Source: a virus. From it: a stretch of DNA of 64,000 nt. Below, piece by piece: positions 1-64,000 of this stretch. Position 1 is the first letter of the stretch, and each line of letters starts with the position of its first letter. The notes beneath the pieces were generated by a model, which made no database searches, was not told the origin of the DNA, and saw only the letters and a list, made by a program, of their open reading frames with translations. The stretch is taken from the IMG/VR virus record IMGVR_UViG_3300048591_000348, positions 15,920 to 79,919 of that record. One strand, written 5' to 3'. A program made the position numbers and the translations under genes.

Positions 1-1
1 T

Positions 2-187
2 GACCTCTACCATCCAGGGATGGGACGGATAGTGCCGCTCCAGAATCTCGGCGATCTGTTTGGTCAGCGCGAGGTCGTAGGCGACGTGCGGATCGTGATT
101 GCCGTCGGACCCGGTCGCGTCATACTCGACGGTTCGCCGTGTGAAGCCGTTGATCTTCCGGCTCTGGATAGTGTAGTTGGCGTGCAT
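2..187 (-). CDS. phage hypothetical protein, 3' truncated by window edge
   Basis: ATG at 187 after an AAAGG-like SD; open frame MHANYTIQ...EILERHYPSHPWMVEV runs off the left edge. Confidence 0.55.
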   Translation of the reverse strand, partial: MHANYTIQSRKINGFTRRTVEYDATGSDGNHDPHVAYDLALTKQIAEILERHYPSHPWMVEV

Positions 188-199
188 TGACCTTTCCCC

Positions 200-236
200 A
201 AAAAGAAACGGCCCGAGAACGATGTGCTCGGGCCGA
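200..236 (-). terminator. intrinsic terminator
   Basis: CGGCCCGAG/CTCGGGCCG stem followed by a T-rich tract on the - strand, downstream of 263..823. Confidence 0.6.
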
Positions 237-262
237 TCAACGTCAACGATGTCGAACGTGCG

Positions 263-823
263 TTAGGAAGTTGCGGCCGGCGACGCGACGTTGCCGGTGT
301 GAAGCAGATGGCCGCTGATGGCCCACTGCGTGTTGGAGATCGCCGTAAGACGGAAGAACCCGCCCGCCAGCCAGCCGTCCGTTACGGCGTTCATGTCAAT
401 CGCCACATGCGATGATCCGTTGAACGCTGCCGCGGTTGTCGTCAGTCCGGTATCGCCATCGTCCATCAGGATGCTGCCGACGATGTAGTCGCCAGACACG
501 CATTCAACGCGATGTCCGACCGACGTCGGCGTTCCCGCGATGATGAAGTCGAACGTCAGCCCTGCCTCAGCGGCGGGGAGCGTGAACTTTGCGCCGTCGG
601 CCTTGTCGAAGACGCAAAGCGCCCCGCTCTGTGCCGCCGTGAGAACAACCGCGGCTCCGTCGGCGACGATGCTACGGCGCTGCTGCGCCTGACCACTGGC
701 ATTCGCGAGAACGGTCGAGTAGCCGCCATTGACGAGCTTGACTTCGCCTGCTCCCGGATCGTGCTCGATCCAGGAGGATCGATCGGATGCGAGCCAGATT
801 TTGTTAGGGCCTTTGAACGACAT
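263..823 (-). CDS. putative virion structural protein
   Basis: 186 aa, small-residue and beta-rich; FTLPAAEAGLTFDF motif is typical of capsid-associated proteins. Confidence 0.55.
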   Translation of the reverse strand: MSFKGPNKIWLASDRSSWIEHDPGAGEVKLVNGGYSTVLANASGQAQQRRSIVADGAAVVLTAAQSGALCVFDKADGAKFTLPAAEAGLTFDFIIAGTPTSVGHRVECVSGDYIVGSILMDDGDTGLTTTAAAFNGSSHVAIDMNAVTDGWLAGGFFRLTAISNTQWAISGHLLHTGNVASPAATS

Positions 824-913
824 AGGGGATTCCTTCAGTCCTGTTGCTTCTCATTTGTAGACCGACGCAGAACACCCCTTGAATACCCGAATGTTGCGAT
901 TTTAGCAACGACG

Positions 914-1309
914 CTACCGGGCGACGATCTTCCCGCCCTGATCGTAGACGTGCGTAACGAAACTCAGCCCCGCGGCCGACCGGCCCTCTCGCCAGCGGTC
1001 TATAACCGCGTCGATCTCTTTGTCGGAGAGATCGATCAGCCGCATGTCGAACGGCTTCCTGTGATCCGGGATCGGCCGGATGACAGGATTTTTCCTGCTC
1101 CCGACGGCCTCACTCGCCTTGTGCGGCATCTGGCCGAATACAATGCCTTCGTAGCGTTCGCTCGTGGAATGCACGAGCATGAATTGAGTGCTTCGATCGC
1201 CAGAAATGATCAGTTGCAGCCCCGCCATTCGCCCGGAGACTCGATCCCACTGGGCGATCTTCCTCGCCCTGAATTGCGCGATCTTGTCCGGATCGCCGTC
1301 GATCAACAT
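914..1309 (-). CDS. hypothetical protein
   Basis: 131-aa ORF co-oriented in the operon. Confidence 0.45.
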   Translation of the reverse strand: MLIDGDPDKIAQFRARKIAQWDRVSGRMAGLQLIISGDRSTQFMLVHSTSERYEGIVFGQMPHKASEAVGSRKNPVIRPIPDHRKPFDMRLIDLSDKEIDAVIDRWREGRSAAGLSFVTHVYDQGGKIVAR

Positions 1310-1322
1310 CTGAGCGTGCCGC

Positions 1323-1814
1323 CTACGGCCAGGCGATGGCCGGCAATTCGCCGATCAGATCGGCAATGCTCGGCTGTGTGCGCTGGCCATCCTGGACGGC
1401 CGCCAACTGCGCGTAGGCATACGTCCAGACGGCATCGCGCCAAGCACAGAATGCTGCGGCATCGGCTTGCCAAGCTGGAATAGTTGAGCCAACATATGAT
1501 GCGCAAGTGGCAGCGTCGTTATAGCTGCGGCTCTTCACTGTAGATTCGACGTGCGCTTGAATTGCAGCGCCGTAGTCGGCCTCAGTCAGCGGGGGAATCT
1601 CGGGGATCACCTCCACGCGGCTGCCGCCCTGCCAGCGAAAGCGCCCCGGAAACTCGCAGAATGCTGCGTGATGTTCTGGGGAGATTTCAATCGCCTGGGC
1701 GGGAATTGCCGGGTGCCTCCCCGCCTCGCCAGGTGGATAAATGACATCATTCCAGAACCCGGTCGGATTGCCGACATCGTCAAAGAGCGCATAGATTTGC
1801 ATGTTAGTACCCAT
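1323..1814 (-). CDS. tail fibre assembly-type protein
   Basis: Overlaps the end of the fibre gene; C-terminal WQADAAAFCAWRDAVW...ELPAIAWP motif. Confidence 0.7.
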   Translation of the reverse strand: MGTNMQIYALFDDVGNPTGFWNDVIYPPGEAGRHPAIPAQAIEISPEHHAAFCEFPGRFRWQGGSRVEVIPEIPPLTEADYGAAIQAHVESTVKSRSYNDAATCASYVGSTIPAWQADAAAFCAWRDAVWTYAYAQLAAVQDGQRTQPSIADLIGELPAIAWP

Positions 1815-3453
1815 TTGCCACCCACATCACCCTGAAATTGTTGCTTATTATTGAGGTCTGGATAGTGAATCCGCTTGTGGTTTGCGAGTAAATATCCACG
1901 CGACTACTCACTGATGCGTCTCCATTGCAAACTACAGGGACACCTTTCGTCGGAAACGCGACGGGATACGAAACTGATGCGCGCCCGCTGCCGTCTGTCG
2001 TCACCAGGCTGTTGCCGAATTGAAGTATGTGGCCATTCGGGAACGAGGACCACTCAGTCGCTCCGGAGCCACTACGATTGCCCTTATAATAATAATCAAG
2101 CTCACCTTTTGACATATAGCATAGGAACCACGCCCCCCATGAACCGCTTTGGCGAATGCGACGCCACAGCTTAGTGTCTGAGGACGACGCCGTACTGAAT
2201 TGGTGTAGCGTCTGCGTCACCCAGTCGGGATGTTGCGCCTCGACAGATCCAATCCACCAGCCCGCCCCAGGGCCATTGGTGGCATCCTCTGCTGTGTACC
2301 AGCCGGTCGATGTCGCGCTATTCCAATCCGTGATAGTAGGGTCGAACACACCCAAGTTCCTGCGCGCTAGAGCGATGTCATCCACGTCCGATAGATTGTT
2401 CGCGCCCAGCATGTCGCCGGCTCCGGCCGGGGCGGCCCAAGTCCCGTCGGACTTAAGATACTTGTTCGCAGCTGCATCTCCAGCGGTCGGAGCGGGGACC
2501 AACCCTTTAGTGCCCCCCGAACCGGTATCGCCTACGAACGCACTGAGGAGTGCCGTTTGCGCGCCAGCATTGGCAGCACCGACGATGCTCCTTCCCGCCG
2601 CCGTGAAATCTGCGGTCGAGAACGTGTCAGAACCTGTCGCATAGATGACCTTGTCCGCGGCCGTCGATACGCCAGCAAGAGCCGTCAGCGTGGCATCGAT
2701 GGGCTGGAATGCAGCGTTGGCCGCAGCTATTGAATAGAAGTCGGTGCCTGCTTCGAGATCGAGCAGCGTCCGCATAGCAGCGTAGTTCGCCGCCGTGACT
2801 AGAGAGACACCATTTGCGGATGCGCCTGCCAGTGAGCTTAATGTCGAACTGTAAGCCTGGACTACGCTGCCGATCCCGGATGCCATCACGGCGCCGGCAG
2901 CGGCGACGTTGGTAGCATCAGTGACGTCGGCACCGTCTTCAATGTTGAGGAGCCCCCGAATAGCTGCATAGTTGGCAGCAGCGACGAGAGACTTTCCGTT
3001 CTCGCTCGGATTGACTGCCGCCCATTCATCGAGATTGGCCGCGTAGGCTTGAACGTCCGCGCCGATCTCGATGCCGAGGTTGTCCCTTGCCTGTGACGCG
3101 TCCTGCACGTCGGATAAGTTGTTAATCGCGGCGAGGCCGCCAAGGGGGATCGCCAGCGGTCCCGATACGTAATTGCTCCCATCAAAGTAGATGACGTCGT
3201 GCTGATGCGGCGTTTGGATTTGAGAGATGTCGCGAAGATAGGGATGCAATCTCCCTAGCGGCAGCGTGCCGGCCGAAAGATCCGATGCCGATCCTGACGA
3301 GGCGACGCTTGCGAGCTGAGACGCGATGTAATCCCGGATCGCTTCCCGCGAGAATGCACTCGGCCGCACGTCGCTCGCATGCTTCCCGCCAACCAGCCAC
3401 GCTCCAGCCGGGAACACATCCTGCTGGACTTCATCGCTTAGTTCGATGCCCAC
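1804..3453 (-). CDS. tail fibre protein
   Basis: NNLSDV..ARxNLG repeats, GLVPAPTAGD motif, pyocin-knob-like DWNSATSTGWY...WGAW, gp53-like C-terminus (PNGHILQFG...YPVAFP). Confidence 0.85.
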   Translation of the reverse strand: MGIELSDEVQQDVFPAGAWLVGGKHASDVRPSAFSREAIRDYIASQLASVASSGSASDLSAGTLPLGRLHPYLRDISQIQTPHQHDVIYFDGSNYVSGPLAIPLGGLAAINNLSDVQDASQARDNLGIEIGADVQAYAANLDEWAAVNPSENGKSLVAAANYAAIRGLLNIEDGADVTDATNVAAAGAVMASGIGSVVQAYSSTLSSLAGASANGVSLVTAANYAAMRTLLDLEAGTDFYSIAAANAAFQPIDATLTALAGVSTAADKVIYATGSDTFSTADFTAAGRSIVGAANAGAQTALLSAFVGDTGSGGTKGLVPAPTAGDAAANKYLKSDGTWAAPAGAGDMLGANNLSDVDDIALARRNLGVFDPTITDWNSATSTGWYTAEDATNGPGAGWWIGSVEAQHPDWVTQTLHQFSTASSSDTKLWRRIRQSGSWGAWFLCYMSKGELDYYYKGNRSGSGATEWSSFPNGHILQFGNSLVTTDGSGRASVSYPVAFPTKGVPVVCNGDASVSSRVDIYSQTTSGFTIQTSIISNNFRVMWVANGY

Positions 3454-3456
3454 CGA

Positions 3457-3732
3457 TCAGCCCTCGCTCCAGATGATAGGTTGCCCGTTCCAGTCGAGTG
3501 GGATGCCGTGCCACGTCAGCCCGTTCACATGGACCGTTTCCGGCGCATAGACTGATCGGCGCTTGTAATGCCCCTTGAACACTCGCCGATGTCCCTCGTG
3601 CGTGCGATCGTCCTCGCCGCCGCTCGGCCCATCAAACTGATATTCGGTGACGTATTCCGACTCTATCGTGTGGCTCGGATTCGACCGCACCACGAGATCG
3701 ATCCAGGAATATTCGCGGACTTGCGTTGCCAT
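3457..3732 (-). CDS. hypothetical protein
   Basis: ATG at 3732 with AGGGG SD; abuts the fibre gene. Confidence 0.55.
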   Translation of the reverse strand: MATQVREYSWIDLVVRSNPSHTIESEYVTEYQFDGPSGGEDDRTHEGHRRVFKGHYKRRSVYAPETVHVNGLTWHGIPLDWNGQPIIWSEG

Positions 3733-4041
3733 GGCTGGCCTACCCCTCTTGATCGATATCGATCGGCGGATTGCGGGACGACAGAGCGGCGGAGACGGCA
3801 TCCGGATCGACGGGCTCGGCATCAACCGAGCGCCGGATCAGGTTGGCGCTCTTGATCGTGGCCGGACGGACGATCGTTATTCCGTGGCGCGACGTGACTT
3901 CAAGCACTGGATTCTGCGGCCAGCCGAGATCGATCTCTGTCACGGGCGTCGCGCTCCAGTCGACGGCGTCGAGCGCCGCGCGATGGGCATCGACGAATTG
4001 AGCGGGGAGCTTGTATGTGACTGAGATTGAGGATCGTCGCA

Positions 4042-4377
4042 TCATGCGCCTTTGAATTTTTGTGTCTTGCCGCAGTTTATGCAGTAGACGCGCCTGTTCG
4101 TGATGCAAAATACTTGGCACCGGCACTCGCATGTCCAGTGGTTCTCGTCGAAAAACGCGGGCGGCTCGGTGAGCGCCCCGCGCTGAGACCCGCACTTCGG
4201 GCACTCGAGTCCAGTCGTCCATGTCGGCGCCGAGCCGTGCCACTCGTGATCGCAGTTGAGGCAGCGCACCCGCCCCTGGATGTGCTCGTCCGCGGGGACC
4301 GCGTCCGGCACCAGTGCCGCATCCAGCATGCGCTTCTGCCGGACGACGGGGAGCAGAATGACGTCACCCATAGGCAT
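4042..4377 (-). CDS. Zn-ribbon hypothetical protein
   Basis: Several CxxC/CxC pairs; GGAG SD. Confidence 0.6.
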   Translation of the reverse strand: MPMGDVILLPVVRQKRMLDAALVPDAVPADEHIQGRVRCLNCDHEWHGSAPTWTTGLECPKCGSQRGALTEPPAFFDENHWTCECRCQVFCITNRRVYCINCGKTQKFKGA

Positions 4378-4412
4378 TCTCCTTGGCGACTACAGCCTCG
4401 ATCTGGCGATAT

Positions 4413-6137
4413 TTAAGCATCGCTGTAGTCCTGCACTCGGTAGCTCTCGAAGACGGCCGCCGGCAGCGGATTCATGTCGTACACTCGGGACATGGCATCG
4501 ATCAGATCGTCGTGAGCGGAGAAGGGGAAGAACGCGAACTCGAGGAAGAACTCGCGCACGAGATCATACAGCTTGCCGTCCTCGTTCTTTCGACGGAGCG
4601 GCTGCATAAGGCGCCAATGCTCGCCGGCCTGCTGCACGCGACGCTCTTCCCTGTGCAGATTTGGATACGGCCTGTAATTGATTTGCTCCGATCCCTCGTC
4701 GACGCTCCAGGCTGCGCTTTTCGCGCCGTCGGCTGCGGACGGATGCCAGACGCGCGCCGGAATGAAGAAGCCGCCTAGCCGGAAGTCAGGCTCCAGGCGC
4801 TCCACTCTGAATTTCTTGCTCTCTCGCCCCACCTGCCCAGTCCAATTCAGCTCGGTGATCGAGAAGTGATGCCCGTCGACTCGCATCTGCTCTGCAAAAT
4901 ACTCGTCGTCCGATTGCTGGCCGAAGCGCTCGTATCCGACAGAAACAGTCTGGACTCCCGGCATCGTCGACCATCTCTTGTGCAGCTCGGAGAGACGCTT
5001 CCATCTTTCGGAGAGCGGCATTCGATGGCAGTACCCGTCGAGCAAGTATTTATTGCTATTCGGATCTATGCCGATCACAACGAGCGCTGTCCGATCGCTC
5101 GTCGCACTCCTGCCGCGCGATGGATCGCCCATGATATAGACGTTCATCATCGACGGGCGCACCCAGTACGGGCGCAGCCATGACGTTCTGAACATATTCT
5201 CCCGGCCGGCGATCGGATTCTGTAGGAATTGCGCCGCGATCGTCGATCGCATCTCCTTCTTGGCCGTCTCCCAAGCCTCCGCCGAAAGAAAGACCGGGCT
5301 TCCCTCCAGCGTGCCATCATCCGTCGCTGGATGCAGTCTCGGCTTCGCGACACCGTTCTCGATCAACTGGCCGTAGCTATCGGCGTAGTGATACCGCGTG
5401 CCTACCATTCGCCGCCGCGTCTTCTCGCCAATCCCGATCGGGAACGAGAGTTCGGTCCGCTCCGTCGCCTTGGCGATTTGCTCGGGGTTTGTGACGTTTC
5501 GCTCAGTGATGATGTCGTCGTAAAACAGGAATGGAAAGTGTTTCCCGGTGGGCAGCGCGTCGATCAGGCCATGCGCCTCGAACGTCGCCTCGCGGAAGTT
5601 GCCTTGTCTCCGTATGATCAGCCCGTTGTCGAGCGACCACATCGAAGACTCTACTCTAGGATTTTGATATAGAGCGTCTGCATAAGTCTTCTTCAGCGCC
5701 TCGTTGCCCTCAAGCTCATCTTTGATTTGCTGCAAGAACGGCCGTGCCAGGCTCTTGTTGTTGGAAAATATACAAATGCGCGTCTCGGGATCGACAAGGG
5801 CTTCCTGGATCGCGCCGGCGAATGTGGCTAAACTACTCTTGTAATGATACCGACTCCACAAATCCAAGTGGCCGTCCGGTTCGATCTCGATCTCCCGCGC
5901 GCGATCATAGATCCACGGATGGATGCCATCGATGCGATTCAGGAGTCCCGTGAACAAAAAGAACCTGTCGTTGCAGCCCAACAGCGCCAGCTCTGCGGGC
6001 TGTAGCCTCGGCACCGCCGCTGCGTAGAACTCCATCGCTTCCGAGAATGAAAGATACGGGAGTTTGTTCGTAATCAGAGATACGAGACTAGGACTCGCGC
6101 CTTTGGCGTAGCGCTCTGCGCGCAAAGGGCGGGACAC
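4413..6137 (-). CDS. terL: terminase large subunit
   Basis: Degenerate Walker A (SRYHYKSS), Walker B (FYDD), GTRY coupling motif, nuclease GDPS...D and HDDLIDAMS. Confidence 0.9.
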   Translation of the reverse strand: MSRPLRAERYAKGASPSLVSLITNKLPYLSFSEAMEFYAAAVPRLQPAELALLGCNDRFFLFTGLLNRIDGIHPWIYDRAREIEIEPDGHLDLWSRYHYKSSLATFAGAIQEALVDPETRICIFSNNKSLARPFLQQIKDELEGNEALKKTYADALYQNPRVESSMWSLDNGLIIRRQGNFREATFEAHGLIDALPTGKHFPFLFYDDIITERNVTNPEQIAKATERTELSFPIGIGEKTRRRMVGTRYHYADSYGQLIENGVAKPRLHPATDDGTLEGSPVFLSAEAWETAKKEMRSTIAAQFLQNPIAGRENMFRTSWLRPYWVRPSMMNVYIMGDPSRGRSATSDRTALVVIGIDPNSNKYLLDGYCHRMPLSERWKRLSELHKRWSTMPGVQTVSVGYERFGQQSDDEYFAEQMRVDGHHFSITELNWTGQVGRESKKFRVERLEPDFRLGGFFIPARVWHPSAADGAKSAAWSVDEGSEQINYRPYPNLHREERRVQQAGEHWRLMQPLRRKNEDGKLYDLVREFFLEFAFFPFSAHDDLIDAMSRVYDMNPLPAAVFESYRVQDYSDA

Positions 6138-6143
6138 GGCGTG

Positions 6144-6392
6144 TCAGATCCCCTCTCTCGTCCGCCCGGACATATGGCTTGCCGCTGCCTCGCGTCCGAT
6201 CTCTGTCGGAATGATGAGGCCGCGCTCGCCAGCAACAAGCCCGGCCGCGACGAGCCGGAGCCATGATACCGGATCGCCGGGGATCGGGCTGTTGATCGGC
6301 CCGATGCACACGCGTCCGGCGCCATCGATCGTGCCGTGTCCGGCCTCGGTCAGCCGGGCGAGCATGCTGCGCTGGATGTGCGTCGGAGTCAT
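6144..6392 (-). CDS. hypothetical protein
   Basis: Translationally coupled to the upstream ORF (ATGA overlap). Confidence 0.55.
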   Translation of the reverse strand: MTPTHIQRSMLARLTEAGHGTIDGAGRVCIGPINSPIPGDPVSWLRLVAAGLVAGERGLIIPTEIGREAAASHMSGRTREGI

Positions 6393-6748
6393 TTGGACAC
6401 CCGCGCCTTCTTTGCGGAGCGGGCTGCCTTGACGGACGCGGGCTCCTGGACGGCCGGCGCCCTCGCCTGTGCATCCGCCGCCATCTTCGCCGCCTGGATC
6501 AGCGCCATCGCTGCCGGCTCGATCTTCGGCAGCGCGAACAGCGCCTCTGGCGTCTCCTTGACTTGCGTATTCGCGTGAAACAGGTGCTCCCGATCCGATC
6601 CATCCTCGCCGCGGGACTTCATCGACGTCACCCCGCCGATAAAAAGCATCGTGATCCCCTTCTCGTCCACGCGTTTCATCGACAGAATGGCGGCGAGATT
6701 GATGAATGCCGGGCTTCCGTCCGGCGCCGTGGCCTTAATCCAGTGCAT
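6389..6748 (-). CDS. hypothetical protein (FlbD/SwrD-like motifs)
   Basis: FINLAAI...VKETPE motif; GGAA SD. Confidence 0.55.
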   Translation of the reverse strand: MHWIKATAPDGSPAFINLAAILSMKRVDEKGITMLFIGGVTSMKSRGEDGSDREHLFHANTQVKETPEALFALPKIEPAAMALIQAAKMAADAQARAPAVQEPASVKAARSAKKARVSK

Positions 6749-6751
6749 TGT

Positions 6752-6991
6752 CTATTCCTTCCCCCGAAGAACGCCTGGCGCGCCCCGAATCGCGGCAAGC
6801 AGGCGAAGATAGGCGATTACGGCACCAGGCGGTCGGGCTCTTCCCGTCGTCCAGCTGCTGACCGTGCTCGGATGCACTCCGACGCGACGCGCGAGATCCG
6901 CACTGGACAGGCCGCACGCGCCGAGCAAATTCGGGAAATCCGAATACTGGCTCGGGAAATCCTTTGCGTTTCGCAAAGTCGCGCGCGGCAT
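6752..6991 (-). CDS. XRE-type HTH protein
   Basis: SSADLARRVGVHPSTVSSW helix-turn-helix. Confidence 0.7.
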   Translation of the reverse strand: MPRATLRNAKDFPSQYSDFPNLLGACGLSSADLARRVGVHPSTVSSWTTGRARPPGAVIAYLRLLAAIRGAPGVLRGKE

Positions 6992-7251
6992 CAATCGTCG
7001 CTCCGCATCAGCCGGATCGCGTCCCGCAGAGCGTACCGACACGTCTCATTCGGCACGCGCTCGACCGCGGTGCGCCAAGCGTTGCGTTCGTCCGACCGGC
7101 CGTATGCGACGCCAACGACGTAGCCGCAGACGGACAGGACGACGCTGATCGCGACGACATCAATGACTGATTCCCGGCGCCTCATGGCTGGCCAGTATCG
7201 CGACTTGTTGCGTTTTTCGCAACAACTGCCTGCACGACAGTGCTCTCGCGC

Positions 7252-7950
7252 TCAGTGCATCTTGTTTGCAGGCTTGCCCTTGGCGGCGCTGCCTGCGAAC
7301 CGCGCGGCGACTTCCGCCAGATGATCCTCGCCCGTCGCCTGCGGGATCTGGGCGGTTTCGATCGGACCGCCATCCTTCCCGGTGTGCTCCATTGCGACAC
7401 GATCGCCATAGATTTTCGGGAGCGCCTTGGAAAGCAGCCACTTGCGCGTGTCGATGCGGATGCGCGTGCGCTCCAGCGACTCTTTCCGCGGGACCAGCCG
7501 CACGCTGCCATCCTTATCAACGGTCTCCATGTAGTCGTTCACAGAATTGTCCGCGATATCAACGAGCTGATCCGCCATCCGCAAATAGCCGACCTCCCGC
7601 GCGCGCACGTATTGATTGCTGAACGGATGGGCCGGATTTGACGCCCATCCCAGCACTGCGTCTTCTCGCGGCATGCCTGGCCGCTTGCAGATAGACGTCA
7701 ACGTGTGCCCTCGAGAGAGCATCTTGCAGAGTGCTTTGCCGAGCGGGATTGAGTACAGCGTGCGGCGCTTCCTGCGCTTTGCTGTCGTCTTTTTTTTCGC
7801 CGCGATCTCCGCTGCCGGCACGATTGGCGGAGTGATCTCGGCCTTAGTCTCCTCGAGATCCTTGCCTTCCGATCGAGCTTCAGCGCGGGCTGCGGCCCGC
7901 TTGATTGCTTCGGCGGAGACTTTTGGTGCTTTTGCTCTGCGTGATGCCAT
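7252..7950 (-). CDS. terS: terminase small subunit (Sf6/P22-like)
   Basis: LTSICKRPGMP HTH, RIDTRKWLLSKALPKIYGD and EHTGKDGGPI motifs; lies upstream of terL. Confidence 0.85.
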   Translation of the reverse strand: MASRRAKAPKVSAEAIKRAAARAEARSEGKDLEETKAEITPPIVPAAEIAAKKKTTAKRRKRRTLYSIPLGKALCKMLSRGHTLTSICKRPGMPREDAVLGWASNPAHPFSNQYVRAREVGYLRMADQLVDIADNSVNDYMETVDKDGSVRLVPRKESLERTRIRIDTRKWLLSKALPKIYGDRVAMEHTGKDGGPIETAQIPQATGEDHLAEVAARFAGSAAKGKPANKMH

Positions 7951-8026
7951 GGATTGATAGCAGGGCGGCCCTACCGGGCGCCCTTTCGTGCTCTCCCCTG
8001 GTGATGATCTTGTGTTGATTTGTCTC

Positions 8027-8305
8027 TTATACGTTCTCTATCTCAAGAGCCCGACTAAGCGGGATGTTGAGGGCCTTTGCTTTGCTCTGGGCTCGGCGAA
8101 TGGCTGACTGACGATCGCTGAGCGGGTCCGGCCTGGCCTGCGATCTTGCTCGCTGCGCCGGCTGGATGTACGCATCGTATCTTGCGTTGTTCCTGTTGCG
8201 AGCCGTATTGATTTGGCTCCTCCGGCACGGCCGGCAGACGCTGCCTGGCCGTCCGCTTGGCGCCGGGATCAAATCCCGCGTCGCGCCGCAATGCTTGCAT
8301 GACAT
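8027..8305 (-). CDS. Zn-finger hypothetical protein
   Basis: CKHC...CRPC. Confidence 0.5.
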   Translation of the reverse strand: MSCKHCGATRDLIPAPSGRPGSVCRPCRRSQINTARNRNNARYDAYIQPAQRARSQARPDPLSDRQSAIRRAQSKAKALNIPLSRALEIENV

Positions 8306-8313
8306 GGCGATGC

Positions 8314-8571
8314 CTATTTGCCCTTCGGACTATTGATCGGCCTGAGTTGGCCTGGCTGGGATGTGTGCGTGATTTGAGCGGGACTGATATAGACGGCGCC
8401 CATGCCGAGGCACGTAAGCCCGAACTTTGGTGCCGCCGGGCGCTCTCGATTGAGGATTCCCTCGATTAGATCGTCCATCTTGCTGGCGTGGAGGACGCGC
8501 CCCTCCTCCTCGGACTGATCGAAGATTGCTTCGCGGATTTTCTTGGCGAGATCGCTGTTGTTCATGATCAC
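8314..8571 (-). CDS. hypothetical protein
   Basis: 85-aa ORF with a G-rich SD. Confidence 0.5.
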   Translation of the reverse strand: MIMNNSDLAKKIREAIFDQSEEEGRVLHASKMDDLIEGILNRERPAAPKFGLTCLGMGAVYISPAQITHTSQPGQLRPINSPKGK

Positions 8572-8651
8572 CCCCCCTTTTCAGTGAATGGTGGCCTCAC
8601 GATCGCTTCTGGCCTGCGGTGCGCTGATTGCGGCTGTGATACTCGGTGAAC

Positions 8652-8686
8652 AAAAAAGGCCGCAGGCTGTGATTTGCCTGCGGCCT
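8652..8686 (-). terminator. intrinsic terminator
   Basis: AGGCCGCAGGC/GCCTGCGGCCT stem plus T-tract on the - strand. Confidence 0.7.
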
Positions 8687-9253
8687 GCGACGACACGCGC
8701 GTCGCGCTCATTCTATAAATCAATATACGTGCGGCGCGGGCAAAACGCTAGCTGATGCAATTGCGCATATTGTCGCACCCTATCTTTGCCTCGCCGCGGC
8801 GGCGCACCGCGCCTCTATCGTCGGAGACGTCCCGCCCGGCGACCTTGCATACTCCGCCCGGACGCACTCCTGGTACGGAGAGAAGTAGATCCAGAGACCT
8901 ACGCCAGCGAGAATCGCGCTGGCAAGGATAAGGCTCTCGGCAACACGACTATCCATTCGGACCGCCTTTCGGGAGATAGCCAATAGACTTAAGATGCGCG
9001 ATCAGTATGCGATCCACATAAGATGCCACTGAGCGACCGTCCTCCTTAGCCGCCTTCTCGACGGCCGCTTTCGTGGCTTCTGTCACTCTGATTGAGATAG
9101 CGGACGATTTGGCCATGTGTGCACTTTATTGCAATTGACGTTCATTTGCGTCGAGCGCAATATAGTGACAGTTGCACACAAATGCAACGGGCTGAAGAAA
9201 GTGAGATCAACACTTTCTCCAGCCCTAACCACAGCGGCCGATCGGAGATCGCC

Positions 9254-9628
9254 ATGGCTGATAGCAACCATACCATCGTTCAATCCATATCCGAATCTGT
9301 AATCAGGGCAGACGCCACGCTCGCGGCAATAAAACAACTGCCATTCGTCCGAGACGCGACGCGTGCCGAGCGCGCAGCCGGAATGCCGGGGCGCAAATTC
9401 TGGGCCGTCGCATCGACTGGGGACTACGCTGCCGATCGCCGTGCCGGTCAGCAGTTTGCTCGCGAGGCATTGGCATTCATGGTCGCTCACGACTTCCCGG
9501 CGCTGCTCGGATGGATCGTGCGGGACATGTGCGCCGAGGATGATGATCGTCACCTGGGCGCAGTCGAGTGCGGCTTCCTGTCCGCCATCGCCCGCCAGGC
9601 CATCGGCGGCGCGCACGCACTTGATTAA
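9254..9628 (+). CDS. hypothetical protein, similar to the C-terminal domain of 34793..35569
   Basis: GGAG SD; FWAV..TGDY..D...G...LLGWIVRDM...VECGF motif. Confidence 0.65.
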   Translation: MADSNHTIVQSISESVIRADATLAAIKQLPFVRDATRAERAAGMPGRKFWAVASTGDYAADRRAGQQFAREALAFMVAHDFPALLGWIVRDMCAEDDDRHLGAVECGFLSAIARQAIGGAHALD

Positions 9629-9655
9629 TATTTTGCGCCTCAATATATGGAGCGC

Positions 9656-9868
9656 ATGGCGAACCAGAACGCGAACAACAATCCTCGGGGGCCAGGCCGC
9701 CCGAGGATTGCGCCGGCAGATGAGTCGGCCCAAATCAACCTGAGACTCACAAAGACCCAGCTCGATTGGCTGTCAGACGAGTCTCGGCGGCAGGGGCAGT
9801 CGGGGCGGACGGCGGTCATTCGTCGCCTAATCGACGACGCGATGGCTACCTACGGCCGGAAGAGATAG
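9656..9868 (+). CDS. ribbon-helix-helix (CopG-like) regulator
   Basis: GPGRP...INLRLT..QLDWL...RTAVIRRLIDDAM. Confidence 0.7.
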   Translation: MANQNANNNPRGPGRPRIAPADESAQINLRLTKTQLDWLSDESRRQGQSGRTAVIRRLIDDAMATYGRKR

Positions 9869-9904
9869 ACAAAAAAGCGCAATTATCACGATTTTGTGAT
9901 CAAT

Positions 9905-9949
9905 GTTCTTTTGTTGTTCTGTTTTGGGGCTCATAAACTATGGTATAAT
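9905..9949 (+). promoter_or_regulatory. promoter with extended -10 and upstream alphaproteobacterial LexA box
   Basis: GTTC-TTTTGTT-GTTC at 9905-9919; TGGTATAAT at 9941-9949. Confidence 0.6.
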
Positions 9950-10106
9950 GATTCTCAAGACGCGACGATCGGGATGCCCAAGCGCTGGACGCAAGGACTT
10001 CTGACCGACGAGCGCAGGGAAACGGCTCGCATTGTTCCTGGGCACCTCCCTAATTGAGACCGATCCCTGTGACGTGGGGCTACCTACGGCACAGGGAGTG
10101 AGAGAC

Positions 10107-10388
10107 ATGGCACGACGCAAAGCTGTGCAGTCTGGCAACGCGGTGACGACGCAATCGGCATCGTGGAAAAGCCTTCTCGGGGCCGTCGCTTTCGGGCGCG
10201 GGTTCAAGGAGGTGCACGCCGGCCTGCCCTTCAATTCTGACGCCATCGAGTCGCGATGGCATTGGCACTACGAGCGCGGGCGCCTCTTCGGTGTGGTCTA
10301 CAAGGGCCAACTCAAGGAGGGGCGCACGGTTCTCCGGGCGGCAATCTACGCCGCTCAGATCGCCTACCGCGACAAGGTGTTCACCTAA
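10107..10388 (+). CDS. hypothetical protein
   Basis: AGGGAG SD; QWxYERGR-like motif (WHYERGRLFG). Confidence 0.7.
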   Translation: MARRKAVQSGNAVTTQSASWKSLLGAVAFGRGFKEVHAGLPFNSDAIESRWHWHYERGRLFGVVYKGQLKEGRTVLRAAIYAAQIAYRDKVFT

Positions 10389-10473
10389 TGCCGAGGCCCT
10401 TCGGGGCCTCACCTCACAGGGATCGGTTGACCATCGCCTTCTGCGTGAGGCTTCACGCTAGGAGGACTGGGAA

Positions 10474-10791
10474 ATGAACGTCATCGACGTAACGATCAAT
10501 GATCGTGAAATTCCGGCCGGCAAGGTCTTGATCGCCAAGAGCAAGCCCGAGGGCGAGCCTTTCGCCAGAGAGCACGAGCTGGACAGCAAGATCGGCTGGA
10601 AGAACTCGGATCTGGGGCGCCCTCGGCAAGTTCGGCTGGTAGGCCGGGTTGCTGGGTGGAACCTCGCCGGGTCGATGCTGCGGTGGGACAATGGCGCTTA
10701 CGGCGTCATCTGGGACATCGACGGATCGAGGCACGGTCGCTGGTACAAGAAGTTCGAGGAAGCGGTCGAGCACTTCAATCGCATCCCTTGA
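10474..10791 (+). CDS. hypothetical protein
   Basis: AGGAGG SD, 105 aa. Confidence 0.75.
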   Translation: MNVIDVTINDREIPAGKVLIAKSKPEGEPFAREHELDSKIGWKNSDLGRPRQVRLVGRVAGWNLAGSMLRWDNGAYGVIWDIDGSRHGRWYKKFEEAVEHFNRIP

Positions 10792-10880
10792 ACCTCCGAG
10801 GCCCATACGGGCCTCACCCCGAAGGCGATGAATATCCCATCATTCCATGAGGGCATCCTGCCCTTCGGAGGGAATGACAA

Positions 10881-11228
10881 ATGCAAACATTGTCTTTGAG
10901 GCTGACGCATTCCTACGTCGGGACATGGCAGCACCTGGACAAGTGGGAGGGTCTGGGCTCGATCGATGAGATCGGCTCAAGAGAACTCCCGCTGAACGAG
11001 GAACAGGAGAACGATCACTGCGAGCCGAAAGGCCGCGAAGTGTTCTGCCTCGTCACTTCGGAAGCCGAGGATGCGAAGATCATCTGCGCGCTTCACGACA
11101 CCTACACCCAATGGGGTTGCTCGCACGAATACGACTGCTGCGGCTGCCGGAGCTACACGGCTCAGGACGTCAAGCGGGTGACGGGCAATCTCTGGCGGGT
11201 CGAGGTCTGGTCCTCTCGGAACTACTAA
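10881..11228 (+). CDS. hypothetical Cys-rich protein
   Basis: GGAGG SD; CSHEYDCCGC motif. Confidence 0.75.
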   Translation: MQTLSLRLTHSYVGTWQHLDKWEGLGSIDEIGSRELPLNEEQENDHCEPKGREVFCLVTSEAEDAKIICALHDTYTQWGCSHEYDCCGCRSYTAQDVKRVTGNLWRVEVWSSRNY

Positions 11229-11316
11229 CCTCCAAGGCACCCGGCAACGGGTGTCCTCATGGGATGATGGGAAATTCCCCGAGACCTTCGCTGGCAGTGA
11301 GCCGACGCGGAGGAAG

Positions 11317-11526
11317 ATGATGACCAGGGACAAGGAATTGAACCTGATCTGGAAACACACGCACCCGGACTTTCGCGGGAAGATCGACGGCAAGCGATAC
11401 GTCCTATGCTGGATTGAAGGCAGCGGGACATGCAGCGTGCCACTCGAAAGCCTTCCCGAGAAAGAGCACCAATCAAAGTTGGGCTACGCTCAACGACGGG
11501 AGGCGCGGGGCGAGCGCGGATACTGA
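11317..11526 (+). CDS. hypothetical protein
   Basis: GGAGG SD; IWKHTHPDFRG motif. Confidence 0.7.
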   Translation: MMTRDKELNLIWKHTHPDFRGKIDGKRYVLCWIEGSGTCSVPLESLPEKEHQSKLGYAQRREARGERGY

Positions 11527-11616
11527 TTATGGGTTGCCCGGGAGACCGGGCTGCCTGCCAAGGTCTCGGGAAACTGTGCCTCCTGATGGGCGATCCTGCC
11601 CTACCGGGAGAGCGAC

Positions 11617-11730
11617 ATGGCCAAGTTTCACTTCATCGCCGTTCCGCTGATCAAGATCGAGCGCGGCCCCTACTGGGGACGCGGCAGCCCGGACGTTGTT
11701 GCCGTCCCTGCGAACAAACTGCAACCCTGA
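11617..11730 (+). CDS. small hypothetical protein (37 aa)
   Basis: GGGAG SD; MAKFHFIAVPLIKIERGPYW...; below the ORF-track cutoff. Confidence 0.5.
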   Translation: MAKFHFIAVPLIKIERGPYWGRGSPDVVAVPANKLQP

Positions 11731-11840
11731 GCCTACTGGCCCGCCCCGAGAAATCGGCAAGCGGGGCTGAGGTGGTAGAGACAGAGGCGCGGCGGCTAAA
11801 CGTCACCCGCAATGACGACTAGCACAGGGAGACAGATGAT

Positions 11841-12149
11841 ATGGCCGGCAAGCCCTCAATCCCCGCGGGCGTGCATCGTCGCATCCGGCAACTCCACTCT
11901 CGCGGCATGACGCAGAGCGCCATTGCCGAGGCCGTCGGATGCTCAAGATATACCGTGTGCAAGGCGATCAATCCGGATTTCGCGGAGCAAGAGCGGCAAC
12001 GTCACCGCCGCATGGGCCGCGATCGCTATGTCGCCCGGAAAGACGATCCCGACTATATCTCTTATCAGAGTGCCTGGAACACCACGCCAGAGCGGCTGCG
12101 CAAAGTGCGCGAGGGCATGCGGCGACTCCGGAAATCCAGACAGGCATGA
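11841..12149 (+). CDS. HTH DNA-binding protein
   Basis: GMTQSAIAEAVGCSRYTV. Confidence 0.7.
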   Translation: MAGKPSIPAGVHRRIRQLHSRGMTQSAIAEAVGCSRYTVCKAINPDFAEQERQRHRRMGRDRYVARKDDPDYISYQSAWNTTPERLRKVREGMRRLRKSRQA

Positions 12150-12290
12150 GCACGCCCATCAGGGCAATCCTCGCCTCCCAGCCGAAAGGCCGCGGGAGGC
12201 GAAGCGCGTAGAAGACCATGAAACTAACAGAGGCCGGTTGCTGGCTAGAGCGACCGGCCTCCTTGTGCGCGTCGAGACGGAGCACTCAGG

Positions 12291-12461
12291 ATGCACCCAT
12301 ATCTCTACACGCTGGAAGTATTCCGTAACGGAGAGTGGATCGTTGTCAAGAGCGGGCTTTCCGCAACTCTCGCTGCCTTTGGATCAGCACTAGCGATGCT
12401 CAAAGAGCCGGGAGAACTGTGGAGAGCTGTTAGAGAGGACGGCGACGTTTTCTACCCGTGA
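12291..12461 (+). CDS. small hypothetical protein (56 aa)
   Basis: GGAG SD; MHPYLYTLEVFRNGEW... Confidence 0.55.
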   Translation: MHPYLYTLEVFRNGEWIVVKSGLSATLAAFGSALAMLKEPGELWRAVREDGDVFYP

Positions 12462-12540
12462 CCAATGCGTGAGCTTGTAAGGAATGCTTACAGGTTCGTC
12501 CCGCGCGCCCTGCCAGCGACAACAGCAGGAGAAAGCGCCC

Positions 12541-12675
12541 ATGCCCGACATCACGATCAAACGGTATGACGGATGGTGGTATTGCCTCGTGAATGGCCAA
12601 CGCGAACGCTTTGGCTATTCGACGGTCGCAGGCGCCATAGATCGGTACTACGCGATCGTAGAAGGCTGGATCTGA
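12541..12675 (+). CDS. small hypothetical protein (44 aa)
   Basis: AGGAG SD; MPDITIKRYDGWWY... Confidence 0.55.
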   Translation: MPDITIKRYDGWWYCLVNGQRERFGYSTVAGAIDRYYAIVEGWI

Positions 12676-12874
12676 CCGGCTGGGCGAGGCTTTCGGGCCT
12701 CACCTCGCTCGCAGGGCGCGCGGGATTTTTTGCAAAGGCCGAAACCATTGCCATCCGGCTGTGGTCGCGGAGTAATTCTCCGCCTGAAGATGGCCACTTT
12801 AGATCGACACCGGCCCACCTCGGGCCTCGGTGCGGCAAACACCGAGAGGTGGGCCAGAGTCAAGACTGATCACA

Positions 12875-13948
12875 ATGCACACATCTAGCACACGATGGCG
12901 AATCTCGCCACTGGGGTGGATCGCGCTATCCCTCGGGATCGCGGCCGAATCCGCCTCAAACGCGCTCCGAGCCTACGGGCTTGGTGCGTTCCTCGATCGC
13001 TTCGCGGTACACATCCAGGGGCACACGGTCTCGCTTGCGGGGTCCGTCCTAGTGCTGGCCGCCATCGCGATCTCACTCGCCCAGGCCAGAGCGGCCTGGG
13101 TCGCGCTCTCCCCAGGGCGCCCCATCAGTCAGCGTATCGTAGCGGGCTTCGCAGCCGCACTACTCGTCTCGATCTCGATCACGGCCCTTGCTTCTCATGT
13201 TCTCGATGCGCAACGAGCCAAGGGCGGTAGAGAGACAGCGGCCAGTCAATCGTACAGTAGAGCGAAGGCTGCGCACGACAAAGTCGTCGCCGAAATGCAA
13301 TCGCTTGGCGAGACGCGTCCAGTATCCGTGATCCAGGCCGAGATTGCCTCGGCCCAGATCGACATGGTTGTGTGGCGTCGATCGGCCCAATGCAGTGACA
13401 TCAGTCGCGAGGACACAAAAAAACTCTGCGGGCCAATCCTCACGCTTTACAAGGAGCGTGGCGCCGCCGCACGCAAGCTCGAGCTTGAACCCGAAGTCGC
13501 GCATCTGCGGGAACAACTCTCAAGCATGACGCCGCCCGTCGAAGCCAAGACGGCTTCGGAGGAAGCGATGTCCATGTGGTGGGCGTGGATCATGGGACTC
13601 GGCGTGGTGTATCTCGCCACATTCGGATCCGTGATTTACGCCAACGAAGTAACAGTCACAGAGCGGGAGCTTCCAAACCTTCCGCCACCGCCCTCAGCAA
13701 AGATCGTGGAAGACGACAGCCCGCCATCCGGCGGCGAATGCCGTCCGAAGACGAGAGAGGAAGCACTCGCCGACCTGCGGCAGCTTCTGAAGGCGGGACA
13801 CAGCCCGCCGTCTCAGGAGTGGCTTAGGGCGCGCTGGCAGGTGGGCTCAAAAGGCACGGTCTCAAAATGGCTTCGCCTTTGGGAGGACACTGCTCAGATG
13901 CCGGGGAGCCGGATGGTCGAAGGGCGCTGCAAGACCGTAGTCGCGTAA
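12875..13948 (+). CDS. membrane protein with coiled coil and C-terminal HTH
   Basis: Three N-terminal hydrophobic helices, a fourth near the C-terminus, then SQEWLRARWQVGSKGTVSKWL. Confidence 0.7.
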   Translation: MHTSSTRWRISPLGWIALSLGIAAESASNALRAYGLGAFLDRFAVHIQGHTVSLAGSVLVLAAIAISLAQARAAWVALSPGRPISQRIVAGFAAALLVSISITALASHVLDAQRAKGGRETAASQSYSRAKAAHDKVVAEMQSLGETRPVSVIQAEIASAQIDMVVWRRSAQCSDISREDTKKLCGPILTLYKERGAAARKLELEPEVAHLREQLSSMTPPVEAKTASEEAMSMWWAWIMGLGVVYLATFGSVIYANEVTVTERELPNLPPPPSAKIVEDDSPPSGGECRPKTREEALADLRQLLKAGHSPPSQEWLRARWQVGSKGTVSKWLRLWEDTAQMPGSRMVEGRCKTVVA

Positions 13949-13955
13949 GCATTAG

Positions 13956-13990
13956 GGCCGCCACGGGAAACCGTGAGCGGCCTTTTTTTG
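13956..13990 (+). terminator. intrinsic terminator
   Basis: GGCCGC-CACGG/CCGTG-A-GCGGCC stem plus T7. Confidence 0.75.
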
Positions 13991-14010
13991 TTTCTGCCAG
14001 CGCGACATGC

Positions 14011-14562
14011 CTACGCCGCCCTAACAGCCGCTCCCACCGACCCATCGAGGTCGCGGTCGATCGTTGCCAGCGCCCGCCGGATCCTCACAATAGACGCCAA
14101 ACTCGCGTTCGGCTTTGTCGCCACTCTGATCCGCTCGTCGGACCATCCCTTGGCATAGACGTACCGGCCCGTTTTGATTTGCCCATGACGCATCAGCAGC
14201 AGCGTCGCCTTCGCACAGTCGACGTTCGTGAGGCGAGCGGATCTCGATCCCCTGGTAGTCGGCGGTTGCTCCGCAAGATCCGGGAACAAATCAATCGTCT
14301 CGGATGATTGCAGCATGGATTCCGCCTCGGCCTTGTCCGCCCCGATCTTGCGAAGCGCCCGCCGCACGCGACCAACAACCCCAGCGACGTCATGCTTCGA
14401 CGCAGAGCGACTGAAATAAACACGCTCGACAGCCTCGCCCAGCGCAAGAACCGCTTCGCCTGCGCGATCCGACGTGCGCCATGATAGCGTCACGCCGAGA
14501 GGAATGTACCGAGATATCTCACTCGTTATCGCGTCGCGGATCTTGCGTTCGGCAGCGAGCAT
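14011..14562 (-). CDS. hypothetical protein
   Basis: 183-aa ORF coupled to the methyltransferase beta-frame stop. Confidence 0.55.
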   Translation of the reverse strand: MLAAERKIRDAITSEISRYIPLGVTLSWRTSDRAGEAVLALGEAVERVYFSRSASKHDVAGVVGRVRRALRKIGADKAEAESMLQSSETIDLFPDLAEQPPTTRGSRSARLTNVDCAKATLLLMRHGQIKTGRYVYAKGWSDERIRVATKPNASLASIVRIRRALATIDRDLDGSVGAAVRAA

Positions 14563-15770
14563 TATAGTAGCTCCATCTGGCGCATCTCAGGGGTTGCCTC
14601 TGGCGCGGGCTCGTAATTCCAGCTCAGCTCGGAGAGCGCGGTACGCTGCCGCTGCAGCCAGCGGGACCACGCCATTGCCGGTGGCTCGCAGCCGGTCGGC
14701 TCGAGCTGCAGCGATCCAGGCGTCGGGATCGTCCAACACCGCGGCCAGCCCATCAGCCACTCGACGAACTCGGGGGAGAGCCGGAGCGAGGAGGGGCTCG
14801 TTATCGATGATTTTGGCCCATCGCTCGCGCTCTCCGGGTCCGGGCGGATAGAGGGGCAGTCGAAAGCCTCCGCCTGGCCCTCTATCGTCAACCGCTTGGC
14901 TTTCGTTCCCGGATCGCGGGTATATCCGCCGCGAACGGTTCGTGGCGCCTTCCAGAGGTGCTCGACGAAGTTCGGCAGTTGTTGACCGCGCTCCGAACCC
15001 GCGTTTCTCCGGTCCTGACTGTCCTGGCTGTTCGGCGCCCGCCAATCCCTCGATGCCGGTGTCGGCCAATCTCTTTTCGCGGTCGCTTCCAAAGCCCATT
15101 CCGCATCCGCAACCTTCGCCGCAATCGTCAACGGCATCCCTGCACCATTGCCGTTGATGCCCATCGCCTTCAGCGCGACCTGGCGCGCCCTGAAGGTTTC
15201 CGGCGACTCGTCGTCGTTCGTCAGTGCCGCCGACGGCGTGGGCCAAGATAAAGATCCGCTCGCGCTCGTGGCTCGCGCCCGTTTCTGCCGCGCTCTGTAA
15301 TCGCGCCGCAATCTCGAAACCAAGGCGCGATAGCTCTCTGTGGACGACGTCGAAGCCGAGGCTGAGATGTCCGCCGACGTTCTCGAGGAATACCCACTGC
15401 GGCCGGACCTGGACGATGATCCGCCGGACGTGCGGCCAGAGGTGGCGCTCGTCGCGCGCGCCAAGCCGCTTGCCTGCGGTCGAGAACGGCTGGCACGGGA
15501 AGCCCGCAGTGAGGATATCCACGCATCCACGCCAGCGTCGGCCATCGAAGGTTTTGATGTCGTCCCAGATAGGAGCTTGACCCAGGGCCTGATCCGCCAT
15601 CCTGGCCACGAGAGTGGCCGCAGCGAAGGCTTCCCGCTCGACGTAACACACAGTGCGATAGCGAGGCTCGGCGATGTGCAGCCCGAGGTCGAGACCTCCG
15701 ACGCCCGAGCATAGGGAGAGCCCAAGGAGGTCTCCGGCTTGAGATGCGGAGGAATGTGGAGCCACGCCAT
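14562..15770 (-). CDS. overlapping-frame C5 methyltransferase beta polypeptide (start uncertain)
   Basis: Same strand, shifted frame; WPTP repeats and motif IX-like RLSPEFVEWLMGWP. Confidence 0.65.
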   Translation of the reverse strand: MAWLHIPPHLKPETSLGSPYARASEVSTSGCTSPSLAIALCVTSSGKPSLRPLSWPGWRIRPWVKLLSGTTSKPSMADAGVDAWISSLRASRASRSRPQASGLARATSATSGRTSGGSSSRSGRSGYSSRTSADISASASTSSTESYRALVSRLRRDYRARQKRARATSASGSLSWPTPSAALTNDDESPETFRARQVALKAMGINGNGAGMPLTIAAKVADAEWALEATAKRDWPTPASRDWRAPNSQDSQDRRNAGSERGQQLPNFVEHLWKAPRTVRGGYTRDPGTKAKRLTIEGQAEAFDCPSIRPDPESASDGPKSSITSPSSLRLSPEFVEWLMGWPRCWTIPTPGSLQLEPTGCEPPAMAWSRWLQRQRTALSELSWNYEPAPEATPEMRQMELL

Positions 15771-15780
15771 CGACCGTCAC
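14587..15780 (-). CDS. DNA (cytosine-5) methyltransferase, alpha polypeptide
   Basis: Motif I LCSGVGG, motif IV GFPCQ, motif VI ENV, motif VIII RERIF, motif X GNGVVP. Confidence 0.9.
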   Translation of the reverse strand: MTVDGVAPHSSASQAGDLLGLSLCSGVGGLDLGLHIAEPRYRTVCYVEREAFAAATLVARMADQALGQAPIWDDIKTFDGRRWRGCVDILTAGFPCQPFSTAGKRLGARDERHLWPHVRRIIVQVRPQWVFLENVGGHLSLGFDVVHRELSRLGFEIAARLQSAAETGASHERERIFILAHAVGGTDERRRVAGNLQGAPGRAEGDGHQRQWCRDAVDDCGEGCGCGMGFGSDREKRLADTGIEGLAGAEQPGQSGPEKRGFGARSTTAELRRAPLEGATNRSRRIYPRSGNESQAVDDRGPGGGFRLPLYPPGPGERERWAKIIDNEPLLAPALPRVRRVADGLAAVLDDPDAWIAAARADRLRATGNGVVPLAAAAAYRALRAELELRARARGNP

Positions 15781-16037
15781 CCCGCCCCCCCCTGCTCCGA
15801 AAGAGCTGCTTCTAATCCGATTAGAACCTCTTCCAGCGCCTGCCGCGAAACGCCCACTTCGCATCCGTCCATATCCAACTGGCGCTGGTTATGCTTGAGA
15901 TTGTCGATTGCGCCTTTGTAAATACCATCGATGTAAGCGAGGCGAGCCTCCAGGCGTTCGATGGCCATGCCGCGGCGATCCATCTCAGCCACGATCTCGT
16001 CGATGCTGGATTGGCGGGAAATGTTGATAATGCTCAT
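15777..16037 (-). CDS. hypothetical coiled-coil protein
   Basis: QLDMDGCEVGVSRQAL motif; SD present. Confidence 0.55.
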   Translation of the reverse strand: MSIINISRQSSIDEIVAEMDRRGMAIERLEARLAYIDGIYKGAIDNLKHNQRQLDMDGCEVGVSRQALEEVLIGLEAALSEQGGAG

Positions 16038-16038
16038 G

Positions 16039-16299
16039 TTATTCGGCTCCTGTTGGTCCATCGAATCCGTCCGGCCGCAAGTCCGAGGGAACGGGTTTTT
16101 TTGGTGGATCGGGGATCGGCATCCAGCCGTATGGCTCGTGATTCGGATGCACCGGGCCGTTGGCCCACGTCCACCGCTGCTGCCCCGTGTCCTCATCGAT
16201 CAGCATAATCGCTTCGCCAACGACATTTTTAGATGTCGCGAGGAGGACGAATGTGTCTTCCGGAGCGGTATCTATTGATCTCCAAAATCCAAGCATATC
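16039..16299 (-). CDS. DUF551-like phage protein
   Basis: WRSIDTAP...WMPIPDPP. Confidence 0.65.
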   Translation of the reverse strand, partial: DMLGFWRSIDTAPEDTFVLLATSKNVVGEAIMLIDEDTGQQRWTWANGPVHPNHEPYGWMPIPDPPKKPVPSDLRPDGFDGPTGAE

Positions 16300-16303
16300 T
16301 CCG

Positions 16304-16807
16304 TTAACCTCCCGTATTTTCCCGGCTTTCCAGATTTGCATCAATCTTGCCGATCCCGCCGACCATCCAGCACGGCGGTCTCGGAATATCGGATCTTGTC
16401 GGTCGCCACAAATGCAAGCAATTCGGGTGGTCGTTGATGTGGTCCCGCGACGGGACGTGCAACTGCATTACGGTCGCGTCAGGACCGAAGAATAGATTTT
16501 TGATTGCCGACATTTCCGGCCAGTTCGGGCACCGGTTCTTCCTGGATACGCTTACGTGCTCCCATCCTGCGCCAACGGACGCAATTATCCTCAGTTTGCC
16601 TCCATCGATCGGCGACGGAATCTCGAACGCTCCGCACGTGTCGTCGCCGACCCACCCGTAGTGGCGAACAATTTCTGGGCCGCGCATACGATAAGCATCT
16701 AGTTTATTAAGATCTCTCAATCTCCCCTCCCCTTGCCTTGGCGAGAGCGGTCTCTGCATTTTTCCAGACGTCTCGTAATTCGTCAGGAACTTCGCCGCCC
16801 TTCGCAA
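16304..16807 (-). CDS. conserved phage hypothetical protein (start uncertain)
   Basis: WEHVSVS..RCPNWPEM...HPNCLHLWRP motif. Confidence 0.7.
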   Translation of the reverse strand: MRRAAKFLTNYETSGKMQRPLSPRQGEGRLRDLNKLDAYRMRGPEIVRHYGWVGDDTCGAFEIPSPIDGGKLRIIASVGAGWEHVSVSRKNRCPNWPEMSAIKNLFFGPDATVMQLHVPSRDHINDHPNCLHLWRPTRSDIPRPPCWMVGGIGKIDANLESRENTGG

Positions 16808-17048
16808 GCTGCCAATTCCTATATGCTAGGCATCCGCGAAGCGCTTCTAGAAGCTCAGGCGCGGCAGCCACGAGAGACGCATTTGCCTCGCCTTCCGGAT
16901 ACGCTTCGCATTCAATCTCGACGACGACTTGGGCAAGGCCGTAATGCCTGCGAGGGCCATCTGGCGATGAGATGCCGATGTAACCGGGGGCGGATTCGCA
17001 ACCCGAATCCAGGCGCCATGGCCCTGGCGTATATGCTGCCTTCTTCAT
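16707..17048 (-). CDS. conserved phage hypothetical protein
   Basis: YTPGPW...ANASLVAAAPELLEAL motif. Confidence 0.7.
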   Translation of the reverse strand: MKKAAYTPGPWRLDSGCESAPGYIGISSPDGPRRHYGLAQVVVEIECEAYPEGEANASLVAAAPELLEALRGCLAYRNWQLAKGGEVPDELRDVWKNAETALAKARGGEIERS

Positions 17049-17512
17049 CAAGAGTTCTCCTGCCGGATACCCCGGCGTTTAGGCCGGGGAGGAGGCAGGC
17101 CCCCGCCCGTGCCGCTTGCTCTCTGCTGTTCCACGTACTGGCGGATGATCGAGATCGGGGCGCCGCCGCACGATGCCGCGAAGTAGCTGGCGCTCCAAAG
17201 GACGCCCTTGACGTACCTCCCACTAATCTCCGGCCGCATGCGGCGCAGACGATAACTCGACGCACCTTTGAGGCTGTTGACCAGTTTGGAGATGGAGACC
17301 TTGGGCGGATACTCGACCAGGAGGTGCACGTGGTCGTCCTCGCCGTCGCACTCGATTAACTTGGCCTCAAAGTCCCGGCAGACCTTCGCGAAGATTTCCC
17401 GAAGGTCTCGGATGGCCAGATCGCTCAGCACGTCGCGGCGGTATTTCGTGACGAAGACCAGATGCACATGAAGCGCAAAAACACAATGTCTGCCGGTTCG
17501 ATATGGTTGCAT
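17048..17512 (-). CDS. tnpA: IS200-like Y1 (HUH) transposase
   Basis: HLVFVTKYRR, DHVHLL (HUH), LKGASS, IRQYVEQQ (catalytic Tyr). Confidence 0.95.
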   Translation of the reverse strand: MQPYRTGRHCVFALHVHLVFVTKYRRDVLSDLAIRDLREIFAKVCRDFEAKLIECDGEDDHVHLLVEYPPKVSISKLVNSLKGASSYRLRRMRPEISGRYVKGVLWSASYFAASCGGAPISIIRQYVEQQRASGTGGGLPPPRPKRRGIRQENS

Positions 17513-18633
17513 GATGCCCTCAGACCAGATAGAATTGAGGCCATGATGCTCACCTACAAATACCGGGTCAAGGACGCATCGACGAAGCGTTGGCTTCGTC
17601 GATATGCGTGGGCATCCAACCAAGTCTGGAACTACTGCAACCAGATCCAGCGCGAGGCTGAAACGAGATGGAAGGCCGGGCGCGCTTCTCGATGGCCGAG
17701 CGCATTCGACCTGATCAAACTTTGCACCGGAAGCGGCGCTGATCTCGGTCTGCATTCCGACACCGTCCAGACCATCTGCCGGGAGTACGCTGCGAAGCGT
17801 GATGCCAACCGAGGGCATCTGCGCTGGCGCGCAAGCGGCGGCCCGAAGCGGTCGCTCGGATGGGTTCCGTTTATCCCGCGCGCCATAAAAGTCGACGGGG
17901 ATTGCGTCCGTTATCTTAAGCGCAACTTCCGTTTCTGGAAATCCCGCGAAATCGGCGGCGTGATCAAAGCCGGGGCGTTCGTCGAGGATGCGCGCGGGCG
18001 CTGGTATGTCTGTTTTCAGTGCGACGTCGCGGATGATTTGCCGACCGGCACGGGCGAGATCGGCATTGACCTCGGACTCAAAACGCTTGCCGTCTGCACC
18101 GATGGAACCGACGTCCCCGCGCTTCGCCACTATCGCCGTTATGAGGCCCAACTTGCCGTTGCTCAGCGCGCCAAGAACAAACGCCGTGTCCGCTCGATCC
18201 ACGCCAAGATCGCCAATGCTCGGCGCCATCACCTTCACGAAGCGAGCACGAAGATCGCTCGCGAAAACGCACTCATCGTCGTCGGCAATGTGAACGCGGC
18301 CAAACTCGCAAAGACTCGGATGGCTAAATCCGTGCTCGACGCGAGTTGGTCGATGTTCCGGAACATGCTCGAATACAAGGCCAGAAGGCACCGAGCACGT
18401 TTTATCGAAGCCGACGAACGATGGACGTCCCGAACGTGCTCGAACTGCGGGACCATTCCCGACAGTAGTCCGAAAGGTATGGGCGCGCTCGGAGTAAGAC
18501 ACTGGGTTTGCTCTGGCTGCGGTTGCTCGCATGATCGCGACGTGAATGCTGCTCGGAACATTCTTAGGGTCGGGGCGGAACGTCGCCCTCCAGCCGTGGA
18601 AATCCCCGTCCTTTAGGGCGGGGAAGACGTTAA
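17049..18633 (+). mobile_element. IS200/IS605-family insertion sequence
   Basis: Divergent tnpA and tnpB; subterminal hairpins CCCCGGC-GTTTAG-GCCGGGG (~17070-89) and CCCCGTCC-TTTA-GGGCGGGG (18604-23); inferred insertion 3' of TTCAT, right end ...GTTAA. Confidence 0.85.
17543..18616 (+). CDS. tnpB: RNA-guided endonuclease TnpB
   Basis: TYKYR N-terminus, GIDLG, CSNC..CSGC zinc finger, HDRDVNAARNI. Confidence 0.95.
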   Translation: MMLTYKYRVKDASTKRWLRRYAWASNQVWNYCNQIQREAETRWKAGRASRWPSAFDLIKLCTGSGADLGLHSDTVQTICREYAAKRDANRGHLRWRASGGPKRSLGWVPFIPRAIKVDGDCVRYLKRNFRFWKSREIGGVIKAGAFVEDARGRWYVCFQCDVADDLPTGTGEIGIDLGLKTLAVCTDGTDVPALRHYRRYEAQLAVAQRAKNKRRVRSIHAKIANARRHHLHEASTKIARENALIVVGNVNAAKLAKTRMAKSVLDASWSMFRNMLEYKARRHRARFIEADERWTSRTCSNCGTIPDSSPKGMGALGVRHWVCSGCGCSHDRDVNAARNILRVGAERRPPAVEIPVL

Positions 18634-18880
18634 TGCTTTGCCCTTGGCGTCATCTTGAGTGATAGATTGCCGTTGTCCGTATGCCTCTAGCCTGAATGCC
18701 TTTTCTCCAGGTTCGCGAGAACGGCCGCGGTTGAGCTTTCCTGCCAAGTTTTGCCGCCGCGTCTGGATGTATGTTCCCGCATTCCCTCGGAAAACCCCTC
18801 TATATACGCGCGCCGCACAAGATCCCGCAGATGCCGGACCTCGTCGGCTGTTAATTCGCAACAAACATCGTGTTTCTGCC

Positions 18881-19162
18881 TCACGGTATGCTCCGCCTTT
18901 GCTTCTCGAGATCTCGCTCCGATCGTTTAATCAGCAGATACCTGATGCGATCCAGTGCGTGCTCAATGCACTTTGACCTGGCCGCTTCCCGTGTGAACTT
19001 GTTGCCGCGAACGACGTTGCCAATGCCTACAACTCCCTCGCTGTTCTTCAGCACGACTACAACAGCGTCTCCGATCACAATCTCTGTTGCCTCGGCGATG
19101 TGATATTTCGCGAGGAGGCGATCTTCGGATAGGATCGATTCGACCGAATGCGGAGTCAGCAT
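18881..19162 (-). CDS. hypothetical protein
   Basis: 93 aa, coupled to the upstream ORF. Confidence 0.5.
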   Translation of the reverse strand: MLTPHSVESILSEDRLLAKYHIAEATEIVIGDAVVVVLKNSEGVVGIGNVVRGNKFTREAARSKCIEHALDRIRYLLIKRSERDLEKQRRSIP

Positions 19163-19443
19163 GCGCCCCCCCTCCCCTCACTGAGCGGCCGCAAGCTCTT
19201 TGTCTCATCGTCGAACATGAAATACTCGAATAGAGGCTTAATTCGCCTGGTGACGACAATGCTCCTGCTCCTCGCCGGTACGAATGTGAGGTAGTCCTGC
19301 TCTTGGAGCGCCGCCAGAATCGTGCTAATTCCGCTTTTGCTGGCCAGACCCAGGAACTTCTGGATCTCACCGTAGGACACTTGATGGCCTGCGGACTGCC
19401 GCTCCTGAACAAAGATCAATACTTTTCGCTGAACCCTCGTCAC
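19156..19443 (-). CDS. LexA-like DNA-binding domain protein (no peptidase domain)
   Basis: TRVQRKVLIF...SYGEIQKFLGLASKSGI...L.EQDYL..PARSRSI. Confidence 0.75.
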   Translation of the reverse strand: MTRVQRKVLIFVQERQSAGHQVSYGEIQKFLGLASKSGISTILAALQEQDYLTFVPARSRSIVVTRRIKPLFEYFMFDDETKSLRPLSEGRGGAC

Positions 19444-19961
19444 CTTCTCAGCCTCCTCTGGGCATGGCGCATAATGCGCTGGTTTCTCATCTCGCTTGAG
19501 AATGCCTCGACCACTTCACCACCAGCGCGAAGATCGCGAATGGCCTCGTTCAGCATCTCCCCCCACACTTCCCGCCACTCGGGAAGATCGACCCATGTAT
19601 TGTTCAGTAGGCGCAATTCTGGATCGCTGCCGACGAGCCTGGCGTAAAGGGCACTCTTGAGACGCGACGCATGTGCATCCGACATCGTCCAGACGTGCTC
19701 CAAGAGCGTCACGAACGGTTGGTCTTTGGATCCCTCCCAATGCTCAGAAACAGTTTTTGATGGAGCGCGCGCAGGGTCCGTAGCGGTGCGCAAGCGAACC
19801 GGCCAATGAAGTGTATTGGCCTTCTGAAACCGCACGGGCTGTGCTGGGCCGATCAAACAAACTGCGACGTACCCCAGGTCCCTCTCGGCCTCGCGGAACC
19901 CTCGGTCGCGCTTTGGCTGCCCATCAAAGTAGGACACGATGCGATCAAGATCGCGGCGCAT
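19440..19961 (-). CDS. hypothetical protein
   Basis: 173-aa coupled ORF. Confidence 0.6.
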   Translation of the reverse strand: MRRDLDRIVSYFDGQPKRDRGFREAERDLGYVAVCLIGPAQPVRFQKANTLHWPVRLRTATDPARAPSKTVSEHWEGSKDQPFVTLLEHVWTMSDAHASRLKSALYARLVGSDPELRLLNNTWVDLPEWREVWGEMLNEAIRDLRAGGEVVEAFSSEMRNQRIMRHAQRRLRR

Positions 19962-19965
19962 GCGC

Positions 19966-21111
19966 TCACACCCCCCTTAGCTTTGCCAGCTTGTTTCTGT
20001 TCCGTACTTCGACGATACGCTCTTCAGCCCGAAGCCGCGGTCGATTGCCGGCAGCAACCAAACTGCAAATCGTCTCTCTGTAGATCTGTTGTGCCCGCTG
20101 CCATGACCGATTGATCTCGTTGCCGATAGCCAGCCACGTGCGAGGCGGCGACAGCATCCTGGCGCGCAGCACAACCATTTCCCGGTCTCGGGGCGCCACT
20201 TCCGAGAACCATCCCATGACCACATCAAAATCCGCCCAGTCATGCGGCGTCGGGACGAGTGGCGGCACCCAGTCATCCCCCCGTGACTGCTCGCCGTAGA
20301 CATCAACCCATGTCAGCTTGAGGTCGGCGAGAACCGCCGCATTGCTCCGCTGCCTTCGGATGTCCGTCGGTAGGCTGCGCTCAAGAATGAGGTGCCGCAT
20401 GATGCGCGCCTCGCCGTGCTCGCGGGATACGGCACCCATCGGCTCGTAAACAACCCGCGTCACGTCGCGCCACCATTGGACGATGGCACCCCGTGCCCCT
20501 CCCGTTCCATGCGTGGGCACCCCGTGCCCAACCCCGTGTTTATGCGTGGGCACCCCGTGCCCAACAGTGGGCACCCCGTGCCCAACGGTGGGCACCCCGT
20601 GCCCAACGGTGGGCACCCCGTGCCCAACGGTGGGCACCCCGTGCCCAACGGTGGGCACCCCGTGCCCAACGGTGGGCACCCCGTGCCCAACGGTGGGCAC
20701 CCCGTGCCCCGTGTGGGCACTTGGTGTCATGTCATCCCACGCGTCGTCCCATGCCCCGTCATCACGCGAATAGTCGGCACGGGCTGCCTCACGCCATTCT
20801 TCCATCTCGGCGGCCGCGTTGGCCGCATCGAACGACATGCCGCCGATGCTTCCAATTCTCGGCCGGACTTCGACGCGGATGGGCTCGGGCTCGATGCCAT
20901 TCTGCCATCGCCACTGCGTCGCATCGCAAGGCTGCCACGCCTCGACCCTGGCGCGCAGCGGCTTCAATTCGCGGCCGCGGATCTCATGCCAATGCCGGCG
21001 CCCCTTCTTGTCGACGTCGCCGACGGCATCGACGACGTATCCCGGCCAGCGCACGCGAACGCGCACACGGCCGGCAGGAAGATCCTCGATCCTGTACCAA
21101 TGATGGTTCAC
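19966..21111 (-). CDS. putative transcription regulator with internal heptapeptide repeat and C-terminal HTH
   Basis: C-terminal TWLAIGNEINRSWQRAQQIY (sigma region 4-like); (GHGVPTV)n insert. Confidence 0.6.
   Translation of the reverse strand: MNHHWYRIEDLPAGRVRVRVRWPGYVVDAVGDVDKKGRRHWHEIRGRELKPLRARVEAWQPCDATQWRWQNGIEPEPIRVEVRPRIGSIGGMSFDAANAAAEMEEWREAARADYSRDDGAWDDAWDDMTPSAHTGHGVPTVGHGVPTVGHGVPTVGHGVPTVGHGVPTVGHGVPTVGHGVPTVGHGVPTHKHGVGHGVPTHGTGGARGAIVQWWRDVTRVVYEPMGAVSREHGEARIMRHLILERSLPTDIRRQRSNAAVLADLKLTWVDVYGEQSRGDDWVPPLVPTPHDWADFDVVMGWFSEVAPRDREMVVLRARMLSPPRTWLAIGNEINRSWQRAQQIYRETICSLVAAGNRPRLRAEERIVEVRNRNKLAKLRGV
20485..20720. repeat. 21-bp palindromic tandem repeat
   Basis: GTGGGCACCCCGTGCCCAACG, seven full tandem units and one partial unit from 20546, plus dispersed copies near 20485 and 20513. 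Confidence 0.95.
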
Positions 21112-21119
21112 AGCGAGCC

Positions 21120-21473
21120 TCAACTGCTTGCGCAGATTAGAGGACGCTTTCCGGCAGGACGACGAGGCATGCCTTTCCTGCGCCAGACCGCCCGTACTGC
21201 CGCGGCAGAGATCCCGAGTTCGGTCGCGATAACCGCCGACGACTTCTCCGGCGTCGTGGCCGCGATGATGCGAGCATACCCGACCACTTCTCGCGATATT
21301 TTCTTCGGTGCTGGGGCTCCGCCACGACCAAGCGCCGCATCCTGCTTCTTGCGCGCCCGCCATGATTTCTTGCTGCGGTCGGAACGCTTCCTCGGCGACA
21401 TGCGGAAGCGTCTTTTTGCAGGTGTGGCATGCTCCTCGACATGAAGGTCGGGGCTTCCAAGTGGTTTAGGCAT
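21120..21473 (-). CDS. basic HTH-like protein
   Basis: SSAVIATELGISAAAVRAVW; AGGA SD. Confidence 0.55.
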   Translation of the reverse strand: MPKPLGSPDLHVEEHATPAKRRFRMSPRKRSDRSKKSWRARKKQDAALGRGGAPAPKKISREVVGYARIIAATTPEKSSAVIATELGISAAAVRAVWRRKGMPRRPAGKRPLICASS

Positions 21474-21503
21474 ATGTTCCTGATCCCATCGAGATGTCGG
21501 CCC

Positions 21504-21598
21504 CTGTTTCACGGATGGCAGGGACCGCACGACTTGCCTGGCCCATGTTTCACGCCCGTGTTTCATGCTCTGTTTCACGGATGGCAGGGACCGCACGA
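21504..21598. repeat. 29-bp direct repeat pair with 37-bp spacer
   Basis: CTGTTTCACGGATGGCAGGGACCGCACGA at 21504-32 and 21570-98. Confidence 0.9.
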
Positions 21599-21853
21599 TA
21601 CGACTCTCTCATGTTGTTTCGATTTTGGCAACATCAATAGGTGCCAGGCAAAATATGTTTCGGTTTTCTGGCGGCGGACGTGCGAAAGCGCACCGGGAGA
21701 CGCCCCCGGTGTTCCTGGATCTCTCTGCATTTTTGCGAGACCGTCTCTCCGGCTGTCACGCCTGCGCCCTAGAGTGGAAGGCGGCGTTCCCTTGGCGGAT
21801 CTTGCTGAACGTCGTTTCCGCCCGATCTCCTAAGTCCCCAACAAGGGGAGACG

Positions 21854-22141
21854 CTAGGCGAGCGCTCCCTCTCCCTCGGCCCAGACTTTGCCGAGCGGCG
21901 TGTCGTCGCCCATGCGGAGCGCGTGGAGATAGGTGGCGAGAACCGCCTCCTCTTCATCGCGCTCGGTCTTTGACTTGCGACGCAATCCGAGAACCTTTCG
22001 GATGATCTTGGGATCGAACCCTTCCGCCTTCGCCTCAAGCAGCTTGTCCCGAAAATCGGCGCTGAGGGCTTGTCGCTCCTCTTCGATCCGCTCCAGCTGC
22101 TCGATGAATTGGCGAAGTTGTGCTTGGGTTGAGGCTTGCAT
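21854..22141 (-). CDS. gapR: GapR/DUF2312 nucleoid-associated protein
   Basis: QLRQFIEQLERIEEERQAL...EAKAEGFDPKIIRKVLGLR...YLHAL. Confidence 0.9.
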   Translation of the reverse strand: MQASTQAQLRQFIEQLERIEEERQALSADFRDKLLEAKAEGFDPKIIRKVLGLRRKSKTERDEEEAVLATYLHALRMGDDTPLGKVWAEGEGALA

Positions 22142-22413
22142 TGATATCCCCCGGCCTATCGGCCGCTACCGTCTCGTTAGTTTGCTTGGTGCTCCGCGGA
22201 ATGCCGACGCTACGCCGTGTCTCGCGGTTTGGCATCCTGCGGCAGCCAGTAAGCCATGGGGCGCCCGTCCCCCGTGTCGATGTAGCCATCCGGCGCCCTT
22301 GGCTCATTGTCATTGGCGCCCCCGGCCGCACGCTCCTTTGCTCGCTTCTCTGCGGCTTCCCGCTTCAAGCGAGCATCCCATCGCGCGATGATTTCGGCAG
22401 GGGTTGCCACGGA

Positions 22414-22932
22414 TTAAGCGACGGCCTCCTCGGCTTCGCCTTCCTCGTCGTCGTCCGTCTCTTCTTCATCGACGGCGAGATGTTCGATCACATCGTCGGG
22501 CAACAGCAAGCTGGCCAGAAGCTGTTTACCGTTGATCTCGAGGACGACATCGTCATCGTAAAGTGGGACGCCCGATATCGCGCATCGCGCGGCATCTCCG
22601 TCCCCATTGTCGACGATCGCGCCGCCTGGAGCCTCGTCATAAGCGCGGCATGCGATCTCGCTTGCCATGATCAGCTTACCGAGTCGCGGGTCTTCGACAA
22701 GAATCTTTTCCCGCTCGCCGTCGTACCATTTTCTGGTTTCATCCTGGCGACGCCTGTATTCTTCGCTTAGAGCCTCCATCTCACTGCGCTGATCATTCGT
22801 CAGATCTTTGCTTGAGATCTGTACCTTCCAGTATTCTTCGCGCGCCGCTTCTGCGATTACGAACAATCGCGCGGCTTCCTCTCGCTCGTCTCTGTCGGGC
22901 ACTAAGGCCGCGTAGTCGGATTGATCTCTCAC
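22414..22932 (-). CDS. acidic hypothetical protein
   Basis: GTG start coupled to a small basic ORF at 22929..23072. Confidence 0.55.
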   Translation of the reverse strand: MRDQSDYAALVPDRDEREEAARLFVIAEAAREEYWKVQISSKDLTNDQRSEMEALSEEYRRRQDETRKWYDGEREKILVEDPRLGKLIMASEIACRAYDEAPGGAIVDNGDGDAARCAISGVPLYDDDVVLEINGKQLLASLLLPDDVIEHLAVDEEETDDDEEGEAEEAVA

Positions 22933-23068
22933 CCCTTTTTCCCTCGCCTTACGACGCGCACGCGTTTTGAATTGCGTTGCCTGATCTTCTCGGAAACGGA
23001 CTGCTTCCGCTTGCCGCGAACAATCTTTCCGTCTTTGCCTATGCAAAACGATTTGCCGAGGCGAGCGC

Positions 23069-23689
23069 TCATGCTGAAGCCTCATCGAACATACCTGCCT
23101 GATCCCCGAACGACTCCCATGTGGGCCGTGTTTCGCGCGAGAACACATCGGCAGCCCGTCCGAACGGAATGAGTTGGCGTGCCATCTCATAGGCTTCATC
23201 GGGCTTCCGAGAGTGCTCTCTTGCCCTCGCCAGGATTGCTGATCGCACGGATTTCGACTGCGTTCGGATCCGGCCAATCTTTCCGATCAGAAACAGCTCG
23301 TGGGCCCCTCGCAGCACATAGCCAGTACCGAAGCCGACTTTCCCATTCTTCGTCGTCTTCACCCATGCGCCACTCGTGACGAATTTGAAGCCCCAATCCT
23401 CCAGTATTCTGATCTGCTGCTGGATCCCCGGTGCGGTGCACCACATCCACAAAAGCATGCCGTCCTTGTGGGCGAGATCTTTCACCGGCAATGCCGCGAT
23501 CTCGTCCATCGTCATGGTTCGATACTTGGCTTGCGGTGACTTCCCACATCCTTTCTCAGAGAATGTTCGAAAGCGCCATGCGGGATCGATCATCGCGAGC
23601 GAATATGCACCAGGCTCAAGGTCACCGAACGGCCAGTTCGGAAAGCGACAGTCTTCACTGAAGAGATCTTCCTGGCGCAGATCGATCAC
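23069..23689 (-). CDS. MT-A70 family adenine methyltransferase
   Basis: DPAW, YRTM, LWMWCT, WGF, HSRKP, DVFSR, FGDQ. Confidence 0.9.
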   Translation of the reverse strand: MIDLRQEDLFSEDCRFPNWPFGDLEPGAYSLAMIDPAWRFRTFSEKGCGKSPQAKYRTMTMDEIAALPVKDLAHKDGMLLWMWCTAPGIQQQIRILEDWGFKFVTSGAWVKTTKNGKVGFGTGYVLRGAHELFLIGKIGRIRTQSKSVRSAILARAREHSRKPDEAYEMARQLIPFGRAADVFSRETRPTWESFGDQAGMFDEASA

Positions 23690-24753
23690 TCTGCATGCTC
23701 CATCACGTCCAGCAGACCACCGCGATCCCTGCCAAGCCGTCGCTCGGCCATAGCTGCGTATTCAGGGTTCAGCTCGATAAGGATCGCATTCCTCTGCAGC
23801 CGATCAGCTACAAGGGCCGTCGTTCCTGACCCGCCAAAGGGATCGAGAACCATCCCTCCCTTCGGACAACCGGCCTTGATACAGATTTCTGGTAGCTCCG
23901 GTGGAAACGTTGCGAAGTGGGCTTCAGCAAATGGGGCTGTGGCAATCGTCCAAACTGAGCGCCGGTTGCGCCCATTTGCCATTTGCTCTGCCCTTCCCAT
24001 GGAATCCCATCGCTCGTTGAACCCTTGATGTTTCCTCTCGTGGCCTCGCCGGCGCTCGGGCAATTTTATGGTCTCATTCTTACCGACGCGCTTGTTGCCT
24101 ATTTGGGTGCGTGGCCCAGGTGTGCCACCGACATAGGATCCGCCACGAAAACCCATGGCGTCTTCGTTGCCTGAGCGCATCTCACGGACAGCATCGGCGT
24201 CGTAGAAGTAGCGCTCCGACTTTGTCATCAGGAACACGTACTCGTGTGATTTCGTGGGTCGATCGCGAATGCTTTCCGGCATTGGATTCGGCTTTGACCA
24301 GATGATGTCAGACCGCAACCACCAGCCGTCATCCTGAAGCGCGAACGCGAGACGCCATGGCAGGCCCATCAGGTCTTTCGGTTTCAAACCCGGTGTCCGC
24401 TTAAGACTTCCCGTGTTAATTCCCCTTGGCGCCGCGTAAACTTGTCTACCACTGAGCTTCGATGCTGGACCGGGCGTTTCTCCGCGCGATTGCGCGCCCC
24501 ATGATCCTGCGTAGGCATCGCCGTAATTGAGCCAGAGTGTGCCATCCGCGCGCAGAACACGGCGGATCTCGCCAAACACCGCAACAAGCCGATCGATATG
24601 CTCAAGCAGAGTTGGTTCACTGCCAATCTGGCCTTCAACGCCATAATCGCGCAGACCCCAGTACGGCGGGCTCGTCACGACGCAATGCACCGACTCGCTG
24701 GGCAACTGGCGCAGACCGTCCATAACGTCGGCTTGAATAATTCTTACGGTCAT
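23686..24753 (-). CDS. N4-C/N6-A DNA methyltransferase (beta class)
   Basis: TSPPYW, IWSKPNPMPES, HFATFP, DPFGGSGT. Confidence 0.92.
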   Translation of the reverse strand: MTVRIIQADVMDGLRQLPSESVHCVVTSPPYWGLRDYGVEGQIGSEPTLLEHIDRLVAVFGEIRRVLRADGTLWLNYGDAYAGSWGAQSRGETPGPASKLSGRQVYAAPRGINTGSLKRTPGLKPKDLMGLPWRLAFALQDDGWWLRSDIIWSKPNPMPESIRDRPTKSHEYVFLMTKSERYFYDADAVREMRSGNEDAMGFRGGSYVGGTPGPRTQIGNKRVGKNETIKLPERRRGHERKHQGFNERWDSMGRAEQMANGRNRRSVWTIATAPFAEAHFATFPPELPEICIKAGCPKGGMVLDPFGGSGTTALVADRLQRNAILIELNPEYAAMAERRLGRDRGGLLDVMEHAE

Positions 24754-25253
24754 AACTCTTCCCTCGCGAACTCACCGAAAGCAACACGGGCCGCCTGGGC
24801 GTAAGCTTTGGCCGCGGCGTCTCTCGTTTTGAACTGCCCGACGTGCTTCGTTCGACCAGAGACCGTGATTTTGGCTATCCACCGTTGTTCTCTCTGACTG
24901 AAGTGCACGCCCCGCACGCCAGATCTACTCGACTTGCGCGGTGGCTGATTGGCGTGGTTCTGCGTGATGGTTGCTTCTCTCAAATTGTCGATTCGGTTAT
25001 CCGACCGGTTCCCATTCTTGTGATCGATGGTGTACTCGGGCCAAACACCATAGGTGATCAACCACGCGAGCCTGTGACCGCGATAGCGGCGGTGAAGGAC
25101 GAAAATGTCCCAGTAGCCGTTACTAGCCAGACTGCCAGCAATCTGGCCTGCCGACACTCGGCCACGGCTTTTGCGCCAACGGAGCTCGCCAGTAAGAGGA
25201 TCGTAAGCAAGCAGGTGGCGCGCTTCATCGGCGTTGATGATGCGGACGGTCAC
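24750..25253 (-). CDS. HNH homing endonuclease with AP2 domain
   Basis: YDPLTG, HRLAW, IDHKNGNRSDNRIDNLR, SGVRGV...WIAKI..VGQF. Confidence 0.9.
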   Translation of the reverse strand: MTVRIINADEARHLLAYDPLTGELRWRKSRGRVSAGQIAGSLASNGYWDIFVLHRRYRGHRLAWLITYGVWPEYTIDHKNGNRSDNRIDNLREATITQNHANQPPRKSSRSGVRGVHFSQREQRWIAKITVSGRTKHVGQFKTRDAAAKAYAQAARVAFGEFAREEL

Positions 25254-25621
25254 ACACCACCCCCGAACCGCTGTCGATAATGATCCAGCCTCTGCTCGAA
25301 TGCCCTGCCATCGTCATCTTCCATTGCCCCGGGCGGAGGAACGCCAACGAATTGCCGAGGCACTGGCGGTGGTGTGGCACGGGGTGCCCCGTGGTCTATC
25401 TGGTGGCCAGATTGATTGTCAGATTGGCGGTCATGGGCTGCCACGGGCTGAGGCACCAGATGTCTGAATGCGGAGAGAAATGCCGCGTCAGCATCGGCCT
25501 TTCTGGACAGTGCGTTGATAATTTCAACGAGCGCATCGCCGGATGCCTCATGGACACGCCGCGCCTCCTGGTAAAGATCGGCCAGCTTGGAATAGATGAT
25601 CGATGGATCATGCTCCGGCAT
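25250..25621 (-). CDS. hypothetical protein
   Basis: Coupled ORF in the operon. Confidence 0.45.
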   Translation of the reverse strand: MPEHDPSIIYSKLADLYQEARRVHEASGDALVEIINALSRKADADAAFLSAFRHLVPQPVAAHDRQSDNQSGHQIDHGAPRATPPPVPRQFVGVPPPGAMEDDDGRAFEQRLDHYRQRFGGGV

Positions 25622-25910
25622 TCGTAATCTCCATAGCGGATTTATTGGCGGCATCCCGGCGGTCCGCCTTATGCGATGCTTTCCATGCGCGCGACCTGGC
25701 CCTGATCCTCTCCCTGTAACGAGGATCCGACGCCCACAATTCGTGGTGCCGCCGCCGGTATCTCTCTAACTCTCGATCTCGCTGGGTAAACCACCTTTGC
25801 CGGACCACCCTGACATACGACGGGTGACAGTCGACGACGGTCGCGATGTCTCGGTTTGAAAGTGTTCCATCCCTAATCAACTCTTGTATTTGCTTTGATT
25901 TGGAGAGCAT
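25608..25910 (-). CDS. HTH protein
   Basis: LSNRDIATVVDCHPSYVRVV. Confidence 0.6.
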   Translation of the reverse strand: MLSKSKQIQELIRDGTLSNRDIATVVDCHPSYVRVVRQRWFTQRDRELERYRRRHHELWASDPRYRERIRARSRAWKASHKADRRDAANKSAMEITNAGA

Positions 25911-26160
25911 ACCACCACCGTTGCAATTCGCCCCTCTGAATTGAGATCTCGGCGTGAGATCTCAAGTCGGAACGGCCTATTGCCAATGTGGCCGCCTCGG
26001 GAGCGTGATCCCGAGGCGGCCGAGTGCCGAGAAAAACTGGAGAGAGTTAAACTCGTCGACTTACCATCCGCCTGGAAGCAGCATCGCCACCCCGACAAGG
26101 CCAACGATGGAGGCAACCAGAATGACGATGTCGGCTTTGGAGATTTCGTTGCTGTCCATC

Positions 26161-27327
26161 TCAGAACTTAATCCTTACGCCAGCCATTCCAACGGATGCG
26201 TCCAGGCCGCCGCCGATGTCGTATGACCGATACGAAACGAACGCATCGAGAGCCGCAGCGTCGATGCTCTGCACGATGCCGAGCCCCCAGAAGTCAGAGT
26301 CGACGTTCGCCGTCTTCAACTGATGGTCCGCGTACTCGGCATAGACCGCCGTGTTTCCCATGCCGAAGAAGTTGCGAGACAGGCCGCCACGGAGATGCCA
26401 CATCTGAATATCGCCCCAGAGAGGGTGATCATCCTGGTGGCCGCCGGCGACATTGAGGAACACGCCAGTTGCGACATGCAGCATCGAGATGGACCCGGTC
26501 AGAGTCTTCATGTCGCTCATGCCGAACCCGTCGAGATTCTCGACGCGGTAGCCAAGCCCAGCAGCGAGCCGCACGCCACCGAACTCGCCAGCGTAGCGCA
26601 ACGCAACGTCATAGAGATCGTCCCCTGACGCTGTCTGACCGCCGCCCCAAGACGCCGACCCCTTGAAGCCGGCAAGCTCTGGCGTGTCGTACCGAAGGAC
26701 TTCCGCTCGTCCGCCGTCGAAGCCAACGGGATTGACGATTCCGAGCCCAATTCCGGGGAGGCCGGAATAGGTCCACATCGGCTCGGCCGAGAGCGGCAGG
26801 GACGCGATGTTGGTGTTAGAGAGATCAATCTCAGCGATCCCGTCCGTCGCCGTCGATGTCCGGCCAATGCTGACGCGGCCGACGGAAGAATCCAACCACG
26901 CCACCGAGTGGCGTACGGTCATGTCGTTAACCATGCTGCCGGCGCCGAGCAGGCCGCCCGCAGTTTCGTCGATGCCCAGCTCGATCATGAACCCGGCCTT
27001 CATTGTCGGACTGATCGTCGCCTCCCCTGAGAAGCGAAGCTTGGTGCCGCTGTTGGGGTTGTCGATGATGCGCCCCTTGCCGTCACCGGGCAAACCGCTT
27101 AGATCGTTCCACAAAATTGCTTTGCTGACCTCGCCGGAGATCGTCAGCCTGACCTTGCGATTGCCCTTCCTGGCGACGGTCGCCTCGAGCTCTGCCACGC
27201 GCTCTTCGAGGTCCGCGCAGCAATCCCCCCCGAGGTCGGCGGCCTTCGCCGCGGGCATGTAGGCGTATCCGCCAATCGCGGCGGCGGCGGCGATACCACC
27301 GCCGATCAGCCAATTCTTCATAGCCAT
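26161..27327 (-). CDS. alphaproteobacterial outer-membrane porin
   Basis: Signal peptide; AADLGGDCCADLEERVAELEATVARKGNRKV leader; beta-strand pattern; VLRYDTP; C-terminal Phe. Confidence 0.88.
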   Translation of the reverse strand: MAMKNWLIGGGIAAAAAIGGYAYMPAAKAADLGGDCCADLEERVAELEATVARKGNRKVRLTISGEVSKAILWNDLSGLPGDGKGRIIDNPNSGTKLRFSGEATISPTMKAGFMIELGIDETAGGLLGAGSMVNDMTVRHSVAWLDSSVGRVSIGRTSTATDGIAEIDLSNTNIASLPLSAEPMWTYSGLPGIGLGIVNPVGFDGGRAEVLRYDTPELAGFKGSASWGGGQTASGDDLYDVALRYAGEFGGVRLAAGLGYRVENLDGFGMSDMKTLTGSISMLHVATGVFLNVAGGHQDDHPLWGDIQMWHLRGGLSRNFFGMGNTAVYAEYADHQLKTANVDSDFWGLGIVQSIDAAALDAFVSYRSYDIGGGLDASVGMAGVRIKF

Positions 27328-28058
27328 GTTGGTTTGGTCCCTGATGGGCAGCATTACGCTTGCACGCGAACGCACCACTGGCCGCTGTGGCCATTAATCG
27401 AAACGATTCGTAGCGCTAGATATGTATTGTTTCGATTTTGGGAACAAGAGAGGTAAGCTTAATTATGAGATCCCGCAAGGCCGCGTTGCCGTTCGGCACC
27501 AGCATTGCGGGCAGGCCAGAGCCCTGGTCGCGTCGCTAACGCGACGTCAGCCGCAGATCCTTGATGAACGTCCACCACGGATCTCTATTCGGCATCTTCG
27601 GTTGCGTGGCGACGGCGGTTGATTGCGGCGCGAGCTTCCGGCACGCGGCCCAAGCCGCCCGCAAATCACGAACGGAGACAGACCTGAGAACGATCCTGGG
27701 ATCAGAACCCTCGTCGATCAGTTGCGCGTTGCGCAGTGATTCATCGAGCACGTATCGCCAGAACTCTACCTCCGACAATCTCTCGATCGCGTCCGTGCTG
27801 TTCTGTTTCTTGATCCACTCGACGTGGGCCTTGATTGCGGCCTCGATCTGCTGCTGACGTGTCATGCGCTTGAAAGTGGCCTCGTCCTGGTTCGAGCGGA
27901 CACGGGATGCGGCGTTGAACGCAGGTGTGCCCCCATCGGAGCTTGCCCCCGGAGCATCCTCCGTCCGTGGGCGGGCGACCCGCCCTCCGGATTTGCTGAC
28001 AACAGGCACGGTCCTGGATGAAGGCTGACGTCGAATGGATCGCATGTTGCGCTCGGCC

Positions 28059-28550
28059 TCAAGGATTGATGATGATTTCGCCGGACGCGTTGATCGAGCC
28101 GTGGATTGATTTGGGCGCCGACTTCGATGCGCGAGCTGTAGATGGAGACGGAGATGGAGACGGAGATGGAGGCGGAGGCGGAGCGGGCACCCTGTCTCCC
28201 CCCACGCCAGCGAGGATTGCTGTGGCGACCTCTTCCATACGAGCCATGTACGTCCCGCGAACGCCGCCCTGCTGAATCAATTTCTCTGCGGCTCTGAGAC
28301 CCGACGTCACCGTCGAATGATCTCGTCCGCCCAGCGCGCGCCCGATCCGAACATGCCCCAGCCCCTCGCGCTTCGCGATCCTCATCACTACGAACCTGGC
28401 GGAAACGACGTCTTGCGACTTGCCTTCCCCGAGCAGGATTGATTTTTCGATATGGCTGGCCTTCGCCACGGCGCCGATGATCTGCTGCATGAGCAACGCG
28501 CGGATCTGTCCCGGCTTTGTGTGAGGCTGTGCAATGCGATCGTTTTCCAT
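28059..28550 (-). CDS. DnaA domain IV-like DNA-binding protein
   Basis: IGRALGGRDHSTV signature. Confidence 0.8.
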   Translation of the reverse strand: MENDRIAQPHTKPGQIRALLMQQIIGAVAKASHIEKSILLGEGKSQDVVSARFVVMRIAKREGLGHVRIGRALGGRDHSTVTSGLRAAEKLIQQGGVRGTYMARMEEVATAILAGVGGDRVPAPPPPPSPSPSPSPSTARASKSAPKSIHGSINASGEIIINP

Positions 28551-28553
28551 TTC

Positions 28554-29414
28554 CTAAGTCCCCGTTGCTTCGTGAATGGCATGAATGGCCACGGCGGATT
28601 TCCACGCATCGAACACGTCGCTATCCCCGTTTGCGACCCACACATCGACCTCTCGCTTTCGCGTGGATAGCGGAGCCCGGTTTTGCGTTGTTTGCAGATG
28701 GTATCCGTCACGAGACTCCCAGGGGCGGCCATTGACGATGTAGCTCTGTCGCCATTTCTCGTCCCGAACGACGAGGGACGCGCCGTATTTCATGCCAGGC
28801 AGAATGAACCCAATGCGGACATCACTGATCAGGAGTGCCCCACAACTTCTGTCCCGCGCGACATAGACGTGCTGCCCCCAAAGCGCGGTCTCATTGCCTA
28901 TGATCTCAGCGCCGGGGAACCTGCGCATCACCTCAGCACGAACAATGGCGATAGCCTTCGCCTTCATCCGCACCATGCGTTTGCGCTCAGCCGTCTCGCG
29001 ATCGTGGCATGCCTTGTTGCAGAAGATTGAACCGGGATTCGGCTCATACGGATCGCAGATCGGCAGCGTCAGATCAGGCCCATATTCCCGATCGAGCCCG
29101 TAATCTAGATAAGTATAGTGACCGGTATAAGGATCGCTCGTTCCAATAGCGCCATGGTCGATCTTGACGCCACAGCCATGACACTCGACCCACCAGCCTT
29201 CATCGATGAGTTCAAGTCCGGGAACCGGGCCTGGTGCATGCTTGTCCCATCGCGCCCTTCGCATCGCTCTGATGCCGGCGATGAACCGGTCTCCGTCACC
29301 GTGCTCATTGGCCCATAGGCGCTTCGCTTCGATCGACGATTTTGCGAAGATGATCTCGGAGTCTTCCGGATCGCCATTGCCGTCGACAAAGTAGCATCTC
29401 AACGAGGCTATCAT
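28554..29414 (-). CDS. hypothetical protein
   Basis: EIIFAKS..EA...GWWVECHGC motif; coupled ORF. Confidence 0.65.
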   Translation of the reverse strand: MIASLRCYFVDGNGDPEDSEIIFAKSSIEAKRLWANEHGDGDRFIAGIRAMRRARWDKHAPGPVPGLELIDEGWWVECHGCGVKIDHGAIGTSDPYTGHYTYLDYGLDREYGPDLTLPICDPYEPNPGSIFCNKACHDRETAERKRMVRMKAKAIAIVRAEVMRRFPGAEIIGNETALWGQHVYVARDRSCGALLISDVRIGFILPGMKYGASLVVRDEKWRQSYIVNGRPWESRDGYHLQTTQNRAPLSTRKREVDVWVANGDSDVFDAWKSAVAIHAIHEATGT

Positions 29415-30031
29415 TCCGTTCGCTCCAATTCCCTCTCAGAAGGCCGCTGAGCGCCTTCCTCATCTTTGGCTACATCGGGTCGTAATTTTTCATTCTGCCC
29501 GTCCTGCGCAAACCTCGGGCGATCTACGGGCATTCCAGGGCGGTCCATCGGGGCGCGGGAGATTTTTGCGCAATCCTCGCAGTACGAGAGGCCAATAACC
29601 CGCGCCTCGCCGCAAAACCGAAACGTCTCCGTCCCCGGCATCCCGACCGGCCATCGGCAGTGGCGGTCTTCCAGCTGATCGAACGTGACCAGCTTCGCCG
29701 GATCGAAGTCCCTCCCGGAGCGATCGACATACGGCTCGACCGGGATCGGAGCGGACCGCGGCGCCGCCCGGTACGACGGCGAAGACGGCGAAGACGGCGA
29801 CGGCGTGGCTGCCTGGCTGTAGCGCCTCGTCGGGATCGACGTCTTCGCCCGCCTTGGTACGCGCCCCTCGGAATTGATCCTCATCCGGTGCAGCCTGGAG
29901 ATCACCGCGTTTCGCGTCAGCGCGATCCCGAATTTCAAGTTCGCGATGTTCGCGACCTGGCTGGCCGACTTGCCGGACTTCCATTCCGAGATCAGAAGTT
30001 CGACCAGGCCGGGGGTTTCCCAAACGGACAT
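29411..30031 (-). CDS. gcrA: GcrA-like cell-cycle transcription factor
   Basis: W..GKSASQVA...TRNAVISRLHR and CRWPVG....FCG....SYC motifs. Confidence 0.9.
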   Translation of the reverse strand: MSVWETPGLVELLISEWKSGKSASQVANIANLKFGIALTRNAVISRLHRMRINSEGRVPRRAKTSIPTRRYSQAATPSPSSPSSPSYRAAPRSAPIPVEPYVDRSGRDFDPAKLVTFDQLEDRHCRWPVGMPGTETFRFCGEARVIGLSYCEDCAKISRAPMDRPGMPVDRPRFAQDGQNEKLRPDVAKDEEGAQRPSERELERTE

Positions 30032-30804
30032 CAGCCGACCTCCCGCTTGGCTTCGGCGGCAAGGCGGTCCCGATCGCTCTGCCGTCCCTTGATGCGCCGA
30101 TCGATCTCGTGGTCGACCCGCATCCCGGCGAGGAGATCTATTCGACCAGAAACATGATCCGCCAACACCTCGCGATGGACCGCGATCTTCTCGCCAATCT
30201 GAGCCATCGACCGGGCGAACGCCCAGCCTCCGCGCAGGCAGTGGGCATAGGCCCGATCAGCTTCCTGCGCCTGCACCCGGCAGTGATCGACCTCGGTCCG
30301 CGTGACCGTGGGCCACGCCAAGTCGCCGTCGATGGTCCGCTCGATCGTCTTGAGCGACGCCTTTGCCGTCTCGCTCGGCATCCGCCCGTGCTCGACGATC
30401 CAGCCGTAGAGGGCGGTAACCCAACCCTCGGCGGCCGCCCGCCTCCCCATCGGGCCGCGGATCAGTTCCAGCGCCAGCCGCTTCCGGTGCCACGATCCCG
30501 GCTGTGTCGAGTTATCGCCGTCGAGCGGAAGCTCGCGGCGCTTGTCCTCAGCCGCGATGTCGTCGCAGATTTTCCGAATTGTCCCCGGCAGGGGGAACCT
30601 GCGGTCCGTCCCAGTCCATGTGTTGAGGATCTTGTCCGCAGCCCGCTTGACGACGTCGTCGCCGAACGGCCGGATCGTCTGCCCGATGGACGCGACCCAG
30701 GCTTCCTCCTTCGCCGCCCGGTTAGGGTCGCCCAGCGCGATCGGAACGTTGAAATGCACCCGCAGGGTCGTAATGAAATTCGCGATTGCGTCGATTGTCG
30801 CCAT
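30031..30804 (-). CDS. putative replication accessory protein (helicase loader/inhibitor position)
   Basis: Directly follows the initiator; RFPLPGTIRKIC motif. Confidence 0.55.
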   Translation of the reverse strand: MATIDAIANFITTLRVHFNVPIALGDPNRAAKEEAWVASIGQTIRPFGDDVVKRAADKILNTWTGTDRRFPLPGTIRKICDDIAAEDKRRELPLDGDNSTQPGSWHRKRLALELIRGPMGRRAAAEGWVTALYGWIVEHGRMPSETAKASLKTIERTIDGDLAWPTVTRTEVDHCRVQAQEADRAYAHCLRGGWAFARSMAQIGEKIAVHREVLADHVSGRIDLLAGMRVDHEIDRRIKGRQSDRDRLAAEAKREVG

Positions 30805-30807
30805 GGC

Positions 30808-32046
30808 TCACGCCCCCCCGCTCAGCTTCGCGGCAAGGATCCGCTTGGTGCGTTCGATTTCTTCCTCCGGCTTGCCGTTGATGGCCGCCGCGCCCGCGCT
30901 GAGACGCGACGCGACCGACTGCCGATCCCGCGCTTCTCTGGCCGCCTGTGCCCGACGTTGGTTGACGTCGCCCATGATCGACCGGGCGAGAAAGTTGGCG
31001 ATCTTGGATGGCAGGACTTTTTCCGGGCGCTGCCCGTTCTCGATCTCAAGACCCCATTGCATTGCGTGCGCAACGCAGAAATCGCGAACCTCGGTCGCCG
31101 TGAGCCCAGAGTTGATCGTCTGCATTCGGATGCCCGAGACGTAGATCGCAAACGCCGCATGTCGGATCGTCTCGCCGTTGGCATAGACGCCGTGCCCGAT
31201 GTGGGCCTCCCCAGCGAGAGGGGGCGGGTAATTGGCAGGCGCTGGCCCGCCTTCGCTCGCGTCCGCGCTAGTATCAGTTCTCACAGTAGTTTCTTTACTA
31301 GTTACTGTGCCAACTGGGGATCTGACATCAGAAGTGACGTCACTTGGGGATGTGACGTCAGATGGAGATCTGACATCAGAACCCAAATTTGTGTCTTCAC
31401 TATCGTTCGGCCTACTAGATATAGTTTTGATGTCAGGCTGGCATCTGACGTCAGATCCCCATCTGACGTCAGATGGGTGCATGACGTCAGATGGGTGGGT
31501 GATGTCAGATAGGTGCATGACATCAGGATGGTGGATGATGTCAGATGGAGAGGTGACATTAAGCACGCGATTTCTGCGCGCCTGCGCAATGGGATGAGGT
31601 CTCAGCGGAGTAGTGCGCTGGGACATTATCCACTGCGTGACGATATCCTGTAGCTCGGCTTGTCTTTGCTTTCGCAGGGCGTAATGCGCGAGCGCCCTCC
31701 CTCCCCCTTCCGGGGCGCGCCTCGCTACGACGAGGTACCCCAACGCAACAAGTTCGGAGAGCGTGTTCCTGATGCCTTGGTCCGTGTACCCCTGGTCCGG
31801 GTAGCCGTCTATGTTGTAGCGCCGGAGGGCGGCGGCGATGGTTTTGTGCCCAGGATAAGCGGTGCCGGTTGACGAGTTTATGTGACCAATAACTTCGGCG
31901 AGAACACGCAAATGGCGCCGATCCAATCGCGGGTCACGCACCGCCTCCATGATTACCTCCTTCATTGTCAGGAGAAGGTTCTCTTTGCTCTCGTTCACAA
32001 AGTCGTCGAAGGTCGGCCCGCCATTGTGCCCAATCTGGTCGGTCAT
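30808..32046 (-). CDS. replication initiator with HTH and internal iterons
   Basis: N-terminal AYPGHKTIA...IRNTLSELVALGYL winged helix; central repeat block. Confidence 0.75.
   Translation of the reverse strand: MTDQIGHNGGPTFDDFVNESKENLLLTMKEVIMEAVRDPRLDRRHLRVLAEVIGHINSSTGTAYPGHKTIAAALRRYNIDGYPDQGYTDQGIRNTLSELVALGYLVVARRAPEGGGRALAHYALRKQRQAELQDIVTQWIMSQRTTPLRPHPIAQARRNRVLNVTSPSDIIHHPDVMHLSDITHPSDVMHPSDVRWGSDVRCQPDIKTISSRPNDSEDTNLGSDVRSPSDVTSPSDVTSDVRSPVGTVTSKETTVRTDTSADASEGGPAPANYPPPLAGEAHIGHGVYANGETIRHAAFAIYVSGIRMQTINSGLTATEVRDFCVAHAMQWGLEIENGQRPEKVLPSKIANFLARSIMGDVNQRRAQAAREARDRQSVASRLSAGAAAINGKPEEEIERTKRILAAKLSGGA
31321..31560. repeat. iteron-like repeats, putative origin
   Basis: About 12 TGAC(G/A)TCA / TGATGTCA-type cores, mostly with 18-bp period, in two blocks. 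Confidence 0.8.
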
Positions 32047-32202
32047 AGCTCGCCTCCAATATTCCCGAGGAAACCGGGTATTGCGGGCAAGGCGCGCTTG
32101 TTCTCGGGTGGAAAATCACATAGATACATATCTGTCTCCTGCTTCTTCATGGGTGGGGAAGCTGGTCCCGCTGGGCGGCGGGCTACTGATCTCTGCTTAG
32201 AA

Positions 32203-32235
32203 AGGCCCCGGCTCGTCTCGCCGGGGCTTTTTTTG
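32203..32235 (+). terminator. intrinsic terminator antisense to the replication operon
   Basis: GCCCCGGC/GCCGGGGC stem plus T7. Confidence 0.6.
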
Positions 32236-32418
32236 CCCAACGCAGCGGCTACTGAACGCTCCCGAGTTACGGAGCGCTGTCGATCGACGGTTTTCTCAAG
32301 TTTCCCATGGGAAACATCGTGTTACTTGATCGGAAACGATGCGGGCGCATCGCCTCGAAGACGCGCAGCAAGAACCGTTTCGCACCCCAACAGGCTCGAT
32401 CGTCGATGATGGGGCACG

Positions 32419-33141
32419 TTACGCAACCTTGCGGCTCGGCAGCTCTGGCCATGGGATATCGTTCGCCTCGGTTTCCGCGTCGAGAACCGTCCACCGCCAG
32501 GATCGCTTGCGAGACGCCCCCTTTTTTCCGCGGTATCGTCGATCGCTGCGCGTCTTGGTAATGTCGTTTGAAAGCCTCTCGAGGGCTGGCCGGAAGACGC
32601 TAGGAGAGATCGGCCCCAGCTCTTCCGCCTCGAAAAATTCGCTACACAACTCGCCGAACTCCTCGTGGGAATAGGTGCCGCACCGATCCGCCATCCTGAC
32701 CCACTCGACAAAGCGCTCCGCCACCGCATCGACGTCGATCTTCGACCTGACTCGCTCGCCGTTCGACCGGGTCGACGACGATGGTTTTGGCGACTGGCGT
32801 GGCGCAGGAACGGGCGCAACGGTTGTTTCGATTTCGGAGATCCGTTCATCTTCCAGCGCATCGGACTGCGACCAGCCGTTCAACTCGATCATGGACAGGC
32901 GTATCTCTGCCAGCCAGTCCGGATCGCTGATCGGCTCACTGATCCATGCCTCGAACGCTTCCATGCTCTTGTTTTCCGGGCGCAAGCCCGGGTTCTTGAG
33001 GCAGGCCCGTTGATATGACGTGCCGGCGCCAGACCGAAGCTGCGCGCAAGATGCTGCGGCGTTTTCAGTCGGCGCCGGCGCGCGCCCCCCCATAGAGCGC
33101 AGCCCAACGCGGCGGCCGAATAGCCGGTCCGCTAGGCCCAT
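32419..33141 (-). CDS. hypothetical protein
   Basis: AAGGGA SD, 240 aa; divergent from the regulator at 33400. Confidence 0.55.
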   Translation of the reverse strand: MGLADRLFGRRVGLRSMGGRAPAPTENAAASCAQLRSGAGTSYQRACLKNPGLRPENKSMEAFEAWISEPISDPDWLAEIRLSMIELNGWSQSDALEDERISEIETTVAPVPAPRQSPKPSSSTRSNGERVRSKIDVDAVAERFVEWVRMADRCGTYSHEEFGELCSEFFEAEELGPISPSVFRPALERLSNDITKTRSDRRYRGKKGASRKRSWRWTVLDAETEANDIPWPELPSRKVA

Positions 33142-33259
33142 ATCCACGGTCCCTTTTGATTTTCCTGACGCGCCTGGAAATGGGGGCGCATGCAACTGCG
33201 CGCGCCCCAAGTCCAGGGAGGAAGCTCCGACTCCCGGCATTCGGAAGTCTCATCATCTT

Positions 33260-33350
33260 GTTGCCAAAATCGAAACGTGATGTCAATGCAGATAGGCAGC
33301 GTTGTGTATTTGGCAAGCCTACGTGGCGCTCAAGGTACGAAAATCGAAAC
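33260..33350. promoter_or_regulatory. operator cluster GTTGC-N7-GAAAC
   Basis: Sites at 33260-76, 33301-17 (degenerate) and 33334-50 (variant) between divergent genes. Confidence 0.6.
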
Positions 33351-33399
33351 ATGCGCACCGCGCGCGTTGGTGCTAGACCGAGACAGTAAGCAGTAAAGC

Positions 33400-33969
33400 G
33401 TGGAGACGAGAACGATGGACAAGCCGGATAGAGACGTGATCGCCCTGTGGATGGAGGATGCTCTGCGGAGAAAGCCGCATCTGTCGCAATCGGGGCTGGC
33501 AGACCGGCTTGGGAGTCATCGATCCAAAGTCACCAAGATGCTGAACGGCAGCCGGAAAGTGAGCGGTCTAGAGCTTCCGATCATCGAGACTTACCTCGAG
33601 GAGGTCAGCCCTTTATCCGGGATAGATGTCGTGGGGATCATATCATCCGCGTGGTATGAGACCGGCACCGAACCGAGGGTCGCGGAGCGCATCCCGAGGT
33701 CGCATTACGCCAAGCCATTGCATCAATGCGCGTTTCTGGTGCAGTCGGACATGCCCATGATTAGGGCCGGCGATGGCGATATCGCGATCGGCGTCGCCGT
33801 GAATGCCGACAATCAGCCGATCCGGGGCGATCTGGTTGTTTGTCGGCAAAGCAGGGGCGGGCTGCACAACCTGTCCGTTGGGCGATACGTGAGCCAGAAA
33901 GAGATAGAAGGCATTCGTGGGGCGGCCGACATCGTGGCCGTCCTCGTCGAGATCAGACGACGGCCTTGA
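33400..33969 (+). CDS. XRE-family repressor with degenerate S24-like C-terminus
   Basis: LSQSGLADRLGSHRSKVTKMLNGSR. Confidence 0.75.
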   Translation: METRTMDKPDRDVIALWMEDALRRKPHLSQSGLADRLGSHRSKVTKMLNGSRKVSGLELPIIETYLEEVSPLSGIDVVGIISSAWYETGTEPRVAERIPRSHYAKPLHQCAFLVQSDMPMIRAGDGDIAIGVAVNADNQPIRGDLVVCRQSRGGLHNLSVGRYVSQKEIEGIRGAADIVAVLVEIRRRP

Positions 33970-34201
33970 CCGACCCAGAGCGGGGCGGTCGGCCCGGCCG
34001 CATCCGCGGCGACGGCCGATCGAGCACGTCCGTGGGCGTGACCCTTCCCCCGCTCAGCTCGTAGATTTTCGCGATCCTCTCCGGATTCGGAGGCATGGAG
34101 CCGTTGATCCAGCGGCGCACCGTGCTTTCGGTGACGCGCATCTGTTCCGCCAGCCAGGCCGGCGATGCTCCTATAGAGTCTAGCCATTCTCGAATGCGCA
34201 T
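33953..34201 (-). CDS. Cro-like protein
   Basis: LAEQMRVTESTVRRW...SGGRVTPTD; divergent from the CI-like gene. Confidence 0.8.
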   Translation of the reverse strand: MRIREWLDSIGASPAWLAEQMRVTESTVRRWINGSMPPNPERIAKIYELSGGRVTPTDVLDRPSPRMRPGRPPRSGSVKAVV

Positions 34202-34363
34202 GGCCCAAAATATACGTGCGACGCACACGCCAGTCAACAGAATTAACGTGACGCGCAGCTATACATTGATTGAACGATATACGTTCAAGATCCGCCTTCC
34301 TACTATCGCACTCCCGCGCTAGATGCGCGGTGTGTAGCAACTGGTGGAATTTCGGGCTGCATC

Positions 34364-34936
34364 ATGAATCGAATATTGGAGCTTCGGCGGGCGGCCGGAT
34401 TGAGCAGAAAGCAGCTCGGCGACGCGGTTGGCGTCGAGCAAAACACCATTCGTCGGTACGAGACAGGAGAGATCAGCATATCTCTTGATATGCTCCAAGC
34501 GATTGCGACCGCACTGCGGTGCGACGTTGCGGATCTTATAGCGAGCGACGGCGGCCTTGAAGACGACGTTGCACTGGAGATCCCGGCGTTTGGCATGCTG
34601 GCGATCACATCGGCGATAGGCAGGCGGGGGCTGAAGATTTATCGGGTACTTACCGATGTCCTTGCAGACGCTGACATAAGGCGGAGTCATCGGCTGCTCG
34701 TCGACGAGAGTAACGAAGCGTGCTCGGCCCGCAAGGCCGGTGACGCGCTGGTTTTGCGCATATCGACGGGGCCACTCCTGTTGCGGCAATACCTACCGCC
34801 TCACCTTCTCGTCACGAACAGGTTTGGCGTCGACAACTCCACCCTCAAGCTGAACGATCGGACGCTGCGCGTCGACGTCGTTGGCATTGTTATTGAGCCC
34901 ATAATCGACGGCGGCATCTCCGATACCGCCCACTGA
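34364..34936 (+). CDS. CI-like repressor
   Basis: LRRAAGLSRKQLGDAVGVEQNTIRRYETG. Confidence 0.8.
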   Translation: MNRILELRRAAGLSRKQLGDAVGVEQNTIRRYETGEISISLDMLQAIATALRCDVADLIASDGGLEDDVALEIPAFGMLAITSAIGRRGLKIYRVLTDVLADADIRRSHRLLVDESNEACSARKAGDALVLRISTGPLLLRQYLPPHLLVTNRFGVDNSTLKLNDRTLRVDVVGIVIEPIIDGGISDTAH

Positions 34937-35569
34937 CGGGGGTGTTGGGGCGCGGGGTGGTGATAGCGACAGACGTCCGATAACCCCAAAGAACCCGCTT
35001 TCAACTCCCGACCACCGCCCGTCCTCGACGATGTCGCGCACGACCCACGGTAAGATCGGTCCAGACCCCACATTGCGCCATCTGGCGACGTACTGCCTGC
35101 CGATTTCCGCCCCTGTAGCCGTGTCTCGCGTCCAATCCCCTGTTGGCTGTGGCGCGACCCAGAATCGTTTGTGTTGATCGTTTGCGGCTCGCTTGATGTT
35201 CGGCGCCGCTGCGGGTGAGCGATGAGCGCGCACCATCTGGCCGCCTCTAGAGTTTAGGCTGGCCAGAATGACCGAGCCCGCAACGATGGTTAGATAGCGA
35301 ACCAGATCCTCGATCGGCGGGGGCGCAATCCCCCATCGGGGCGGTGCGAGCACGATTGCGTGCGCCACTACAGATAGAGCGGCGCACGCCAACCCGGACA
35401 AGATCCCGAACCGAACCGAGCAAATCGCGACAACGAGCATGTACGCGGTCGCGATCCACTCGTTCAAAGCGCCACCACCAACAAACAGCGCGCCCGCAGC
35501 CGTCACGAGGAGGGTGAGGCTGGCCGGCAAGAGAACATCTTGTTTTACATCGACAGGAATCGGAAACAT
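34793..35569 (-). CDS. DUF4118-like (KdpD-type) membrane domain protein
   Basis: Four hydrophobic helices (YMLVVAICSVRFGILSGL...PPRW) plus a soluble C-terminal domain. Confidence 0.6.
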   Translation of the reverse strand: MFPIPVDVKQDVLLPASLTLLVTAAGALFVGGGALNEWIATAYMLVVAICSVRFGILSGLACAALSVVAHAIVLAPPRWGIAPPPIEDLVRYLTIVAGSVILASLNSRGGQMVRAHRSPAAAPNIKRAANDQHKRFWVAPQPTGDWTRDTATGAEIGRQYVARWRNVGSGPILPWVVRDIVEDGRWSGVESGFFGVIGRLSLSPPRAPTPPSVGGIGDAAVDYGLNNNANDVDAQRPIVQLEGGVVDAKPVRDEKVRR

Positions 35570-35684
35570 CCCCCCCCACGCACAAATCCGAACGCCAAAC
35601 ATCCGCCAAGCTTACGCTACGCGGTCGCATCGCGACTATTGCCCGTGGCAATGTGGCGCACTTAAGGCCGCAACACGTTCATTA

Positions 35685-35715
35685 TTGACAAATGAACGCG
35701 TCACGTTCATTGATG
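35685..35715 (+). promoter_or_regulatory. promoter with operator TGAACG-N5-CGTTCA
   Basis: TTGACA at 35685-90; palindrome at 35693-709; same palindrome at 34271-87. Confidence 0.7.
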
Positions 35716-35746
35716 GTCCATCGGACGCGACTCGGGGAGGGGAATA

Positions 35747-36040
35747 ATGCAATTTGACTTCCGATACCGATCGGCTGCGGGGGATCGTGCGTTCATAGAC
35801 GCCGCAGCCAGTGCTGAGGTGTCTCTCGCGTTCCATGACGAGACGGGGGCAATCGATTTCGACATCGGTCGCATCGCGCTCAATGGCATCGAGATCGACG
35901 AGTGGTCGGGGCTCTATCACGACATCCACGACTACGTCTGCTCGGCATGTTCCGCTGAAATACTCGCTGCCTTGGATCCTATCGCCAAAAGAGCGGTGAA
36001 TGTCCATCGGGCGATCGGGCGCAGCAGACCGTCTGTCTAA
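35747..36040 (+). CDS. hypothetical protein
   Basis: GGAGG SD. Confidence 0.6.
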   Translation: MQFDFRYRSAAGDRAFIDAAASAEVSLAFHDETGAIDFDIGRIALNGIEIDEWSGLYHDIHDYVCSACSAEILAALDPIAKRAVNVHRAIGRSRPSV

Positions 36041-36074
36041 TCAGAAAGCTGATATCTAGATCGGGATAATAGTC

Positions 36075-37121
36075 ATGGCTGATGGTAATCAGGAATGGGC
36101 TTACTACCGCGCTGCACTTCGCGGTGAATTAGGGCCGATCAAAGAGTCCGACCCACAGACGGGATACTACCGCCACTACACCGACAATGAGGTCGCCATT
36201 TGGCGCGAAGGCGGCTCGGTCCTGATGTTGGTTGGGACGGAAAATGTTGAAGATCCAATCGACCAAGGTCGCATCTGGATCTCCTGCGCCAAGAAGCCCG
36301 TCAGCTACGATCGGTATGTTGCGAAGCAAGAGACAGGATCTTGGTCGCCTCTTCCCGAAGCGACCGACGAGGCACAGCCCGGGGCCGGCCACAACAGTGG
36401 CAACGTCGATGCCTACATCAAGATGCGTGAGGAACTGCTTGGCGAGGTCAGCGAGTCGTCAGCCTTTTACGCCAAGAACCCAGTCACCACGAAAGATGAC
36501 GCTGACCGGGCGCAAGACTGGGGTGACCGTCTAGCGAAGTCGGCCAAGGCCGCGGACAAAATGCGGCTCGAAGAAACGGAGCCGCTGCGGGCGAAGATCG
36601 ACGAGATCAACGCCAAGTGGAGCGGCATCATCAAGCCCGCCGAGCGGCAGGCGGCGGATCTTCGAGGGCTGGCACAAACCTGGGGCAAGGCAGAGGCGGC
36701 ACGCCTTCGGAAGGAGGCGGAGGAAAAGTCTCGGCGAGAATGGGAGGCGCAGCAGCAGAAGGTGCGCGAAGAGCGCGAGGCTGCCCGCAAAAAGGCAGAG
36801 GAAGAGGCTGCCGCCAAGGGCGAAGATGCGCCGCAGGATGATCTTGGCTTCGACCTGCCGCTCGCGCCGCCCCCGCGGCCGACCGTCAAGGCTCCAGACA
36901 TCAAGCTCGGAACCGGCACCGTTGGCAATCGGCGCAGCGTGAAGACGGCGCCCGTCATGCAGGCTGTCATCGTCAATCTCAAAGAAGCTGCGCTCTACCT
37001 CGTTGAGCAGAACCACCCCGAGCTCGTGGCGCTTGTCCAGAGGCTCGCCGACAAGGGCGCCAAGTCGAAGATGCCGATGCCCGGCACGCAGCTTGTCGAG
37101 AAAGAAGAGACGGCGGCTTAG
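36075..37121 (+). CDS. coiled-coil phage protein (recombination module)
   Basis: DPQTGYYR and GHNS motifs; long coiled coil. Confidence 0.7.
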   Translation: MADGNQEWAYYRAALRGELGPIKESDPQTGYYRHYTDNEVAIWREGGSVLMLVGTENVEDPIDQGRIWISCAKKPVSYDRYVAKQETGSWSPLPEATDEAQPGAGHNSGNVDAYIKMREELLGEVSESSAFYAKNPVTTKDDADRAQDWGDRLAKSAKAADKMRLEETEPLRAKIDEINAKWSGIIKPAERQAADLRGLAQTWGKAEAARLRKEAEEKSRREWEAQQQKVREEREAARKKAEEEAAAKGEDAPQDDLGFDLPLAPPPRPTVKAPDIKLGTGTVGNRRSVKTAPVMQAVIVNLKEAALYLVEQNHPELVALVQRLADKGAKSKMPMPGTQLVEKEETAA

Positions 37122-37134
37122 GGGAGGAAGGCAC

Positions 37135-37428
37135 ATGCGACGCACTTTTGCATACGGAGTCGAGCTTGCCGGCATCGGAGAAATTTTCGGGAGTTACATC
37201 GCCGACTGCGGCGACATCGACCTCATCGAGCTTCCAGACGGCGAGGAAGTGACGATGGATTTGCGCGGCAATGCGAGCCATCGCAGTCCGCTCTGCCGGG
37301 CACTCGCCGAGGCGGTTTACCGCGAGCTTATGTCATCGCCTGCCGCGGCCATCGAGCAAATCGCGGCAACACAGCCGCACGAGGACTGGTCGAGCTACGC
37401 GCCAGCTACGATTTGGGGGAATCCATGA
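37135..37428 (+). CDS. hypothetical protein
   Basis: GGAGG SD before MRRTFAY. Confidence 0.55.
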   Translation: MRRTFAYGVELAGIGEIFGSYIADCGDIDLIELPDGEEVTMDLRGNASHRSPLCRALAEAVYRELMSSPAAAIEQIAATQPHEDWSSYAPATIWGNP

Positions 37429-38297
37429 GCGCCGTTATCATTGATGCTTCGGGATACATTTACCGCGCTTTCTACGCGCTACCACCTATCCAGCGTGGCG
37501 ATGGGATGCCCACGGGGGCCGTGCTTGGATATTGCAACATGCTGTGGCGTCTGAAGCGTGACTTTGTGACAGCGAGCCATTTTGCTGTTGTCTTCGACAA
37601 GGGGAAGTCGGCAAAGAGAACTGCGATCTATCCGGACTACAAGGCCCAACGGAAACCTCAACCAGAAGAGTTGTTGCAGCAGTTGGATCTTGTTCGTGAT
37701 GCCACACGCGCCTTCGGCTTCACAGTCGTGGAGTCTGACGGGGTCGAGGCCGACGATCTCCTGGCGAGTTATGCCGAGGTCTTCCGCGACAATTTGGACG
37801 ACGTGACTATCGTCTCTCCGGATAAGGACTTGATCCAGCTCATCCGGGATGGGGTTTCGGTTTTTTGTCCGCTGAAGGGGCGACTTGTTGGCGTCTCTGA
37901 CTCTCTCGACAAGTTCGGCGTCCCGCCGCGCCTCTCGGTTGATGCGCAGGCGCTGATTGGAGACCCGACCGACAACATCCCTGGTGTTCCGTCGATTGGC
38001 CCTAAGACGGCCGGGAAGCTGCTAAGTCAGTTCGGCTCCCTGGACAATCTCCTGGCCAATGCCGATGAGGTTCAGCCCGAGCGATATCGTAGAGCTATTC
38101 AAAACAACATCGATCTCGCCTTGTTGAGCAGGACGCTCGCGACTCTCGATCGGGACGTCCCGCTGCCGCTTGCGCTCTCTGCACTCGAGGCAAAGGACGT
38201 CGATGTGGAAACGCTCATGGCTTTTGCGCGTGAGATGGAGTTTGCGAGTTTCGAGGCCGACGTCGCGAAATTCTATCGCATCGGAGATGCCGCATGA
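37425..38297 (+). CDS. 5'-3' exonuclease / flap endonuclease (stand-alone PolA N-domain)
   Basis: IDAS..YRAF, YKAQR, EADD, DKD, GDPTDNIPGVPSIGPKTA. Confidence 0.92.
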   Translation: MSAVIIDASGYIYRAFYALPPIQRGDGMPTGAVLGYCNMLWRLKRDFVTASHFAVVFDKGKSAKRTAIYPDYKAQRKPQPEELLQQLDLVRDATRAFGFTVVESDGVEADDLLASYAEVFRDNLDDVTIVSPDKDLIQLIRDGVSVFCPLKGRLVGVSDSLDKFGVPPRLSVDAQALIGDPTDNIPGVPSIGPKTAGKLLSQFGSLDNLLANADEVQPERYRRAIQNNIDLALLSRTLATLDRDVPLPLALSALEAKDVDVETLMAFAREMEFASFEADVAKFYRIGDAA

Positions 38298-39202
38298 GCG
38301 ATACCGATATTGAAATTCTCGCTCCGGTCGAGAGCAAAGACGAAAGCATGGCGATCTCCCTCGCAAGGGCAGAGATCGATCAGCAGATTTCCACCGCCAA
38401 AGCATATCCGCGGTCTATCGAGAAGGCCGTCAAGGGCATCACGGCGCTTGCTCTGCTCGATGTGGAAACCGCTCAATCCTGCACTTATGCGCTCCCGAGA
38501 GGTGGCAAGCCGATCACCGGCCCGTCTGCACGGTTTGCCGAGATCGTCTTTTCCCAGTGGGGCAACGCTCGGGTGTCTGCCCGCGTGGTGCATGTGGACA
38601 AGACCGATAAGTATATCGAGGCGGAGGGCATCTTCCACGATCTCGAGACGAACACGGCCAGGCGCGCTCTTGTTCGTCGCCGCATCTCAGACAAGCACGG
38701 CCGCGTGCTTAGCGACGACATGATCACCGTCACGGGAAACGCGGCGGCATCTATTGCGTCGCGCAATGCGATCCTTGCCGGCATCCCTAAAGCGGCCTGG
38801 GGGAAGGCATACGACAAGTGTCTTGCTGCTTTGCGTGGGGACGTGAAAACACTCAGTGTCACGCGCGATGAAGCGATGAAGAATTTCGCCGCATTCGGCG
38901 TGACCCCGGAGCAGGTTTTCGCAGCGCTCGACGTTGCCGGGATCGCCGACGTCACGACTGATCACATCGTAACGCTGCGGGCCATGTTCGCTACGCTCAA
39001 GAACGGCGAAGCGACCGTTGAGGAGATGTTTCCGCCGGCGAAAACGGCAAAGCCGTCGATCGCCAAGGGTACGAAGGCGCCGCCACCGCCTCCCGAGAAC
39101 GGATCGACCGTTGCCCAGCAGGAGGACGAAGCCCCGACGCGGGCCGCCGCGAAGGTGGCCGTCGTTCGCCGCGTTCCGCCGCCGCCGCCACCGGCTGAAT
39201 AG
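38294..39202 (+). CDS. putative ssDNA-annealing / recombination protein
   Basis: AEIDQQISTAKAYPRS...GPSARFAE motif; coupled to the exonuclease. Confidence 0.6.
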   Translation: MSDTDIEILAPVESKDESMAISLARAEIDQQISTAKAYPRSIEKAVKGITALALLDVETAQSCTYALPRGGKPITGPSARFAEIVFSQWGNARVSARVVHVDKTDKYIEAEGIFHDLETNTARRALVRRRISDKHGRVLSDDMITVTGNAAASIASRNAILAGIPKAAWGKAYDKCLAALRGDVKTLSVTRDEAMKNFAAFGVTPEQVFAALDVAGIADVTTDHIVTLRAMFATLKNGEATVEEMFPPAKTAKPSIAKGTKAPPPPPENGSTVAQQEDEAPTRAAAKVAVVRRVPPPPPPAE

Positions 39203-39349
39203 GGGGGGGTGGGATGCGCATGCTCTCAATCAACACCTTCGACACGCACATTGGATTTTGGCAGGAGAATGCCAACGATCCCTCCTTTCAGCGCGATATC
39301 TACTTGAACGTTCATGCTGTCGAGCTTCTCTCACATCACGGATTGCTAG

Positions 39350-40354
39350 ATGGCTGACAAAACCAGCATAGAGTGGACGCGCGACCTCGACGGAAACCCT
39401 GGTGCGACATGGAACCCGATCACGGGATGCTCGATCGTCTCGCCAGGATGCACAAACTGCTACGCTATGCAGCTCGCCGGCACGAGACTGCGTCACCATG
39501 AGAGCCGCGCCGGCTTGACGCGCGAGGTCAACGGCAACCACGTCTGGACGGGCGACGTTCGGCTCAACGAGCAGTGGCTGACTCAGCCGCTGAAATGGAC
39601 GCGCCCGCGCCAGATCTTCGTCTGCGCGCACGGCGACCTGTTTCACGAGCACGTGCCCGACGAATGGATCGACCGCGTTTTCGCGGTGATGGCGCTCTGC
39701 CCGCAGCACACGTTTCAGGTGCTCACGAAGCGGTCAGCGCGGATGCGGGAGTACGTTTCCGAGGTTCGCGCAACTTGGGCCAAGCCAGGCGTCGCGTCGC
39801 CGGGCAGCGAGCGCATCCGCTTGCAGATGTGCACCATCAAGGGCGTTGACGAGGACGATTATCAGACTGGTCTCGCTGAGTGGCCCCTCCCTAACGTCTG
39901 GATCGGCGTCAGCGCTGAGGATCAGCGCCGCGCCGACGAGCGCATTCCGGATCTGATCGAAACACCAGCAGCCGTGCGGTTCGTCAGCGCTGAGCCGCTG
40001 CTCGGGCCAATCGAGTTCCGCGATATCTGGGACGGCATCGACGTGTTGCGCCGACGATCTGGAGCAACCCTAGACTGGGTCATCGTCGGCGGTGAGAGCG
40101 GCCGCAACGCGCGCCCAATGAAGAGAGAGTGGGCCGATAGCATTGTCAGCCAGTGCAAAGACGCTTGCACTCCCGTTTTCGTGAAGCAGCTAGGCGCCGC
40201 CTTCTCGGACGAAACGGACGGGATTGCCGGTGCGTCGTTGCGCGTATCGAGCGAAGCCACAGGCCTCATATCGCGTCGACTCAATGATCGCAAAGGTGGC
40301 GATATGGCCGAATGGCCCGAGGCTCTCCGCGTGAGGGAGATGCCCCATGCGTAA
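39350..40354 (+). CDS. Gp37/Gp68 (DUF5131) radical-SAM-like protein
   Basis: TSIEWT, WNPITGC..VSPGCTNCYA, DLFH, LTKR, SAEPLL, WVIVGGESG. Confidence 0.9.
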   Translation: MADKTSIEWTRDLDGNPGATWNPITGCSIVSPGCTNCYAMQLAGTRLRHHESRAGLTREVNGNHVWTGDVRLNEQWLTQPLKWTRPRQIFVCAHGDLFHEHVPDEWIDRVFAVMALCPQHTFQVLTKRSARMREYVSEVRATWAKPGVASPGSERIRLQMCTIKGVDEDDYQTGLAEWPLPNVWIGVSAEDQRRADERIPDLIETPAAVRFVSAEPLLGPIEFRDIWDGIDVLRRRSGATLDWVIVGGESGRNARPMKREWADSIVSQCKDACTPVFVKQLGAAFSDETDGIAGASLRVSSEATGLISRRLNDRKGGDMAEWPEALRVREMPHA

Positions 40355-40817
40355 CGTCGACGTTATCATTCTGAAGCTCTTGGGCCTGGGGCGGCTCCAA
40401 GTCGATTTCGGCACCGGACTGGTGTACGCGCCTCGATCAAACACGCCATCGAAGCCCATTGGAACGCTGACAAAGAAGGGGTACCTACGCGCCTGCATCA
40501 ACTTCAAAGGTCACCAAGTCCACGCGATGGTGCATCGAGTGGTGTGGGTCGCAGCGAATGGTGCTGTGCCCGACGGAATGCAGATCGATCACCGCAACAC
40601 GATTAAGACGGACAACCACCCCGACAATCTTGAGGCAGTGCCTCAACCCACGAATATGGCCCGAGCCGCCGCCGCGGGCCTATGTCGAGGAAACGGGCGA
40701 AAAGACGGAATCCGGGACGCCAAAGGCCGGTTCGGCAAGAAGCACGCCGGCCGCCTTCTCGACGGCCGGGAGTGGAGCGAGATGCCAGGTAGGCCCAGCG
40801 CCGAGGTGACGGCATGA
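40347..40817 (+). CDS. HNH endonuclease
   Basis: KGYL...VHRVVW...QIDHRNTIKTDNHPDNLE. Confidence 0.85.
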   Translation: MRNVDVIILKLLGLGRLQVDFGTGLVYAPRSNTPSKPIGTLTKKGYLRACINFKGHQVHAMVHRVVWVAANGAVPDGMQIDHRNTIKTDNHPDNLEAVPQPTNMARAAAAGLCRGNGRKDGIRDAKGRFGKKHAGRLLDGREWSEMPGRPSAEVTA

Positions 40818-41200
40818 CATCCATTTCCCGCCGCGCCATGGGCGTCCGCGATATGCCGGAGGGCGAGCGTCCAATCTCGGAGCAATTCCGGATCGTTGCT
40901 CTGCAATTTGTTGATGCTGACGGTGCCGCAAGTCTCCTCGAAGAACTGAAGACGACGACGCTTGAGAAGATGAAAACGACGCTCATCGATAGCGAAGGCC
41001 AGATGGCCGACAACAAGGCTGAGCGCCTGATCAAGAGCGGAGAGGATTGGTCCGCCTACATCAAAGAAATGGTCTCATCACGAACCAAAGCCAACAAACT
41101 CAAGCTGCAACTTGAGTATCTGCGAATGCGAGAGCGAGAAGAAGACCGGCTGTCGTGGCTCCAGAGAACCGAGAGCCGAATGGGCAGATCCGTCACGTAA
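40814..41200 (+). CDS. conserved phage hypothetical protein
   Basis: DADGAASLLEELK...KAER..KS..W motif. Confidence 0.65.
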   Translation: MTSISRRAMGVRDMPEGERPISEQFRIVALQFVDADGAASLLEELKTTTLEKMKTTLIDSEGQMADNKAERLIKSGEDWSAYIKEMVSSRTKANKLKLQLEYLRMREREEDRLSWLQRTESRMGRSVT

Positions 41201-41335
41201 CTCTTTGGTCAATCCAACAACGCGCCGGGCTCTCCGCTTCCCGAGCCGGCTGTCAAGGCACCGGCGCGTACTGCCGGCGAGTGGGATCAGAATCTAAGCG
41301 CATCCCACTCGCCGGAGCAATCAGGAGCGACGGAC

Positions 41336-41773
41336 GTGGATAAGAGAAAGGTGCCGACATTGCGCCAGATCGCGGCTGCCGCGGTGGCTCAATTGTTCAA
41401 GATACCGCGAGAGCACGCAAAACTCATGACGCCGGATCAGATGCTTTCTCTTGTCCATGTCGATCACGATCCTGTCCCATTCGCGTTGGCCCGCGATCTC
41501 GGTTGGTCACCGGAACAATACAATCATCCAAGCAATCTAACGCTGCGACTGATCAGGGACCACCGGACCAAGACCGCAAGCAAGGACATCCCGGATCTGG
41601 CGAAGACAGATCGTATCAGAACCGAGCACGCCGAGTTCCAGCGCCGGATTCTCGCTAAGGCAGGCGCCGACACGCCAGTTGGCGCCACTCGAAAGCTGAA
41701 ACGCAAAATCACGTCACGGCCGTTTAGATCCAAGAGCGCATCAAGTTCGAGGGGGAATAAGTGGAATCGGTGA
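41336..41773 (+). CDS. degenerate HNH-like protein
   Basis: VDHDP...NL......HRTKT..D...AK..R. Confidence 0.6.
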   Translation: MDKRKVPTLRQIAAAAVAQLFKIPREHAKLMTPDQMLSLVHVDHDPVPFALARDLGWSPEQYNHPSNLTLRLIRDHRTKTASKDIPDLAKTDRIRTEHAEFQRRILAKAGADTPVGATRKLKRKITSRPFRSKSASSSRGNKWNR

Positions 41774-42103
41774 GCGTTGGCCGCGGTAGATCGCGCGGCA
41801 ATGGAATAAGCGCCATGCAGAACTACACGCTGGAAGTCCTGTTTCTTGCTTTCTTCTGCATCACCGTCGTGCAGTTGTCTCTCGTGCTGGTGGTCATGTG
41901 GGCTGGCGAGAGATTCGGAGTGTGGCAATCCGCTCCTTATGTCTTGGCCGGGTATGTCGCTGCTTACTGCGCGGTCATCTATCTCGTGATGGGGTAATCG
42001 CCATGGAGCGGCACGAAGTGCTTCTCGGAGAATTTGAGCTTATCCTGGGCCCCCGCGGCAAAGGTGTCGCTGCCCACAACATGTTCGCGGAGGACTGCGT
42101 CAA

Positions 42104-42438
42104 TGGCTGACTCTCCGTATATGCTGGTGAAGGATGCGCTATCCACCATTCCCGCGAAAATCTGCGAGAGGCGGTTCCGGACCATCGCCAGGAAGATCGG
42201 TCGTCATCGTCTGGGCGGAGCTCAGATGATGGTAACATCGGACGATGTCGACGCAATCTTGGAGGCTATGACGTGCTCAAACTCAAAAAGAGAAAAGGCA
42301 GCCCCTTCTGGCAGATCACGGGAACGGTCGTCACGCCAAGTGCCGCTCAACCCGTCCGCCAAAGCACTGGCACTACTGACTACGCACAAGCGTGCGAAGC
42401 AGCGTCAGCACTCGAAGCGCGCATCCGCAGAGAGCTGA
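42104..42438 (+). CDS. putative excisionase / recombination directionality factor
   Basis: Small basic ORF overlapping the integrase start; assignment by position only. Confidence 0.4.
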
Positions 42439-43415
42439 CATACGGCAAGGAGAACGAAACATTATTCGCGGAAGCGGCTCACGATTACATCGAGGATAAG
42501 CAGAACGAAGGGGATGAAGTCTGTTCGCCACGCCTAGCTGATCTTATTAAGGAGGTTGGGACGCGTAAGCTCGCCAGTTTCTCCAGCGGCGAGGTTCAGG
42601 ACATCGCCAAGAAGATTTTGCCGAACGGCACTGCATCCACAAGAAACCGGCACGGCATCGCCCCATTCATGGCTGTGTACAATTACGCGGTGCTCCGCAA
42701 CAAGGCGCCACCTATGAAAGTTGAGCGCTTCGAGGAGAAGCCCGCGAAAACCGTATCCGTCGATCGGGCGTGGATTGATGCGTTTCGGGCAAAGTGCGCC
42801 GATCCATACGTAAAAGCCATGTGTCGCCTGATGTTCGAGACTGGCATGCGACTCGGAACAGCGACTGGGCTGACGCGGGCCATGATCAACGCGAGCGAGT
42901 GCTCGATCGATGTGCCGGCTACGCTCCTGAAGAACGATGAAGATCATTCATTCCCAGTTACGGAATCGATGCTGCACGAGTTGCAGAACCTTCCCGATAT
43001 CAAGACATTCAACAAGGAGAGCGGGAAGAGGGACGGCCGCGGTCGCAAGCGCAATCCGGATCTGTTGTTCGGCTTCTCGTACAACAGCGGCGTCTACCGA
43101 CATTGGGACCAGGCATGCACCGATGCGAAGATCACTTACGTTCCGCCACACCAGGCCGGCCGCCACTCGTTTGCAACGGTGATGCTGGTTGACAACGAGG
43201 TTGACCCCATCACTGTCGCGGAGATAGCAGGCTGGAAAGATCCCAACTTTATGTTGAAAAAATACCCACACGCGAGAAAGGCGAAGCTACGCGCGGTGGT
43301 TGAGAGGGTATCGGGGCAGCCTGTTCCAAAAAGGAAGAAACGCACAAATCTTGCACACAAAGACGGCGTCGCCGAGGGCGACAATGTAATAAAACTAAGG
43401 AAAAGAGTAGGTTAG
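42273..43415 (+). CDS. int: tyrosine integrase
   Basis: TGMR, KND, HQAGRH, AGW and KKY catalytic motifs; adjacent to the att core. Confidence 0.9.
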   Translation: MLKLKKRKGSPFWQITGTVVTPSAAQPVRQSTGTTDYAQACEAASALEARIRRELTYGKENETLFAEAAHDYIEDKQNEGDEVCSPRLADLIKEVGTRKLASFSSGEVQDIAKKILPNGTASTRNRHGIAPFMAVYNYAVLRNKAPPMKVERFEEKPAKTVSVDRAWIDAFRAKCADPYVKAMCRLMFETGMRLGTATGLTRAMINASECSIDVPATLLKNDEDHSFPVTESMLHELQNLPDIKTFNKESGKRDGRGRKRNPDLLFGFSYNSGVYRHWDQACTDAKITYVPPHQAGRHSFATVMLVDNEVDPITVAEIAGWKDPNFMLKKYPHARKAKLRAVVERVSGQPVPKRKKRTNLAHKDGVAEGDNVIKLRKRVG

Positions 43416-43416
43416 A

Positions 43417-43463
43417 TGGCGCACCCGACAGGATTCGAACCTGTGACCTCTGCCTTCGGAGGG
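43417..43463 (-). other. attP core: 3' half of tRNA-Arg(CCG)
   Basis: - strand CCCTCCGAAGGCAGAGGTCACAGGTTCGAATCCTGTCGGGTGCGCCA has the anticodon loop, T-arm and CCA; no 5' half. Confidence 0.9.
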
Positions 43464-43648
43464 CCGTCGGAATTGACGGTCCAATCGGCGAAAAGACAAA
43501 CAAAAACAGCACACTTGATCGATTTTCTGTGATCTTAGCAGGTCGAGAACCTGCGCATAACAGACGTGAACTTGCGTAGAACATGGCGGCTTAAGTTGCA
43601 CACAGATTGCACACACCTTTTACGGGTATTTTATTTTCAACGCGACCC

Positions 43649-44212
43649 ATGCGGGCAATTGGTCCGCTCGGATTCGAAATCGAATGGAAGGGAATAGTAG
43701 TGGCTCCAGACAACATGACGAAGGAAGAGAGCGACGCGTATCACGGGATACGGGCGGCGATGCAACTGGCGCACTCCACTGCCGCAAACGCGGGTTGGTA
43801 CAAAGACCCGGAAACGGGCAAGGACATCGAGCGCAACTTCGGTGAGGTCATTGCGCTGATGCACTCCGAGCTCTCCGAAGCGCTGGAGTCCGACCGCAAG
43901 AGCTTGATGGATGACAAACTGACGGACCGGCCAGGGCAGGAGGTCGAGATTGCGGATACGTTCATCAGGGTAGGTGACACATCCATAGCCCGTGGCGAAG
44001 ACGTGCCGGCGGCTTTCATTGAGGTTGCTCGCCTCCTGCGGCGGCACTCCCTAGCGGAGATCCGGTTCGCTCTCCTTTATTTCCGCATGGCGGAGACGTG
44101 CGCCTATCTCGGATACGACTTGCCCGGCGCCATAGTATCGAAGAACCGCTTCAACAAAAAACGAGCCGACCACCAACTGGCCAACCGAGCTGCTGGCGGC
44201 AAGAAGTATTGA
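43649..44212 (+). CDS. MazG-like nucleotide pyrophosphohydrolase
   Basis: IALMHSELSEALE...EIADTFIR...KNRFNKKR. Confidence 0.8.
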   Translation: MRAIGPLGFEIEWKGIVVAPDNMTKEESDAYHGIRAAMQLAHSTAANAGWYKDPETGKDIERNFGEVIALMHSELSEALESDRKSLMDDKLTDRPGQEVEIADTFIRVGDTSIARGEDVPAAFIEVARLLRRHSLAEIRFALLYFRMAETCAYLGYDLPGAIVSKNRFNKKRADHQLANRAAGGKKY

Positions 44213-44274
44213 GTCGAACCCACTGGCGCCTTGCCCCATCTGGGGTTGCCGAGCCACATTGAGCATGCACTGGG

Positions 44275-44631
44275 ATGTCGTCCGCAAGCCTTCTCACCGA
44301 TGCAGCAAGACTTCTGAAGGCTCAGGCAACCGTCGTCGTGGGCCACCTGGCCCTCGATGCCAAAGGACGCCCGTGCGCTCCCCATACGTCTCGAGCGAAG
44401 ACGTTCGATGCGCTGGGTGCGCTCTATAGAGTTTGCGGAGTGAAGGTGGAGAAGACAGCCGATAACAGGAATCTTCTAGCAGCTCTAGCCCATCTCGACT
44501 GGGCCGCTGCGCTCCTGCATCACCGGACGATTGTCGGCGTCAATGATGAACTCGGCTTGGATGAGGTGCTTGAATGCTATCGATCTGCCTATCGAGCGGC
44601 GATCGATAGCCCGACGCAAGAGGCTGCGTGA
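44275..44631 (+). CDS. hypothetical protein
   Basis: 118 aa; ALGAL...VND motif. Confidence 0.55.
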   Translation: MSSASLLTDAARLLKAQATVVVGHLALDAKGRPCAPHTSRAKTFDALGALYRVCGVKVEKTADNRNLLAALAHLDWAAALLHHRTIVGVNDELGLDEVLECYRSAYRAAIDSPTQEAA

Positions 44632-44641
44632 CAAGCCTCCC

Positions 44642-44911
44642 CTACCTCTTCAGCCCGAATCTAGCTGCGTCTCTGATCGGCGCCATCATATTCCGCACCA
44701 GATCCCCAAGAGCCATCCATTTGTCTGGTGCCTCCTGAGTGATGCCGTACTCGTAAATCGCTTGCGTCGCATCACTCTCGATCTTCTTGAGTGCGGCTTG
44801 CGCCTGCACAAGCCGGCGAGCCGTCTCAACTGGTGTTGCGGCCAACTGCGACACGAGTATTTCTTGGGCGTGATATTGCTGCGACAGATCGCGGTTGGCC
44901 GGCGTCTTCAT
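44642..44911 (-). CDS. hypothetical protein
   Basis: Coupled to the NYN gene. Confidence 0.5.
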   Translation of the reverse strand: MKTPANRDLSQQYHAQEILVSQLAATPVETARRLVQAQAALKKIESDATQAIYEYGITQEAPDKWMALGDLVRNMMAPIRDAARFGLKR

Positions 44912-45462
44912 TCGGCTGCCTCCTTGGCGGGGATGGGCCTCGATATTCCATCGGCGATGTCAGCGACATCGATGAAGACGTCGGCCTGTCGGCGCATCTC
45001 GTCGGAAACCGATGCCGGCTGTGTCTTGATCGTAGAGACAACGGTTACGCGGACACCCTTGGCCTGGATGGCATTTACGAGGGGCCGAAACTCGCCGCTG
45101 CCGGAGAATAGAACGATATGCTCGACCGTATCGGAGATCCGCATCGCGCAGACGGCCAGGTCGACGTCGATGCTCATCCTCGTGCGGCGAGGGCCGCTCG
45201 CGTCCGTGTATTCCCTCACAACCTTGGTGACGGTTGTAAAGCCATTGTAGGCCAGCCAATCGACCAGTGGCTGGAGGGATGAATACCCCGACTCATCCTC
45301 CGTGATCGCCGTGAAGTAATAAGCTCGCACGACGCGGGCCTTGTCTTGGAAGAAGGCGAGCAGCTTCTTGTAGTCCGGGTTGAGGCCCAGCGCCCGCGTT
45401 GTAGAGTGGAAGTTGGCGCCGTCGATTAGGATGGCTACCCGCTCAGTCGGATAGAACGACAT
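44908..45462 (-). CDS. NYN/LabA-DUF88 domain protein
   Basis: IDGAN, RAYYF, DVDLAV, LFSGSGEF, GVRVTVV, RRQADVF. Confidence 0.9.
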   Translation of the reverse strand: MSFYPTERVAILIDGANFHSTTRALGLNPDYKKLLAFFQDKARVVRAYYFTAITEDESGYSSLQPLVDWLAYNGFTTVTKVVREYTDASGPRRTRMSIDVDLAVCAMRISDTVEHIVLFSGSGEFRPLVNAIQAKGVRVTVVSTIKTQPASVSDEMRRQADVFIDVADIADGISRPIPAKEAAE

Positions 45463-45706
45463 CGGTGAGTCCCCCAAAATATCGTCACATAGATATGTTG
45501 CGATTTCGGGAACATGCCACCAATCCCGGAGAAGTCAAGATACGGAGGCGGAACGGCTCACGACATCGCGGCGCGCGCATCGGCCTTCGGGCCGTGAGCC
45601 CGTGGGGCTTTCGCTTACAGCTTGATGATCGTCCACCAGCCTATGGACGCGCAAGCGAAGGCCAGAACGGCCCAGCCGAACCAGCAAGCAATAGATAGGA
45701 AGCGGT

Positions 45707-45952
45707 CTACCCTTTGAAAATCCCCCGGAGTAAAGCCGCGGCTATATCTCCGATCCGCTCGGCTTTGACGTTTGTCAGGAGCCCAGCCCCGAGCAAAGTC
45801 GCCACTAGGCCGATTCGGATAAACCAAGCCTTGATCTGCTGCACTTGGTCGTGAAGATCCTCGTGGGAATCTTCCAAATCGGCGATCATCCTGTCGTGGT
45901 GGGACAGGCGTTCGATTGCCCGCCCGAACTCGATCCCGGTCTCCAAGTCCAT
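45707..45952 (-). CDS. holin-like membrane protein
   Basis: Coiled coil plus one TM helix at the end of the lysis cassette. Confidence 0.5.
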   Translation of the reverse strand: MDLETGIEFGRAIERLSHHDRMIADLEDSHEDLHDQVQQIKAWFIRIGLVATLLGAGLLTNVKAERIGDIAAALLRGIFKG

Positions 45953-45992
45953 AGGCAGGATACCTCGCTGGCATCGGCGTCCCTCGCGACGT

Positions 45993-46256
45993 CTAGGGTT
46001 TGTCGTTTGCGCGTTTCACTCCACACTTCTTCGCAACGGCCGCTTCGAGGCGACGGTTGTGCTCTATGGTCTCGGCACTATCGACTGTGTCCCAAGTCGA
46101 AATCCCGTCGGGCGGATAAAGGCGCCGCATGACGGAGCAGAATGAGTCAGCCTTGATCGATACCGGCTGAATAGGCGTCTTCGGCGCCGGAGAGGCGCAG
46201 CCCGCAAGGATGTAACCCATGGCGGACACACCCAGAATGTAACCCATGGACCTCAT
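45993..46256 (-). CDS. o-spanin-like lipoprotein
   Basis: Lipobox ILAGC. Confidence 0.6.
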   Translation of the reverse strand: MRSMGYILGVSAMGYILAGCASPAPKTPIQPVSIKADSFCSVMRRLYPPDGISTWDTVDSAETIEHNRRLEAAVAKKCGVKRANDKP

Positions 46257-46561
46257 CACCGCGTCCTCCGCGACCGGCACCCAAGCGACGCATCGCAGAG
46301 CTTTTGCAGTGCAACCATCTCGCCAGGCGTCGGGCCGATGGTATCGGCCGCCGCAATGGCCTCGTCGACCGAGGCATCGATCGCCTCGTCGTGGGCACGG
46401 GTGATTTCCGCCACGCGGGCATTGCATGCCACGATGCCCGCGTTCCTTTCATTCGCGACGGCGCCGGCAACCATCACTTTCTCGCGCCCCCACATGATGC
46501 CGCCGGCAATCAATGGGCCAATCACGGCCCAAGCAATCAGCGCAAGGCGGGCTGTAATCAC
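46256..46561 (-). CDS. i-spanin-like protein
   Basis: N-terminal TM helix, helical periplasmic part, C-terminal Cys pair. Confidence 0.55.
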   Translation of the reverse strand: MITARLALIAWAVIGPLIAGGIMWGREKVMVAGAVANERNAGIVACNARVAEITRAHDEAIDASVDEAIAAADTIGPTPGEMVALQKLCDASLGCRSRRTR

Positions 46562-47058
46562 CACGGCACCCAATCGGTTTTCTGGGCCGTGCTGGCGGCC
46601 TGCGTTGTTTTTCGCGCACTGGGAACGGGCCGGCGAGAAACGGCCGCCCCTGGCACCAATTTGGCAGTTGCCCTGGACTTCAAACGAACGGCCTCGGCCT
46701 CGGCTGCCTCCGCCTTGGTTTTCCACGCGCTTGCGGCGCTCTCGGCGTCTTTCGCTCGGCGCTGGGCGACGGCAACGGCTGCCGACGCCCCCTGCACATC
46801 ACCCTTGAGTGTAGCGACCTCGGAGCGCAGAGCACGCTTGCCGACAGCGCCCTTGATATGACCCAGCCAGAACCCACCAACAAAGGTGAGGCCAACGGCC
46901 AGCCAAACCGCAGGAGAAGAAACCACGGCAACGAATGAGCCTTTGATCCTCGTGAAGACCTTTCCAAGCCAGTCCTTCGCAAATGCCATGATTGAGGCCA
47001 TGACGACAAAGACGCTCGTCGCGATCGTTCCAATAAGGCCGACGTCACTCTTGTTCAT
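46558..47058 (-). CDS. membrane protein with coiled coil (lysis cassette)
   Basis: Two TM helices plus coiled coil. Confidence 0.55.
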   Translation of the reverse strand: MNKSDVGLIGTIATSVFVVMASIMAFAKDWLGKVFTRIKGSFVAVVSSPAVWLAVGLTFVGGFWLGHIKGAVGKRALRSEVATLKGDVQGASAAVAVAQRRAKDAESAASAWKTKAEAAEAEAVRLKSRATAKLVPGAAVSRRPVPSARKTTQAASTAQKTDWVPW

Positions 47059-48064
47059 CTTCCGGTCCCTCCGGGAGTTGCTGCTTGACCTCTGCCAGCT
47101 CGACACGCTGGTTGATGTGACGCACGAGAACCACGACGAGCACGGCGATCGTGCCCCAAATCGCCACCTTGCCCAGATTGATCTGAAGTGTTCTGGTGAG
47201 GCTCATCAGCGGGGCGATCGTGGTTTCAGCCTCTTCCTGGGCCGGCTTCAGGACATGGATGACCTGATCAAGGCCATTGGAAATCGACTGCCCGATTCCG
47301 AATACCAGGTCACACACCCATCCAACGATGACTGCGAGCAGGCTCTTGCCTGACCCGGACTTGGCCAATTCTTGGGTGGGCGTCGGCTGCGGCGCTGGAA
47401 CTGGCTCCGCGATCGGCTTCGAGGTTCGCAACGCGACCGGAACGTCGTCCGGGGTCGGCTCGAAGACCGCCTTGCGGATCTCTTCCATGGGGAAAAGTGG
47501 ATTCGTGTCGATCTTCCGTCCGGGAGATATCATCCAGTGCGTAACGATCTCGTTGCAGTCAGGGTACTCCTCAACAACCTCACGGCAGATTGCGGCAACA
47601 GACGCAATCTGTTCCTTTGTGTAGGGGAGCCAATACCCTTCGCCGTGCTCTTTCGTTGCCCGATAGGTGCAGTCGATCAGCGGAAATTTCTCGATCACCG
47701 TCTTGCCGTCGTAGCTCAGCTCGGCATATTCGCCGTTCTTCTTGAGCTTTCCAGGATTGACGATCTCGATCCCGATCGAGCACGAGTTGAGGCCCGAGAC
47801 GCCATTCCATTTCGAGACACCAGCATGGTAGGCGCGCCGGTTGGTCTGCACCATCTGAGTGATGGTGCCGTCTCTCTCGACCACGAAATGCGCCGAGACT
47901 TTGCACGTCGGTGAGGCGAAGTAGTTGACCGTGGAGAACTTCTTGGTGGATCCCGCCGTGTCGTGGGTAACGATCCATCGGGGCGCCGCCATCGCGCCGC
48001 CGAACGACGTCGCCTTCTTCCACTTCGCGCCGCCGCCTTTCAAGACGCCGTTCTCGATGTCCAT
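47045..48064 (-). CDS. N-acetylmuramoyl-L-alanine amidase endolysin with C-terminal TM segments
   Basis: HDTAG, SAHFVV, AYHAG, SIGIEI, THW..PGRKID. Confidence 0.88.
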   Translation of the reverse strand: MDIENGVLKGGGAKWKKATSFGGAMAAPRWIVTHDTAGSTKKFSTVNYFASPTCKVSAHFVVERDGTITQMVQTNRRAYHAGVSKWNGVSGLNSCSIGIEIVNPGKLKKNGEYAELSYDGKTVIEKFPLIDCTYRATKEHGEGYWLPYTKEQIASVAAICREVVEEYPDCNEIVTHWMISPGRKIDTNPLFPMEEIRKAVFEPTPDDVPVALRTSKPIAEPVPAPQPTPTQELAKSGSGKSLLAVIVGWVCDLVFGIGQSISNGLDQVIHVLKPAQEEAETTIAPLMSLTRTLQINLGKVAIWGTIAVLVVVLVRHINQRVELAEVKQQLPEGPEDEQE

Positions 48065-48366
48065 GTGTTGTGTTCCTAGATCCGCAGTCAGCGTCATGGA
48101 GGCGCCAATTGCTCCTGGGACTCGCGCACTGTTGATGTCACGCCAGAAGCGGCTCCACATGGAGATTGGCTTCCATGTCCGGCGATCCAACTCATTCCCC
48201 GCGCTATCGAAGTAGCGATCCGGGCCGAGCGCCAGGCACTCTGGACATCCACCAGCAACGATCCTGGCAACATGGCCTGGGATGCCTTCTTCACGTGGGT
48301 AGTTGGCGACCCGTGTCCCGCAGTTGCGGCATTCGATGGCGACGGTTTGCATGATCAAGGCATCCC

Positions 48367-48401
48367 AAAAGAAAACGCCGCCCGGCTTCCCGAGCGGCGT
48401 C
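48367..48401 (-). terminator. intrinsic terminator
   Basis: ACGCCGC-CCGG/CCG-AGCGGCGT stem plus T-tract on the - strand. Confidence 0.6.
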
Positions 48402-48510
48402 GATAGGCGCGACATCTAAAGCTGACCTACTGCCTCACATGCCTGATGGCGGCAGCGGCGGGGCGGGACACCCGGCCTGGGGGACCGGGGAACGACGTTG
48501 TCTGGCCGCC

Positions 48511-48930
48511 CTACTGCCTCACATTCGCGGGGCTGCGGATATCCCGCATATCGCAGTACGTGACGCCGCTGGAATTGCGATAGCCCGCGGGAAACCCCGT
48601 CACCTCGTCGGCTGGCTGCTCCGTCAGCGCGAATATGTGCGTCGCCCAGGTCCGATCGAACACGGACAGCAGCTCGCCGTCGTCGCCGCGCTGCGTGAGG
48701 CCATACGTCAGCTCGTCCACCAGCGGCCCGGTGACGATGACGTTGCAATGCCAGCCGGGCACGCCCTCGATGATGCCCGGCCAGCCCTGCGTCGCCGTGA
48801 TCTCGACGCCGGGATAGTCGGCCGTGAACTGGTATCCGGGCCCGTCTGCGATAATGCCGGCATCGATCCACGACTGCCGGAATGTCGCCTCGTCCGGAGC
48901 CCACACGCCAAATCGGATTGCGATCGTCAC
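48511..48930 (-). CDS. hypothetical virion-associated protein
   Basis: GWHCNV motif; follows the spike gene. Confidence 0.6.
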   Translation of the reverse strand: MTIAIRFGVWAPDEATFRQSWIDAGIIADGPGYQFTADYPGVEITATQGWPGIIEGVPGWHCNVIVTGPLVDELTYGLTQRGDDGELLSVFDRTWATHIFALTEQPADEVTGFPAGYRNSSGVTYCDMRDIRSPANVRQ

Positions 48931-48931
48931 G

Positions 48932-50386
48932 TCACGCCCCCGTCAGCGCTTGCATGTCCGCCTCTGATTTCTCGACGGGCAGGACGACGACGGCGCGGCA
49001 ATGCATCCCCGTGCCGATCTGTAGAGTGGTCAGCCCCACGGTGGGGGCATCCAGCGCCGTGGACGTCAGGACCGTGACACCATCCTTCACGGCGCGTCCG
49101 TTGGTGGCGCCATCGAAAGAGGCTGCCACTTTGAACGGCACATTGCTCGCATACTTATTGTCTGCCGTTTCGAGTGCTTTGGCGGACCCACCTTTTATTG
49201 TGAGCAGCTGGAACCGCTTATCTCTCGTCGAGCTGTTGCTCCTGCCGAACAGCATAGCGTGCGAGTTGGTGTTGATCACGTACACGAGGCCATCAGTATT
49301 GACCAATCCGGTGCCGGAATTGGTGTCCCCAGCGCGATCGACAACATCCGCCATGAGCGTGCAGGCCGTCGCCCACGAGAATTGGTCAGTGCCGATCGTT
49401 ATCTGATCGCCGCTACGTGTCACGGTCGCGGCGTAGGTCGGGATCCAGGATGTCGCATACCCGCTCAACTCGAGCTGGACCCGACTGCACGTGCCCGACA
49501 CCGTCAGCGTTAGCGTGCCTGCCGACGGCTTGAATGTCATGCTGACACGATCATCGGCGCCAGTGCCGACCAGCGGCCCCGCAGTGGACGCACCGGACAG
49601 GGTGATGGTTCCGGTGCCCCAGAACGAGAGCGTCCATTCCGTATTGGTGACCGTGCAGCTCTGCGTCGCGCCAATCTCTGAATTCAGAAATACGTTCGTC
49701 CGCCCCCATTCCAGCAGGACGCCGAGGAGATTGCCGGACGCGTCCCACTCGAAGGGGAGGGCATATCTGGCGGTACCCCCGGTCTCGACATAGATGCCAT
49801 CCGATGGCGTCCGCCTCACATGCACCGTGCCGGCGCCAGACGTGCTGCCGAGAGCGAGCGTGCCTGTCGCTGCTGTGAATTCGTGCGTGCCAGCCGTCCA
49901 CGTCCCGGAGGCCGCATTGCTGGCCGTGACAGATACCGCGCCGGTGATTGTCACCGCGTAAGACGCACCCGACAGCACGGCTATAGACTGATTGGCTGGC
50001 GCAGCGCTGTTGATATAGAGATTGTGCGCGGCGAACCGATACTCCCCGTCCGGCCCGCGCACCATTTTCGCACTCGGCGACGTGAAGGTCAGCAGGCCGT
50101 ATGGTGCATCATCGTAGTCATTGGCCGGCGTCGCGCCATGCTTGACGTAGGCGCTGCCGTAGTGGCCGCCCTCCGCAAAATGATCGTCCGTGAAGGACAG
50201 CGCCAGCGCATCGGCGCCGCCCGGAGCCCACGCAGCAGCAAGAAGGGCGGCGGGGGATATGGGGGTGGGGGTGCCGAACGCCGCGCCGTAGAACGGCAGA
50301 GGCTGAAACCGGCCACCGCCGGCAGGCGCACGCCCGGGCCGAAATCGACCTCGGGCGTTGAGGGCGAGGGGGTCAAAGCGGGCCAC
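48932..50386 (-). CDS. spike/fibre-like virion protein
   Basis: GVLLE..RTN, QLE...ATSWIPT....TRS.D motifs; lectin-like C-terminus. Confidence 0.75.
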   Translation of the reverse strand: MARFDPLALNARGRFRPGRAPAGGGRFQPLPFYGAAFGTPTPISPAALLAAAWAPGGADALALSFTDDHFAEGGHYGSAYVKHGATPANDYDDAPYGLLTFTSPSAKMVRGPDGEYRFAAHNLYINSAAPANQSIAVLSGASYAVTITGAVSVTASNAASGTWTAGTHEFTAATGTLALGSTSGAGTVHVRRTPSDGIYVETGGTARYALPFEWDASGNLLGVLLEWGRTNVFLNSEIGATQSCTVTNTEWTLSFWGTGTITLSGASTAGPLVGTGADDRVSMTFKPSAGTLTLTVSGTCSRVQLELSGYATSWIPTYAATVTRSGDQITIGTDQFSWATACTLMADVVDRAGDTNSGTGLVNTDGLVYVINTNSHAMLFGRSNSSTRDKRFQLLTIKGGSAKALETADNKYASNVPFKVAASFDGATNGRAVKDGVTVLTSTALDAPTVGLTTLQIGTGMHCRAVVVLPVEKSEADMQALTGA

Positions 50387-50695
50387 TTATGCCTCCTCGT
50401 CTTCCATCCACCGAATGGCCCCGTAGGGCATATCTGCCCCACCGTCTAATTGGACCTTGCCCGATAGATCTCGACCGACAACCCAACCATACAGACTTTC
50501 GTTCACACCGATCCCAGTCCACCTGCCCCATTCCAAAGGACGCAGGATGACGTCGGTCTTGTCGATGGATGGAGCCGTTTCCGCGACATGGATGGCGATA
50601 AGCGACGAGGCGGACTGGTTCTGCACCAGGACGGTCGCTGCGCCGTCAACATCGATCACGGCGGGCGTAGCCGTTAAGGCGACGGTTGTTGCCAC
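50387..50695 (-). CDS. small virion-associated protein
   Basis: AGGAG SD; VLVQNQS motif. Confidence 0.6.
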   Translation of the reverse strand: MATTVALTATPAVIDVDGAATVLVQNQSASSLIAIHVAETAPSIDKTDVILRPLEWGRWTGIGVNESLYGWVVGRDLSGKVQLDGGADMPYGAIRWMEDEEA

Positions 50696-50835
50696 GATTT
50701 GAACTCCTTAGCCTTTTCTGAGATTGACTTGCGGACGAACAAAGGGGCCGACAAAGCCGACCCCTATCTAAAACACCGATTCGCGCCACTCGGCGCCTTG
50801 TTTTGCTACGCTTGGGCTGCGGAACCCACCGAGTG

Positions 50836-51093
50836 ATGCTTGCTGATCCTGGGCTCTTGACGATCCCCGGCAAGCCTCTGTGCCTTGTTTCCGCAACGGC
50901 GGACGCACAGACCAATGTGAGAGGCCACACACGGAAGGACGGAACCTACGTCCAGCCACACGTCCGCAGCAATCCAGACGGGAACGCATTCAACAATTAC
51001 AGCGCAAAGGGAAATGTGAACCCGTACACCGGCAAGTCTGGAACTGTCGATCCATACCGGCTGCAACAGCCGTCATACGGGACTCGGCGTTAG
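50836..51093 (+). CDS. conserved small protein, moron-like
   Basis: VRGHTRKDGTYVQPH.RS.PD....NN....GNVNPYTG; opposite strand, flanked by hairpins. Confidence 0.65.
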   Translation: MLADPGLLTIPGKPLCLVSATADAQTNVRGHTRKDGTYVQPHVRSNPDGNAFNNYSAKGNVNPYTGKSGTVDPYRLQQPSYGTRR

Positions 51094-51165
51094 ACACACA
51101 TGCACAGCTAAGGAGCGCGGGAAGATCTTGCGCTCCTTGTTTAGTCTTTCCCCGCGCCGAAAAAC

Positions 51166-54100
51166 TTATGACTTCTTCTTCTGGGCCTTGCTGTATACCT
51201 CCATGGCCCGGAGGATAACCGCGTTCTCCTTCTCTTGGACCTCGTCGAGCTTGGCCTTCTTCTCCTTGTTCGGTAGCGACCGATCAAGTTGGACCTGGGC
51301 GCGGATCTTCGAGAACTGAGAGAGTGACTTCTGTGCGCCTTTCATGGCGCCGTAGGCTTCCAGCTCTGCGCGGTATTCACGGCGCGCTCGCATGGCATCC
51401 GCCCCGTTCCCGGCCTTCGTCAACTGTTGCACCTCGTAAGCCGCGGCGTCGACCTCGCCCCATTTCTCGTAGAACTCGCCGCGACGCGAGGTTTGCGTCT
51501 GCTTGCCGTAGAGGCGCCGGATGATCGGCGTCTTCTCCGGTACGAACTCCTCGCCATCGAGCGCCCTCGCGGCAGTGCTGGTCACATTCAGCAAGAACTT
51601 GCCACTGCCACCGCCGATGAACTGAGCATAGTGCTCAAGAACTTCCGGGCTGATATCGATGAGCCCGGAACGGGCCGGATTGCCGCCGCTTGCCGAATTG
51701 AGAAGCCTTGCCGTTGTGATGAAGGCCGGATGCACCGATGCGAAGTAGGATTCGCTGTCCGGCTTCCGCTTGTCGTACTTGATGGGGGTAATCGGCCCGC
51801 CGTACCAAGTCTTGTTCTCCGCCACCTGGACGATCGGGTCGAGCATCGTCGGGCTCACCATCTGCAAGAACGACGTGGTCGGCGACGTGCCCAGCGGGTT
51901 GATCGAGTCCATGAGCGCCGACATGATGCCGGCCGCGGCCTTGGCCGGCGTCGCCTTGCCATGCCCAGCCGCGGTTCGGAGGAGCTCGCCGACCTTCTGC
52001 CCCGCCACGTAGGGCGCGTTGTAGCCGTAGGGCATCGGGATCATGAAGTAATCCTTCCGCCCCGGCAGCATGAAGATCATGTTCCGCTCTTTGATCCACG
52101 GCTTGATCTTGTCGTAAGCGTTCTCCCCGTCGTCGTCGTCGCCGGCAATCAAATAATTCAGCATTTCCATCGCGACGCCGCCGGCAGCAAGAGTGTAGAC
52201 AACGCGGCGGACCGCCTTCGACCGCGCGAACGCCTGGAACATGCGGATCGAACCTTGGACCGAGGCGTTGAAGAACATGTAGGCCGAATTGATCACCGGC
52301 CCCAATTCACCCTTGCGGTTGAAGTTTACGGTCAGCTCACGCGCCACGGAGGCGGCCCGATCTTTCGAGATGCCAGCTTTGCGCATCGCGACGTAGGTCG
52401 AGAGCCGAACGCCGTTCTCGACCGACGTATTCACGTCCTCGACGTAGCGGACGGCCTGGCGGAGCGCGCGTCGGGTCTTGCCCTCCGTGAGCAATCCGTT
52501 GATCTGGCCCTTGATGCGCTCGACGTCGTTGAACTCCATGAAGGAGACTTTGCCGCCCGCCTGCCGGAACTCTTCGAAATACTGGGCGAACTCACTCGAT
52601 CCGTCGCCGCGGAGCGCATTGTAGATGCCGCGTATCGACTTGAGTGACAGAGCCTCGGCCAGCATCTTCTTGCGAGCGCCGTCGGGCAGGTCCTGAATAT
52701 CCTTGGAGTTGATCAGTGCCGTCTGCACATCACGGAAGAAGTTGCCGACAACGAACTCTGGGTTCCAACTCGTCAGAAGTTGCGCATAAAAGCGCGTCAG
52801 CTTCATCATGCTCCGAACGATGATGCCATTCATCTCGCTCGAGCCGACGCCTTTCAGCGCCCGCGCCAGATTCGGATTGTGAAGCTGAATGTAGCGCTGC
52901 TTGCCGCCGACCTTGACGCCGACGATCGATGGGTCGTGGTGCGAGAACTGGGGCGGGACGAATACGGTCTCGACAAGTCCCGTCGTCTCGTTCAGGCGCC
53001 GACTGTACTCGCCGCGGTAAACCTGCCAGACATCCGGGTCGGGGTGAGTCTCGACCAATCGAAGCAGGGCCTTGTTGACCCTGTTTTTCTCGGACCGGAC
53101 GATGGCCTGTTGTGCCTGCAGGAGAACATAGGCAAGGGGATTGTCCGACTTGGATCGGCGGCCCAGCGCCCGATAAGCTTCGGGTCCGCGGATGTTGTAT
53201 CCTTTCCCGACCCGAGGGAACGCCGATTCATCACCCTCCGCCTCGAACCCACGAAGCGGTACGTAATTCTGATAATCGCTCGACCAAGCGTCATAGACCT
53301 CGCGAGAGATCAGCCCGGAAGCGAGCAGCGTATCCCGGCTGTCCTTGTTGATCCGATCGACCATTGCGGCAGCGTCAGCAAACGCTTTGGCTTTTGGTCC
53401 GCTGGAAACTCGGTCCATGATTGCCTGGGCATCCGCGTCGGTCATGCCGGAGCCGGCATCGTTGCCCGGATCTATGGTGCGGATGTAAGCGTTCCGCTCA
53501 CCGGCGTGCCGGGCGTAAAGATACTCGCCAAGCTGGTCTCCATCGATCTCGTTCTTGCGCAGATGCTCGACAAGCGGCTCGATGTGCTTGCTCTGAAGAT
53601 CCGCCATCCTCTCGCCGGCGCGCCCATGGAACAGGGATTCGGCCGTGTAGACATCGAGCGGAAGGGGCAGAGCAACGCCGGTCTGGCGCTCGATCGCCTC
53701 CTGCTGCCGGCGCATCATCAAGAACCTGTCCTGAATGCGAACGCGCCATTGATCGGAGATCGGGGCCATGCGGCGCATGGTGGCCGCGACACGGCGCCCG
53801 AGGAAGGTTCCCGGAGACGTCGCGCTCGGGAAGAACGAGGCCATAGAGTCCTGTCGATCGCCACGGCCGTCTGCCAGCGTCGCTTGACCCTCTGCCGCCT
53901 GGCCAATGCCACGCTTTGCGGCAGCGGCGCGCATCTCGCCCGTGCGGGCACGCTCGAAGATGGACTCGATGCTATCGAAGCCATGGCCACGCAAGAGGTT
54001 CTGCGTGCTGCGGACGATCCGGGCGAGCTTGTTCCAGAGCCGTCGAATGCCGATGTGGATCGGGCCAGCTTCGACGCCTTCGCCCTGCATGGCTAGGAAT

Positions 54101-57100
54101 CGCTGGAAGGCAATGGCCCGGATCTCCCAATCGGGCAGCCTCCCGGCCAATTCCTCCGTCATGCCCGGCACAGTCATCGCCATGCGTCGCGCCCGCGCCA
54201 TGTCGGCGGGGGACTGGAGGAGCTTCATCTCCTGCGGCGAGGCGAGGACCGTCTCGACATGATGGTAGGCTTCATGGCCTGCGGTGGAGACGAGATCACG
54301 GCCCTGCACGCCAAGCGACAATTCGATCACGGCTCGAGCGCTTAGTGTCGGCGGCGTGTACTTGCCGGCGATCTCAGCCGGAACTCCTGCCAGTGCGGAC
54401 CTCTGATCCTCCCGCATGCCCGCATCGGATAGATTGTCGGAGAAGGAAACCCGAACCGCGTCCGGCCCCGTCATTCTCGTAATCAGGGCAACCGCATCGG
54501 CCATCTGGCGCTCGAGAGTGCCACGCTTGGCCTCGGCGGCTGGCGTCAAGCCACCCGGCAAGGCGAATTGGCCGCGCGCCGCAGAATTTTGGCGCATGTC
54601 CTCTTGAATTTTCGTTAGCTGTTTGCTAACTAGGTTGATTGAGGGATCCCGAACCCTTTGTGCTAACTGGCGCACTGCTGCCAGCACGTGCCCAAAGGCG
54701 GCGGGATCCTTCTTCCATTTTAGAGCCGCGATGCCGCCGCCATGACGCAAAGCCTTCTCAAGGCGCGTGGGGATGGCATCTTTGCGGGCCACGAACGCGG
54801 TCTTAACCTCGTAGTCGCCCCGCACATTCTTGTCGAGACGCATGCCGACGGTGCGAACTTCCCCGTTGGGCATCTGGCGCAACAGGTTCCACTGCTCCCC
54901 CACGTCGTACTTGATCGCGTAAGAACCATTGGCAATCACATCCTCTATGAAGGCTTTGACCTTCTCAGGGGTTGCGAGATCCGGGTGCGCTCCGCCGTCG
55001 ATGTTGTCTTTAGCCGCACGCTTCCGCGTGATGTGGTCCAGGTCGACGACAATCTTGCCCCGATCAATGCCGAGCCATGACGATAGCGCCTCCGTGACCG
55101 GGATTGGCGCATGGATGGCGTTCTGCGGCGCCTTGGGGCGAAGACCCATGGTGCTTGCAATTCTCGCCCTGGCGGCCGCTTGCTGGTCGGGAGAAAGCGT
55201 CAGCTTCGGCATTGCCGAGAACATCGGCTGGCCTTCAGTCTTAACCGCCCCCTTGCGGGAATACACACCGTTCCATATATCCATGAGAACGTCGCGGACT
55301 GGGTCGATCTCCATGGGAAGAAGCTCGCCATGCGAGGCAAGCTCGACAAAGTGAGTCACAGCCTCTTGATCCATGATCTCGGCAAAATCCGCCCGATCAT
55401 GGTATAATTGTTCATAAGCTTCGCGAACGGCGCCCTCGTTGGCAGACTTCCAATTCGGATCGCCGATTGCGCGGAGGTAGGTAGACAATTCGGAGTCCAA
55501 CACTCGGAGAGACTTTGCATGGGCAAGAAGCCGACCCCAAACGTCGTCCGTGAGGCGACCGCTGCTGCGGAGATGATGGACAACCTCGTGCCACAGCTCA
55601 CCGTGGAGGGATTTAACAGACTCATCCGAGAAGCTAAGGCGGGGGAAGACCAGAACATCCCGCCCGCCGGGGAGGTAGCGCCCCGGAGCGACGAAAGCTC
55701 TGACCTCTAAAAACTGCTTCTCTGTCAGAGACATGCGGACTTCTGAGCCGTCCGCTGTCTCGACGACCAAGGATACCGTCGCGGTGCCGTCCTCACGCTT
55801 CGCACCACGCGAAACGCTTTTCAAGACGGCAACGTCGGCAGTCTTCGGCACCATGTGAGACACTTCGGCCAGTGCCGCGTGCACGTTGGACCGCACGTCG
55901 CTGGGAACAGTGACCGTCCGCCCCATCTTAAGGAACGGAATGACCTTCTCGGCGGTCAATGCGGCATCAATTTTAGGCCCGCCGATGATTGCCTGCGCCT
56001 GATCCTGTGCCGTGTCCGTCTCGAAGGCAGCGCCGATCTTCTTCATCTCGTCGACGGCGGCAGCGAATTTCGCACGATCCAAGCCTTCGGCCAGCATCGT
56101 ATTGCCACGCGACTCGAACTCGGTCGGGGCAATCGCGAACCGAACGGCCTTGTCCGTGTAATACTTGCCAGCCTTGAACTTGGCCTTCGCCATCTGGATG
56201 TAGTAGCCGACCCGGTTCTTGCCGAGGACAAGTTCGCCATCCCGGCCGTTGACATCGACGTCGGACACCTTGTCGAGGAATTGGGCGACCTGCTCTCCCG
56301 TCTGGAACCGGATCGCGCGGGTGTTCATGAACTTGTCGAGTTCAAACCCGCGTTCCATCAGGACGCCGGGCCTAACCTCTCCGGTATTCGTGGTAAAATT
56401 GACGATGCGTCCCTTGCCCTTGGTCTGGTCGTAGCCACCGAGGATGTTGCCGGTGACGATGTAGCGCGTCTCGCGGCCTTCCTTGCGGGCATCCTCGAAC
56501 GCGCGGATCAGCATGTCCGGGAAGGTGCTCGACCGGGCGATCTGAGCGCCCTTCTCCTCGTCCCCCTTGACGACCCCAGGCGGGAATAGCTTCGACATGG
56601 GGAACTCGAACTGGCGAGCCGAGTCGGGGACTGCTATCTTCACCATCCACGCGGAAAGCGCCGTGATGCTCTTCGCCTTGCCGGAGCGCTCGGTCGACAT
56701 GACTATGCCGTCAAGAGTGCCGCTTGGCATGGTCAGCGAAACCCGCGCGCCAGGGTAGGCAACGCTCATCGTCTGTTGCCAGCGTGCCAGCGTGGCCTGG
56801 GCCTTGGCCCGGACGCTCTGCTGGCTCTCGGCCTTGGTCTGCGCAAGTTCGTCATTGAGTTGACGACGCGCGAGATCCTGTATCCGGCGGCTTTCGGAGG
56901 CAAGCCAATCCCGACCCTTACGCTCCAGCTGGTCGAGAACGGATTGGTCGCTACCTTCCGGCTTCGTGGTTTTGAGAGATTCCGCCACCTTGTCGGCAAT
57001 TTCAGAGATGGGCAGCGCGCGGCCCTGTGCCTTGACGGATGCCTTTTCCATGCGCACGGCGTCAAGGAACGGGCTATCCCCGGTCTTAGGCTTCAGTTCG

Positions 57101-60100
57101 ACACTCTCCAGAGTTTCGGCTTGGAGATCGAGCATCTTGGCTTCGAGGGGATTTTCTCCGAGCGCATCCAACTCAGCGATCTCGCGGGCGTAATTTTGCT
57201 GGACCGTATCCAGCATCTCGCGCTGCTGGTCGATCTCCAGAAGCACGAGCTTGCCGGTGGCGTTCTTGACGAGGTCTTCATGGTTGACCCCATCGTAAGG
57301 TTCGCCGAGCGCGACGTTGATCTCAGGGTTCTCCCAGAGATATTCCGCCATGACCTTGTCGCCGACCTCGTTCATGAAGTCTGCGGACTCGGCCGTGAAG
57401 GCAGACCCTCGCGCGCCGGTCGTATTGGCGTTGAGGGATGCCATTTTCTTCATCAGAACGGCGGTCGGGCGCACCTCTGCCGGGATGCCTGCGGCGAGCT
57501 GCGTATATGCCGGAAGAACAACCTGTCCGGTGCGGTGGACACGACCGAGCATCTGCATGTGGGTGTCGATATTGCCCTCGGCCTGGGCCAGGATCATGCG
57601 CCGCTTGCGCTTGTCCTTGAAGTCGGACTTGGCGTGCATGGAAACGCCGGTCGAGCCCGATCGGTTGAGGATGACGGCATCCAGCGTGCCGCCGTTGAAC
57701 TTGGAGATGGTGACGCGCTTGCCGCCAGACCCGGCCTCGGCCTTGGGCCGCAGAACCAGTTTAGGCCGCTTGGCACCGTAGTCGATCATGGTTTGCCGGC
57801 CGGTGATCTCGCTGACCGTATATCCGGCTTTGGTTATGCGGCTGCGAATCCAGTCGATCGGTGAGACCGGCATGGCCTCGTAGTTGCCCTGCTCGATCTG
57901 GCTCTCGACTGTCTGGTAAGCCTGCTGGAGGCTCGCGGGAAGGCGCTCGACCGGGATCTGGTAGTGCTCGGACTTATCGCTGCCCGGCCGCTTGTAGGTG
58001 ATGCGCAGCGTCCGCGACAGGTAGCGCTTCAACATGGCGCCGAAGTCGATGTCGATCACGTCACCGACCGTGAACCCAGCGTCCCTGTAGAAACTCTCGT
58101 TGGTATTGGCGAGTGTGATGACGGGCTTCTCGTTGGCCTTCAACGCTGCGATGGCGCGATCCGCCGCCACGTCAGCCTTGATGGCAAGAAGCATCTGGCT
58201 GACGATATTGTGCATGATCGATGAAAAGCTCGTCGACGACGCCGACCCTTCGCCGATGCCACTGTCGTTCGACTTGGACCCGGCCCCAATCTCCGCGAGG
58301 ATTTCCTCGACGATGTCGTTGCGTGCGTCCTTGACGGCGATGTCGAACTTGAAGATCGACTGCACGGCGCCAACGAACTCATTGTAGGCATTCTCATCGA
58401 CGGTGGCCGGCTCGACCGCGTACTCGATACCCTCGAACGAGCGCTCGCGACGAAGGTACTGGCCGGATTCGGCCAGCATGGACGCCACGATCTGCTGCAT
58501 CGGAACGCCGCCCTTCGTGATCAGGGCGGGCAAGTCTTTGATGTCCTCGACGGCCTTGCCCATGTCGGTGCGGGCATAAAGGTCCATGACGTTGGGGCGC
58601 TTGGCGTAGGTCGCCGACATGAATACGACGCCCTTGGCCATTTGCGTCAATTCGCGGACGAACTGTGCCCGCCCGCCTTCCGCCGCCTTCTCGGCACGCT
58701 TGTCATCGACAACGCCTTGTCCGGCCGCGTTATGGACTTCGTCGAACACCATGATCGCGCGCGGCGCGATGCTCTTGAGCACGGAGCGGCGGCGCGGGAT
58801 CTTGTCGCCGATCGACTGCATTTGGCTGTAGGTCGTGAACACGACGTCGGCGACAGGCTCGCCGGAAAGCAACTTGTCGTAGTCCTTATCCTTCTTGTCG
58901 CTGGTGCCACCGGACAAGAACTTGCCGCGACGTGCCGGGCGCTTCTCGCCTGCCGCATCCGCTGCGTCGGCCTCTGCCTTCCACTCGACGGCCGCCTCGT
59001 CCATGGGGATCGTCTTGCCGACGTCGGTCGTCAGCATGGTTACGTCGCGGCCCAGCATCTCAGGGATGCCGATGTCGCGCATGTCGCGGTACATATCGCC
59101 GTAAAGGTCCATCTTCTCGGTGACGAGCACCGGGACAAGGCCCTTCTTCATGGCGTAGCGAAGGAGGCCGGCGCCGACTCTGCCCTTGCCGATCCCGGTC
59201 TGGTCGCCCACAATGAGCGCGCCGCCACGCTCGATATTGTCGATGGCGGCTGCAATGGCGTCGATCTGCTCAGCGGAGAACGGACGCTGCTTCTCACCCT
59301 TGGCGTCGATGAAGTACATTCCCTCGGCGTCGGCCTCGTAGCCGAGTTCGCTGCGTACGAACTCATCCACCTCGCCGCGACGCATGGCGACGCGCTCCAT
59401 GGCGTTCCGCGAGGAATCCGCCATGGCGGCCGGGACGAGAGTGTCGACGGACTTGGCCCCAGAGACAGGCTCGTAGCGAGCCTGCGTGGCGCCGTCAGCG
59501 ATCTTTACTCGCTCACGCTTGGGAGCACGGTCTCGATCAACTCCTCGGCCGTCTCCACGTCCTGCGGCCGGAACATCACCTTGACCGTCTGCATCGCTTC
59601 GACCGCCACTGGATTGTCCGCCAGCAGTATCCGGGCGAACTCCATCGGGCTCTGCCCCGGCTTCGGGCGCTCGTTCGTCAGCCCCAGTTCCGACAACCGC
59701 ATCGCCGCGTATCTCATCGACGGGAGCGGGTCTTTCGACTGGCTCCACAGGACGGCGAGCCGGTCTGTCACCTTTTCGACCATCTGCGGTGTCATCCGGG
59801 ATTTTCTCCGCGATCTCGTCCCAGGTCTTGAGTAGCGCCGGGACGCCCAGGTTGGTGCCGGGCAGTGGACGCTCCGACTTGCCCCGCCCTTCGATGACGA
59901 TCACGTCGACCGGCCACGAGGCGCCCTGTTTGGTATAGAGGTCGCCCGAAACCGTGAAATGATCGGTTACATTGTAGCGATCATACAGGACTCGGTAGAA
60001 GTTGTCCTTGGTCTTGCCGGTCTTAGCGTCCCGCATATTGAGACCGCGATAGGACTGCATGCGCTCCTTGGCATCCTCGCCCTTCGGCCCGCCGATAATC

Positions 60101-63100
60101 AGGACGGCCTTGCCGTCATCGGCCATCGCGTCGAGCGCATTCAGAGAGACGGCATGATCGATCTTCGTCGTGGTGAGATCGCCAAGCGTAAACAGCTTCG
60201 ACTTGCCGCCTTCCTTCACCGCGCCGAACGGCGGATTCATGATGACGGTATCCGCGGACTTGTCGCGAACGATGCCCGGAACGCTCCCGTCGAGCCCCTT
60301 GGTGTTGAAGCCGAGGGACGAGAGCGCGAGCTGGCGAGATTGGTCGATCTCGTTGGCGACAACGTTCTGCGATCTCGGCTTGGCCTCGATCAGGAGCATG
60401 CCGTTGCCCGCCGTGGGCTCGAAGACCGAGTCGGCTTCCGTCACGCCGGCAAGGCGCGAGGCGACGTAGGCCAGCGGCGCCGGGGTCGAATATGCCTGAT
60501 TGGCGACGGAGGTGCCCGTGCGCGAGGCAAGGTTCGGCTGGCGGCCGTAAAGATCGACGAGAGCCTTAAAGACGGAACCCGGCGACTTGCCGCTCTCTAC
60601 GATCTGGCGCGCGGCCCGGACAACGGCAGTTTCGACCGCCTCATCAACCTGCTTGTTGGTTGCCTCGGCCGGGAGGATGCCCGCCTCTTTGACGAATTTG
60701 CGAGCCTCGACAATCGTTTTGAAGCCTTCGCCCATAAGGCGAGAAACGAGGGCATCTTTGCTACCCTCGCTCTTTGCCTCGGTCTGCGCCTTTGGTGACG
60801 CCTCGTCGGCGGCCGGCTTCTTTGCAGGTTTAGCTTCCCGGTCTGGCGGAGCGTTCGCGACAGACTCATCGGCAATCGCGACGGTTTCCTTGGCTTCCGC
60901 GTCAGATTTGGCTTCCGGCGTGGCGGATGCCTCGGCCGGTCCTGCCGACTTCGCCATGTCAACGAGGTCGGTCTGCTTCCCGGCATCTGGATTGAACAGC
61001 GGGCCTGCTTCGTCGCTGGCGCTCTTGACCTTCTGCTCCTTCGCCTTCGTCTCAGCGGCAATCTTCTCGCTGGTGGTTGCCTCGGGAACGAGGGACGTCT
61101 GGCCGGATTCAGCCTTGGGCGCGACCGGACGCGCCAGTTTCTCAAGACGGTCCGCGAGTTCCGCCACCGTGAGATCGGTGGGCCACCACTGGTTCTGGCC
61201 ACCACTGTACTGGTTCTCGCGCGTCGACTTGCGGGCCATCAGTGAAATGCCGCCCTTCGGTCCTGAGAGCGCATCTCCGATGTTGACGTAAATGCCGTTG
61301 CCGTCCTTGTCGATCATGCTGAGCGAAACATCGCCAGACACGGCCGGGCCAGCAGGGTTGACGTTCACGGCACGCCCAGGCTTCGGTTTTTTGCCTCGCG
61401 TGTCGGGGTACGGCTCGAAACCGCGTTCCTTGAGCACCTTCGAGATCTTCGTCAGATAGTCACGCGCATCAGACAGGAACCCACGCTTCAAGGAGCCGTC
61501 GTGCTCCTCGTTGCCGATCTTCTGGTTGGCGTAGCCGTCAATGATGATGCCGGAATAGTCCCTGAGCCGATCCGGGCCACGGTCCTTCGGACCAGCGAGC
61601 GATGGCGCCTTGCCCTTGTTCTCGTTGGCCTTTTCGGCGGCCTTAAGCTTCTCGCTCGTGGTGGCTTCGGGAACAAGGGACGTCTGGCCGGTCGGCTCCG
61701 TTGTGACGACGGCCGGTTGCTTCCCATCGTCCTTCAACGGCTTCGCTGTCTCCGCCTCGTCATCGTACCGGGCCTTGAGGTCGGCGACGATTGCAATCTT
61801 CTGCTCGTCCGTCAGCCGCGTCCAAGGCAGTCGCCAGCCCTTACCTTCCGCATATTCGCGAATGATCTTCAGCGGATCTCCGCCCGGCATGGCGGCGAGT
61901 TTCGCGTCGGCAAAGGTCGGGACGTTGGGCGGAAGCTCCCGCGCCGTGACAATCGTGTCATCGGAATCAGAAGGCCCCGTTTCCGGGGCCTGGGCTACTT
62001 CTTCGGTGCCTGCTTTGACTTCCTCTGGTCGAGACCTTCCAGCATCTTCGCCCGGTTCAGGAGCTTCTTCTTGCGCGACGGGTCTTTCTCCGTCGTCGCG
62101 TCCGCTCGCATCCTCTTCGCGGTCGACAGTCCCTTCGCGCTCATTCTCGTAAGCCTCGATTGCGATGCGCTCCAGCGCATCCCCCACGTCCATATACTCG
62201 GTCTCGACCAATTCGACGAGGCGGTTTTCCTCGGCATCGGTGAGATCGTAAGAAACGCCAAGATCATGCGTCAGTTGCTCGACCTCGGAGATGATTTCCC
62301 GACGGCTCTGGTCCGCGATCTCCTTCTTCGACTTCGGGCGCTCGACCGTCTCGCCGTACTTGCCGATCCGCTCGCCGGCAACGATGCGGCTGACGAGATC
62401 GTAGAGATCCTGGAGCGATGTATCGATCGTCTGGTTCGGCCCGGAACGGTCCTGGATATAGTTCTCGCCTTCGAGAAGGCGCAGCATGTCGTCCGGGGAG
62501 ACGCCGCTCCTGTTGAACAGTCCAGGGATGCGCGCGCCGTCGGCAATCTGACGAAGATCTGAGTCCGGCCGAATCCCACCGGCATTGCGGATGAAGGCGA
62601 GGGCTGTGGCAGGAGATTGGGGGGCGCTCTTCCTCTTCGGCGCCGCCGGCTGCCTGGCGAGGTCGCCTAACGGTTTGGTCTTCTTGCCATCGCGCGCCCA
62701 AGCGCGGAACTGTGGCACCGGCATCTCGGTGACGGCACCGATGCGCTGTTTGCCCCTGCCATCGGAGAATCCAGCCTCGTATGTGGCAACTGCCGTCTCG
62801 CGATCCGGGAACCCGAGCAATGCCTTGTGCTCGTCGAAGCGGCCAGTGCCAGCATCCACCTGATCAACGACCCACACGCGATCCGAAGCCGGATCATCGC
62901 CGATATAGACGTCGAGGTGATCGCCATCTTTACCGAGGGTCTTTTTGAAGTACCCATACGCAGCAGGCATCGTGACCTGCCACTCGGCGCCGTCGGCCGA
63001 TTTGCCGCTGCGGATTGATCCCTTCGGATTCTCGATCGTGATGTCGAGTCCGTGCAGCTTTACGTGCCCTTTCGAATAATTACCGGCGGTCTTCTGCGCT

Positions 63101-63999
63101 TCCGTCGGCTCGGCAACGCGCTGAGCAGCAACATCGATATCCTCGGGGATCTCGACCTTGACCGGAGCTTTGCGAGATCCATCGCCAACGGGAGCGGGGG
63201 CAACGACTTCGGCTTGCTCTTTCGCGATCTTCTGCTCGCGACGAGAAATGGCATCTTCTGCCGGCATCGTCTCGACGGTACGGCCATCGGCTGCCAGCGC
63301 TTCCGCGGCGGCGGGTGCCTCGGCGGCAGGAACAACCGTCTCTCGCGTTACGGCACCCTCTGGCGTCCTCTGCTGGACGACGGTATCGGCGCCTGGTGCC
63401 TTGCCCGTGCCGGCCCCTGTGACCACACCGAGAACGCGCTGCGGATCTGCCCCTGCGTCAAGAGCGAGGCGAACGGCATCGGCCGTCGCCTTGTCCTTGG
63501 CAATCAGAACCCCACCATTGCCGTCGGCGTTCTCTATGATCTCGGCGCCCTGGACTGCCTTGGCAATGGCGTCGACAAAGGCGGGATTGCCATCTACGTT
63601 GGCAATGTTGTCAGAGGATAGATAGACGCCTTGGCGGTTGCCGGAGCTCATATCGGCGAGCTGTGCCGTAAGATCGGAGATAGGCTCCGCGGATGGCTGG
63701 TCGGCGACCTTCGGCTCGATGGCGATGCCAAGGCTGTCCGCGTCGGCCAGCGACGCATCGATCTCGGCCCGCGACATGTCCGCGATGTCTTCGTCCTTGT
63801 AGTTCATCCTTCTGAGGACTTCCGCCTCCTCCGGTGACGCCTGGGGGAGAGGCGATGGGACCGGACCGGAGGAGGCGGGACTCGGCTGCGGGGGGTGAGC
63901 CGCTGCCGATGACGGGGGCGGTGGATTGGTGTTGCCTGATGACGGGGGCGGGGCGCCATCGGCCGTGTCCCGGCCGTGGTGACCACCCAATGGCCCCAT
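51166..63999 (-). CDS. giant DarB-like polyvalent protein (InPase-like, N6-MTase, Strawberry-notch SF2 helicase, LPD38-like); 5' end outside window
   Basis: GNYSKGH...ENPKGS...DGDHLDV...FDEHK; FEPTAGNG and NPPF; GDQTGIGKG, DEVH, SAT, QMLGRVHRTGQ; ELTVNFNRKG...MFFNASVQG...PMPYG. Confidence 0.9.
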   Translation of the reverse strand: MGPLGGHHGRDTADGAPPPSSGNTNPPPPSSAAAHPPQPSPASSGPVPSPLPQASPEEAEVLRRMNYKDEDIADMSRAEIDASLADADSLGIAIEPKVADQPSAEPISDLTAQLADMSSGNRQGVYLSSDNIANVDGNPAFVDAIAKAVQGAEIIENADGNGGVLIAKDKATADAVRLALDAGADPQRVLGVVTGAGTGKAPGADTVVQQRTPEGAVTRETVVPAAEAPAAAEALAADGRTVETMPAEDAISRREQKIAKEQAEVVAPAPVGDGSRKAPVKVEIPEDIDVAAQRVAEPTEAQKTAGNYSKGHVKLHGLDITIENPKGSIRSGKSADGAEWQVTMPAAYGYFKKTLGKDGDHLDVYIGDDPASDRVWVVDQVDAGTGRFDEHKALLGFPDRETAVATYEAGFSDGRGKQRIGAVTEMPVPQFRAWARDGKKTKPLGDLARQPAAPKRKSAPQSPATALAFIRNAGGIRPDSDLRQIADGARIPGLFNRSGVSPDDMLRLLEGENYIQDRSGPNQTIDTSLQDLYDLVSRIVAGERIGKYGETVERPKSKKEIADQSRREIISEVEQLTHDLGVSYDLTDAEENRLVELVETEYMDVGDALERIAIEAYENEREGTVDREEDASGRDDGERPVAQEEAPEPGEDAGRSRPEEVKAGTEEVAQAPETGPSDSDDTIVTARELPPNVPTFADAKLAAMPGGDPLKIIREYAEGKGWRLPWTRLTDEQKIAIVADLKARYDDEAETAKPLKDDGKQPAVVTTEPTGQTSLVPEATTSEKLKAAEKANENKGKAPSLAGPKDRGPDRLRDYSGIIIDGYANQKIGNEEHDGSLKRGFLSDARDYLTKISKVLKERGFEPYPDTRGKKPKPGRAVNVNPAGPAVSGDVSLSMIDKDGNGIYVNIGDALSGPKGGISLMARKSTRENQYSGGQNQWWPTDLTVAELADRLEKLARPVAPKAESGQTSLVPEATTSEKIAAETKAKEQKVKSASDEAGPLFNPDAGKQTDLVDMAKSAGPAEASATPEAKSDAEAKETVAIADESVANAPPDREAKPAKKPAADEASPKAQTEAKSEGSKDALVSRLMGEGFKTIVEARKFVKEAGILPAEATNKQVDEAVETAVVRAARQIVESGKSPGSVFKALVDLYGRQPNLASRTGTSVANQAYSTPAPLAYVASRLAGVTEADSVFEPTAGNGMLLIEAKPRSQNVVANEIDQSRQLALSSLGFNTKGLDGSVPGIVRDKSADTVIMNPPFGAVKEGGKSKLFTLGDLTTTKIDHAVSLNALDAMADDGKAVLIIGGPKGEDAKERMQSYRGLNMRDAKTGKTKDNFYRVLYDRYNVTDHFTVSGDLYTKQGASWPVDVIVIEGRGKSERPLPGTNLGVPALLKTWDEIAEKIPDDTADGRKGDRPARRPVEPVERPAPVDEIRGDAVVGTGADERAPEAGAEPDGVRPDTAGGQSSGGRSDADGQGDVPAAGRGDGRGVDRDRAPKRERVKIADGATQARYEPVSGAKSVDTLVPAAMADSSRNAMERVAMRRGEVDEFVRSELGYEADAEGMYFIDAKGEKQRPFSAEQIDAIAAAIDNIERGGALIVGDQTGIGKGRVGAGLLRYAMKKGLVPVLVTEKMDLYGDMYRDMRDIGIPEMLGRDVTMLTTDVGKTIPMDEAAVEWKAEADAADAAGEKRPARRGKFLSGGTSDKKDKDYDKLLSGEPVADVVFTTYSQMQSIGDKIPRRRSVLKSIAPRAIMVFDEVHNAAGQGVVDDKRAEKAAEGGRAQFVRELTQMAKGVVFMSATYAKRPNVMDLYARTDMGKAVEDIKDLPALITKGGVPMQQIVASMLAESGQYLRRERSFEGIEYAVEPATVDENAYNEFVGAVQSIFKFDIAVKDARNDIVEEILAEIGAGSKSNDSGIGEGSASSTSFSSIMHNIVSQMLLAIKADVAADRAIAALKANEKPVITLANTNESFYRDAGFTVGDVIDIDFGAMLKRYLSRTLRITYKRPGSDKSEHYQIPVERLPASLQQAYQTVESQIEQGNYEAMPVSPIDWIRSRITKAGYTVSEITGRQTMIDYGAKRPKLVLRPKAEAGSGGKRVTISKFNGGTLDAVILNRSGSTGVSMHAKSDFKDKRKRRMILAQAEGNIDTHMQMLGRVHRTGQVVLPAYTQLAAGIPAEVRPTAVLMKKMASLNANTTGARGSAFTAESADFMNEVGDKVMAEYLWENPEINVALGEPYDGVNHEDLVKNATGKLVLLEIDQQREMLDTVQQNYAREIAELDALGENPLEAKMLDLQAETLESVELKPKTGDSPFLDAVRMEKASVKAQGRALPISEIADKVAESLKTTKPEGSDQSVLDQLERKGRDWLASESRRIQDLARRQLNDELAQTKAESQQSVRAKAQATLARWQQTMSVAYPGARVSLTMPSGTLDGIVMSTERSGKAKSITALSAWMVKIAVPDSARQFEFPMSKLFPPGVVKGDEEKGAQIARSSTFPDMLIRAFEDARKEGRETRYIVTGNILGGYDQTKGKGRIVNFTTNTGEVRPGVLMERGFELDKFMNTRAIRFQTGEQVAQFLDKVSDVDVNGRDGELVLGKNRVGYYIQMAKAKFKAGKYYTDKAVRFAIAPTEFESRGNTMLAEGLDRAKFAAAVDEMKKIGAAFETDTAQDQAQAIIGGPKIDAALTAEKVIPFLKMGRTVTVPSDVRSNVHAALAEVSHMVPKTADVAVLKSVSRGAKREDGTATVSLVVETADGSEVRMSLTEKQFLEVRAFVAPGRYLPGGRDVLVFPRLSFSDESVKSLHGELWHEVVHHLRSSGRLTDDVWGRLLAHAKSLRVLDSELSTYLRAIGDPNWKSANEGAVREAYEQLYHDRADFAEIMDQEAVTHFVELASHGELLPMEIDPVRDVLMDIWNGVYSRKGAVKTEGQPMFSAMPKLTLSPDQQAAARARIASTMGLRPKAPQNAIHAPIPVTEALSSWLGIDRGKIVVDLDHITRKRAAKDNIDGGAHPDLATPEKVKAFIEDVIANGSYAIKYDVGEQWNLLRQMPNGEVRTVGMRLDKNVRGDYEVKTAFVARKDAIPTRLEKALRHGGGIAALKWKKDPAAFGHVLAAVRQLAQRVRDPSINLVSKQLTKIQEDMRQNSAARGQFALPGGLTPAAEAKRGTLERQMADAVALITRMTGPDAVRVSFSDNLSDAGMREDQRSALAGVPAEIAGKYTPPTLSARAVIELSLGVQGRDLVSTAGHEAYHHVETVLASPQEMKLLQSPADMARARRMAMTVPGMTEELAGRLPDWEIRAIAFQRFLAMQGEGVEAGPIHIGIRRLWNKLARIVRSTQNLLRGHGFDSIESIFERARTGEMRAAAAKRGIGQAAEGQATLADGRGDRQDSMASFFPSATSPGTFLGRRVAATMRRMAPISDQWRVRIQDRFLMMRRQQEAIERQTGVALPLPLDVYTAESLFHGRAGERMADLQSKHIEPLVEHLRKNEIDGDQLGEYLYARHAGERNAYIRTIDPGNDAGSGMTDADAQAIMDRVSSGPKAKAFADAAAMVDRINKDSRDTLLASGLISREVYDAWSSDYQNYVPLRGFEAEGDESAFPRVGKGYNIRGPEAYRALGRRSKSDNPLAYVLLQAQQAIVRSEKNRVNKALLRLVETHPDPDVWQVYRGEYSRRLNETTGLVETVFVPPQFSHHDPSIVGVKVGGKQRYIQLHNPNLARALKGVGSSEMNGIIVRSMMKLTRFYAQLLTSWNPEFVVGNFFRDVQTALINSKDIQDLPDGARKKMLAEALSLKSIRGIYNALRGDGSSEFAQYFEEFRQAGGKVSFMEFNDVERIKGQINGLLTEGKTRRALRQAVRYVEDVNTSVENGVRLSTYVAMRKAGISKDRAASVARELTVNFNRKGELGPVINSAYMFFNASVQGSIRMFQAFARSKAVRRVVYTLAAGGVAMEMLNYLIAGDDDDGENAYDKIKPWIKERNMIFMLPGRKDYFMIPMPYGYNAPYVAGQKVGELLRTAAGHGKATPAKAAAGIMSALMDSINPLGTSPTTSFLQMVSPTMLDPIVQVAENKTWYGGPITPIKYDKRKPDSESYFASVHPAFITTARLLNSASGGNPARSGLIDISPEVLEHYAQFIGGGSGKFLLNVTSTAARALDGEEFVPEKTPIIRRLYGKQTQTSRRGEFYEKWGEVDAAAYEVQQLTKAGNGADAMRARREYRAELEAYGAMKGAQKSLSQFSKIRAQVQLDRSLPNKEKKAKLDEVQEKENAVILRAMEVYSKAQKKKS

Positions 64000-64000
64000 A

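Follow-up and report, generated by a model that had tools for sequence, protein, structure and literature searches.

Why are the small accessory genes of a phage operon flanked by sequences that are complementary to each other across the gene? This question was raised by an earlier note on a window of 64,000 nucleotides (positions 15,920 to 79,919 of the IMG/VR record IMGVR_UViG_3300048591_000348, an uncultured temperate phage), which described six arm pairs between 10059 and 12726, each enclosing one gene or, in one case, two genes. The note interpreted them as an rRNA-operon-like processing system, in which RNase III-type cuts release monocistronic, end-paired and possibly circularisable mRNAs, or as a modular cassette architecture for gene swapping. 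Here, the arm pairs were compared with shuffled sequences and with related loci. The described pairs are indeed present, although one of the six is at chance level on its own, whereas the proposed interpretation is only partly supported. Literature searches identified no description of chained gene-enclosing stems in phage mRNA.

Arm pairs around the genes of the operon

To test whether the arm pairs stand out from the surrounding sequence, inverted repeats were searched between 9500 and 13500. The five longest were 10830-58/11249-77, 10421-51/10811-41, 10059-80/10406-27, 11275-97/11551-73 and 12499-519/12705-25, corresponding to five of the six pairs (P1-P4 and P6). Base-by-base counts agreed with those of the note, with 20 Watson-Crick (WC) pairs and 1 G-U of 22 for P1, 18 of 20 for P2, 25 WC and 3 G-U of 29 for P3, 18 of 20 without gaps for P4 and 20 of 21 for P6. 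In an ungapped scan of all 64 kb with an arm separation of 100-800 nt, these were 5 of the 9 best stems, and the rest of the 79.9-kb genome contained no comparable cluster. In 150 dinucleotide shuffles of 9950-12750, stems scoring ≥14 occurred 0.08 times per shuffle, compared to 5 observed. The best shuffle score averaged 12.4 and peaked at 16.5, whereas the observed scores were 23.75, 18.75, 18.25, 14.5 and 14.25. When all 5' arms were paired with all 3' arms, the duplex matrix was diagonal, with -21 to -48 kcal/mol for cognate and -6 to -22 kcal/mol for non-cognate pairs, showing that each 5' arm pairs specifically with its own 3' arm. RNAduplex predictions on 130-nt flanks were uninformative, since long gapped duplexes form between any GC-rich flanks. 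As described in the note, 0-11 nt separate a 3' arm from the next 5' arm. The sixth pair, P5, is a perfect 11-bp match, but with a score of 11 it is not above chance in an unrestricted scan, as shuffles gave about one stem ≥12, and only its position speaks for it. The minimum-energy fold of the whole transcript kept only P3 and P6, although every unit except P5 closed its arms when folded alone.

All features of the operon are located on the + strand. An extended -10 promoter-like element (TGnTATAAT) at 9941-9949 heads the operon, but a consensus scan found no full -35/-10 pair. The 5' arm of P1 (10059-10080) contains an anti-Shine-Dalgarno (anti-SD) stretch that can pair locally with 10091-10097, and is followed by g1 (10107-10388, 93 aa, no family match, GC3 of 0.76), a C(UUCG)G tetraloop hairpin after the stop codon (10393-10410), whose 3' strand overlaps the 3' arm by 5 nt, and the 3' arm (10406-10427; duplex -40.1 kcal/mol). 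The P2 arms (10432-10451 and 10811-10830; -30.5 kcal/mol) enclose g2 (10474-10791, 105 aa), a conserved protein family of unknown function with 17 homologues, and a 7-bp hairpin after its stop codon (10798-10815). A CCUCC at 10793-10797 can pair with the SD of g2. The P3 arms (10830-10858 and 11249-11277; -47.7 kcal/mol) enclose g3 (10881-11228, 115 aa, phrog_20892) and a GNRA (GCAA) tetraloop hairpin (11238-11253). The P4 arms (11278-11297 and 11551-11570; -33.0 kcal/mol) enclose g4 (11317-11526, 69 aa) and a GNRA (GAGA) tetraloop hairpin (11536-11551). The weak P5 arms (11582-11592 and 12153-12163) enclose 11617-12149, containing the doubtful g5 (11617-11730, 37 aa) and g6 (11841-12149, 102 aa, HTH_23), and here the local SD-sequestering hairpin is the preferred fold. 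g7 (12291-12461, 56 aa) is not enclosed by arms. Finally, the P6 arms (12499-12519 and 12705-12725; -44.6 kcal/mol) enclose g8 (12541-12675, 44 aa) and a UUCG-loop hairpin (12686-12701), and the 3' arm is directly followed by a run of six T up to 12731, which is probably the end of the operon.

Related loci and accessibility of the Shine-Dalgarno sequence

To determine whether the stems are conserved, three related metagenomic contigs, designated L042, L043 and L044, were compared with the operon. They have the same back-to-back layout with different arm sequences, with four chained stems in L043 and three in L044. Around the shared gene g2, the 5' arm covaries with its 3' arm in L043 and L044. 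Of 21 pairs, 7 changed on both sides and still pair. Of all cells in the alignment, 91.8% pair, compared to 34-44% when the partner was slid by 1-3 columns, and 1 of 500 shuffles reached the observed values. Homology with L043 at g2 starts and ends about 6 nt inside the arms. The 5' arm of P4 is conserved in L042, L043 and a contig from another run (X6). L042 and L043 are near-identical, but between the same arms and UTRs L042 carries a homologue of g4 and L043 an unrelated 60-aa gene. The independent X6 contig shows the same replacement, and thus the stems belong to a slot in which genes are swapped. Both the picture of a gene in an RNA loop and the modular-cassette idea of the note therefore have comparative support. 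Homologues of g7 and g8 were also found in L043, but that of g8 lacks a 3' arm.

The strand on which the arms act was then examined. The note had argued that G-U positions favour pairing in the mRNA. This does not hold, since 9 G-U and 7 A-C positions were counted over 11 independent stems. Sense-strand RNA is instead supported by the C(UUCG)G and GNRA tetraloop hairpins after the stop codons and by the fixed order of 5' arm, SD, gene, stop codon, hairpin and 3' arm. The SD always lies 14-30 nt downstream of the 5' arm, outside the helix. Of 12 strong stems, 11 are 20-33 bp long. Arm duplexes give -30 to -51 kcal/mol and enclose loops of 185-390 nt.

An alternative pairing of each 5' arm with its own SD, which the note omitted, was supported statistically. 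In the computed folds, the nascent 5' parts form SD-sequestering hairpins. The SD opening energy averaged about 7 kcal/mol with a free 5' arm and about 2.6 kcal/mol with the arm masked. It exceeded the shuffled-arm mean in 10 of 12 units, and a Fisher combination of the per-unit fractions gave about 1e-4. In the closed unit the SD opened at 0.6-2.3 kcal/mol in 8 of 12 units, whereas in the other 4 a CCUCC just after the stop codon kept it paired (4.1-6.2 kcal/mol). Closure therefore does not always open the SD.

Possible roles of the stems

Combining these results, it is considered somewhat more likely than not that the arms act in the sense-strand mRNA of one polycistronic accessory-gene operon, in which each cistron is a self-contained RNA unit. 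Once transcribed, the 3' arm would pair with the 5' arm into a helix of 20-33 bp, which ties the two ends of the cistron together and abuts the next helix. Two consequences are inferred. A helix of about two turns is the natural substrate of host RNase III, as far as its substrate rules can be carried over to this host, and cutting would release single-gene messages whose ends stay paired and whose 3' end is capped by the tetraloop hairpin, as in T7 early mRNA processing but with the leader-trailer geometry of rRNA operons. Furthermore, before the 3' arm exists, or after it has been degraded, the 5' arm would fold back on the SD, so that initiation would be licensed only on complete messages, and a cut through the 5' arm would make the release of the SD permanent. 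Because every unit folds independently of its neighbours, genes could be exchanged within a slot without disturbing expression. The analysis itself demonstrates the pairing, its specificity, its conservation by compensatory change, the gene replacement inside conserved arms and the SD switch as a computed property, while RNase III cutting is inferred from the helix lengths of 20-33 bp, and end-paired or circularised products, message stabilisation and licensing of translation in vivo are inferred from sequence alone, no RNA run containing the stretch having been found. RNase III is encoded by Bosea and by another Hyphomicrobiales genome that carry g2 homologues, but no RNase III gene was found in the phage. 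This counts against the model, as do the lack of a boxA, the whole-transcript fold with only 2 of the 6 helices, the four units in which the SD stays paired after closure, the weak P5, g7 without arms and the restriction of the comparison to three related lineages. RNase III cuts intramolecular mRNA duplexes whose strands lie hundreds of nt apart (PMC11780869).

Other explanations were weighed against this model. The arms might be a translational licensing or integrity switch only, without endonucleolytic processing, resembling the ordered folding pathways of hok mRNA or the MS2 maturation gene. The SD calculations and the nascent hairpins agree with this, but it is thought unlikely, since a switch needs only about 10 bp, helices of the observed length are unlikely to escape RNase III, the SD stays paired after closure in four units and the tetraloop hairpins are not explained. 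Still less likely is that the helices only insulate and stabilise, making each cistron an independent folding domain with protected ends and structured, Rho-resistant spacers, without programmed cutting or an SD switch. The orthogonal arms, the swapping of genes in slots and the fully structured spacers would fit, but neither the recurrent anti-SD content of the 5' arms nor the two-turn helix length is explained.

A role at the DNA level, with inverted repeats marking cassette boundaries for recombination, inversion or cruciform formation and incidental RNA pairing, is suggested by the exact replacement of a coding sequence between conserved arms, by the boundaries of homology at g2 and by the equal frequency of G-U and A-C positions. 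However, every pair is unique, so that no single recombinase or transposase site is shared, arms of different cassettes have no homology to recombine on, and inverted orientation favours inversion, not exchange. The UUCG/GNRA loops on the sense strand, the SD placement and the anti-SD content have no DNA-level meaning, and no integrase or transposase was identified among the operon proteins. This reading is therefore regarded as improbable. A chance or compositional artefact of a GC-rich region is refuted for P1-P4 and P6 by the shuffles, the covariation and the same architecture with other arm sequences in relatives, and only P5 is within the range of the shuffles.

More tentatively, phages of many lineages may package swappable accessory genes in closed-loop mRNA slots, in which co-evolving UTR arms would hand each cistron to RNase III for excision, protect its ends and license ribosome entry only on intact messages. 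This would be a bacterial counterpart of end-to-end mRNA surveillance and a natural expression insulator that makes gene exchange context-free. If the helices work as inferred, they are a compact natural design for expressing interchangeable genes from one transcript. Each gene would carry processing, stability and translation control in its two UTR arms and would fold independently of its neighbours, which would help explain how phage accessory regions tolerate rapid gene turnover, would extend rRNA-style long-range processing to protein-coding messages and would offer orthogonal, sequence-programmable insulator parts for synthetic operons. The SD switch would imply that bacteria-infecting viruses check message completeness before translating.

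Comparison with described systems and other loci

In bacterial rrn operons, leader-trailer helices flanking 16S and 23S rRNA are cut by RNase III (PMC10250234). There, as here, sequences hundreds of nt apart pair into a helix of about 20-25 bp and consecutive units of one transcript are each enclosed, and such a helix was observed for the Bosea rrn leader and trailer. The analogy drawn in the note is incomplete, however, since the enclosed units are small protein genes with their own SD, no Rfam family matched, the 5' arm doubles as an anti-SD, and a boxA-like motif read in the Bosea rrn had no match in the operon leader on the + strand. The RNase III sites between phage T7 early genes likewise place a double-stranded element in every spacer of a polycistronic message, and in both cases, as at long-range RNase III targets in bacterial mRNAs (PMC11780869), cutting is expected to give single-gene messages with a protective 3' hairpin and can activate translation. 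T7 sites are local hairpins with an internal loop between genes, whereas here the strands of each helix lie on opposite sides of a gene and the helices are chained back to back.

In hok/Sok systems (PMC9841398, PMC3851714), the 5' and 3' ends of the message pair over its whole length, fbi-tac 5'-3' closure follows metastable nascent hairpins that hide the translation start until the 3' end is made, and the pairing is kept by covariation, as here, where the hiding of the start is a computed property only. The closed form of hok is inactive and is opened by 3' trimming, whereas closure here mostly frees the SD in the calculations, there is no antisense RNA or toxin, and the units form an array within one operon. 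PeSL promoter/stem-loop cassettes of T4-type phages (PMC2839356, PMC4122927) also occur in variable accessory-gene regions where close relatives differ by replacement of single genes at conserved non-coding boundaries, but PeSLs are one repeated local motif that provides homology for recombination, while the arms described here are unique, act at long range and contain no promoter. Integron attC sites are local imperfect palindromes with shared core sites at the 3' end of each cassette. Here no shared core was found, the arms flank the gene, and the operon proteins contain no integrase domain.

Searches for closer relatives with g1, g2 and the downstream 372-aa gene gave nothing close in IMG/VR, and cultured phages contained no DNA or g2 protein match. 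Distant g2 homologues at ≤58% amino acid identity, including that in a Bosea massiliensis genome, have no arms, and 400 genomes of the Bosea order added no match beyond the Bosea genome itself. In the leader, the stem at 9971-10050 folds no better than shuffles (z 0.09). A LexA-box-like GTTC-N7-GTTC motif is present at 9905-9919, but the pattern occurs 3 times in the window compared to about 2 expected and is not conserved in L042 and L043, leaving SOS control unproven. g3 is found in many unrelated phages without flanking arms, and the cultured phages RHph_TM16 and JWF show only isolated repeats near their g3 homologues, not chains. In the loci with g3 homologues designated L002-L041, the apparent chained long-range repeats are mostly one palindromic motif repeated in each spacer, probably operator-like, which is a different phenomenon.

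Gene-enclosing stems in the accessory operon

The window (bases 15920-79919) is part of a 79.9-kb IMG/VR virus record with direct terminal repeats and 60% G+C. The operon under study runs on the + strand, starting at an extended -10-like element at 9941-9949 and ending at a run of T at 12726-12731, and it holds about eight small genes (g1-g8). Of these, g2 belongs to a conserved family of unknown function, g3 is phrog_20892 and g6 has an HTH_23 domain, whereas the others match no family. Homologs of g2 were identified in a Bosea massiliensis genome and a Hyphomicrobiales MAG, so the host is probably a member of the Hyphomicrobiales. Just upstream of the -10 element, at 9905-9919, a GTTC-N7-GTTC motif with the form of the alphaproteobacterial LexA box could be identified. 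However, this motif occurs 3 times in the window against about 2 expected, and it is not conserved in the related contigs L042 and L043 (see below).

In the earlier note it was proposed that the small genes are enclosed by their own pairs of complementary arms, and this observation is confirmed here. Five of the proposed arm pairs are the five longest inverted repeats found in 9500-13500, and base-by-base counts of the paired positions agreed with those of the note. When the whole window was scanned for ungapped stems with arms 100-800 nt apart, these five were among the nine best stems of 64 kb. In 150 dinucleotide-preserving shuffles of 9950-12750, stems scoring 14 or more appeared 0.08 times per shuffle, against 5 observed. 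The remaining 16 kb of the genome holds no comparable cluster.

The arms are not copies of one element. When every 5' arm was paired with every 3' arm, cognate duplexes gave -21 to -48 kcal/mol and non-cognate ones -6 to -22 kcal/mol. The sixth pair, P5 (11582-92/12153-63, 11 perfect bp around g5 and g6), is within the range of the shuffles, and only its position, right after the previous 3' arm and right after the g6 stop codon, speaks for it. Folding of the 2.8-kb transcript as a whole kept only P3 and P6, the stems around g3 and g8, but when each unit was folded alone all closed their arms except P5. The 141-nt spacer between g6 and g7 (12150-12290) folds far better than shuffles (-72.6 kcal/mol, z -5.75). 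It has two strong local hairpins inside a larger stem, but no arms and no T run, and might be a small RNA or a processing or stability element.

Conservation of the stems and exchange of genes

A first set of related loci, collected with g3, was misleading. In these other phages carrying g3 homologs (L026 3039-4978, L030 2564-5521, L018 4377-5580 and L022/L025), each spacer holds a copy of one palindrome, for example a 9-bp half-site, 6 nt and then the inverted half-site. These palindromes look like repeated operators or regulated promoters in front of every small gene and mimic long-range inverted repeats in scans, and the g3 homologs there have no arms.

Useful relatives were obtained with g2, namely the contigs L042 and L043 (93% aa identity, two assemblies) and L044 (72%). 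L043 has four back-to-back stems of 20-33 bp, and L044 has three of 21-23 bp on a 1.2-kb contig. Each of these stems has the same internal order as in the window: 5' arm, Shine-Dalgarno (SD), gene, stop codon, hairpin, 3' arm. Around g2 the three lineages have different arm sequences that still pair. Of 21 pairs, 7 changed on both sides, and 91.8% of cells pair, against 34-44% when the partner was slid by one to three columns. Only 1 of 500 column shuffles reached the observed values. Homologs of g2 at 58% identity or less have no arms. Therefore, the architecture belongs to this operon lineage and not to the gene.

L042 and L043 are nearly identical through three units. In the fourth unit both carry the arms of the window's P4 (the stem around g4), its SD region and its hairpin at 88-95% identity, but L042 has a g4 homolog there, while L043 has an unrelated 60-aa gene. 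The replaced segment is essentially the coding sequence. The same replacement was observed in a contig from another sequencing run, which joins 11298 to 11545 with 223 other nucleotides in between. At the position of g3, L043 has a shorter, different gene with its own arms. At g2, homology between the window and L043 begins and ends about 6 nt inside the arms, and the outer six pairs differ on both sides and remain complementary. The stems thus define slots in which genes are exchanged while pairing is maintained. In the alignment of this region (window 10438-10824, L043 1620-2003), the 3' half of g2 is identical, while the 5' third differs at about 10% of positions, which suggests a recent recombination break inside the gene. 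The operon of L043 also contains a 166-aa ORF (2903-3403) with no counterpart in the window. On visual inspection it carries an HNH-like motif, so it may be a homing-endonuclease-type insertion.

Probable pairing in the sense strand and its relation to the SD

The earlier note argued from G-U positions that the pairing occurs in the mRNA. This argument fails, since over 11 independent stems 9 G-U and 7 A-C positions were counted. However, other features point to sense-strand RNA. The hairpins between stop codon and 3' arm have UUCG loops, several of them closed by C-G, or GNRA loops on the coding strand, the SD always lies 14-30 nt downstream of the 5' arm and outside the helix, and the arms have a strand-specific relation to the SD. 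A role at the DNA level is further opposed by the uniqueness of the arm pairs, which cannot be sites for one recombinase, and no integrase or transposase lies in the operon. In about 9 of 11 units (window 10393-10427, 10798-10830, 11238-11277 and equivalents in L043 and L044) the 3' strand of the hairpin after the stop codon overlaps the inner 4-7 nt of the 3' arm. The inner end of the long helix and the hairpin are therefore alternatives, in a branch-migration-like arrangement, and either form gives about 21-24 stacked bp.

Each 5' arm contains a pyrimidine stretch that can pair locally with its own SD region, and nascent 5' parts are predicted to fold that way. To quantify this, the energy needed to open the SD was calculated. 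With the 5' arm free it is 4.1-10.2 kcal/mol, with a mean of about 7, and with the arm masked, as when it is paired to the 3' arm, the mean is about 2.6 kcal/mol. The opening energy exceeded the mean of 100 shuffled-arm controls in 10 of 12 units, and a Fisher combination of the per-unit fractions gave about 1e-4. In complete units with the coding part masked, the SD opened at 0.6-2.3 kcal/mol in 8 of 12. In the other four (P2, which encloses g2, P3, and units A and B of L043) a CCUCC just after the stop codon keeps it partly paired. Closure therefore usually frees the SD in these calculations, but not always.

Inferred processing and comparison with known systems

The interpretation of the earlier note, in which RNase III-type cuts release monocistronic end-paired messages or the arms form a modular cassette architecture for gene swapping, is partly supported. 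We consider it shown that selection maintains a specific helix across each cistron, whereas cutting of this helix by host RNase III and all steps in vivo that would follow from it are inferred, and no RNA run contains the sequence. The inference rests on the observation that eleven of 12 strong helices are 20-33 bp, about two helical turns, which is the length class RNase III needs and more than a switch needs. RNase III is present in the two genomes that carry g2 homologs, while the phage has none of its own, and the enzyme is documented to cut intramolecular mRNA duplexes whose strands lie hundreds of nt apart (PMC11780869). Cuts in the helices would give single-gene messages with a short paired stub joining both ends and a tetraloop hairpin at the 3' end, and a cut through the 5' arm would also remove part of the anti-SD. 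The SD switch may act before, or instead of, cutting. Independent folding of each unit would make gene replacement harmless to neighboring units.

The geometry is that of rRNA leader-trailer helices, which could be read in the Bosea rrn operon. However, no boxA is present and the enclosed units are protein genes. The expected outcome resembles T7 early mRNA processing, but T7 sites are local hairpins. The ordered folding resembles that of hok mRNA (PMC9841398), but with the opposite sign in most units, and the gene turnover resembles PeSL-mediated shuffling (PMC2839356), but the arms are not a shared motif. A literature search found no description of chained gene-enclosing stems in phage messages. 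It is concluded that this is a real, selected RNA architecture, which varies known long-range processing and closure helices and whose biochemical consequences are inferred.

Long-range repeats were also found outside this operon. The second-best long-range stem of the window (2290-2319/2687-2716, score 19.5) lies inside the 549-aa ORF on the minus strand. In Rhizobium phage RHph_TM16 (locus L063), a perfect 17-bp inverted repeat (8877-8893/9746-9762) brackets gene EVB27_082 and its long upstream spacer, and in Achromobacter phage JWF (locus L064, 595-1016) two interleaved repeats of 17-19 bp lie in a non-coding kilobase. Finally, on the minus strand of the window an open frame of more than 4277 aa (51166-63999) runs off the end, and this may encode a giant virion-associated protein like those of Bcep22-like phages.

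What the first reader, a model, noticed from the sequence alone, without database searches (positions are those of the whole stretch)
10064..12540. Each 5' arm alternatively sequesters its own Shine-Dalgarno: a possible translate-only-when-fully-transcribed switch
Seen in sequence: TCCCTGTG 10064-71 pairs with CACAGGGA 10090-97. CCTTCTGCGTGA 10437-48 pairs with TCACGC-T-AGGAGG 10453-65. TCATTCC 10840-46 pairs with GGAATGA 10871-77, around an inner AGGGCA/TGCCCT stem. CCTTCGC 11285-91 pairs with GCGGAGG 11307-13. CTCCTG 11580-85 pairs with CGGGAG 11605-10. CCTGC 12509-13 pairs with GCAGG 12525-29. In all six cases the anti-SD strand lies within or overlaps the long-range 5' arm. Pairing with the post-stop 3' arm would therefore free the RBS. 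Inference: the gene's own 3' UTR activates its translation, the reverse of the repressive 5'-3' pairing in type I toxin mRNAs such as hok and aapA. This could delay or gate toxic host-takeover proteins.
Basis: partly seen in the sequence, partly recalled or inferred. Interest (0 to 1): 0.85.

Follow-up and report, generated by a model that had tools for sequence, protein, structure and literature searches.

The report
RNA stems gating phage gene translation
In a phage operon of tiny genes, a conserved long-range RNA stem closes each gene into its own loop. In about half of such loops the upstream strand first hides the ribosome-binding site and lets go only once the downstream strand is made, which would be a built-in translation delay, so far supported only by folding calculations.

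Summary
All six local pairings exist at the stated coordinates and lie inside the 5' arms. Five long-range stems (g1, g2, g3, g4, g8) are real; g5's is degenerate. Two related phage contigs carry the same chain (9 and 11 modules). Their arm sequences differ, changes in orthologues are compensatory, and G-U exceeds A-C 30:10, so this is a selected RNA structure.

Across 25 modules, leader-only folds mask the Shine-Dalgarno (SD) in 16, against 20% of 41 ordinary genes (p 5e-4). Twelve modules are masked when nascent and open when closed, against 4.6 expected if stem columns are permuted (P<2e-4). The long-range state is always more stable, and refolding barriers are low.

The rule is not universal. 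In the window g1, g4 and g5 behave as proposed. g8 is barely masked. g2 hands its SD to a CCUCC just after its stop codon. g3 goes the opposite way. Each local pairing alone is weak evidence.

No RNA data exist, and nothing suggests the proteins are toxic. The stems are also the right size for RNase III.

Verdict: observation partly confirmed, interpretation partly supported. It is a new variant of known 5'-3' RNA switches. Earlier notes of this scan describe single or double gene-bracketing stems in unrelated phages.

The parts
9941..9949 (+). extended -10 like TGGTATAAT, presumed promoter of the operon
   Evidence: sequence; L050 has TGTGCTATAAT in the same position before its chain; not tested further
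10058..10081 (+). g1 5' arm; its bases 10064-10071 also pair locally with 10090-10097 next to the SD (GGAG 10095-10098)
10107..10388 (+). g1, 93 aa, no family; orthologue in L050 (c2, 59% identity)
10393..10410 (+). post-stop UUCG-loop hairpin of g1, overlapping the start of the 3' arm
10405..10428 (+). g1 3' arm (20 Watson-Crick + 3 G-U of 24)
10432..10453 (+). g2 5' arm; 10437-10448 pairs locally with 10453-10465, covering the SD AGGAGG 10460-10465
10474..10791 (+). g2, 105 aa, no family
10793..10797 (+). CCUCC directly after the g2 stop codon; predicted partner of the g2 SD in the closed form
10798..10815 (+). post-stop hairpin of g2
10809..10830 (+). g2 3' arm
10830..10858 (+). g3 5' arm (29 nt); inner hairpin AGGGCA/UGCCCU 10851-10865; SD GGAGG 10867-10871
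10881..11228 (+). g3, 115 aa, phrog_20892, Cys-rich, function unknown
11229..11233 (+). CCUCC directly after the g3 stop codon; pairs with the g3 SD in the CDS-masked construct (probability 1.00) and in the full-length ensemble (SD to 3' UTR 0.77), though not in the single full-length minimum-energy structure
11238..11253 (+). post-stop GCAA-loop hairpin of g3
11249..11277 (+). g3 3' arm (25 Watson-Crick + 3 G-U of 29)
11278..11298 (+). g4 5' arm; 11285-11291 pairs locally with 11307-11313 (SD GGAGG 11309-11313)
11320..11526 (+). g4, 68 aa (alternative ATG at 11317); orthologue b8 in L001 (55%)
11536..11551 (+). post-stop GAGA-loop hairpin of g4
11550..11570 (+). g4 3' arm
11573..11603 (+). 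g5 5' arm remnant (homologous to the b7 arm of L001); 11580-11585 pairs locally with the SD region 11605-11610
11617..11730 (+). g5, 37 aa, truncated relative to its 104-aa orthologue b7
11762..11793 (+). weak, irregular 3' partner of the g5 arm
11841..12149 (+). g6, 102-aa HTH protein, no bracket
12291..12461 (+). g7, 56 aa, no bracket
12498..12519 (+). g8 5' arm; 12509-12513 can pair with 12525-12529 (SD AGGAG 12527-12531)
12541..12675 (+). g8, 44 aa
12686..12701 (+). post-stop hairpin of g8
12705..12726 (+). g8 3' arm, run straight into a U-run (12726-12731) that ends the operon

Best explanation
Window 9.94-12.73 kb is one + strand operon of eight small genes in a complete 79.9-kb phage genome with direct terminal repeats.

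Shown (sequence, conservation, compensatory change): the mRNA is divided into modules. In each, a 5' arm ends 13-26 nt before the start codon. It pairs over 137-411 nt with a 3' arm that starts 8-31 nt after the stop codon, behind a tetraloop hairpin. Neighbouring stems abut within 0-5 nt.

Predicted by folding: the 5' arm has a second, local partner, the SD-containing leader. While the gene is being transcribed the 3' arm does not yet exist, so the local hairpin forms and masks the SD. This is predicted for g1, g2, g4 and g5 here, and for 16 of 25 modules overall.

Inferred from energies: once the 3' arm emerges, it displaces the SD strand by branch migration, because the long-range stem is 8-33 kcal/mol more stable and the barrier is only 4-16 kcal/mol.

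Outcome: in about half of the modules (g1, g4, g5 here) this leaves the SD open, so initiation waits until the cistron is complete. In the others the SD passes to a pyrimidine tract just after the stop codon (g2, g3) or is never well masked (g8). The modules probably differ in timing and level of translation.

A further inference: the 19-31-bp stems are the right size for host RNase III. It may cut the operon into loop-closed single-gene mRNAs. This would be compatible with the switch.
For: The structure is real:
- Five stems in the window, nine in L001 and eleven in L050, with regular geometry.
- Orthologous genes carry different arm sequences. g3 against c6 has 6 compensatory pairs among 9 varying positions. 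c9 against the L094 unit has 4 compensatory and 2 wobble changes, with none lost.
- G-U against A-C in the stems is 30:10 (p 0.002), and 10:0 in the window.

The SD is masked in the nascent form:
- Leader-only SD-unpaired probability averages 0.19. It is 0.34 with shuffled arms, 0.38 with the 3' arm put in its place and 0.45 with no arm (Fisher 1.4e-5, Wilcoxon 6e-4).
- 64% of modules are masked against 20% of 41 non-array genes of the same contigs (odds ratio 7.3, p 5e-4).

The 3' arm relieves the masking:
- SD-to-5'-arm pairing falls from 0.66 to 0.05.
- Twelve modules are masked when nascent and open when closed, against 4.6 +/- 1.5 when stem columns are permuted (P<2e-4). The mean gain is +0.16 against -0.03 (p 1.6e-4).

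Feasibility: the energy difference has median -13.5 and the barrier median 6 kcal/mol.

Precedents from papers:
- Anti-SD-like sequences hundreds of nucleotides away pair with the ribosome-binding site in vivo, and neighbouring sequence can neutralise them (PMC12697547).
- RNase III cuts long-range duplexes of 10-36 bp up to 505 nt apart (PMC11780869).
Against: - Only 12 of 25 modules switch as proposed. Five stay masked, four go the other way (g3 among them) and four are never masked.
- Closed-form SD accessibility is modest (0.35) and no higher than with permuted stems (0.31, p 0.25).
- Four of the 12 switching modules (b2, b6, b9, c10) share one leader family and are not independent.
- Single-gene tests in the window are weak.
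- Strict anti-SD 5-mers are about as frequent in 3' arms (1.5 per 100 nt) as in 5' arms (1.9).
- All of this is equilibrium folding without ribosomes, proteins or RNases.
- The local hairpin could merely keep the 5' arm from mispairing until its partner is made.
- No transcript data exist.
Confidence: 0.4

Rival explanations
1. Punctuation only. The stems exist to be cut by host RNase III, or to insulate and stabilise each cistron as a portable, self-contained folding domain. The local 5' arm hairpins are transient folding guides or by-products. They have no regulatory effect on translation.
For: - Stem length of 19-31 bp matches mapped RNase III substrates (PMC11780869).
- Stems abut within 0-5 nt, like processing stalks.
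- A stable tetraloop hairpin sits at each 3' end.
- Gene order differs between phages while each gene keeps a stem of its own.
- Mismatches cluster 4-14 bp from the inner end and the outer 9-15 bp are perfect, which suggests a recognised shape.
- Closed-form SD accessibility equals that of permuted stems.
Against: - SD masking in leaders is far commoner than in ordinary genes of the same phages and than with shuffled or strand-swapped arms. A pure by-product would not predict this.
- The phage encodes no RNase III or dsRNA-binding domain.
- Cleavage could not be tested.
- This rival and the switch could both be true.
Confidence: 0.3
2. Closed means silent. As in icaR or full-length hok mRNA, the 5'-3' panhandle is the repressed, nuclease-resistant form. 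The SD moves from the 5' arm to a pyrimidine tract just after the stop codon. Translation then needs processing, or a terminating ribosome that melts that helix.
For: - In full-length folds the SD pairs with the 3' UTR in most modules, and with positions +1 to +7 after the stop codon in 10 of 25.
- Anti-SD 5-mers are 12 times denser in the 12 nt after stop codons than in coding sequence.
- g2 and g3 carry CCUCC right after the stop codon.
- Four modules are open when nascent and masked when closed.
Against: - SD pairing with the post-stop tract is no better than with composition-matched shuffles of those 12 nt (Fisher 0.09, Wilcoxon 0.29).
- Only 9 of 25 modules are masked in the closed form.
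- g1, g4 and g8 have no such tract.
Confidence: 0.12
3. A DNA-level feature or chance. The inverted repeats would be cassette boundaries for recombination (attC-like or MITE-like), and the anti-SD matches would be coincidence in G+C-rich DNA.
For: - Modules are shuffled in order between phages.
- The individual local pairings are short.
Against: - Every module has its own arm sequence and there is no shared core. GTTRRRY occurs at 0 of 25 boundaries and RYYYAAC at 1 of 25.
- Adjacent arms are not complementary (-14 against -38 kcal/mol).
- The G-U over A-C bias points to + strand RNA.
- Arms always lie outside coding sequence at fixed distances from the SD and the stop codon.
- Pooled statistics reject chance.
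Confidence: 0.03

Closest known systems
Anti-antisense activation of rpoS by DsrA/RprA (PMC2831331)
   Same: An upstream leader strand masks the SD. A second RNA strand pairs with that masking strand and frees the ribosome site. The activating duplex is itself an RNase III substrate.
   Different: There the activator is a trans-acting, Hfq-dependent sRNA that responds to stress. Here it would be the gene's own 3' UTR, present in every complete transcript, and the design repeats gene after gene.
hok/Sok and aapA1/IsoA1 type I toxin mRNAs (PMC5416894, PMC9841398, PMC3851714)
   Same: There is a 5'-3' long-distance interaction within one mRNA. Metastable 5' hairpins form during transcription, and the SD is controlled by alternative pairings.
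   Different: In those mRNAs 5'-3' pairing locks the silent form and 3' trimming activates it. They encode short membrane toxins and have an antisense RNA. Here closure tends to open the SD, the proteins have no membrane-helix-like segment, and no antisense promoter was seen.
icaR 5'-3' UTR pairing in Staphylococcus aureus (PMC3868564)
   Same: A pyrimidine anti-SD motif in the 3' UTR can pair with the gene's own SD. RNase III acts on the duplex.
   Different: In icaR the pairing is purely repressive, it is a single gene, and no 5' arm competes. Here only about a third of modules carry a post-stop anti-SD, and its pairing is not above composition-matched controls.
Long-range RNase III substrates: rrn 16S/23S processing stalks and B. 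subtilis mRNAs (PMC11780869, PMC8708148)
   Same: Duplexes of about 20-30 bp form between strands hundreds of nucleotides apart and enclose a functional RNA.
   Different: Those are isolated sites or rRNA. They are not a head-to-tail chain that encloses each small protein gene, and they have no built-in anti-SD alternative.
B. subtilis hbs mRNA 5'/3'-UTR interaction (PMC5737220)
   Same: A 14-bp pairing of 5' and 3' UTRs in a small, highly structured mRNA links its stability to translation initiation.
   Different: It modulates RNase Y access rather than SD masking, and it is a single host gene.
Phage T7 early-region RNase III sites and the MS2 maturation gene (from my own knowledge, not checked here)
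   Same: In T7, RNase III stems punctuate a polycistronic early RNA. In MS2, translation depends on the folding state of the nascent RNA.
   Different: T7 sites are local hairpins between genes. In MS2 the nascent form is the open one, the opposite polarity to most modules here.

Membership tests
Type I toxin mRNA with 5'-3' long-distance interaction (hok, aapA1) | 5' end of the mRNA pairs with its 3' end | tested here: met
   21-29-bp stems enclose g1, g2, g3, g4 and g8
Type I toxin mRNA with 5'-3' long-distance interaction (hok, aapA1) | 5'-3' pairing holds the SD masked; activation needs 3' processing | tested here: not met
   Closure raises predicted SD accessibility on average (0.19 to 0.35). 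Twelve of 25 modules go from masked to open and only 4 go the other way. This is in silico only.
Type I toxin mRNA with 5'-3' long-distance interaction (hok, aapA1) | Short hydrophobic membrane toxin | tested here: not met
   The highest 19-residue Kyte-Doolittle mean is 0.46-1.49 for g1-g8, below 1.6. Two first-position peptides in the relatives (b1, c1) are hydrophobic.
Type I toxin mRNA with 5'-3' long-distance interaction (hok, aapA1) | Overlapping antisense RNA antitoxin | tested here: inconclusive
   No sigma-70-like promoter on either strand of 9500-13200, but the host's promoter type is unknown and no RNA data exist.
Anti-antisense translational activation (DsrA-rpoS type) | Upstream leader strand masks the SD | tested here: met
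   Predicted in g1, g2, g4 and g5 and in 16 of 25 modules, well above controls
Anti-antisense translational activation (DsrA-rpoS type) | Activator RNA pairs with the masking strand and opens the SD | tested here: inconclusive
   The 3' arm fully competes for the masking strand (0.66 to 0.05). The SD ends up open in only about half of the modules.
Anti-antisense translational activation (DsrA-rpoS type) | Trans-acting, regulated sRNA | tested here: not met
   The competing strand is the gene's own 3' UTR, in cis
RNase III long-range processing stem | Near-continuous duplex of about two helical turns | tested here: met
   19-31 bp with 0-3 mismatches. Across the 25 stems there are 496 Watson-Crick pairs, 30 G-U pairs and 42 mismatches.
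RNase III long-range processing stem | Paired cuts leaving 2-nt 3' overhangs, dependent on rnc | not testable with these tools
   No RNA run holds the sequence
icaR-type 3' UTR anti-SD repression | 3' UTR motif complementary to the gene's own SD, pairing with it | tested here: inconclusive
   CCUCC or CCUUC starts within 3 nt of the stop codon in 8 of 25 modules (g2 and g3 here), a 12-fold enrichment over coding sequence. The pairing is not better than with shuffled post-stop 12-mers.
Integron cassette / attC array | Shared inverse core sites (RYYYAAC ... GTTRRRY) and a local imperfect palindrome between cassettes | tested here: not met
   GTTRRRY at 0 of 25 boundaries and RYYYAAC at 1 of 25. 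Adjacent arms are not complementary.
Intrinsic terminator | G+C-rich hairpin followed by a U-run | tested here: not met
   The post-stop hairpins have no U-run. Only the last 3' arm (12705-12726) is followed by one.
Any Rfam family | Match to a curated covariance model | tested here: not met
   No match at E<=1 in 9500-13200

The most novel reading that the evidence does not exclude
A previously undescribed kind of phage expression cassette. Each accessory gene carries its own cis-acting activator: its 3' UTR strips an anti-SD strand off the ribosome site, so only complete cistrons are translated. The same stems chain into a stalk that insulates each gene's folding, and perhaps marks it for RNase III. 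Cassettes could then be shuffled between phages and still work.
Probability: 0.3. Interest if true: 0.85.

Novelty: new variant of a known kind. Interest (0 to 1): 0.7.

Why it matters
Bacterial translation is usually pictured as starting on the nascent RNA, and 3' UTRs as mostly passive. Here a conserved run of up to eleven consecutive genes each has its 5' and 3' flanks paired. A statistically supported handover of the ribosome-site mask from a local to a distal partner adds a further layer.

If real, this would be a natural cis version of sRNA-type activation. It would also be a natural example of the insulated expression cassette that synthetic biology builds by hand.

It makes concrete questions testable:
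- Can a bacterial 3' UTR switch its own gene on?
- How do long-range mRNA contacts, now known to be common in vivo, shape gene order and exchange in phages?
- Does RNase III read such chains?

The modules are small (250-450 nt) and self-contained, so reporter and probing tests are simple.

Tried and rejected
- RNA evidence: no RNA holder was listed for the stretch.
DNA around the closest g3 homologues (P0002-P0007, 60-72% identity) could not be fetched.
- Single-sequence scans with g1 and g2, and an alignment of g1 with its orthologue, found no viral loci.
- The g4 alignment found only 52%-identical loci of 50% G+C without brackets.
- A scan for the shared leader motif found nothing.
- The phage collection held no similar DNA.
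- Most distant g3 homologues (85 loci) lack brackets. The architecture is therefore confined to one lineage and is not tied to the gene.
- RNAduplex on long flanks over-fits and was dropped.
- SD pairing with the post-stop tract is not above composition-matched shuffles.
- Dual-constraint idea. Pyrimidines of the 5' arm that mismatch the 3' arm are more often paired in the local hairpin (odds ratio 4.3). The excess vanishes once position in the arm is controlled (p 0.28).
- The phage has no gene for RNase III or a dsRNA-binding domain.
- The fold of g3 (pLDDT 81) has no convincing match to a solved structure.
- No Rfam match.
- No second array elsewhere in the 79.9-kb genome.
Full report
CONTEXT. 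The window is bases 15920-79919 of a complete 79.9-kb virus record with direct terminal repeats. Between an extended -10-like TGGTATAAT (9941-9949) and a U-run (12726-12731) lie eight small + strand genes:
- g1 10107-10388
- g2 10474-10791
- g3 10881-11228
- g4 11320-11526
- g5 11617-11730
- g6 11841-12149
- g7 12291-12461
- g8 12541-12675.

Only g3 (phrog_20892, function unknown) and g6 (helix-turn-helix) match any family. A good model of g3 (pLDDT 81) matches no solved fold. None of the eight proteins has a membrane-helix-like segment. No Rfam family matches.

THE OBSERVATION. Three are perfect and three need a G-U pair or a 1x1 loop. Each lies inside the 5' arm of a gene-enclosing inverted repeat.

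The long-range repeats are the stronger feature. Arms of 21-29 nt with 0-2 mismatches enclose g1, g2, g3, g4 and g8. g5 has only an irregular remnant. It is also truncated, at 37 aa against 104 aa in its orthologue. g6 and g7 have no bracket.

In leader-only folds five of the six claimed hairpins appear in the minimum-energy structure; g3's does not. The SD is strongly masked only in g1, g2, g4 and g5. Taken singly against shuffled arms, only g2 and g4 reach p<0.05. Only the g1 and g2 leaders fold clearly better than shuffles (z -3.2 and -2.7).

THE STRUCTURE IS CONSERVED AND IS RNA. Most distant homologues of g3 in other phages have no bracket. The closest relatives carry the same architecture:
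- L001 (g3 homologue 64-67% identical) has nine brackets.
- L050 (71%) has eleven, ten of them in an almost unbroken chain.
- L066 repeats three of L001's. A more distant relative, L094, keeps at least one, probably two.

Across 25 modules the geometry is regular:
- arms of 19-31 nt;
- 13-26 nt from the 5' arm to the start codon;
- 8-31 nt from the stop codon to the 3' arm, behind a tetraloop hairpin;
- loops of 137-411 nt.

Neighbouring stems abut within -1 to 5 nt.

Orthologous genes have different arms. g3 against c6 shows 6 compensatory pairs among 9 varying positions. c9 against the L094 unit shows 4 compensatory and 2 wobble changes with none lost. g1/c2, g4/b8 and g3/b6 share almost no arm sequence yet all pair. 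Gene order also differs between phages.

G-U pairs outnumber A-C 30:10 overall (p 0.002) and 10:0 in the window. This marks the + strand RNA as the folding species.

attC-type cassette boundaries are excluded. No shared core sites occur, and adjacent arms are not complementary. No other array exists in the genome.

TESTING THE SWITCH. Three questions were asked of the 25 modules.

(1) Does the 5' arm mask the SD before the 3' arm exists? Leader-only SD-unpaired probability averages 0.19, and 16 of 25 modules are at or below 0.2. The controls give 0.34 with the arm shuffled, 0.38 with the 3' arm sequence in its place, 0.30 with other modules' arms and 0.45 with no arm (Fisher 1.4e-5, Wilcoxon 6e-4). 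Forty-one ordinary SD-bearing genes of the same three contigs average 0.43, and only 20% are masked (odds ratio 7.3, p 5e-4).

(2) Does the 3' arm remove the mask? With the whole coding sequence present, adding the 3' arm drops SD-to-5'-arm pairing from 0.66 to 0.05. In all 25 modules the long-range state beats the two-local-hairpin state (median -13.5 kcal/mol). The estimated refolding barrier is 4-16 kcal/mol, median 6, as expected for strand displacement from a toehold.

(3) Is the SD then free? Only partly. Mean accessibility rises to 0.33-0.35. The modules fall into four classes:
- 12 masked when nascent, open when closed;
- 5 masked in both states;
- 4 open when nascent, masked when closed;
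- 4 open in both.

A null that permutes the base-pair columns of each stem keeps the stem but scrambles its sequence. It gives 4.6 +/- 1.5 masked-then-open modules (P<2e-4) and a mean gain of -0.03 against +0.16 observed (p 1.6e-4). If the four modules that share one leader family are counted once, my own estimate is that the excess remains (9 of 22 against about 4). I did not rerun the test.

In this window g1 (0.19 to 0.75), g4 (0.00 to 0.55) and g5 (0.02 to 0.41) follow the model. g8 is only half masked to begin with (0.35 to 0.93). g2 stays masked (0.01 to 0.17). g3 goes the wrong way (0.39 to 0.00).

WHY g2 AND g3 DIFFER. In full-length folds the released SD often pairs with the 3' UTR. 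In the minimum-energy structures of 10 of 25 modules the partner is the first seven nucleotides after the stop codon. g2 and g3 have CCUCC there (10793-97, 11229-33). For g3 this pairing shows in the CDS-masked construct and the full-length ensemble, not in its single minimum-energy structure.

Strict anti-SD 5-mers per 100 nt are 0.41 in coding sequence, 1.9 in 5' arms, 1.5 in 3' arms and 5.0 in the 12 nt after stop codons. A recent preprint reports that such sequences are normally depleted from genes, because they pair with the ribosome site over hundreds of nucleotides and cut expression (PMC12697547). Their concentration here therefore looks deliberate.

Even so, pairing of the SD with the post-stop tract is no better than with composition-matched shuffles. 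A closed-means-silent reading stays a minority rival.

WHAT IT MOST LIKELY IS. The chain of gene-enclosing stems is a selected feature of the operon's RNA. The 5' arm's second partner, the SD leader, is enriched well beyond controls and gives way once the 3' arm exists. It amounts to a cis version of the anti-antisense activation known for DsrA and rpoS (PMC2831331), and it has the opposite polarity to hok and aapA1 (PMC5416894, PMC9841398).

It is not shown that translation follows these folds. The local hairpin may chiefly protect the 5' arm from mispairing until its partner is made.

The stems also fit RNase III substrates mapped in vivo: 10-36 bp, with cuts up to 505 nt apart (PMC11780869). 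The phage has no RNase III of its own. Processing and switching could coexist.

The suggestion that toxic proteins are being gated has no support.

NOVELTY. I found no paper describing a chain of protein genes each enclosed by its own long-range stem, or a 3' UTR that activates its own gene by removing an anti-SD strand. Single 5'-3' UTR pairings are known for icaR (PMC3868564) and hbs (PMC5737220).

Earlier notes of this scan (AI notes, not checked by me) describe one or two gene-bracketing stems in unrelated phages. One was read as freeing the ribosome site, and one concerns catalogued repeats of phage T5. The general phenomenon may therefore be wider than this lineage.

LIMITS. All functional statements rest on equilibrium folding of naked RNA. 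The modules come from only three or four related contigs, with some paralogous leaders. The host is unknown.

Noticed in passing
window 10793-10797 and 11229-11233; also L001 and L050 modules b1, b3, c2, c3, c4, c6: A pyrimidine anti-SD-like tract (CCUCC, CCUUC, UCUCC) starts within 3 nt after the stop codon in 8 of 25 modules. This is 12 times the density in coding sequence. A terminating ribosome would cover it.
   Followed up: partly
all 25 stems (window 10058-12726; L001 199-4707; L050 3418-7931): Stem mismatches are not random. 41 of 42 lie 4-16 bp from the inner end, 30 of 42 are pyrimidine-pyrimidine (C-C 13, U-U 9), and the outer 9-15 bp are perfect. This common shape in unrelated sequences is unexplained. 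It might be a protein or RNase III recognition feature.
   Followed up: partly
window 12705-12731: The 3' arm of g8 runs straight into UUUUUU, and the local hairpin there is weak. The 22-bp long-range stem, with a 185-nt loop, might itself serve as the terminator hairpin of the operon.
   Followed up: no
window 11617-11840: g5 is cut to 37 aa by a stop codon, whereas its orthologue in L001 has 104 aa. Only the first 18 residues align, and the module's 3' arm has decayed. g6 and g7 downstream have no brackets.
   Followed up: partly
L001 473-520, 2956-3003, 4415-4456; L050 6514-6558 and 7266-7310: Five modules share one leader family (CGUGC[A/C]GC..CAACGAUGGAG) in front of unrelated genes. In L050 a second copy of the 5' arm lies downstream of c10's 3' arm, so that arm has two possible partners.
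   Followed up: no
L001 247-420 and L050 3458-3544: The first module of each related chain encodes a short hydrophobic peptide (57 aa and 28 aa). The window's first module (g1) does not.
   Followed up: no
window 31335-31471: A cluster of near-perfect 28-30-nt repeats built on TGACGTCAGATG, in both orientations. It looks like an operator or origin-type array and is unrelated to this finding.
   Followed up: no
L026 1553-3555, L030/L043 1010-2977, L078 1903-5293, L025, L027, L028: Other phages with g3 homologues punctuate their small-gene regions differently. They use one repeated 15-28-nt palindrome (GGGACACGUGUCCC, AACUAGGAC..GUCCUAGUU or UUGGGACA..UGUCCCAA) between genes.
   Followed up: no
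L001 (contig CAZZDD010000020.1): The contig is filed under a Candidatus Peribacteria genome bin. It has 58% G+C and shares phage genes with the window, including a 574-aa protein next to the small terminase subunit at 63% identity. It is probably a phage or prophage contig placed in the wrong bin.
   Followed up: no
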